DNA from: Vreelandella aquamarina
GTDB taxonomy: Bacteria > Pseudomonadota > Gammaproteobacteria > Pseudomonadales > Halomonadaceae
Assembly (NCBI RefSeq): GCF_900110265.1
Contig: NZ_FODB01000019.1
Span: 5,079-29,078 of the forward strand
DNA: 24,000 nt
Reading direction: 5' to 3'
In this document: in pieces, positions 1-24,000 of the stretch
How positions within the stretch are numbered: position 1 is the stretch's first letter
How the letters are laid out: every line of letters begins with the position of its first letter
Notes under the pieces: model-generated
Database searches by the model: none
What the model was told of the DNA's origin: nothing
Seen by the model: the letters and a program-made list of their open reading frames with translations, nothing else
Program-made: the position numbers and the translations under genes

Positions 1-251
1 TGGTTAGCGAGATTACCCAACCCGAATTGACGCTAGAGCGCGCCAAGGCCATTGCACTTCATATCGCCTCCAAAGCACCGCTGGCGGTGCGCTTGGCAAG
101 GGAATCGCTGCACAAAGCGATGGATACCGATCTGGCCACCGGCCTGCGCTTTGAACGTCATGCGTTCACGTTACTGGCAGGCACTGCTGACCGTGAAGAG
201 GGCATTCGCGCCTTCCAAGAAAAACGACCTGCCACTTTTCAAGGGCACTGA
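1..251 (+). CDS. paaF: Enoyl-CoA hydratase/isomerase (crotonase) family protein, 3' end only, truncated by the window edge. Its position upstream of paaG suggests 2,3-dehydroadipyl-CoA hydratase PaaF.
   Basis: The frame of ORF 27..251 stays open back to nt 3. The C-terminal sequence ...GLRFERHAFTLLAGTADREEGIRAFQEKRPATFQGH is the typical crotonase C-terminus. It lies immediately upstream of paaG in the conserved paaFGHIJK order. Confidence 0.7.
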   Translation, partial: VSEITQPELTLERAKAIALHIASKAPLAVRLARESLHKAMDTDLATGLRFERHAFTLLAGTADREEGIRAFQEKRPATFQGH

Positions 252-267
252 CACAAGGATATTAACC

Positions 268-1059
268 ATGAGCCAAGCGCCCCTGCTTTACACCGTGGAG
301 GACGGCGTTGCTTGCATAACGCTGAACCGCCCCGACAGCCTGAACAGCTTCAATACTGAGATGCACGCCGAGATGCGCAAGACGCTCAAGGCTGTGCGCC
401 AGGACCCGAGCATTCGCGCTCTGTTGCTGACCGGGAGCGGCCGAGGTTTCTGCGCCGGCCAGGACCTTTCCGACCGTAGCGTAGCACCCGGCGAGGAAGC
501 TCCCGACCTAGGCGAGTCATTAGAGAAACGCTATAACCCCATGCTGCGCGCTCTAAAAGACATGCCCTTTCCCACCATCTGCGCAGTGAACGGCGTGGCG
601 GCAGGTGCCGGCGCCAACATTGCCCTGGCCTGCGACATCGTGTTGGCGGCGCGTTCGGCTAGCTTCATTCAAGCCTTTTGTAAGATCGGCTTGATCCCAG
701 ACTCTGGTGGTACCTGGACCCTGCCTAACTTAGTAGGTATGGCGCGCGCCAAGGGCTTGGCGATGCTCGGCGACAAACTCCCCGCTGAGACAGCCGAACA
801 ATGGGGCATGATCTGGCGCTGTGTTGATGATGAGGCGCTTCAAGAAGAAGCCATGACCATGGCTCGCCACTTGGCAACTCAGCCGACGCGAGGTTTGGCG
901 CTCATCAAACGCGCTCTGCACGCCAGCAGCGATAACAGCTTCAATGAACAGCTCGACCTGGAGCGCGACCTGCAGCGCTTGGCTGGGCGCTCCGAGGACT
1001 ACCGCGAAGGCGTCAGCGCTTTTATGGAGAAACGCCGCCCCACCTTCAAGGGAGAATGA
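268..1059 (+). CDS. paaG: 1,2-epoxyphenylacetyl-CoA isomerase / enoyl-CoA hydratase-isomerase PaaG
   Basis: The ORF track gives 52..1059, but the in-frame ATG at 268 (MSQAPLLYTVEDGVACITLNRP...) follows AAGGAT at 255-260 and gives a crotonase-length protein of 264 aa. The upstream part of the ORF overlaps the paaF 3' end. The crotonase motif GSGRGFCAGQDL is present. The gene sits in the paa gene order. Confidence 0.85.
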   Translation: MSQAPLLYTVEDGVACITLNRPDSLNSFNTEMHAEMRKTLKAVRQDPSIRALLLTGSGRGFCAGQDLSDRSVAPGEEAPDLGESLEKRYNPMLRALKDMPFPTICAVNGVAAGAGANIALACDIVLAARSASFIQAFCKIGLIPDSGGTWTLPNLVGMARAKGLAMLGDKLPAETAEQWGMIWRCVDDEALQEEAMTMARHLATQPTRGLALIKRALHASSDNSFNEQLDLERDLQRLAGRSEDYREGVSAFMEKRRPTFKGE

Positions 1060-1060
1060 G

Positions 1061-2608
1061 ATGTCAGCCCTTCCCATGTCCGCAGTTATTGGCGTGGTCG
1101 GCGCAGGTGCTATGGGTGCCGGTATCGCCCAGGTTGCCGCCCAGGCTGGCCATTCGGTGGTCTTGTATGACAATCAACCGGGTGCCGCTAACGCCGGTAT
1201 CGACAACATACGCCGCCAGTTAGAAAGGCGCGTCGCCAAAGGAAAGATGACTCAAGGCGATGTTATTAGCGTCATTGAGCGCTTGCAGCCTGCTGAGAGT
1301 ATGGATGCCTTGGCCCAGAGCCACTTGGTAATCGAAGCCATTCTTGAAGAACTTGAGATCAAGCGCCAGGTATTCGCCCAACTAGAAGCCCTGTGCTCGC
1401 CTGACACTTTGCTCGCCAGTAACACCTCGTCGCTGTCGATTACTTCTATTGCTGCGAACCTAGAACACCCCGAGCGCATGGCAGGGCTGCATTTCTTCAA
1501 CCCTGCTCCGGTAATGAAACTGGTGGAAGTGGTATCTGGTCTGGCGACAACCGTTGAGGTTGCTGACACCCTTTACGCTACCGCCAACGCTTGGGGCAAG
1601 ATTGCGGTGCATGCCAGCTCCACTCCTGGGTTCATCGTTAACCGCGTGGCGCGACCATTCTATGCTGAAGGGTTACGACTGTTGCAAGAAGGTGCTAGTG
1701 ATGCCGCCACTCTGGATGCGCTGCTGCGTGAGGCCGGCGGGTTTCGCATGGGCCCCTTCGAGCTGATGGACCTGATCGGTCATGACGTTAACTATGCGGT
1801 GACCCGCTCGGTGTTCGACGCTTATTACGGTGACACCCGTTTCAAACCCTCGCTGGTGCAGCACGCCTTGGTCGAAGCTGGACGCCTGGGACGCAAGTCT
1901 GGTCAAGGCTTCTTCGATTATCGCGAAGAACAGCAAGGAGGCGCTATCAAGCCTCAGCCCAACATCGCGCGCCCAGCGCAAGTTGAATTACCGCCGCTAG
2001 TGGTGCAGGGCGACCCTGGGGTGATCGCTCCGCTGCTGGAACGCGCCCAGGAAACAGGACTCGATGTGGTTCGTCGAGTATCGCTGCATCAGGACGGCAC
2101 GCCTCGCTTGCACCTAGGCGACCTAGTTATGGCACTCAGCGACGGGCGCTGCGCCACCGAACGCGCAGTCAACGAAGGGCTCGAAGCACTGGTGCTATTC
2201 GACTTGTGCTTGGACTACCGCAGTGCCAGGGCCATCGCGCTCTCTGCCAGCCACGCCACATCGCCCGAGGCCTGCCAACTGGCCACCGCCTTCTTCCAGC
2301 GTCTGGGAATGGATGTCGTCTGGCTGACCGATACGCCAGGTCTAGTGGTGTTGCGTACCGTGGCCATGCTCGCCAACGAAGCCGCCGATGCCGTATTGCA
2401 AGGTGTTTGCAGCGCCCAGGATGTCGACCTAGCCATGCAAGCTGGCGTTAACTACCCACGCGGCCCCTTGGCCTGGGCGGACTTGCTAGGCTTAGCCTTC
2501 GTCAACCGCACCCTCACGCACCTGCAGCAGAGCTACGGCGAAGAGCGTTATCGCAGCTCGTTCCTGCTGCGTCGCAACGCCCTGAGCGAGGAAAGCTTTC
2601 ATGAGTGA
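1061..2608 (+). CDS. paaH: 3-hydroxyadipyl-CoA dehydrogenase (3-hydroxyacyl-CoA dehydrogenase family) PaaH
   Basis: The in-frame ATG at 1061 follows GGAGAA at 1051-1056, 2 nt after the paaG stop. The N-terminal Rossmann motif VIGVVGAGAMGAGIAQ is present. The protein is 515 aa, comparable to Pseudomonas-type PaaH/PaaC. Its stop overlaps the paaI start (ATGAGTGA). Confidence 0.9.
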   Translation: MSALPMSAVIGVVGAGAMGAGIAQVAAQAGHSVVLYDNQPGAANAGIDNIRRQLERRVAKGKMTQGDVISVIERLQPAESMDALAQSHLVIEAILEELEIKRQVFAQLEALCSPDTLLASNTSSLSITSIAANLEHPERMAGLHFFNPAPVMKLVEVVSGLATTVEVADTLYATANAWGKIAVHASSTPGFIVNRVARPFYAEGLRLLQEGASDAATLDALLREAGGFRMGPFELMDLIGHDVNYAVTRSVFDAYYGDTRFKPSLVQHALVEAGRLGRKSGQGFFDYREEQQGGAIKPQPNIARPAQVELPPLVVQGDPGVIAPLLERAQETGLDVVRRVSLHQDGTPRLHLGDLVMALSDGRCATERAVNEGLEALVLFDLCLDYRSARAIALSASHATSPEACQLATAFFQRLGMDVVWLTDTPGLVVLRTVAMLANEAADAVLQGVCSAQDVDLAMQAGVNYPRGPLAWADLLGLAFVNRTLTHLQQSYGEERYRSSFLLRRNALSEESFHE

Positions 2609-3068
2609 TTCCCAACTGACCCCACAGCAGCTGGCGGAAGCCTGTGCCGAGGCAATGTTTGCCCGTGACCATGCCAGCCAAGGGCTAGGCATGCGCATAA
2701 CCCGTGTCGCCCCCGGCTTTGCAGAACTGACCATGACCGTGCGCCAGGATATGGTACAGGGGCACGGCAACTGCCATGGCGGGTTTCTGTTTGCCCTGGC
2801 CGACTCCACCTTCGCGTTTGCCTGCAACAGCTACGATGAAGCCACCGTGGCCGCTGGCTGCAGTATCGACTACCTCGGCCCCGGCCAGCTAGGCGACGAA
2901 CTGACCGCCACCGCCGAAGAACGTAGCCGCCGTGGGCGCACCGGCATTTACGACATTACGTTGCGCAATCAGCACGGCGATACCATTGCCTTGTTTCGCG
3001 GGCGTTCCTACAAAATTCGCGGCAGCGTACGCCGCCTGGAAGATACTGCTGTTGGAGATAACCAATGA
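2601..3068 (+). CDS. paaI: Phenylacetyl-CoA / hydroxyphenylacetyl-CoA thioesterase PaaI (hotdog fold)
   Basis: The protein is 155 aa. It has the PaaI-type motif [21 protein letters not shown]. The gene is translationally coupled on both sides, overlapping paaH by 8 nt and paaJ by 4 nt (ATGA). Confidence 0.85.
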
Positions 3069-4270
3069 AAGACGCGCTGATCATTGATGCCATTCGTACC
3101 CCGGTAGGTCGCTACGGCGGTGCGCTTTCGAGCATGCGTGCCGATGACCTGGGAGCCATTCCTATGCGCACCCTGATGGAACGCAACCCGAGCGTCGACT
3201 GGTCGCTGATTGACGATATCTTTTACGGCTGCGCCAACCAGGCAGGGGAAGACAACCGCAACGTGGCGCGTATGTCCGCGCTGCTGGCCGGGCTTCCGGT
3301 CGAGGTGCCCGGCACCACCATTAATCGCCTTTGCGGCTCCGGTATGGATGCGATCGGCAACGCCGCCCGCACCATCAAGACCGGTGAAGCGGGGCTGATG
3401 ATCGCCGGAGGGGTGGAATCAATGTCCCGCGCGCCCTTTGTGATGGGCAAGGCGGAACAAGCCTTCTCACGCCAAGCCGATATCTTCGACACCACCATCG
3501 GCTGGCGCTTTATCAATCGCGCCATGAAAGCCCAGTTCGGCGTGGACTCCATGCCCGAAACAGCTGAAAACGTGGCCGAACAGTTTGGTATTTCCCGGGA
3601 AGACCAGGACGCCTTCGCCCTACGCAGCCAGCAGCGTACCGCCGCCGCTATCGAGGCTGGCCGCTTGGCCGAAGAGATTGTTCCGGTCGAAATCCCCCGC
3701 CGCAAACAAGACCCGCTGGTGGTGGATACCGATGAGCACCCGCGCGCTACCACAACTGCCGAGCAGCTTGCCAAGCTACCCACGCCCTTCCGCGAAGGCG
3801 GCAGCGTCACCGCCGGTAATGCCTCAGGCGTGAACGATGGTGCCTGTGCGCTGCTAATGGCATCTCCTGAGCAGGCCGAACGTTTCAGCCTCAAGCCACG
3901 TGCTCGTGTGGTGGGTATGGCCACCGCCGGGGTGGAGCCACGCATTATGGGGTTCGGACCCTCCCCGGCCACCCGCAAGGTACTCGCCCAGACCGGGCTG
4001 ACCCTCGATCAGATGGACGTTATCGAACTCAATGAAGCCTTCGCTGCTCAAGCGTTGGCGGTCATGCGCGACCTGGGCCTTAGCGATGATGCCGAACACG
4101 TTAACCCCAATGGCGGCGCCATCGCGCTAGGCCACCCGTTAGGCATGAGCGGCGCTCGGCTGGTCACCACGGCACTGCATGAACTCGAACGTCGGCAAGG
4201 GCGTTTTGCGCTATGCACCATGTGTATCGGGGTCGGACAGGGCATTGCTCTGATCATTGAGCGCTTATAA
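3065..4270 (+). CDS. paaJ: 3-oxoadipyl-CoA / 3-oxo-5,6-dehydrosuberyl-CoA thiolase PaaJ
   Basis: This is a 401-aa thiolase. The N-terminus [33 protein letters not shown] closely parallels E. coli PaaJ. The C-terminus has the thiolase motifs [20 protein letters not shown] and CIGVGQG. Confidence 0.9.
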
Positions 4271-4276
4271 GCCGAT

Positions 4277-4315
4277 TTCATAGACCACTACTTCATAGAC
4301 CACAAACCAGACCAT
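4277..4315 (+). promoter_or_regulatory. Direct repeats TTCATAGACCAC x2 (4277-4288 and 4292-4303, period 15) plus a partial third copy CAGACCAT (4308-4315) in the paaJ-paaK spacer. This is a candidate regulator-binding site or internal promoter element.
   Basis: Two exact 12-mers separated by 3 nt can be read directly in the sequence. They lie 50-90 nt upstream of the paaK ATG. No function has been demonstrated. Confidence 0.3.
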
Positions 4316-4365
4316 GGCTCATAAAACGTTAGCCCAATAACAACTTGCTTGACCGGAGATCCCTG

Positions 4366-5679
4366 ATGAATCAGCCCGCTACGCGTATCGACTCTGCGAC
4401 TCTCGACCCCTTGGAAACCGCCAGCGTCGACGAGCTGCGCGCCACTCAGGTCAAGCGCCTGAAGTGGAGCCTGAAGCACGCTTACGACAATGTGCCGTTC
4501 TACCGCCAGTCTTTCGACAAGGCTGGGGTGCATCCCGACGATATCCAGACGCTGGCGGATCTCGCCAAACTGCCTTTCACCACCAAGGCTGATTTGCGCG
4601 ACAACTACCCGTTTGGCATGTTGGCCACGCCGATGAGCGAGATCGTTCGTATCCATGCCTCCAGCGGCACCACTGGGCAACCAACGGTGGTGGGCTACAC
4701 CCAGAAGGATATTGATGTGTGGTCCGATGTGGTGGCGCGCTCAATCCGTGCCGCTGGCGGCAGCCGCAACGACAAGGTGCATGTGGCATATGGCTACGGC
4801 CTGTTCACCGGCGGGCTGGGCGCCCATTACGGTGCCGAGCGCCTGGGCTGCGCGGTGATTCCCATGTCGGGCGGCCAGACTGAGAAACAGGTTCAGTTGA
4901 TTCGTGATTTCCAGCCGGACATCATCATGGTCACCCCCTCGTATATGCTCAACATCGCTGACGAGATGGAGCGCCAAGGCATCGACCCTCATACGCTGCC
5001 CTTGCGCACCGGCATTTTCGGTGCCGAACCTTGGACCGACAGCATGCGCACTGCGCTAGAGCAGCGTCTGGGCATCGACGCCCTCGATATTTACGGCCTC
5101 TCCGAGGTAATGGGTCCGGGCGTGGGCATGGAGTGCCTGGAGACTAAAGATGGTCCAACCATCTGGGAAGATCATTTCTACCCCGAGATCATCGACCCGA
5201 TCAGCGGTGAGGTTCTGCCAGACGGCGAATACGGCGAGCTAGTATTCACCACCCTAACCAAAGAAGGCTTGCCGGTGATTCGCTATCGCACCCGCGACTT
5301 GACCCGCCTGCTGCCGGGCACCGCGCGCCCCATGCGCCGCATCGACAAGATCACTGGCCGCAGCGACGACATGCTTATCATTCGCGGGGTGAACGTGTTC
5401 CCCACCCAGATTGAAGAGCAGTTACTCAAGATCGCGTCACTTTCTCCCCATTACGAGATCGAAGTCAGCCGCCAAGGCAATATGGACATGGTGCGGGTGC
5501 GGGTAGAGGCGAATCATCATGACATCGCCCGCGACCCCACGGCCTGTGAGCAAGCAGCGAAACAGCTACAGCATGCTATCAAAACGTACATTGGTATCAG
5601 CACCCAGGTTGAGGTGTGCCAGGTAGAGAGCGTGATGCGCTCGCTGGGTAAGGCCAGACGCGTTAAAGATCTGCGCTAA
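4366..5679 (+). CDS. paaK: Phenylacetate-CoA ligase PaaK
   Basis: The ORF track starts at a TTG at 4345. The ATG at 4366 is preceded by GGAGA at 4353-4357 and gives MNQPATRIDSATLDPLETASVDELR..., which matches the usual PaaK N-terminus. The AMP-binding motif SSGTTGQPTVVGYT and the sequence YGLFTGGLGAHYGAERLG are present. The protein is 437 aa. Confidence 0.9.
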   Translation: MNQPATRIDSATLDPLETASVDELRATQVKRLKWSLKHAYDNVPFYRQSFDKAGVHPDDIQTLADLAKLPFTTKADLRDNYPFGMLATPMSEIVRIHASSGTTGQPTVVGYTQKDIDVWSDVVARSIRAAGGSRNDKVHVAYGYGLFTGGLGAHYGAERLGCAVIPMSGGQTEKQVQLIRDFQPDIIMVTPSYMLNIADEMERQGIDPHTLPLRTGIFGAEPWTDSMRTALEQRLGIDALDIYGLSEVMGPGVGMECLETKDGPTIWEDHFYPEIIDPISGEVLPDGEYGELVFTTLTKEGLPVIRYRTRDLTRLLPGTARPMRRIDKITGRSDDMLIIRGVNVFPTQIEEQLLKIASLSPHYEIEVSRQGNMDMVRVRVEANHHDIARDPTACEQAAKQLQHAIKTYIGISTQVEVCQVESVMRSLGKARRVKDLR

Positions 5680-5681
5680 TT
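5476..5681 (+). repeat. Left copy of a direct repeat, formed by the paaK 3' end plus the stop codon. It is duplicated at 8446-8651.
   Basis: At an offset of 2970 nt, 5521-5681 matches 8491-8651 with only 2 mismatches (5583 A/G and 5589 C/T, both synonymous). Segment 5476-5520 aligns to 8446-8490 with about 8 mismatches in 45 nt. Confidence 0.95.
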
Positions 5682-5698
5682 CACCTATCTTAAAAGTT

Positions 5699-5735
5699 GC
5701 CTCCTCGTGCTGTGCCGCCTCAGCACGAGGATGGC
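5699..5735 (+). terminator. GC-rich stem-loop just after the paaK stop, with no U-tract. It could be a leaky terminator, an attenuator or an mRNA-stabilising hairpin.
   Basis: CCTCGTGCTG (5703-5712) and CAGCACGAGG (5721-5730) are perfect reverse complements around an 8-nt loop. The stem can be extended to GCCT.../...ATGGC with one bulge. The hairpin is followed by AGGCTTCGTTTATCG rather than a T-run. Confidence 0.35.
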
Positions 5736-5788
5736 AGGCTTCGTTTATCGTCGTGTTTCCCCCAGGCCAAAAATAAGGATAAACATTA

Positions 5789-8233
5789 ATGCAAAATGTT
5801 CGCCTGCCTACCCTAGTCGGCACCACTGCCCTCGCACTTTTGATCGGTGCTACAACACCAGTAGTGGCCGATGAGATTACTATTAAACGCGATAATTACG
5901 GCACTCCCCATATATTTGCCGATGATCGCTATGGACTGTTTTTTGGCTATGGCTACTCCATAGCCCAAGACAGGCTCTACCAGCTGGAGATAACTCGCCG
6001 CAGCACCCAAGGCAAGGTAGCCGAGGTGCTTGGTTCTGACTATCTCGATTTCGATATTGGCATCCGAAAACACTATGACCCAGCCAGCATACACGCCCAG
6101 CTAGAATCTTTGCCTGATGAGCAGCATGATATTCTCCAAGGCTATGCTGACGGCATCAACCGCTGGCTAGAAGCCATCGAAGCAAACCCAGAAACCCTGA
6201 TGCCGAAGCAATTCATTGATGCTGGCTTCGAGCCAAGCCCTTGGAGTTCATTCGACGTAGCCATGATCTTCATCGGCACTATGGTCAACAGGTTTGGCGA
6301 CTACAACACAGAGTTAGAAAATCAGCAAATTTTCATGAACTTAGTGGAGATGCATGGCGAGGAGAAAGGCCAAGCATTATTTGACCTTTTGCTGACTTTT
6401 TATGATCCAGCTGCACCAACTACCATTCCTCACGGTGACTGGGACCCACAGCTCAGGGATGGTGCATTTTCTCTGGATGATAAGACCAGCAAATCGATTA
6501 CTTTCTTCCAAGCCCCGGAAAATGAAACCTACCTCGCAGCAAGCGGAGGTACCTTACAGCTGCCTAATCTTTATGAGCGCCCTTTCAGCAACCTATTGAT
6601 TCTTGGTTCTGATCGCAGTGATAGCGCAGAGTCCATCCTAATTAACGGCCCACAATTTGGCTTTTACCAACCTGCTTATACCTATTCTGTAGGGCTGCAT
6701 GGCGCAGGATATAACGCTGTTGGAAATAGCCCCTTTGGCTACCCAATGATAATGTTTGGTCATAATGATTCAATCACTTGGGGCAGCACCTGGGGTGCCG
6801 CTGACAACGTTGATCTATTCCGCCTTGAGCTGGATCCCAGCGAACCGGAGCGCTATCTCGTAGGCGATGATTATCACGACTTGGACAGCCGCGTAGAAAC
6901 CATCAATGTGCGAGACCAGAAGAGCCATGAACTAACTGTGTATCGCTCCCACCACGGTGCAGTAGTTGACTACCGTCCTGACGAGGGTGTTGCATATGCC
7001 AAGGCCCGTGGCTGGGAAGGCCATGAGATGGCAACCCTTATGGCCTGGCACAATATTACTAATGCTAATAATCACGCCGAGTGGCTAGAAGAGGCTTCGA
7101 AGTCAGCAATCAATGTCAACTTGTACTATGCCGACAAAGAAGGAAACATCGCCTATGTAATGGGTGGTCGCTACCCCCAACGCGCTCCAGGACATGACGG
7201 CAGGCTCCCGGCGCCCGGCTATGGTAATTATGACTGGCCGGGATTCATGCCTTTCGAAACCAATCCACAGGTGATTAATCCTTCAACTGGCTATATTGCC
7301 AACTGGAACCAACGCGCAGCAGAGGGCATGCCAAATCCTGATATGTGGTGGTATGCATGGCATGAAGCGGATAGGGTCCAGACTTTGTTCGACTCTATCG
7401 AGGAGCAGGAAAGCTTCTCTGGACAAGAAGCCTGGGAGTTGATGATGGAGGCTTCCTTCATTGATCCCAGCGCACGCTTCTTCATTCCTAGGCTAGTAGA
7501 AGCAGTAGAAGCTGCTGATGCCCCCGAGCTGCTAGATGCCATCAAGCTTCTAGCCACTTGGGATCATCGCGAGATCGACCAAACTGGCGACGGTTACTAC
7601 GATTCTCCTGCCGTCCCGCTGTATAGAGCCTGGCTCATGCATCTTATTGAACAAATCTACAGCAACATTCTCCCTGAGGCTCATAACGCTTGGTTTCTTA
7701 ACACTGGACATTTAGAGCCCGGCGGCAGCTCTCCTGGCAGCACAAATATCTCGGTAGCTGCCAAGGTGCTCTATCATGCACTTCAGGGTGAGAGCGATAC
7801 TATTGGCTTCGATATTTTCGGAGGCAAAGACCCTAAAGTGCTGATGCGCAATGCTTTGACCGAATCTGTAGAGTCGCTAAAAGAGGAACAGGGAGATGAA
7901 ATGAGCGCTTGGCGTACCGCCGTTACTCATACTACCTTCTCCCACCTTAATTTCTTAAGAGTACCTCAAGCCGGTGAAGAAGAAGCGATACAAATACACC
8001 ATGCCATGAACCGTGGCACAGAAAACAACATGACCATCTTCTCTAATGGGCAGGTCTCAGGTTATGAAGTCGCCGCGCCAGGCCAGTCAGGCTTCATTGC
8101 GCCTGACGGCAACGCCTCACCTCACTATCAAGATCAACTGAACCTCTTCGAGACACTCGATAATAAGCGCATGTGGCTCACACCCGATGACATAAAATCA
8201 AATACCTCACACTCAGAGACCATAGAGTACTAA
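5789..8233 (+). CDS. pac: Penicillin G acylase (Ntn-hydrolase, penicillin amidase family) precursor with an N-terminal signal peptide
   Basis: The 814-aa protein is collinear with my recollection of E. coli penicillin G acylase. Shared blocks include KRDNYGTPHIFADD, GYGYSIAQDRLYQLE, RRSTQGKVAEVLG, ILQGYADG, NPETLMPKQF, FDVAMIFIGTMVNRF, INGPQFGFYQPAYTYSVGLHGAGY, GYIANWN, NISVAAKVLY, NRGTENNM and VAPGQSGFIAPDG. The predicted signal peptide is MQNVRLPTLVGTTALALLIGATTPVVA. The beta-chain N-terminal nucleophile is Ser267, in SNLLILG at nt 6587-6589 (E. coli has SNMWVIG). The RBS is AAGGA at 5775-5779. Confidence 0.9.
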   Translation: MQNVRLPTLVGTTALALLIGATTPVVADEITIKRDNYGTPHIFADDRYGLFFGYGYSIAQDRLYQLEITRRSTQGKVAEVLGSDYLDFDIGIRKHYDPASIHAQLESLPDEQHDILQGYADGINRWLEAIEANPETLMPKQFIDAGFEPSPWSSFDVAMIFIGTMVNRFGDYNTELENQQIFMNLVEMHGEEKGQALFDLLLTFYDPAAPTTIPHGDWDPQLRDGAFSLDDKTSKSITFFQAPENETYLAASGGTLQLPNLYERPFSNLLILGSDRSDSAESILINGPQFGFYQPAYTYSVGLHGAGYNAVGNSPFGYPMIMFGHNDSITWGSTWGAADNVDLFRLELDPSEPERYLVGDDYHDLDSRVETINVRDQKSHELTVYRSHHGAVVDYRPDEGVAYAKARGWEGHEMATLMAWHNITNANNHAEWLEEASKSAINVNLYYADKEGNIAYVMGGRYPQRAPGHDGRLPAPGYGNYDWPGFMPFETNPQVINPSTGYIANWNQRAAEGMPNPDMWWYAWHEADRVQTLFDSIEEQESFSGQEAWELMMEASFIDPSARFFIPRLVEAVEAADAPELLDAIKLLATWDHREIDQTGDGYYDSPAVPLYRAWLMHLIEQIYSNILPEAHNAWFLNTGHLEPGGSSPGSTNISVAAKVLYHALQGESDTIGFDIFGGKDPKVLMRNALTESVESLKEEQGDEMSAWRTAVTHTTFSHLNFLRVPQAGEEEAIQIHHAMNRGTENNMTIFSNGQVSGYEVAAPGQSGFIAPDGNASPHYQDQLNLFETLDNKRMWLTPDDIKSNTSHSETIEY

Positions 8234-8430
8234 AAACACTCAAAATCCCAAGTATTGGCTATCCATAACCAGTTCTAACTTTACGAGGTCGCTCTCGACT
8301 GCCTTTTGCCCCCGGCGCACCAGGCATAGCGTTCAGCGCCTTGACTAGTGCTGTTTCTGAGAGTGACTTGGGTGCACACCTGGAAAGGGAAATGTTAGTC
8401 GACGGCAAGAGTGTCTCCTGCAGAGGAAAT

Positions 8431-8649
8431 TTGAAGGAAGTCAAAGGCAATATGGATATGGTGCTTGTGCGTGTCGAGGCGAGCAATCATGACATCGCCC
8501 GCGACCCCACGGCCTGTGAGCAAGCAGCGAAACAGCTACAGCATGCTATCAAGACGTATATTGGTATCAGCACCCAGGTTGAGGTGTGCCAGGTAGAGAG
8601 CGTGATGCGCTCGCTGGGTAAGGCCAGACGCGTTAAAGATCTGCGCTAA
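8431..8649 (+). pseudogene. Orphan paaK 3' fragment, the right copy of the direct repeat, lacking the N-terminal ~370 codons
   Basis: It encodes ...EVKGNMDMVLVRVEASNHDIARDPTACEQAAKQLQHAIKTYIGISTQVEVCQVESVMRSLGKARRVKDLR*. The intact paaK tail reads ...EVSRQGNMDMVRVRVEANHHDIARDP...KDLR*. The last 161 nt are 99% identical and similarity decays upstream. There is weak in-frame protein-level resemblance back to about 8380 (HLEREMLV..KSVS versus QIEEQLLK..ASLS). No RBS or credible start is present. Confidence 0.85.
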
Positions 8650-8709
8650 TTTCGCCCCCTGCTTAACAGCGGCGCATCGCCATAGACCGAGACTGAAACT
8701 CAGACCGAC

Positions 8710-8740
8710 GCCCTTGCAGGCAACCCTGCAAGGGCTTTTT
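8710..8740 (+). terminator. Rho-independent terminator downstream of the orphan paaK fragment. It is probably the ancestral paaK terminator and now ends the paaK-pac transcript.
   Basis: GCCCTTGCAGG (8710-8720) and CCTGCAAGGGC (8725-8735) form a perfect 11-bp stem with the loop CAAC. The stem is followed by TTTTT (8736-8740). Confidence 0.8.
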
Positions 8741-8858
8741 CATTCCCAAACAGCCAGCTTTGATGAAAAAAGATAGAACATTAAGAATCACTTAAATTCA
8801 GTCATTTTTCCTTTTTAAACCAACCACATTGGCTTTATCCGTAATCACAAAGTCTTAA

Positions 8859-8927
8859 AGTGACACATAAAAATACTTATTGATAAAATATTTTGTGTCA
8901 CTATACTTTAAACAAGATAAGTCACAC
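8859..8927. promoter_or_regulatory. Three copies of an AGTGACAC-like motif around the candidate paaA promoter. Two form a 9-bp inverted repeat, and the set is a candidate operator.
   Basis: AGTGACACA (8859-8867) and TGTGTCACT (8894-8902) are exact reverse complements with similar flanks (AAAGTGACACATAAAA versus the reverse complement ATAGTGACACAAAA). The right arm overlaps the spacer and -10 element. A third copy, AGTCACAC (8920-8927), has 1 mismatch. Confidence 0.4.
8880..8907 (+). promoter_or_regulatory. Candidate sigma70-type promoter for paaABCDE: TTGATA, a 16-nt spacer, then TATACT
   Basis: TTGATA lies at 8880-8885 and TATACT at 8902-8907, in an AT-rich segment about 50 nt upstream of the paaA ATG (8959). 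This was identified by eye only. Confidence 0.4.
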
Positions 8928-8958
8928 TCCCTGATAGTCCGACGCCGCGGAGGTCTCT

Positions 8959-9945
8959 ATGTACGCGCAGCTCGTTGAAACCGGTACTAGCAAACTTAAG
9001 TCACTTGACGAGATGGGCCCTGAGGAACGCCAGTTCCAAGAGCGCATCAATGATGAAATTAAGATAGAACCCAAAAATTGGATGCCGGACGCCTATCGCA
9101 AGACATTGGTCCGTCAGATCTCTCAACACGCTCACTCAGAGATCGTCGGTATGCTTCCGGAAGGCAACTGGCTGACGCGTGCGCCGACCCTTAAGCGCAA
9201 GCTGCAGCTGATGGCCAAAATTCAGGATGAGGCGGGTCACGGCCTGTACCTCTATAGCGCCATGGAAACCCTCGGTGCCGACCGCGACGAAGAGATCGAC
9301 AAGCTTCACGACGGCCGCGCTAAGTACTCCAGCATCTTCAACTACCCGACGCTTAACTGGGCAGACATGGGCACCATCGGTTGGCTGGTCGACGGCGCAG
9401 CCATCGTCAATCAGGTGCCGCTACAGCGCACTTCTTACGGCCCCTATGCGCGCGCGATGATTCGCGTATGTAAAGAAGAAAGCTTCCACCAGCGCCAGGG
9501 TTATCAGATTCTGCTGACCATGATGCAAGAAGGCACTGACGACCAGAAAGCCATGGTTCAGGACTCTATTAACCGTTTCTGGTGGCCATCGCTAATGATG
9601 TTCGGCCCGTCCGACGAAAACTCGCCTAACAGTGCCCAATCAATGGTTTGGAAGATCAAGCGTCACAGCAACGATGAGCTACGCCAGCGCTTCCTCGACC
9701 AAACCGTACCGCAGCTAGAGCTGCTGGGCTGCACTGCGCCTGACCCGGATCTCAAATATAACCAAGAGACCGGTCACTACGAGTTCGGTGAAATCGACTG
9801 GCAGGAATTCTTCGACGTGGTTAAAGGCAACGGCCCTTGCAACCGCGAACGTATCGAAGCACGCCGTAGCGCCATTGATAACGGTGCCTGGGTACGTGAA
9901 GCCGCCGTGGCTTATGCCGCCAAGCGTCAACGCAAAGCCGCCTGA
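8959..9945 (+). CDS. paaA: 1,2-phenylacetyl-CoA epoxidase catalytic subunit PaaA
   Basis: The 328-aa protein has long near-identical stretches to E. coli PaaA, including [75 protein letters not shown] and [11 protein letters not shown]. The RBS is GGAGG at 8949-8953. Confidence 0.95.
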
Positions 9946-10034
9946 TATCTCGAAACTAATACCTCGAAACTGATTTCTTAAAACAATAGGGAGCCCCACG
10001 GCACGGGGTTCCTCTGACCACTGAGGCTTCTCTC

Positions 10035-10316
10035 ATGGCTGACTGGCCCCTCTTCGAAGTTTTTATACGCAGCAAGCACGGTCTTAACCACAAGCACGTT
10101 GGCAGCGTACATGCCGCCGACCGCAGCATGGCAATCGAAAACGCCCGCGAGCTCTACACCCGTCGTAATGAAGGGGTGAGCATCTGGATTATTCCGGCTA
10201 GCGAAATCACCGCCTCTTCCCCTGATGAGAAAGAGCCGCTGTTCGACCCGTCTAACGACAAGGTCTATCGCCACGCATCCTTCTACAAACTGCCGAAAGA
10301 AGTCGGCCACATGTGA
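10035..10316 (+). CDS. paaB: 1,2-phenylacetyl-CoA epoxidase subunit PaaB
   Basis: The 93-aa protein contains WPLFEVFIRSKHGLNHKHVGSVHAAD...KVYRH.SFY, which parallels E. coli PaaB. Confidence 0.95.
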   Translation: MADWPLFEVFIRSKHGLNHKHVGSVHAADRSMAIENARELYTRRNEGVSIWIIPASEITASSPDEKEPLFDPSNDKVYRHASFYKLPKEVGHM

Positions 10317-10330
10317 GGAGGGAGGCTGTA

Positions 10331-11170
10331 ATGCAAAACGTGGCTAAGCAGAACACAACTCAGAAAAACATGGCTCATCAAAACATCGCTCAAAAAACAC
10401 AAACACCGTTGATCGATTACCTGCTGCGTCTTGGTGACAGCGCCTTGGTACTAGGTCAGCGCCACGCGCAGCTGTGCGGCAAGGCCCCTGCGTTGGAAGA
10501 AGAAATGGCGCTAATGAATGTGGGTCTCGACCTTTTCGGTCAGGCACGCAACTGGCTAGGCTATGCTGCTGAACTGATGGCTGCTGAACTGATGACTGGC
10601 AAGATCGATGCCGACCATCTGGCCTTTCGCCGCGACGCTCAGGACTTTCGCAACCTGTTGATCGTCGAGCAGCCCAACGGTGACTTCGCCGACATCATGG
10701 GACGCCAGTTCCTGTTCGATGCATGGCACGTGCACCTGCTTGATGGGCTGGCCCAGTCCAGCGACCCTCGCATTGCTGAAGTGGCTGCCAAGTCACTTAA
10801 GGAAGCGACGTACCACCTACGCCGCTCCTCCGAATGGGTGATTCGCCTGGGCGATGGCACCGAAGAGAGCCACACCCGCATGCAGCGCGCCCTAGACAAC
10901 CTCTGGCAGTTCACCGGCGAGCTGGTGCAGTTCGACGAGATTGATCAGGCCATGCTAGAAGCCGGTATCGCGCCTGCCCCGGAAACCCTGGTCACCCGCT
11001 GGAAAGCAACCGTGGAAGAGGTGCTTGAGGAAGCCACGCTGGAGCGTCCTTCCTACGACGCTTGGATGTATACCGGCGGCAAAGTCGGCCATCACACCGA
11101 GCACCTGGGCTTTCTATTGGCGGAAATGCAATACCTGCCGAGGACGTATCCTGATGCGACCGTCTGGTAA
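10331..11170 (+). CDS. paaC: 1,2-phenylacetyl-CoA epoxidase subunit PaaC, with an unusual N-terminal repeat extension
   Basis: The ORF track begins at a GTG at 10313. The ATG at 10331 is preceded by GAGGAGGGAGG at 10315-10325. From LIDYLLRLGDSALVLGQR onward the protein is collinear with E. coli PaaC, including LVEQPNGDFAD, DAWHV, KEATYHLRRS and HTEHLG..LAEMQYL. The start codon is less certain than the gene identity. Confidence 0.85.
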   Translation: MQNVAKQNTTQKNMAHQNIAQKTQTPLIDYLLRLGDSALVLGQRHAQLCGKAPALEEEMALMNVGLDLFGQARNWLGYAAELMAAELMTGKIDADHLAFRRDAQDFRNLLIVEQPNGDFADIMGRQFLFDAWHVHLLDGLAQSSDPRIAEVAAKSLKEATYHLRRSSEWVIRLGDGTEESHTRMQRALDNLWQFTGELVQFDEIDQAMLEAGIAPAPETLVTRWKATVEEVLEEATLERPSYDAWMYTGGKVGHHTEHLGFLLAEMQYLPRTYPDATVW

Positions 11171-11753
11171 CCCACCGTCGACACCTATCGGTGACGGGCC
11201 TATTGATGACTGGCCCTCCAGAGACCTGATCGGCAGCGACCGCAGCGGGCTGCCGCCAGCCGGTGAAAAAGGCGATGTCGACGCCGTGCTGGCCGTTTTA
11301 CAGGAAGTGCCAGACCCGGAAGTTCCGGTGGTCAGCGTGGTTGAGCTGGGCATTGTGCGCGATATTGATTGGGTGGACGGTCGGTTGGCGGTCAACGTGA
11401 CGCCAACTTACTCCGGCTGCCCGGCTACGGAAGTCATCGAACAGCATATCCATGAAGCGCTAGTGGCCGCTGGCTACTCAGACCCGCTAATTCAACGCCG
11501 CCTATCACCCGCCTGGACGACCGACTGGCTGACCGACGCCGGGCGCGAAAAATTGCGCGCCTATGGCATCGCACCACCGGTGGGAAGTGCCAGCAAACGT
11601 AGCCTGACGGGCCAGTCTGACCCGGTAGTGCCCTGCCCTTTATGTGGCAGCAACGCGACCGAACGCGTCAGCGAATTCGGCTCTACGGCTTGCAAGGCGC
11701 TCTACCGCTGCCGCGATTGCCTGGAGCCTTTCGATTATTTCAAGTGTCTGTAA
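11154..11753 (+). CDS. paaD: Phenylacetate-CoA oxygenase subunit PaaD
   Basis: The ORF track gives 11025..11753. The first ATG beyond the paaC coding frame is at 11154 and overlaps the paaC end by 17 nt. The conserved PaaD core is present: VPDPEVPVVSVVELGIVR, TPTYSGCPATE, PAWTTDWLT, and the C-terminal SEFGSTACKALYRCRDCLEPFDYFKCL. This start implies an N-terminus about 35 aa longer than in E. coli PaaD, so the start is uncertain. Confidence 0.8.
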   Translation: MRPSGNPPSTPIGDGPIDDWPSRDLIGSDRSGLPPAGEKGDVDAVLAVLQEVPDPEVPVVSVVELGIVRDIDWVDGRLAVNVTPTYSGCPATEVIEQHIHEALVAAGYSDPLIQRRLSPAWTTDWLTDAGREKLRAYGIAPPVGSASKRSLTGQSDPVVPCPLCGSNATERVSEFGSTACKALYRCRDCLEPFDYFKCL

Positions 11754-11772
11754 AACGACGAGACCATTTCCC

Positions 11773-12855
11773 ATGAGCCGATTTCACGCCTTGACCGTCA
11801 AAGATGTGCGCAAGGAAACCCATGATGCCGTTTCCATTGCTTTCGACATTCCCGACGACCTGCAGGACGCCTTTCGCTTCACCCAAGGGCAGTACCTAAC
11901 GCTGCGCCACGATATCGACGGCGAAGATGTCCGCCGCTCTTATTCCATTTGCACCGGCGTTCACGAGCATGAGCTGAGAGTTGCGGTTAAATTGGTGCCA
12001 GATGGCAGCTTTTCCACCTTTGCCAACCAGCAATTGCAGCCCGGTGATCGCCTGGAAGTGATGCCGCCTCAGGGCAAGTTCTTCGTGCCTCTCGACCCTA
12101 GCCGTGAAGGGCACTATCTGGCGGTGACCGCTGGCAGCGGCGTTACCCCCATCATGTCGATTGTTTCCACCACCCTGGAAAGCGAGCCGAAAAGTCGTTT
12201 TACCGTAATCTATGGCAACCGTTCCACCACGGGCACGCTGTTTCGCGAGCGGCTGCAGGATCTCAAGGATCGTTACCTCGAACGCCTCAACATCATTTAC
12301 GTGTTCAGCCGCGAACAACATGAAATCGATCTTTACAACGGCCGTATCGATGCCGATAAGTGCAACGCCCTGTTTGACCGTTGGGTAGACGTACCCAAGC
12401 TCGACGCTGCGTTTATCTGTGGCCCGCAAGAGATGACCGAGATCGTGCGCGATGTCCTGACCCAACACGGAATGCCAAAGGAAAAGGTGCACTTTGAGCT
12501 GTTCACTACTGGGCTACCGACAGCAGGCGCCAAGCGCCGCCAGGCAACCAGAGCCGGTCAGCTTGAAGCAGAAACTTCGCACATCAAAGTGATTATCGAC
12601 GGCCGCACCATCGAATATAACCTGCCCCGCAACACCCAGAATATTCTGGACGCGGGTAACGAGCATGGGGCCGATCTTCCGTTCTCATGCAAGGCCGGCG
12701 TGTGCTCCACCTGTAAATCAAAAGTGATCGAAGGCGAGGTGGAAATGGACGCCAATTACGCCCTGGAAGATTACGAAATAGATGCCGGCTACGTACTGTC
12801 CTGCCAGTGCTATCCGATCAGCGACAAGGTAGTGCTCGACTTTGACGAGGTGTAA
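11773..12855 (+). CDS. paaE: Phenylacetyl-CoA epoxidase reductase subunit PaaE (FNR-like domain plus a C-terminal plant-type 2Fe-2S ferredoxin domain)
   Basis: The in-frame ATG at 11773 gives MSRFHALTVKDVRKETHDAVSIAF, which parallels the E. coli PaaE N-terminus. The RRSYS flavin motif and the AGSGVTP NAD(P)H motif are present. The C-terminal cysteine cluster is CKAGVCSTCKSKV...LSCQ. The protein is 360 aa. Confidence 0.9.
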   Translation: MSRFHALTVKDVRKETHDAVSIAFDIPDDLQDAFRFTQGQYLTLRHDIDGEDVRRSYSICTGVHEHELRVAVKLVPDGSFSTFANQQLQPGDRLEVMPPQGKFFVPLDPSREGHYLAVTAGSGVTPIMSIVSTTLESEPKSRFTVIYGNRSTTGTLFRERLQDLKDRYLERLNIIYVFSREQHEIDLYNGRIDADKCNALFDRWVDVPKLDAAFICGPQEMTEIVRDVLTQHGMPKEKVHFELFTTGLPTAGAKRRQATRAGQLEAETSHIKVIIDGRTIEYNLPRNTQNILDAGNEHGADLPFSCKAGVCSTCKSKVIEGEVEMDANYALEDYEIDAGYVLSCQCYPISDKVVLDFDEV

Positions 12856-12875
12856 GCCCGTCACCATCTACCTCC

Positions 12876-12905
12876 AAAGCCGGCGATCGCGTCGGCTTTG
12901 TTTAT
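12876..12905 (+). terminator. Candidate rho-independent terminator or attenuator after paaE
   Basis: AAAGCCGGCG and CGTCGGCTTT form a stem with one G-U pair and the loop ATCG. The stem is followed by TTTGTTTAT. Confidence 0.5.
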
Positions 12906-12907
12906 CC

Positions 12908-12946
12908 TGATACCAACAATTGATACCAACAACTGATACCAAAAAG
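12908..12946 (+). repeat. Three tandem 13-bp repeats immediately upstream of paaZ: TGATACCAACAAT, TGATACCAACAAC and TGATACCAAAAAG
   Basis: The units are read directly at 12908-12920, 12921-12933 and 12934-12946. They end 20 nt before the paaZ ATG (12966) and just before its RBS, GGGAG at 12951-12955. Confidence 0.9.
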
Positions 12947-12965
12947 ACGGGCGGGAGAACACGCG

Positions 12966-15008
12966 ATGCCAGTTTTACAGAGTTACATTGCCGGTCAATG
13001 GTTTGGCAAAACCGAGTCCAAAGCGCTGATCAGCGCCATCAACGGCACCACCGTTGCGCATACCCACCAAGAAGAGATCAACTTTCGCGAAGCGGTGGCG
13101 TATGCCCGCAACACCGGCGTAAAAAACATTCTGGCGCTGGATTTTCAGCAGCGGGCCGCCATTCTTAAGGCGCTGGCAGCCTATATCCAAGAGCGTAAGC
13201 GTGAGCTTTATGCCATATCTCACCACACCGGCTGCACCAAGGCCGACTCCTGGATCGACATTGACGGCGGTTTCGGCACGCTGTTTACCTACGCCTCTAC
13301 GGGCCGCAAAGAACTGCCCTCCGGCAATGTGGCCCACGAAGGCCCGGTGACTCAATTAGGTAAAGAGAACCATTTCAACGGCACCCACATTCTGGTGCCT
13401 CGTCGCGGTGTCTCGGTGCATATTAATGCCTTCAACTTTCCTATCTGGGGCATGCTAGAGAAGTTCGCACCCGCTTTTCTGGCTGGCATGCCGTGTATCT
13501 TCAAGCCAGCCACCGCGACGAGCTACCTGACCGAAGCTGCGGTACGCGTGATCAACGATTCTGGCCTACTGCCGGAAGGTGCACTACAGCTGGTGGTCGG
13601 TGGGGCCGGTGACTTATTGGATCACCTAGAAGAGCAGGACTTTGTCACCTTTACCGGCTCGGCCAACACCGCCTTAATGCTAAAAAGCCACCCTAATATT
13701 ATGGCCAAGAGCATTCCTTTCAACGCCGAGGCGGACTCGCTCAACAGCGCGATCATGGCACCAGATATCAGCCCTGAAGATGAAGAGTTCGCGATCTTTG
13801 CCAAAGAAGTGGTCAAGGAAATGACCGCTAAAGCAGGCCAGAAATGTACGGCGATCCGTCGGGTACTCGTACCCGCTGAGCATCTGGTTACATTGGCAGG
13901 CATGATTAAAGAACGTCTCTCAAGCATCGTAGTGGGCGACCCCCATGAAGAGGGCGTGCGCATGGGTGCACTCTCTTCCAGCGACCAGCTGTGTGATGTG
14001 AACGAGGCTATCGAACAGTTGCTGGAAACCAGTGAGTGCGTTTTCGGCAGAGACGGCAACTTCAAGGCTGTCGGCCAGAGCGTGGAAAACGGCGCGTTTA
14101 TTTCTCCTCACCTACTGATCAACCGTAACCCGTTAAACGACGGCGGCGCACACGACATTGAAGCCTTTGGTCCGGTCGCGACGCTAATGCCCTATAACGG
14201 CATCGATGAGGCCTTAGCCATTGCCGCCAAGGGCAAGGGTAGTTTGGTAACCACGCTAACCACCAAAACCCCCGCCATTGCTGCCGAAATGATCCCCGTG
14301 CTAGCCGCCCAGCACGGCCGCCTGCACATTCTAGATGCTCAGGCATCAAAGGAGTCTACGGGTCACGGCTCTCCGCTACCGATGCTCAAGCATGGTGGGC
14401 CTGGCCGCGCAGGCGGTGGCGAGGAGCTCGGCGGCATTCGCGCGGTACACCACTATCTACAACGCACTGCTATCCAGGGTTCGCCCACGATGGTGGCGGC
14501 AGTCACCGGGGAGTATGTGCGTGGCGCGAAGGTGCTGGAAACTGACGTTCACCCGTTCCGCCGCCATTTCGATGACCTGCAGGTGGGCGAGTCACTGTTA
14601 ACCCACCGCCGCACCGTCACTGAAGCCGACATCGTCAACTTTGGCTGCCTCTCCGGCGACCACTTCTACATGCACTTCGACGATATTGCCGCCAAAGAGA
14701 CCCAGTTTGGCCAGCGCATTGCCCACGGCTACTTTGTACTGTCGGCAGCCGCTGGCTTGTTCGTTTACCCAGGCGAAGGACCGGTACTGGCAAACTACGG
14801 CCTGGATACGCTGCGCTTTATTACGCCGGTGCTGGTTGGCGACACCATCCGCGCCCGCCTCACCTGTAAGCGCAAGATTGATCAGGGCCGAGCGTCTCCT
14901 GACGGGCACCCGCAAGGCGTAGTGATGTGGGATGTGGCGGTGACCAATCAGAATGATGAGTTGGTTGCCAGTTACGACATTCTAACGTTGGTCGCGAAGC
15001 GTCAGTAA
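12966..15008 (+). CDS. paaZ: Bifunctional oxepin-CoA hydrolase / 3-oxo-5,6-dehydrosuberyl-CoA semialdehyde dehydrogenase PaaZ (N-terminal aldehyde dehydrogenase domain plus a C-terminal MaoC-like hydratase domain)
   Basis: The 680-aa protein is collinear with E. coli PaaZ. Shared blocks include [67 protein letters not shown]-like, VTFTGSANT and [12 protein letters not shown]. The C-terminal MaoC-type segment contains [14 protein letters not shown]. Confidence 0.9.
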
Positions 15009-15037
15009 CGTTTCAAACGATAGAGTAAAGCAAAAAA

Positions 15038-15069
15038 ACGGATGACAGGGCGCCAGCCCTGTCATCCGT
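15038..15069. terminator. Bidirectional rho-independent terminator between the convergent paaZ (+) and TRAP dctM (-) genes
   Basis: ACGGATGACAGGG (15038-15050) and CCCTGTCATCCGT (15057-15069) form a perfect 13-bp stem with the loop CGCCAG. An A-run (15032-15038) lies on the left and TTGTTG on the right. Confidence 0.75.
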
Positions 15070-15099
15070 TTGTTGCAAAAAGAAGAGAATAGTGCAGTT

Positions 15100-16395
15100 T
15101 TAATAGAGCAACTGCGGCAGGAAAAGAGCAATCGTTGGGAATATAAGCACTAGCAGTGCGCGTATGGTACCCGCAACCCAGAAGGGGGTTACTCCACGGA
15201 AGATGGTTCCTGTCGAGACGTCCGGTAATACTGCACGCAATACGAATACGTTCATACCGACAGGTGGCGTTATCAAACTGATCTCGATAACGATGACCAC
15301 CAAAATACCGAACCACACTAAATCGTAACCTAGCCCAGCGACTACAGGGAAAAATACTGGCACGGTAAGTAGTAGCATCGACATGCTTTCAAATACACAC
15401 CCCAGTACTACGTAGATAGCGATAATGACCAGAATGACCACAAAAGGAGCCACATTTAGGCCGTTCACTAGCGCCAGCAAATCCCCAGGCAAACCTGCTC
15501 GATTGATAAAATTAGCAAATATCAGCGCTGTTAGAACCACAGCAAATAGCATCGCCGTAGTACGCACCGTATCCATTAGCACATTCATCAAAACAGTAGG
15601 CGTTAATGCTCGGTGCAACAATGCGATCAGGAATGCGCCCATTGCGCCGATACCTGCTGCTTCTGTGGGCGTAAATACCCCCAGATAAATGCCACCAATG
15701 ACTAGTACAAACAGTGCCAACGTACTACCTACGTTTTTGAGTGCTTGAATGCGCTCTGACCATGGCACTTTCTCTGCGGCTGGGCCAGCACTCGGGTCGC
15801 GCCAGAGTACCCACTTGATGGCACCAATATAAAGAAAGATCCCAAGAATACCGGGGATAAAACCAGCCGCAAACAGCTCGCGGATACTAGTTTCGGTAAG
15901 GATTCCATAAATCACCAGCATGACGCTGGGAGGTATCAAGATACCTAAGGTGCCACCAGCAGCAATGGAGGCAGAAGCCAGCGAATCCTTATAGCCATAT
16001 TTGCGCATTTGCGGCATGGCGACACGGCCCATGGTGGCACATGTCGCTAAGCTTGATCCGCATATAGCGCTAAAACCACCGCAGGCGACGATCGTCGCCA
16101 TCGCCTGTCCACCTTTGCGATGACCTAGGAAGCCATTCGATGCCCGAAACAAAGCATCGGATAATCCCGCATGAGAAACAAAGTTGCCCATTAAAATGAA
16201 CAATGGAATAACGGATAGACCGTAGTCCATGGCGGTGTCTACTACCCGACGCGCCGCCATTGCTTCAGCAGCATTCCAGTTACCGGTCAATAGATAGAAC
16301 CCTGCAAAACCGACAATCCCCATCGCAAATGCCAAAGGCACACGCAGAAACACGAGTATCAACAGCACTGCGAAACCGTACAACGCTTCAGTCAT
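15100..16395 (-). CDS. TRAP transporter large permease subunit (DctM family)
   Basis: The 431-aa protein is highly hydrophobic and polytopic. Its N-terminus, MTEALYGFAVLLILVFLRVPLAFAMG, and length are typical of the DctM family. Its start overlaps the stop of the upstream small-permease gene by 8 nt. Confidence 0.9.
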   Translation of the reverse strand: MTEALYGFAVLLILVFLRVPLAFAMGIVGFAGFYLLTGNWNAAEAMAARRVVDTAMDYGLSVIPLFILMGNFVSHAGLSDALFRASNGFLGHRKGGQAMATIVACGGFSAICGSSLATCATMGRVAMPQMRKYGYKDSLASASIAAGGTLGILIPPSVMLVIYGILTETSIRELFAAGFIPGILGIFLYIGAIKWVLWRDPSAGPAAEKVPWSERIQALKNVGSTLALFVLVIGGIYLGVFTPTEAAGIGAMGAFLIALLHRALTPTVLMNVLMDTVRTTAMLFAVVLTALIFANFINRAGLPGDLLALVNGLNVAPFVVILVIIAIYVVLGCVFESMSMLLLTVPVFFPVVAGLGYDLVWFGILVVIVIEISLITPPVGMNVFVLRAVLPDVSTGTIFRGVTPFWVAGTIRALLVLIFPTIALFLPQLLY

Positions 16396-16930
16396 GAGGC
16401 TCTCCTTTGCTCAGTGGGCCGCCTTGTTCGATAACATTAAACCCCTCAAGCAAATAGAAAATGGCTCGTATGAGGGTCAGTAGTGCTGACAGCGCTAACA
16501 TTAAGGCGATCAACCCGATTAGATAGCCATACGGAATACGAAGAAATTCAGTAACGTCTCCCCATGAGAAAGCCCGTTCTGCCAACGCCCATACACGCTG
16601 CGCCATCACCCAAAGAGCAGCTGTTACGATCAAATTGACGATCACTTCACGTATCCAAATGAGCCTTGCTGGAAAAATAGCATCAAGCAGATCGACGCTG
16701 ACATGCTCTTGACGCCAACAAACAACAGGCAGAGATAGGAATACCAGCGCTGCCAACATTAATTGGGTTAACTCAACAGCACCAAGAATGGGGGAATTAA
16801 AAAAGTAGCGGCCGCTTACATCAGCAGTGGTCAACAGCATCATGCCAAAGAGGGTAGCGCCCGCCACCCCCTCTAACATCACCTGCAGGACCCGACTAAC
16901 GCGCGTAGCACGTGCCATTTGGGTTTGCAT
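16388..16930 (-). CDS. TRAP transporter small permease subunit (DctQ family)
   Basis: The 180-aa protein has about four hydrophobic segments. It sits between the DctP-like and DctM-like genes and is translationally coupled to dctM. Confidence 0.8.
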   Translation of the reverse strand: MQTQMARATRVSRVLQVMLEGVAGATLFGMMLLTTADVSGRYFFNSPILGAVELTQLMLAALVFLSLPVVCWRQEHVSVDLLDAIFPARLIWIREVIVNLIVTAALWVMAQRVWALAERAFSWGDVTEFLRIPYGYLIGLIALMLALSALLTLIRAIFYLLEGFNVIEQGGPLSKGEPHD

Positions 16931-16960
16931 GGTCGCTCTCCATCTAGCGCTAGTAAGAAC

Positions 16961-18019
16961 TTACTTCAAGTCGTCGGGTACTAGGCTGCTGACACTCTCT
17001 TCATCCGCTGCAGCAACAAGCTGCTCGCGAAAAAATTCGATTGCGGCCAAAGCATCAACATCGCGGTTAGCTGAGACAGATTCAGCCCATTCGGCGATCA
17101 TGTCGTCACTCATAGTTTGCAGCGTGTTGAGGTCATCGCTACCGAGCTCAGTAAAGGTATGGCCGAGTTCCTCTGCAAACTCGACGCCACGCCCATCAGA
17201 TACATCCATCATGTAGCCGAATAAACGGGACAAACGTTCACCAGAAACTGACTCAACGGCTTCTCGATCTTCGGGTGACATTTCATCCCAGATCATGGGG
17301 TTAACAACAATGGTGAAACTACCCCGGTAAAAGCCGCCATCTACTTTAAGGGTGTAGGGAAAAATCTCGGCGACGCGGAAGCTACGAAGCCCCTCAGGCA
17401 CTAGCATGGCGCCATCTATGACCCCTTGGGAACCCGCTTCATAAACCCCTGTAGGCGGTAAAGCAACGCCGGTCAGCCCCAGGGCGTTAGAGAGGTCGCC
17501 CATCACACCACCGCCAACGCGAATGCGTTTGCCTTCAAGATCGTCTAACGTTTCGTACTGTTCACTGCTGAAGATCCAGCCGGGGCCATGGACACCAGCA
17601 GCTACAACATCAACACCACGGTGTTCACCAGCGGCTGCCAAGAACTCTTGGTGTGTGCGCCAATAGGCACTAGATGCGTTTTCTGATGAGAACTCCTGAA
17701 AGGTGGGGAATTCCGGAAGTTTGGTTAGTTGAAAGCGGCCCGTGTTATAGCCGTGAAAAACCCACGTCGCATCAGCGATGCCATCGGCGACCATTTCCAT
17801 CTGAGAAGCAGGGGGTCCCATATCGTGTATCACATCTACCGTTACACGGCCTTCCGTCGCTTCCTCAATCCACGCTTTCCACGTTGGCCATACCATGGTG
17901 TTGATGCCGTGATTGGGGCCAGCCCAGGTACTCACAGTAATTGTTGTCTGCGCCAAAGTAGTGGTACTTAACGTCGCGGCGGCGATAGCGCCGATCATCA
18001 GGTTTGTTGTTTTGTTCAT
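16961..18019 (-). CDS. TRAP transporter periplasmic substrate-binding protein (DctP-type); ligand unknown
   Basis: The 352-aa protein has the signal peptide MNKTTNLMIGAIAAATLSTTTLAQT. It is the first gene of a P-Q-M operon. The RBS GAGGAAAG lies upstream of the ATG on the - strand. Confidence 0.85.
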   Translation of the reverse strand: MNKTTNLMIGAIAAATLSTTTLAQTTITVSTWAGPNHGINTMVWPTWKAWIEEATEGRVTVDVIHDMGPPASQMEMVADGIADATWVFHGYNTGRFQLTKLPEFPTFQEFSSENASSAYWRTHQEFLAAAGEHRGVDVVAAGVHGPGWIFSSEQYETLDDLEGKRIRVGGGVMGDLSNALGLTGVALPPTGVYEAGSQGVIDGAMLVPEGLRSFRVAEIFPYTLKVDGGFYRGSFTIVVNPMIWDEMSPEDREAVESVSGERLSRLFGYMMDVSDGRGVEFAEELGHTFTELGSDDLNTLQTMSDDMIAEWAESVSANRDVDALAAIEFFREQLVAAADEESVSSLVPDDLK

Positions 18020-18164
18020 TTTACTTTCCTCTGGTCGTCACAAATTGAGTGAAGAGCTAGTCGTTATTTTTGGATGATATTGGTAAGCCATACGTCCTGG
18101 TGATGCTCAGTGCGTGAGAGCGATGGGTAGCCATTCACCGCGCAAAACGTGATACTTTATTTTT

Positions 18165-18179
18165 TAATATTCAATATTA
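18165..18179. promoter_or_regulatory. Perfect 7-1-7 palindrome TAATATT-C-AATATTA in the AT-rich region upstream of the TRAP operon; candidate operator
   Basis: The palindrome is read directly in the sequence. It lies about 150 nt upstream of the dctP-like start (- strand), within a 475-bp AT-rich intergenic region. Confidence 0.3.
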
Positions 18180-18494
18180 TATGAATCATTTTATTTATCA
18201 CAATGCCTGCAGACACGTGGATCGTGCAACGACCCATCGACTAATAGATTATTATACTTAAGTACAAAACCCTGATATATTTTTAAATTTCAACGACTTA
18301 TTTTTATATAAATCTTATCGAAAGAGCTAACGAGGATGCTTTTGTGTGGCATACCAACAAGTATTTTGTTACATAAATTTTATTCTTCGACACTCAATTA
18401 ACACGTGATTTACGATGTATAGCGTGATGTCCGGCATACTATAGGCGACCTAGGCTTGGCTTTTCTGTATCTGTTTCTGTGCTTATGCCTGCGC

Positions 18495-18983
18495 CTACCC
18501 TATCCTCTCCAACTGCCGTTCAAGTTTGCGCATGATGTTAAGCAAATCTCGGTACTCACCAACACTCAGGGTCGACACCAGATCAGCCTCCCACGCCTGA
18601 GCTTCTGGCACTAACTTATTGAGCAGCTCTTGCCCAGCTTCCGTCAGTTTCAAATCATGCAGCCGCTGGTCGTGTTGCGATGGTGTACGGTTGATCAATC
18701 CGCGCTCTTCTAGCGACTGTATAGCTCGAGATACTCGCGCCTTATCCATGTTGGTATACGCACAGACCTTCTTAGCGGTTAAATCATCACAGTGGCTAAG
18801 CCAAGCAAGAACACGCCACTGGGCTATGTTGAGCTGATAGGATTCGGCATACAGTTTCTCTAACGCTTGGCTGATTCGGTCAGCTAGTCGATTGAGCTGA
18901 TAGGGCAAAAATTGGTTGAGATCTAGCTCAACTCTGGGTGAAGAAGCCAGAGTGATATCACCTTCTGCTTTATCCATCGTCAT
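18495..18983 (-). CDS. MarR-family transcriptional regulator
   Basis: The winged-helix MarR pattern is present: NIAQWRVLAWLSHCDDLTAKKVCAYTNMDKARVSRAIQSLEERGLINR. The ORF track extends to 19028, but the ATG at 18983 (MTMDKAEG...) is preceded on the - strand by AGGAGAAATATA. Confidence 0.8.
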   Translation of the reverse strand: MTMDKAEGDITLASSPRVELDLNQFLPYQLNRLADRISQALEKLYAESYQLNIAQWRVLAWLSHCDDLTAKKVCAYTNMDKARVSRAIQSLEERGLINRTPSQHDQRLHDLKLTEAGQELLNKLVPEAQAWEADLVSTLSVGEYRDLLNIMRKLERQLERIG

Positions 18984-19511
18984 TATATTTCTCCTAGAAC
19001 CATCATTTATTAGGGGCGATGATGACAAAAAGCAGCACGATAGCTGGGAATATGGGTACCAGCAACGCGTGTATCATATTGACCACCTCAAGAAAGAGAA
19101 CCTCCTAAACTCCTTCTAGCTCGCTACTTAATGCCCCCTCAATACTCAAGGGCGCCATCAGATGTATGTTGCCTCCTATCTGGGTTCCAGGAGCCGGTAA
19201 ATTAGAAGAAACCTCAAGCGTGCTGTGGACATCATCAGCATTTGAATTAACGGGTTGGCATGGCACCTATCATGGTTATAAACACTGCCGCCCAATTGTC
19301 TCACGTGCAACCATTTTTCCAATCACAATCATTAGACCTAGGTATTATCCTGCAATAATTTACTGATATATCGGCATTAATTCCCCAACCGTGCGTAAAA
19401 TAGCTTATCTCGGACACGAGACACTGGACATTTAGTCTCACAAGAAACTATCATTCTGAAGAACAATAATACAATAAATAGCTAAATCATCCTGATAGCA
19501 CTGGAGTTACC

Positions 19512-20480
19512 ATGAGTAAGAAATTCGCGTCCCATGCCGATATCGAAGAGAAGCAGATTAGTTTCACCAAGCTGGCAGAGGGACTCTATGCTTATACCGC
19601 TGAAGGGGACCCCAACACGGGAATTGTGATTGGCGATGACAGCGTGATGGTTATCGATACCCAAGCAACACCGATCATGGCTCAGGACGTCATCCGCCGT
19701 ATCCGCGAGGTAACTGACCTACCGATTAAGCATGTGGTAATGACCCATTACCACGCCGTACGTGTGCTTGGGGCTTCTGCATACGAGGCAGAGAATATTT
19801 ATGCTAGTCAGAACACCTACGACCTAATCGTAGAGCGTGGCCAGCAAGATTATGAGTCTGAGGTTGGCCGCTTCCCACGTCTATTTAAGGGTGTGGATTC
19901 CGTGCCTGGATTAACTTGGCCAAACATCGTCTTCCAAGAAAAGATGACGGTATTCATGGGGGAACGTGAGGTACAGATCATTCACCTAGGCCGCGGACAT
20001 ACCAAAGGTGACACCATCGTTTGGCTGCCAAAGGAAAAAGTGATGTTTTCCGGTGACCTCGTTGAGTATGGGGCCACACCTTACACTGGGGATGCTTACC
20101 ATGAGGACTGGCCCGCCACGCTTGATCGCCTTCAGGCCATGCAACCTCAAAAGCTGGTGCCCGGCCGTGGTGATGCACTGCAAACTGCGGAGCAGTGTAT
20201 GGAAGCGGTTCAAGGCACCCGTGATTTCTTGAATGATATGTATGGAAATGTCAAAGCAGGTAAGGCGGCCGGAAAATCTCTTTCTGAATGCTATGCCGAT
20301 ACCTACGCGGTACTCAAGCCGAAGTATGGACATTGGGTCATTTTTGATCACTGCGTACCTTTCGACATTACTCGCTGCTACGACGAAGCAGGCGGCGAAT
20401 ACCCTGATCCCCGTATTTGGACAGCAGAGCGTGATACGGCTATGTGGCATTCGCTTCAGGATGCCGTCGAGAATCAGTAA
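19512..20480 (+). CDS. Metallo-beta-lactamase-fold protein of unknown specificity, with a non-canonical motif 2
   Basis: The 322-aa protein has an MBL-like motif order: VMVIDT, then VMTHYHAVRVLG (where HxHxDH would be expected), then HLGRGHTKGD, then FSGDLVEYG. The RBS is GGAG at 19503-19506. It is the first gene of the operon that contains hmgA. Confidence 0.75.
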   Translation: MSKKFASHADIEEKQISFTKLAEGLYAYTAEGDPNTGIVIGDDSVMVIDTQATPIMAQDVIRRIREVTDLPIKHVVMTHYHAVRVLGASAYEAENIYASQNTYDLIVERGQQDYESEVGRFPRLFKGVDSVPGLTWPNIVFQEKMTVFMGEREVQIIHLGRGHTKGDTIVWLPKEKVMFSGDLVEYGATPYTGDAYHEDWPATLDRLQAMQPQKLVPGRGDALQTAEQCMEAVQGTRDFLNDMYGNVKAGKAAGKSLSECYADTYAVLKPKYGHWVIFDHCVPFDITRCYDEAGGEYPDPRIWTAERDTAMWHSLQDAVENQ

Positions 20481-20517
20481 GTGCCTTATTAGTTTAGTGA
20501 CGTCCACTGATCATGCC

Positions 20518-20547
20518 CAGCTGTCGGATGTCATGCATCCGACACTG
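20518..20547 (+). other. Intercistronic stem-loop between the MBL-fold gene and the monooxygenase gene
   Basis: TGTCGGATG (20522-20530) and CATCCGACA (20536-20544) form a perfect 9-bp stem with the loop TCATG. The stem extends through CAG/CTG with one bulged C. No T-run follows. The monooxygenase RBS (GGGGAG, 20550-20555) lies immediately 3' of the stem. Confidence 0.4.
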
Positions 20548-20561
20548 CAGGGGAGCAATAG

Positions 20562-22301
20562 ATGCCAACAACCTATAAAAATCCAATCTATCCTTACCGA
20601 CGTCCGCCTGAACTTGATGCTCAAGGCGTTTGCCATTATTCGGTTATCATTGTCGGTGCCGGACCCAGCGGCCTCGCCGCCGCCATTGATTTGGCCCAAC
20701 AAGGTGTTAGCACGGTTGTCTTAGATGATAACAACACCGTTAGTGTAGGGTCACGAGCGCTATGTTTTGCTAAGCGCTCGCTAGAAATCGTTGACCGCTT
20801 GGGTTGTGTGGAGCCGATGCTCGAAAAAGGCGTCACGTGGCAGCACGGTCGCGTTTTCTTTCAAGACCGTGAAGTCTACGACTTCAATCTGCTGCCAGAA
20901 GACGGCCACCGCATTCCCGCCTTTATTAACTTGCAGCAATATTACTTTGAAGAGTTTCTGGTTAACCGCGCTCACGACTTTCCAAAGCACATTGATCTTC
21001 GTTGGAAACACAACGTCATCGGCGTCGATGCTCAGCCTGAAAGCACCGCTATAAAGGTTTCAACTCAGGATGGTGATTACCAGCTGACCTGTGACTATCT
21101 GCTTGTCTCAGATGGTGCAAACAGTCGAATCCGCGACATGCTGGGCCTTGAGTGCAAAGGCCAAGTGTTTCAGGACCGCTTCCTGATAGCAGATGTGGTT
21201 ATGAAAGCAGATTTTCCGACAGAGCGCTGGTTCTGGTTTGATCCCCCCTTCCATCCCAATCAATCGGTGCTGCTGCACAAAGAACCGGACAATGTTTGGC
21301 GTATCGACTTCCAGTTAGGCTGGGATGCAGACCCAGAAGAAGAAAAGAAAGAAGAGAACATTCGTCCAAGAGTGCAGGCAATGCTTGGCAAAGATGTGGA
21401 GTTTGAGCTTGAGTGGGCCAGTGTCTATACCTTCCGCTGCCGCAAGATGGATAATTTTATTCATCATCGCGTGATATTTATGGGTGACGCGGCCCATCAG
21501 GTATCCCCCTTTGGGGCCAGGGGAGCCAACGGTGCCTTGCAAGGCGTAGATAACTTAGTGTGGAAACTTGCTCGCGTTCTCCAAAAGCAGGCACCAAAGG
21601 AGCTTTTGTCCACATACAACACTGAGCGCCAGCATGGTGCGGCAGAAAACCTCCTTAACTCGACACGTGCCACTGACTTTATCACTCCAAAGAGTCACGT
21701 CAGCCAAGTGTTCCGAGATGTAACGCTAGAGCTGGCTGAAAAACATGCCTTCGCACGTAGTCTAGTCAACAGCGGTCGCCTTTCCATGCCCTGTCGCTAT
21801 GACAACTCTCCACTTAATACGCCCGATGTTGATGGTGGCCCAAGCGAGTTGCGCCCTGGCAGCCCGGCGAAGGACGCGCCCATTCGCTTGGAAGAAGAGC
21901 ACGCTTGGTTACTCAATCAATTTGGCAATGGCTTTGTGTTGTTATTTGATGGTCGTATTGGTGATAGGCATGCCGACACACTTACCTCGCTTTTGAAAGA
22001 GTTGAGTGAGTTGCTAGACCATCGCACTAATTTAAGCATAGTGGTCGTTGGTCCAGCATCGGATGAGTTTAGCGTTCTACCGCGAACGACCGTCATAGAT
22101 GATACTGAAGGGCTAGTGACGCAACGATACGACCTGAAAGCAGGCTCCGGATATCTTATTCGACCTGACCAACACGTTGCTGCTCGTTGGCACGCTATCA
22201 CTGTTCACAAGATAAATGATGCTTTAGATCGCACCCTAGGCGTTCATCTTGCGGGTACCGCTGACTCTGCCAACCAGGAGCGCTGCCATGCCCAGGCTTG
22301 A
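20562..22301 (+). CDS. Class-A FAD-dependent aromatic monooxygenase (PheA/TfdB/MhpA-like, with a C-terminal extension); candidate large subunit of an MhaA-type hydroxyphenylacetate hydroxylase (homogentisate synthase)
   Basis: The 579-aa protein has the dinucleotide-binding motif IIVGAGPSGLAAAIDLAQQG, the DG motif LLVSDGANSRIR and the GD motif FMGDAAHQVSPFGARGANGALQGVDNL. It sits directly upstream of an overlapping small ORF and of hmgA. Confidence 0.85.
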   Translation: MPTTYKNPIYPYRRPPELDAQGVCHYSVIIVGAGPSGLAAAIDLAQQGVSTVVLDDNNTVSVGSRALCFAKRSLEIVDRLGCVEPMLEKGVTWQHGRVFFQDREVYDFNLLPEDGHRIPAFINLQQYYFEEFLVNRAHDFPKHIDLRWKHNVIGVDAQPESTAIKVSTQDGDYQLTCDYLLVSDGANSRIRDMLGLECKGQVFQDRFLIADVVMKADFPTERWFWFDPPFHPNQSVLLHKEPDNVWRIDFQLGWDADPEEEKKEENIRPRVQAMLGKDVEFELEWASVYTFRCRKMDNFIHHRVIFMGDAAHQVSPFGARGANGALQGVDNLVWKLARVLQKQAPKELLSTYNTERQHGAAENLLNSTRATDFITPKSHVSQVFRDVTLELAEKHAFARSLVNSGRLSMPCRYDNSPLNTPDVDGGPSELRPGSPAKDAPIRLEEEHAWLLNQFGNGFVLLFDGRIGDRHADTLTSLLKELSELLDHRTNLSIVVVGPASDEFSVLPRTTVIDDTEGLVTQRYDLKAGSGYLIRPDQHVAARWHAITVHKINDALDRTLGVHLAGTADSANQERCHAQA

Positions 22302-22488
22302 ACTTAACCCGAATTTTACTGACCCGGACGCCTTTTACGCTGCGCTCACGGCGCTACATCGCAACCGTAGCGAGGCAGAGAGCGAGCGCATCAATGCCCG
22401 TCTTATCTTGTTACTTGCCAACCACATCGGTGATCAAGCAGTGCTTGAAGAAGCGATTGCCCAATCAGTTGGTGATGTCGATAAATAA
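22288..22488 (+). CDS. Small (66 aa) protein overlapping the monooxygenase stop; candidate MhaB-type coupling component (I recall this sequence type as DUF2783-like)
   Basis: The ORF track gives 22249..22488 from a TTG. The ATG at 22288 is preceded by AGGAG at 22276-22280 and overlaps the upstream stop (22299-22301) by 14 nt. The sequence MPRLELNPNFTDPDAFYAALT...NARLILLLANHIGD resembles small proteins that I recall being encoded next to such monooxygenases. This has not been verified by a search. Confidence 0.6.
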   Translation: MPRLELNPNFTDPDAFYAALTALHRNRSEAESERINARLILLLANHIGDQAVLEEAIAQSVGDVDK

Positions 22489-22538
22489 CCGCGCCATAAA
22501 CTTATCAAAATAACATTCAAATAAAGCAGGTCTTAACA

Positions 22539-23846
22539 ATGACTGAACAATTGAAGTATCAAAATGGCTTTCATAATCACTTTTCAACCGAAGCTTTGCC
22601 AGGGGCACTGCCGGTTGGGCAAAACTCACCTCAGAAGTGTGCTTACGGTTTATATGCAGAGCAACTCACCGGCTCCGCATTCACAGCGCCCCGCCATCAA
22701 AACTTTCGTAGCTGGCTTTATCGCATTCGCCCTTCTGTCGTACAGAGTGCTTATCAGCCACTAGAAAATAGTAACGTTCACACAGCCCCGCTAGACAAAC
22801 CAGCGGCGGACCCTAACCAAATGCGCTGGGACCCGGTTGCAATTCCTAATGAACCAACTGATTTTATCGATGGTTTGTTTACTATCGCTGTAAACGGAGA
22901 CGCTGCGACCCAAGCGGGTGTGGGTGTGCATGTCTACACCTTTAATGAAGACATGACGGATCGGTTTTTCTATAACGCTGATGGAGAACTGCTCTTCGTG
23001 CCGCAAATGGGTGCTATTCGCCTGCGCACCGAATTTGGTGACATCGAAATCGATAACGGTGAAATTGCCGTCATTCCTCGCGGTGTGAAATTCCAAGTGC
23101 GTAAGGCTCGGGGTGTTGAAGCGGCGCGTGGTTATATGTGCGAGAACTATGGTAGCCCCTTAGAGCTGCCCAGCCTCGGGCCCATTGGGGCTAACGGTTT
23201 AGCAAACCCACGTGACTTCCAAAGCCCCGTGGCAGCCTATGAAGACCTGGAAGGAGACTACCGCTTGGTAGCGAAGTTCTCAGGCCGTTTCTGGGAGACT
23301 AAACTAAACCACTCACCATTAGATGTAGTGGCGTGGCACGGCAACTACGCGCCGTATAAATATAACCTCGCTAATTTTAACACCATCAATACGGTTAGCT
23401 TCGACCATCCAGACCCGTCAATCTTTACCGTATTGACGTCACCCTCCGATACACCGGGAATGGCGAATCTTGATTTTGTGATCTTCCCGCCACGCTGGAT
23501 GGTCGCTGAAAACACCTTTAGGCCGCCCTGGTTCCATCGCAACCTGATGAGCGAGTTCATGGGACTGATCCATGGCGAGTATGACGCCAAAGCAGAAGGT
23601 TTCACCCCTGGCGGTGCCAGTCTACATAACTCCATGTCGCCCCATGGCCCGGATGCAGAGACATTTGCGAAAGCTTCTAACGCAGAGCTGAAGCCCCAGT
23701 TCCTAGGCGATACCCTGGCCTTTATGTTTGAAAGCCGCTACTGCTTCCACCCAACACCTGCAGCCCTGAATGCCGACTTCCGCCAGCGTGACTATGTGGA
23801 TGTTTGGTCGACACTGCGTTCTCATTTCGACCCAAACCAGCCCTAA
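22539..23846 (+). CDS. hmgA: Homogentisate 1,2-dioxygenase
   Basis: The 435-aa protein shows hallmark HmgA sequence: [76 protein letters not shown] and SLHN.MSPHGPD. Confidence 0.95.
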
Positions 23847-23882
23847 AACCTATATCACCCTGACGACAAGGATTAAATCGCC

Positions 23883-24000
23883 ATGAAACTTGCAACACTT
23901 AAGAAGGGCCGCGATGGAGAGCTCATCATCGTCTCCCGCGACCTAACGCACGCTGTCGGCGTTACTGATATTGCTTCTACACTTCAAGCAGCCATTGAGA
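23883..24000 (+). CDS. Fumarylacetoacetate hydrolase (FAH) family protein, 5' end only, truncated by the window edge
   Basis: The N-terminus MKLATLKKGRDGELIIVSRDLTHAV is typical of bacterial FAH-family fumarylacetoacetases encoded next to hmgA. The RBS is AAGGA at 23869-23873. Only 39 codons are visible. Confidence 0.7.
   Translation, partial: MKLATLKKGRDGELIIVSRDLTHAVGVTDIASTLQAAIE

Follow-up and report, generated by a model that had tools for sequence, protein, structure and literature searches.

Gain of a penicillin-acylase-type gene directly downstream of paaK in a marine Halomonas, bracketed by a duplicated paaK 3' end

Here, we report that Vreelandella aquamarina (treated below as a marine Halomonas) has gained a penicillin-acylase-type gene, pac, just 3' of paaK in its phenylacetate-degradation cluster, and that the duplicated paaK tail around pac is an ordinary recombination scar that represents no new type of element, mechanism or system. 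The window, i.e., the whole stretch of DNA that was analysed, comprises 24,000 nt (NZ_FODB01000019.1, positions 5,079 to 29,078), and all coordinates refer to it unless a locus is named. The insert between the repeat copies (5682-8436, 2,755 bp) starts directly 3' of the paaK stop codon, has the final ~215 bp of paaK on either side in direct orientation, and consists of a spacer with a hairpin, one intact acylase gene and 203 nt of orphan DNA; besides short antisense ORFs within pac, pac is its only ORF of at least 80 aa. We lean, with somewhat better than even confidence, towards an origin by Campbell-type integration of circularised donor DNA carrying a paaK tail and pac, followed by spread of the surrounding block and with the acylase feeding the paa pathway. 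The features of the locus are as follows.

4247-9500, forward strand: minimal shared block, 100% identical across pac-bearing contigs, outer flanks 10-12% different
4366-5679, forward strand: paaK, phenylacetate-CoA ligase, intact (TIGR02155, 735 bits; cut-off 646)
5461-5681, forward strand: left repeat copy, 72 sense codons, stop codon and 2 nt; 5468-5473 (GCCGCC) is missing from the right copy
5682-5788, forward strand: paaK-pac spacer with a strong unique hairpin (~5694-5741) and an AAGGAT ribosome-binding site before the pac ATG
5789-8233, forward strand: pac, precursor of a penicillin-G-acylase-family Ntn hydrolase, 814 aa, with a signal-like N-terminal segment
8234-8436, forward strand: orphan DNA between pac and the relic, 203 nt, without detectable homology to paaK or any fetched locus
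8437-8651, forward strand: right repeat copy, a paaK 3' relic of 70 sense codons, stop codon and 2 nt, continuous with native downstream DNA
8710-8745, forward strand: native intrinsic terminator of paaK, 11-bp stem with 8 GC pairs, T-run
8860-8907, forward strand: AT-rich region before paaA with two overlapping sigma-70-like promoter matches (10/12 each; consensus matches only)
8959-9945, forward strand: paaA, first gene of the paaABCDE epoxidase operon (TIGR02156, 536 bits)

A repeat search of the window returned 5474-5681 and 8444-8651 as a direct repeat of 208 nt with a spacing of 2,970 nt and 95% identity, the 10 mismatches lying at left-copy positions 5487, 5495, 5496, 5502, 5505, 5513, 5514, 5515, 5583 and 5589. 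The initial annotation, made from the letters of the window, had described the 3' part of this repeat as nearly perfect, and the description holds: 5521-5681 and 8491-8651 (161 nt) differ at exactly two sites (5583 and 5589), both synonymous (AIKTYIG in either copy), identity just upstream (5476-5520 versus 8446-8490) is 37/45, and the copies diverge at once after the stop codon, TAATT being their last common letters. The segment includes the stop codon as described, but 5521-5679 comprises 52 sense codons plus this stop instead of the 53 that had been counted. The reported 6-nt indel is also present (GAAGTCA-GCCGCC-AAGGC, EVSRQGN, in the left copy; GAAGTCA-AAGGC, EVKGN, in the right), and if it is allowed for, the repeat homology therefore reaches back to 8437. 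Weak protein resemblance to PaaK had been proposed as far upstream as ~8380 and is absent. When the relic was aligned to a profile of 80 PaaK sequences, the match began no earlier than nt 8440, the 32 residues 5' of the relic score -2.7 bits (matched by 88/300 shuffles; 50 bits for the equivalent left segment), and tblastn of 8266-8436 against 80 paaK loci yielded only chance-level, off-target matches. Homology to paaK sets in abruptly at 8437. The three-tier identity profile suggested earlier (~99%, ~82%, then protein level only) consequently loses its third tier, since no paaK homology is detectable upstream of 8437, and this removes the main evidence for arrival of the cassette with a long divergent paaK tail. 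The other history offered at that time, homogenisation of the tails by gene conversion, is possible and not demonstrated.

The repeat is not an assembly artefact, because an identical acylase was read on 24 contigs and the same layout was found in 10 of the 10 places shown, which come from independent samples. The 437-aa PaaK product has exact matches on 15 contigs, and the places shown for these agree with the window arrangement; the product of RecA-dependent deletion between the repeats, which had been predicted at low frequency, occurs in none of them, nor was a contig seen for a circular product with an 8436-to-5461 closure outside the chromosome. The longest paaK ORF begins at TTG 4345, and gene callers on identical contigs start the gene at 4366. 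As first annotated, the left copy completes an intact paaK and the right ORF is an orphan fragment, which scores 47 bits, below the TIGR02155 cut-off, and is no member of the PaaK family. The right copy, a non-functional leftover, retains its native downstream neighbours, the terminator of paaK and the promoter region of paaA. The terminator reported after the right copy was recovered at 8710-8735 plus its T-run. A protein search for other paaK relics returned only the window relic and one other contig (L128), and the latter was rejected as a further relic as it represents an IS3-family insertion in a paaK tail.

Interpretation of the arrangement as an insertion scar is supported by two relatives without pac, Halomonas sp. 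SpR1 (L001) and L110, because each has the paaK tail once, followed by the same terminator and directly by paaA. The single tails (L001 11130-11337, L110 4499-4707) each align to both window copies, and the terminator is conserved after paaK in both. Across paaA-D, L110 matches the window with 100% identity, and carrier and empty-site alleles both occur in near-identical genomes. The order paaK directly followed by paaA, which we term the common arrangement, was found in 14 of 80 paaK loci, and a pac-like gene lies nearby in only one of the 80. Judged by base composition, the insert is foreign to the paa cluster and an outlier within it, pac having a GC content of 0.50 and a GC3 of 0.51 versus a GC3 of 0.65-0.76 in the paa genes. 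Neither 8234-8436 nor the spacer could be traced to a source: blastn and tblastx comparisons with every fetched locus gave nothing, and the same was true of a plasmid search and of an Rfam scan.

The drop in identity at 5520/8490 is significant (8/47 versus 2/161 mismatches, Fisher p = 1.3e-4). Over the 47-nt segment upstream of it, the divergence between the copies is as large as that between separate lineages. This step indicates a different allelic (mosaic) ancestry of the copies and not decay, because functional paaK alleles contain nearly all of the variant bases in the segment and only 2/47 positions separate the right copy from L110.

The favoured model would begin with a donor Halomonas in which pac already followed paaK directly. 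A piece of donor DNA, starting within paaK at the equivalent of 5461 and ending 203 nt past pac, would have been circularised, with the point of closure preserved as the 8436/8437 junction, and the circle would have integrated by one homologous crossover in the near-identical paaK tail (5521-5681); on the upstream side of this crossover (the 5487-5515 patch), the two copies would then descend from different alleles. The later transfer of the paaK-to-early-paaA block between lineages by homologous recombination is shown by the contigs. We infer the Campbell-type step, as the most likely one, from the topology of the locus; neither a donor genome nor a circle or other intermediate turned up. The model assumes, plausibly, that donor and recipient tails were ~99% identical over 161 nt and yet 17% different just upstream. 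Such a donor arrangement is made plausible by a high-GC, Halomonas-like contig (L091) on which a 74%-identical pac follows the paaK stop directly, with a hairpin spacer. The contig ends 124 nt past pac, and its spacer is not demonstrably homologous to that of the window. A metagenome scan for closer relatives of this 74% pac lineage gave only matches of at most 57% identity, and a search with the pac product left the range from 74% down to 62% identity without any further protein.

The arrangement resembles Campbell-type insertion of a suicide plasmid, which likewise leaves an intact or hybrid copy, the inserted DNA and a truncated second copy in direct orientation, with a duplicated length equal to the homology on the circle and with repeats that allow reversion by recombination. 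In the window, too, the direct repeats are a segment of the target gene that is single in the empty sites (L001, L110). The locus differs from the suicide-plasmid case in having no vector or replicon, in that the circle is hypothetical, and in copies that differ by a 29-nt patch and a 6-nt deletion.

A possible, though clearly less probable, history is an older duplication whose tails had diverged and whose last ~161 nt were later made alike by repeated conversion from functional paaK, the tracts stopping at 5520/8490, where similarity had already dropped. It would account for the sharp and significant step at that point and for the states shared by both copies that are absent from L110, L001 and L002, including a TAA in place of a TGA stop codon, and the paaK-pac adjacency in the 74% lineage of L091 suggests that the arrangement may be old. 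At the two 3' SNPs, otherwise identical contigs show three haplotypes (AC/GT, AC/AC and GT/GT), which also seemed to speak for conversion. However, the homogenised forms are tied to SPAdes-style 'NODE' contigs, most of 3-10x coverage, and to 'METAG-scaffold' records, whereas AC/GT is kept in a k127 contig (the sole MEGAHIT-style name), a deposited MAG and 'ICM' contigs. Bulge-popping in a collapsed repeat, as assemblers presumably perform it, would give the same pattern. We have therefore withdrawn the haplotypes as a sign of ongoing gene conversion, given that the homogenised forms coincide with SPAdes-style names, mostly of low coverage, and with scaffold records. The variants in the 47-nt patch are, moreover, natural paaK alleles and not random decay, and no decayed paaK precedes 8437, where an old relic might have left a trace.

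Replication template switching (microhomology-mediated break-induced replication, or fork stalling and template switching) is an unlikely source of the scar. DNA synthesis would have departed from the chromosome past the paaK stop codon, copied ~2.75 kb of foreign DNA and re-entered the template 215 nt upstream, thereby producing in one event its characteristic product, an insertion flanked by a target duplication. The short GAAG repeat at the 8433-8440 junction and the sharpness of the duplicated segment at both ends would fit. But copies made in this way would begin identical, so that the 8-mismatch patch and the 6-nt deletion require extra events, and with pac directly after paaK in L091 the left junction need not be the product of such an event in the window lineage.

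We give still less weight to an active role of the duplication, either as a portable homology handle or, alternatively, through expression of the relic as a functional 85-aa ORF for the PaaK C-terminal subdomain. If the former were true, recombination between the repeats would release a 2.97-kb circle made up of pac and one copy of the tail, and a single crossover could insert this circle into any related paaK, always restoring the target gene, which would make pac a self-mobilising cassette without a recombinase.

Some bacteria have two paaK genes, and the relic keeps the reading frame and is annotated as an 85-aa gene on many contigs, as might be expected if it were what is left of a full second paralogue (paaK-pac-paaK2) after deletion of its 5' part. 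This origin is very improbable: a paralogue would not share 99% identity with paaK over 161 nt, there is no paaK signal upstream of 8437, and on its downstream side the relic runs straight into the terminator and promoter found after the only paaK of L001 and L110. Least probable of all is a self-mobile insert, i.e., a transposon or a site-specific island that targets the paaK 3' end and brings a replacement 3' end, since 5682-8436 contains no integrase or transposase gene, the repeat search found no terminal inverted repeats at the borders, the 215-nt duplication far exceeds any transposon target duplication, and the ends of the shared region vary well outside the repeats instead of being fixed at them, even though the topology of intact gene, insert and displaced 3' fragment fits islands entering gene 3' ends and the IS3-family element on the unrelated contig L128 adjoins the paaK tail ~19 nt from the equivalent junction. 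Integration of islands and prophages at gene 3' ends likewise leaves the target gene intact and a displaced 3' fragment as a direct repeat at the far end of the insert, but these elements use an element-encoded integrase and fixed att borders, and the window insert has neither.

The second stage of the favoured model is visible in the contigs themselves. Ordinary homologous recombination, acting in the paa genes on either side, has carried the block from paaK to early paaA from one diverged Halomonas lineage to another, as shown by its identity on contigs with 10-12% different flanks and by its varying endpoints. No differences were found over ~4247-9500, the identical block reaches at least to 4247 on the left and to 9500-10000 on the right, and the endpoints vary in L082, L083, L085 and L110; the block junction of L082 recurs in an independent sample (L107). 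The notion that the left flank of L082 is the L110 background after receipt of the block was rejected, the flanks being 89% identical and L082 thus a separate lineage. The locus provides a clean population-level example of a catabolic operon gaining an accessory 'feeder' enzyme.

The pac product matches the profile of the penicillin G acylase (PGA) family (Ntn hydrolase, peptidase S45, PF01804) over its full length (residues 30-803, profile positions 2-674 of 675, E = 1e-136), and its best solved relatives are the PGA structures 7reo, 4pem, 1gk9 and 3k3w. In the alignment to 7reo, S267 corresponds to beta-Ser1, the N-terminal nucleophile at the start of the beta chain, and beta-chain Gln23, Phe24, Phe57, Asn241 and Arg263 are conserved together with alpha-Met142 and Phe146. 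Residue roles (nucleophile, oxyanion hole, pocket) were assigned from E. coli PGA. A point against the proposed role is that position beta-69, which contributes to the oxyanion hole via its backbone, is Trp in the window acylase versus Ala in 7reo. The enzyme would cleave phenylacetyl amides or esters, and PaaK would activate the freed phenylacetate for use in the paa pathway; release of phenylacetate from phenylacetylated compounds for this pathway is the likely role of the window acylase. The acylase is probably periplasmic because of its signal-like N-terminus. Transcription of pac probably occurs by read-through from paaGHIJK and would end at the native terminator after the relic. The hairpin in the spacer, which occurs once in the window and folds at -37 kcal/mol (z-score -5.1), could stop read-through into pac; the terminator scan made no call there.

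The pac gene of E. coli W belongs to the same enzyme family and shares the link to phenylacetate catabolism; the window acylase is ~50% identical to solved enterobacterial PGAs, with catalytic and phenylacetyl-pocket residues conserved. In E. coli W the link is regulatory, and pac is not known to lie inside the paa cluster, whereas in the window pac is physically inserted between paaK and paaA. The locus is further genomic evidence for the long-held view that, in nature, penicillin G acylases supply the paa pathway by scavenging phenylacetylated compounds. The connection of E. coli W pac to the paa regulon through PaaX is established according to two papers (PMC9493321, PMC2265553), the first of them citing Galan et al. 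2004 and Kim et al. 2004 for this work. In Acinetobacter baumannii AYE, the 15-gene 'PEN' region, which has been described as likely serving penicillin catabolism, includes a putative penicillin acylase and is also tied by its authors to phenylacetate catabolism through PaaX; this is a different organism, for which no flanking paaK duplication was reported (PMC2265553). Other pac homologues lie near paaX, paaY and paaF-J (L098) and near phenylethylamine and homogentisate genes (L092).

The window carries a gene cluster for phenylacetate catabolism (paa) from a Halomonas-like gammaproteobacterium, as identified with NCBIfam profiles, and beyond it a TRAP transporter, a MarR regulator, and homogentisate-pathway genes. 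The cluster is divided between paaK and paaA by an insert (5682-8436) of three parts, i.e., a spacer, one gene, and 203 nt of further DNA.

52-1059, open reading frame containing paaG
944-2608, open reading frame containing paaH
2601-3068, paaI
3065-4270, paaJ
4345 or 4366 to 5679, paaK
from 5682, spacer of 107 nt; strong hairpin (z = -5.1), unique in the window, and a ribosome-binding site
5789-8233 (+), pac, a single gene encoding 814 aa (PF01804)
8234-8436, 203 nt of orphan DNA without matches
8959-9945, paaA
between paaA and paaZ, paaB, paaC, paaD, and paaE
12966-15008, paaZ

A repeat search of the window confirmed the duplication of the paaK tail reported in the initial annotation, as a direct repeat of 208 nt (5474-5681 and 8444-8651) with 10 mismatches (left-copy positions 5487, 5495, 5496, 5502, 5505, 5513-5515, 5583, and 5589) and a spacing of 2,970 nt. 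The right copy, an orphan fragment or relic of paaK, has a 6-nt in-frame deletion (GCCGCC at left positions 5468-5473 is missing). Homology extends back to 5461/8437 once this deletion is allowed for, and the copies part immediately 3' of TAATT; the duplicated segment is 5461-5681/8437-8651. Both mismatches in the last 161 nt are synonymous, as previously noted, and 5521-5679 holds 52 sense codons plus the stop rather than the 53 originally counted.

Empty sites and a survey of 80 paaK loci support the earlier reading of this arrangement as an insertion scar. In Halomonas sp. SpR1 (L001), the nearest genome in the species-representative collection, whose PaaK is 96% identical to that of the window (88.8% at the DNA level), paaA lies ~310 nt after paaK. 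Its positions 11130-11337 align to both window copies, and the DNA past its stop codon aligns to the window from 8652 on, terminator hairpin included. A closer empty site is a Logan contig (L110) that encodes an identical PaaA and has paaK directly followed by paaA, with 100% identity to the window at about 9000-11764, 87% across paaG-paaK, and about 70-90% across 8500-8950. Among the 80 surveyed loci, paaA was found within 1 kb downstream of paaK in 14 and a pac-like gene within 10 kb in only one (35% identity). Together, the survey and the junctions of both empty sites show that the right copy is the tail belonging with the native terminator and the paaA promoter region, as had been proposed. 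L110 did not arise from the window type by deletion, since its tail departs from each copy at 16 of the 161 positions.

The initial annotation had further described three tiers of identity and suggested, as one of two histories, that a divergent paaK tail arrived with the insert. A profile HMM built here from 80 PaaK sequences aligned none of the relic reading frame before residue 34 (nt 8440) but all the rest through the stop, and a longer NCBIfam alignment range was unsupported by this family profile. The 32 residues upstream were matched to an unrelated stretch of the model at -2.7 bits, a score equalled or beaten by 88 of 300 shuffles; the matching left-copy segment scored 50 bits. As tblastn for paaK homology upstream of 8437 likewise gave chance-level matches only, we reject the divergent-tail tier; the identity profile does not have three tiers. 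PaaK homology begins abruptly at 8437, and 8234-8436 is unrecognisable as paaK; this orphan DNA matched nothing by blastn and tblastx against all fetched loci, in a plasmid search, or in an Rfam scan. On many contigs, gene callers predict the relic (8392-8649) as an 85-aa protein with an AMP-binding C-terminal domain only. Separately, a metagenome contig of 675 nt (L128, 1-675) carries an IS3-family transposase C-terminus and an IS end. At the position equivalent to window ~5480, the IS end adjoins a paaK tail of Halomonas type, which is 82% identical to the relic in protein. This junction lies ~19 nt from the equivalent of the relic junction (5461), which may be coincidence or mark an insertion-prone part of paaK.

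The step in identity between the copies (8/47 versus 2/161 mismatches, Fisher p = 1.3e-4) is real and mirrors ancestry. The 8/47 between the copies equals that between L110 and L001, i.e., the divergence of independent Halomonas lineages, and functional paaK alleles contain nearly all variant bases of this 47-nt segment. Relative to L110, the right copy differs at 2/47 and the left copy at 6/47. In the 161-nt segment, both copies are equally distant from L110 (16) and from L001 (22), and share states absent in the others, including a TAA stop where others have TGA. It follows that one copy, if not both, has recombined at about 5516-5520.

Independent samples yielded at least 24 contigs that encode the identical acylase. 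Among the matches listed, the order paaK-pac-relic-paaA was present in 10 of 10 identical-acylase places, and pac followed paaK in all places listed for the 15 contigs with identical PaaK. Contig L081 is identical to the window. In other contigs, a stretch beginning near 4247 in L082 or near 3700 in L083 matches the window without a difference up to about 9500, with the DNA outside 10-12% different, and identity of L085 stops near 10000. A patch at 9500-10250 (paaA 3' end to paaB; 72 differences) is common to L082, L083, and L088, which match the window identically on both sides of it; it looks like a second, separate recombination tract. The diverged left flank of L082 is found again, 100% identical, in L107, which stems from a different sample, and the mosaic is therefore not a one-off chimera. 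Block endpoints vary and are well clear of the repeats, so the block moves by homologous recombination in flanking paa genes and not as a repeat-bounded cassette.

Later gene conversion between the paaK-tail copies, the other history initially proposed, is unproven. At positions 5583, 5589/8553, 8559, the haplotype is AC/GT in the window, L081, L085, and L088, and homogenised to AC/AC in L082-84, L086, L089, and L090 or to GT/GT in L087. The homogenised haplotypes are from contigs with SPAdes-style "NODE" names, mostly covered 3-10x, or from "METAG-scaffold" records, and both alleles are kept in a k127 contig, a deposited MAG, and "ICM" contigs. From assembler behaviour, assembly at k ≤55 likely collapses the identical runs of 67 and 92 nt and pops the SNP bubble. 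The pattern, tracking contig naming style and coverage, may thus be an artefact of bubble popping during assembly instead of a sign of gene conversion.

The topology suggests Campbell-type integration as the simplest single event that leaves the gene whole and places after it the insert and a 3' fragment with a sharp boundary. A donor fragment reaching from within paaK to 203 nt beyond pac would have closed into a circle and entered through a single crossover in the 161-nt stretch, where donor and recipient would be nearly identical; the crossover position would leave the upstream patch different between copies, making later conversion unneeded. A donor with a paaK-pac arrangement is plausible, given this adjacency in a second lineage, the high-GC Halomonas-like contig L091. 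Its pac (P0002, 74% identical to that of the window) directly follows the paaK stop with a hairpin-bearing spacer, and the contig stops 124 nt past pac, with no relic seen up to there. Later gene conversion and a replication template switch are alternatives to Campbell-type integration. A truncated second paaK as source of the right copy is contradicted by the tested features, as is a self-mobile element; an ORF scan of the insert found no recombinase or transposase gene, and the repeat search found no terminal inverted repeats.

The insert is compositionally distinct, with a GC3 of 0.51 in pac versus 0.65-0.76 in paa genes. The two post-paaK pac lineages differ greatly in GC3, with 0.81 in L091 (222-2675) and 0.51 in the window (5789-8233); the pac of the window is either unadjusted to host paa composition or from a lower-GC donor. 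Its 814-aa product matches the penicillin amidase family over the full length (PF01804, E = 1e-136), with penicillin G acylases 7reo, 4pem, 1gk9, and 3k3w as best solved relatives. Alignment to 7reo showed that the nucleophile Ser is kept (S267 = beta-S1), as are Q23, F24, F57, N241, R263, alpha-M142, and alpha-F146, which have catalytic or phenylacetyl-pocket roles in E. coli PGA. Position beta-69 (residue 335) is Trp and corresponds to Ala69 of the E. coli and Kluyvera PGAs, the backbone of which is part of the oxyanion hole.

The locus is a well-documented, ordinary case of operon growth by recombination, and its interest lies in the pac-paa linkage and the polymorphism of pac-bearing versus pac-less loci. 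The paaGHIJK transcription unit has pac at its end, and the relic is followed by the native paaK terminator (8710-8745); co-expression of pac with the product-consuming paa pathway is predicted as likely. The role ascribed to penicillin G acylase is to scavenge phenylacetyl esters and amides, and its regulator in E. coli W is PaaX, which represses paa (PMC9493321, PMC2265553). In another taxon (L098, 1815-12259), a 55%-identical pac lies beside an OprD-family porin gene, paaX, a paaY-like gene, and paaF-J, a linkage physically different from paaK-pac-paaA. In Halomonas icarae (L092), a related pac lies among homogentisate, aldehyde dehydrogenase, and quinohemoprotein amine dehydrogenase genes. 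A second pac in the present genome is possible, as the window stops before the equivalent position; its region 19512-23846 (MBL-fold hydrolase, FAD oxidoreductase, hmgA) is syntenic with H. icarae, where the 62%-identical pac is located ~4 kb downstream of hmgA beside an MFS transporter.

Follow-up and report, generated by a model that had tools for sequence, protein, structure and literature searches.

Why does a penicillin G acylase (PGA) gene lie inside a cluster for phenylacetate (paa) catabolism, and does it belong functionally to the genes that surround it? For a long time, arguments about the natural role of PGA have rested on its regulation in a single E. coli strain, with the scavenging of phenylacetylated compounds for the phenylacetyl-CoA catabolon as the proposed function. 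The stretch of DNA analysed here, 24,000 nt from a marine Halomonas/Vreelandella bacterium and referred to below as the window, carries an acylase gene, pac, which is preceded by paaG, H, I, J and K and followed by paaA, B, C, D, E and Z. The window also contains a metallo-beta-lactamase-fold gene at 19512-20480, 11 kb from pac. The features around pac are as follows.

4366-5679, + strand: paaK, phenylacetate-CoA ligase, 437 aa (Pfam AMP-binding and AMP-binding_C_2), final gene of the paaF/G-H-I-J-K unit.
5474-5681, + strand: left repeat copy, 208 nt, comprising the functional paaK 3' end plus 2 nt (repeat search, family D1; alignment).
5694-5741, + strand: bulged stable hairpin between paaK and pac, followed by UUCGUUUAUC (RNA fold).
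5775-5779, + strand: Shine-Dalgarno-like AAGGA, a good ribosome-binding site 9 nt before the pac ATG (read from sequence).
5789-8233, + strand: pac, PGA-type Ntn-hydrolase precursor, 814 aa (Pfam PF01804, PDB PGA chains).
5789-5869, + strand: predicted Sec-type signal peptide MQNVRLPTLVGTTALALLIGATTPVVA (read from the translation, putative cleavage site).
6587-6589, + strand: Ser267 codon, corresponding to beta Ser1, the nucleophile and autoprocessing site, in SNLLILG (alignment to 1cp9_B, 1kec_B and 1h2g_B).
8234-8443, + strand: spacer of 210 nt from the pac stop to the paaK remnant, GC 0.50.
8444-8651, + strand: paaK' remnant, right repeat copy, 208 nt, the native paaK 3' end behind the insert (repeat search, alignment).
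8710-8740, + strand: native paaK intrinsic terminator, now 3' of pac (terminator scan: 11-bp stem, 8 GC pairs, 4-nt loop, TTTTT).
8860-8907, + strand: paaA promoter region, with two overlapping sigma-70-like sites and an inverted GTGACACA pair (promoter scan, octamer search).
8860-8867 (+) and 8894-8901 (-): the GTGACACA copies, a candidate PaaX operator.
8959-9945, + strand: paaA, which leads paaABCDE (Pfam PaaA_PaaC, E 3.9e-93).

Judged from its sequence, the PGA-type precursor Pac is complete and its catalytic residues appear functional, which bears out the proposal of an earlier note on this DNA that signal peptide, alpha and beta chains and a nucleophilic Ser267 are all present. The Penicil_amidase profile PF01804 matches over its full length (E 1.3e-136; residues 30-803 against profile positions 2-674 of 675), and the top matches among solved structures are penicillin G acylases (E 7e-208; individual PDB chains about 1e-137 for beta and about 3e-64 for alpha), with PvdQ and the glutaryl-7-ACA acylases matching far more weakly (AHL/cephalosporin acylases, E 1e-12 to 1e-19). 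Alignments to mature PGA alpha chains begin at residue 27-30 and end at 214, Ser267 aligns gap-free to beta Ser1 of the E. coli, Kluyvera and Providencia enzymes, and about 50 residues are left between the alpha and beta alignments; the predicted layout is a signal peptide (1-27), an alpha chain (D28 to about 214), a spacer peptide (about 215-266) and a beta chain from S267.

Beta residues 1-266 are 47% identical to E. coli PGA with no gaps. Conserved positions include beta S1, P22, Q23, F24, F57, S67, W154, N241 and R263, and alpha M142, R145, F146 and E152 (M165, R168, F169 and E175 in Pac numbering). These cover the oxyanion-hole and processing residues (beta N241, R263 and Q23; Pac N507, R529 and Q289), and the Ca2+ ligands are retained as beta D73, D76 and D252 (Pac D339, D342 and D518) and alpha E152, the roles being those of the corresponding residues in E. 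coli PGA. In the acyl pocket, Pac M165, F169, F290, F323, S333 and W420 are the same as in E. coli PGA, and beta V56M, A69W, F71A and I177V differ; given A69W and F71A, the phenylacetyl specificity of Pac is putative. The tryptophan at beta 69 is invariant in an alignment of 25 sequences of the clade, no member of which has been characterised to our knowledge, and a divergent halophile PGA of this kind, with alanine at beta 71 as well, may interest biocatalysis.

The pac unit is an insertion, because close relatives retain the empty site. In Halomonas sp. M1, Vreelandella titanicae and two metagenome contigs (loci L159, L160-164 and L165), paaK, terminator, promoter and paaA follow one another directly without pac; the terminator is at the equivalent position in L159, L160, L164 and L165, and the paaA promoter region is conserved among these relatives. 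The inserted unit measures 2970 bp (unique sequence 5682-8443 plus one repeat copy), begins 2 nt past the paaK stop and ahead of the native paaK terminator, and is bracketed by two direct copies, 208 nt each, of the paaK 3' end, with a GC content in pac of 0.50 versus 0.59-0.61 in paaG-K and 0.57 in paaA-E. PaaK itself is 96-98% identical to its counterparts in Halomonas sp. M1, V. titanicae and V. neptunia, and the exact allele carried here was found only together with pac.

The two repeat copies (5474-5681 and 8444-8651) are 95% identical, and eight of their ten mismatches fall within the first 42 nt (Fisher p 2e-4). The right copy runs on without a break into the native terminator and the paaA promoter, just as paaK does at the empty sites, and its 5' part is the allele of the empty-site relative L165. 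An 85-aa ORF called by gene finders corresponds to this paaK' remnant; as a gene it is an annotation artefact. Neither blastn nor tblastx matched the 210-nt spacer ahead of it to any of the loci retrieved, and the spacer has no significant RNA structure (z -1.3). Mobile-element cargo (IS, transposon or integron cassette) was considered and rejected, because apart from pac the insert contains no credible gene: three further ORFs reach 80 aa or more, two of them on the - strand and one on the +, and each falls inside or overlaps either pac or the remnant of paaK. The repeat search found no terminal inverted repeats around the insert, and a short target-site duplication was likewise rejected, the flanks being a 208-nt direct repeat of target sequence.

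Proximity of such acylases to paa genes extends well beyond this locus. A synteny comparison of 62 species-level genomes with a PGA homologue found paa genes within 10 kb of it in 22, in several arrangements, and none within that distance in the other 40. The linked loci include Photobacterium, Oceanisphaera, Zobellella, Glaciecola, Haliea, Pseudomonas spelaei, Plasticicumulans and several MAGs, and the acylases near paa in other Gammaproteobacteria are 38-62% identical to Pac. Most are encoded on the other strand or are separated from paa by kilobases or other genes (one locus, L158, has the order PGA-OprD-paaX-paaY-paaF), and the order paaK-then-pac recurs in at least two further lineages. 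In the first of these, L153, the acylase closest to Pac (74% identity) is encoded behind the paaK stop with an identical junction position, and with a canonical terminator (11-bp stem plus UUUUAUUU) in between; in the second, L065, paaGHIJK is followed on the same strand by the acylase gene after a terminator and a 170-nt spacer. The duplicated paaK remnant occurs in none of the other homologue loci. This linkage, common in public genomes, runs against the rarity that the earlier note had implied. Its remark that it was aware of no description of pac as an internal paa operon member agrees with our literature search, which found no paper on pac inside a paa operon nor on the wider acylase-paa linkage, so the linkage is apparently undescribed; novelty is nonetheless reduced, given how common it is and that the closest homologue sits at the same junction. 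Its independent occurrence in several taxa argues for a functional coupling of these predicted acylases to phenylacetate catabolism.

Signals for transcription of pac are less clear-cut than those for its protein. A consensus scan found no sigma-70-like promoter on the + strand in 4200-7045, including 5680-5788, where none had been noticed before, and such scans are insensitive and miss weak or alternative-sigma promoters. The octamer GYGACACA, a candidate PaaX operator, was found only at the paaA and paaF promoters and is absent from 5680-5788; this absence is weak evidence because the PaaX operator of the genus is not defined. A PaaX-domain gene lies upstream of the paa cluster in L001, L002 and L005. 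The strict terminator scan calls a single canonical terminator on the + strand, at 8710-8735, and none between paaK and pac. This fits the earlier claim that no terminator follows pac until 8710-8740, and the one found there does lie behind the paaK fragment, as native sequence rather than part of the insert. Ahead of pac, the hairpin at 5694-5741 (-30.2 kcal/mol, z -5.5; none of 200 shuffled sequences folded equally well) is slightly wider than the 5699-5735 originally given, and was described too strongly as being without a U-tract, since its tail UUCGUUUAUC is partly (half) U-rich. The strict scan did not call it and no Rfam family matched it; it may be a weak terminator, an attenuator or an RNA-stabilising element. 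On these signals, read-through from paaK into pac is plausible.

We consider it reasonably probable, and the best explanation of these observations, that Pac functions as a PGA-family acylase which processes itself and reaches the periplasm through Sec, its gene having been inserted in a Halomonas/Vreelandella paa cluster. Transcription of pac would proceed mainly as the distal gene of a PaaX-controlled paaF-G-H-I-J-K unit, at a level probably reduced by the intervening hairpin. The periplasmic enzyme would cleave amides or esters to free phenylacetate or a closely similar aryl-acetate, and PaaK would turn the freed acid into phenylacetyl-CoA and so feed the pathway; phenylacetyl-CoA, as the inducer acting on PaaX, would further de-repress the same operon, closing a feed-forward scavenging loop.

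The most serious competitor, in our view unlikely but deserving of weight, is that pac forms an independent unit: the hairpin would end the paaF-K transcript, and a non-consensus promoter, placed within the hairpin region or immediately 5' of it, would serve pac alone, possibly under different regulation, making its place among paa genes a matter of co-localisation rather than operon membership. The strength of the hairpin and its tail speak for this, as do the canonical terminators that separate paaK from the acylase gene in L153 and L065, and the predominance of opposite-strand or distant acylases implies that co-transcription is not the rule of the clade. Against it, just 47 nt separate the hairpin from the pac ATG, the hairpin escapes the strict terminator scan, and neither a sigma-70-like site nor an operator-like octamer was found upstream of pac. 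For the operon reading that we prefer, the hairpin here and the L153 and L065 terminators mean that transcriptional coupling of pac to paaK may be weak, and that pac expression is possibly attenuated, rather than free read-through.

A different doubt concerns substrate. That Pac is not phenylacetyl-specific, being an AHL acylase or other N-acyl amidase for which the interval between stop and terminator was merely a neutral landing site, seems to us improbable. It would suit the pocket reshaped by beta A69W and F71A, the presence of AHL and cephalosporin acylases in the same family (MEROPS S45), and the 40 of 62 homologue loci with no paa gene within 10 kb, but similarity to PGA is far higher than to those enzymes (E 1e-137 versus 1e-12 to 1e-19), alpha M142 and F146 and beta F24, F57 and W154 are retained, and linkage to paa is independent in taxa from Photobacterium to Plasticicumulans and several MAGs.

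Identity along the locus is a mosaic. Over 4500-10200, L006 matches the window at 100% identity, falling to 78-91% beyond, and L003 and L007 are 100% identical over 3600-9600 and 74-92% identical leftward. A paaK-pac-paaA block that is identical across otherwise diverged backgrounds points to recent recombinational spread. It is very improbable that pac is a recently acquired functionless passenger, or one already decaying: its GC is below that of its surroundings and close relatives do without it, but the 814-codon frame is intact with all catalytic residues conserved, at least 24 contigs from many different samples encode exactly this protein, the block has spread between diverged backgrounds, and precise excision, which the 208-nt direct repeats would permit, was not observed.

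In the history that we propose, the junction of the paaK 3' end with pac would be older than its acquisition by the lineage of the window, because the 74%-identical homologue in L153 shares it. We infer that the module entered by homologous recombination via paaK sequence, leaving the 208-nt duplication, and that the paaK-pac-paaA block may then have spread among diverged Vreelandella backgrounds through flanking homology. The concentration of repeat mismatches toward the 5' end is not by itself accounted for by this route.

A bolder version, which we regard as rather doubtful, would make the pac module a repeat-flanked cassette that loops out as a circle and re-enters a similar paaK by a RecA-dependent single crossover, each entry placing the acylase gene right after the paaK stop and ahead of the operon terminator. 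It would account for the shared junction in two Halomonadaceae lineages with 74%-identical acylases, for the 208-nt duplication, and for the 100%-identical block in backgrounds otherwise 80-92% identical. If true, such a cassette, with the frequent paa linkage of the clade with tryptophan at beta 69, would define a widespread 'upper pathway', as yet undescribed, by which marine bacteria process phenylacetylated natural products.

A clade of homologues repeatedly adjoining paa genes adds comparative genomic support for a scavenging role of PGA, and in the Halomonas/Vreelandella case the acylase gene sits inside the operon, ahead of the terminator of the ligase gene. The system is tractable, since related Halomonas/Vreelandella strains can be cultured and both filled and empty natural loci exist; it could be used to learn which natural substrates such acylases cleave and how a supply step is tuned relative to its pathway.

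Set beside known systems, the find is neither a new kind of enzyme nor a new kind of regulation, and modestly varies an established theme. Pac resembles the PGA of E. coli W / ATCC 11105 in having a signal peptide, alpha chain, spacer, beta chain, Ser beta-1 and Ca site, and would share its logic, an acylase that releases phenylacetate and is tied to the paa system. E. coli PGA is exported via Tat, whereas the Pac signal peptide is Sec-like and contains no twin-arginine motif; beta 69 and 71 also differ. The E. coli link is regulatory, PaaX binding the acylase gene's own promoter, Ppga, with phenylacetyl-CoA as inducer (PMC9493321), whereas here the gene lies inside the paa cluster and has no recognisable promoter or operator of its own. 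In Acinetobacter baumannii AYE, a putative pac in the 'PEN' region was proposed to be a scavenger tied to phenylacetate catabolism, but PEN (ABAYE1696-1713) and PAA (ABAYE2363-2376) are separate loci (PMC2265553), so that gene is not operon-internal, unlike the arrangement here. Soil Pseudomonas, Burkholderia and Pandoraea catabolise penicillin with put operons, which supply a beta-lactamase and an amidase, together with paa operons (Crofts et al. 2018, as summarised in PMC11446756); in that summary the put amidase frees phenylacetate for the paa pathway, and amidase and paa genes are co-induced. As outlined there, the put/paa system has an amidase step feeding the paa pathway, as we propose for Pac; it differs in that its amidase is paired with a beta-lactamase, where Pac has no such partner and is encoded within the paa cluster itself.

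The + strand of the window is occupied by a phenylacetate (paa) catabolic cluster whose PaaK is 96-98% identical to the PaaK of Halomonas sp. M1, Vreelandella titanicae and V. neptunia, which makes the host a member of Halomonas/Vreelandella. ENA contig ERZ1643211 k127_3514876 is identical to the window. The features are as follows.

ending at 1059, + strand: enoyl-CoA hydratases
to 2608, + strand: paaH
2601-3068, + strand: paaI
3065-4270, + strand: paaJ
4366-5679, + strand: paaK
5789-8233, + strand: 814-codon ORF (pac)
8959-9945, + strand: paaA, then paaB, C, D and E
12966-15008, + strand: paaZ
downstream of paaZ, within 15100-23846, - strand: TRAP transporter dctMQP
18495-19028, - strand: MarR regulator
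19512-20480: metallo-beta-lactamase-fold protein
20562-22301: FAD-dependent aromatic (flavin) monooxygenase
22539-23846: homogentisate 1,2-dioxygenase

The segment 15100-23846 possibly represents a hydroxyphenylacetate/homogentisate module next to the paa cluster; its GC falls to 0.37 at 18001-18500.

The pac ORF matches Pfam Penicil_amidase from end to end (E 1.3e-136), and among solved structures it lies far nearer the penicillin G acylases (PGA) than other members of the family: the best PGA chain is matched at E 7e-208, the beta chains of E. coli, Kluyvera and Providencia PGA at about 1e-137 and PGA alpha chains at about 3e-64, against 1e-45 for D-succinylase, 1e-12 to 1e-19 for PvdQ and 1e-8 to 1e-16 for glutaryl-7-ACA acylases. 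Beta positions 1-266 align with E. coli PGA at 47% identity with zero gaps, Ser267 of the pac product corresponding to beta Ser1. Retained are beta P22, Q23, F24, Y31, F57, S67, T68, W154, N241 and R263, the Ca ligands beta D73, D76 and D252, and M165, R168, F169 and E175, equivalent to alpha M142, R145, F146 and E152; the roles ascribed to these residues are those of E. coli PGA. The gene is correctly described in the earlier note, which took it for a complete penicillin G acylase. The pocket differs from that of E. coli PGA at four positions (beta V56M, A69W, F71A, I177V). Because beta 69 is W in all 25 aligned homologues, the pac group forms a distinct subclade, of which we know of no characterised member. 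'Penicillin G acylase' is to be read as a family assignment from sequence. The N-terminus (MQNVRLPTLVGTTALALLIGATTPVVA / DEIT) resembles a Sec signal peptide with a predicted cleavage site, and a twin arginine is absent. At least 24 metagenome contigs, as well as MAG GCA_023485185.1, encode the identical protein, in the same context throughout.

Beyond pac, 8444-8651 repeats 5474-5681 at 95% identity, the 208-nt unit comprising the last 206 nt of paaK and 2 nt more. A scan of JGI metagenomes with PaaK reached a top identity of 76%, useless for finding paaK-paaA junctions that lack pac (empty sites), and these were located by way of the contigs that carry PaaK homologues: Halomonas sp. M1 (L159), V. 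titanicae (L160-L163), the metagenome or MAG contigs L164 and L165, and a higher-GC Halomonas (L166). In their common layout about 60 nt separate the paaK stop codon from an intrinsic terminator, behind which come a conserved promoter region and paaA. The right repeat copy in the window runs on into the native terminator (8710-8735 + TTTTT) and promoter just as in the empty sites, and the inserted unit is therefore 2970 bp, consisting of the unique segment 5682-8443 and one repeat copy. It entered 2 nt past the paaK stop codon, ahead of the native terminator. Its sole credible gene is pac, which together with the 210-nt spacer behind it has a GC of 0.50, compared with 0.59-0.61 in paaG-K and 0.57 in paaA-E. 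The repeat and the empty sites in relatives confirm the pac insertion observed earlier, with small corrections to its coordinates. On every contig gene finders call an 85-aa ORF with an AMP-binding_C_2 match (8392-8649); it joins spacer sequence in frame to the 3' remnant of paaK and is most likely a pseudogene or an artefact of annotation. The spacers 5682-5788 and 8234-8443 (210 nt) yielded only chance-level matches by blastn and tblastx against loci fetched from related genomes and metagenomes. Among the empty sites, those of V. titanicae (L160-L163, about 4470-6000) have paaH cut to a 55-aa ORF, no paaJ called between paaI and paaK, and a single enoyl-CoA hydratase gene; the beta-oxidation half of the paa cluster appears to have been deleted in this lineage.

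Between the two repeat copies there are 10 mismatches, 8 of them in the first 42 nt (Fisher p 2e-4). Within those 42 nt the remnant shares distinctive states with L165, which among the empty-site relatives has the terminator region most similar to that of the window, and the left copy, in the functional paaK, is like the M1/titanicae allele; over the last 160 nt the two copies share states absent from every relative compared. The insert is not a conventional mobile element: transposase or integrase, terminal inverted repeats and a short target duplication are all absent. Nor is the remnant a piece of foreign donor paaK, since its distinctive 5' states are those of the native L165 allele and it is followed on the 3' side by the native terminator region. 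A Campbell-type crossover would yield exactly such a 3'-end duplication, if paaK recombined with incoming DNA in which pac was fused to a paaK 3' end, so that the native 3' end was duplicated. Simple integration of this kind from an 82%-identical donor leaves unexplained why the copies are nearly identical over their last 160 nt, and a later allele replacement or gene conversion therefore has to be invoked: either the upstream part of paaK would have been swapped for another allele, or the 3' parts would have been homogenised by gene conversion. This three-step recombination history would be the simplest reading, and it explains the mismatch pattern in part.

Recombination in this region is demonstrably active. 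Among pac-bearing relatives, L006 matches the window at 100% identity over 4500-10200 and at 78-91% from 10200 to 18000; in L003 and L007 the stretches of 100% identity are 3600-9600 and everything from 10500 onward, with 74-92% identity left of 3600 and an 84-95% patch at 9600-10200. The 100%-identical block takes in the 3' end of paaJ along with paaK, pac, the remnant and paaA (plus paaB in L006), and its flanks are at 74-92%. From this mosaic we infer that the block from paaK to paaA moved recently between diverged backgrounds; the mosaic points to Vreelandella lineages having recently exchanged the segment with pac by homologous recombination. A low-complexity stretch, MQNVAKQNTTQKNMAHQNIAQKTQ, opens the N-terminus of PaaC (10331-10400), whose called length varies from 264 to 279 aa across related contigs; it coincides with the diverged patch (9600-10200 / 10201-10500) in L003, L006 and L007. 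The window's exact PaaK allele occurs on 15 contigs, and pac is present on all 10 of those listed. The 208-nt direct repeats would permit precise excision, and the exact PaaK allele directly before paaA was found on none of the 10 of 15 contigs listed; the presence of pac and the lack of precise excision on these 10 are consistent with selection for retention.

It had been proposed that pac is expressed by read-through from paaK. In favour, a consensus scan found zero sigma-70-like sites on the + strand over 4200-7045, and the single canonical + strand terminator lies at 8710-8735; against unimpeded read-through stands a very stable hairpin in the paaK-pac spacer (5694-5741, -30.2 kcal/mol, z -5.5), half of whose tail, UUCGUUUAUC, is U. 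An Rfam search by E-value over 4200-9100 matched no known RNA element in this spacer or in that between pac and the remnant. The ribosome-binding site of pac is good (AAGGA, 9 nt ahead of the ATG). At L153 (lineage of SRR15430531), the locus of the closest acylase homologue, the paaK-pac spacer (102-225) contains a hairpin after a shared octamer, AAGTTGCC, and then a canonical terminator (11-bp stem CGACGGCGG/CCGCCGTCG + UUUUAUUU) that ends 30 nt ahead of the pac ATG, so that pac there apparently depends on terminator read-through. Read-through thus stands in modified form, attenuated expression seeming more likely than free. Its main rival, to which the same hairpin lends weight and the empty promoter scan does not, is that pac forms an independent or strongly attenuated transcription unit; as the scan relied on consensus sites, an unrecognised promoter driving pac is possible. 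Two promoter-like sites lie ahead of paaA (8860-8907), where the octamer GTGACACA forms an inverted pair (8860-8867 / 8894-8901, centres about 34 nt apart) that overlaps the predicted -35 and -10 hexamers and is conserved in relatives without the insert. The paaF promoter (locus L001, 3589-3596) carries GCGACACA, and neither sequence is present upstream of pac. The regulator gene paaX is encoded upstream of the paa cluster, and the octamer is a candidate PaaX operator of the genus.

A profile of the acylase clade, scanned against one genome per GTDB species, recovered 62 loci with homologues of 38-62% identity; bona fide paa genes lie within 10 kb in 22 of them, some of the remaining contigs being too short to judge. 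The linked acylases come from Oceanisphaera, Zobellella, six Photobacterium species, Glaciecola, Haliea, Pseudomonas spelaei, Plasticicumulans, a Competibacteraceae MAG and several other MAGs, in varied arrangements: convergent with paaK, adjoining paaZ or divergent from paaF, and in one MAG (L065) following paaGHIJK on the same strand after a terminator and a 170-nt spacer. From this frequency and variety, physical linkage of this acylase clade to paa genes is common. At L158 (1815-7415) the order is an acylase of 55% identity, an OprD-family porin, paaX, paaY and paaF. The arrangement recalls PhaK, the porin of the Pseudomonas putida phenylacetate cluster, and suggests an uptake partner for the acylase product or substrate. 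The closest homologue (P0002, 74% identity, GC 0.63) lies 117 nt past a paaK stop codon, and in comparison with L166, which represents the empty site in that lineage, homology stops 2-3 nt after that codon. This is the position of the window's paaK/pac junction, which is therefore older than the window's lineage.

The frequency of the linkage in genomes reduces the novelty suggested in the earlier note. In the literature searched, pac was nowhere described as a gene internal to a paa operon; as literature coverage was incomplete, this is no more than absence of evidence. Two studies that compare paa clusters make no mention of an acylase or amidase (PMC2653477, PMC13186573). Penicillin-eating soil bacteria carry put and paa operons (PMC11446756), and A. 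baumannii AYE offers no published precedent, its PEN and PAA regions being separate (PMC2265553).

The best explanation, which we hold with somewhat more confidence than doubt, is that pac encodes a phenylacetate-supplying periplasmic acylase and owes its expression to the paaK unit, of which it would be the distal gene; both the transcriptional coupling with paaK and the substrate are inferred. The idea of an acylase feeding the phenylacetate pathway goes back to the phenylacetyl-CoA catabolon work, and in E. coli a regulatory link joins PaaX and pga (reviewed in PMC9493321). The candidate octamer operator of Halomonas/Vreelandella paa promoters differs from the E. coli box. Physical linkage of acylase and paa genes, frequent in genomes and apparently not written up, takes in the Halomonadaceae a form specific to that family, an operon-internal pac with a duplicated paaK end.
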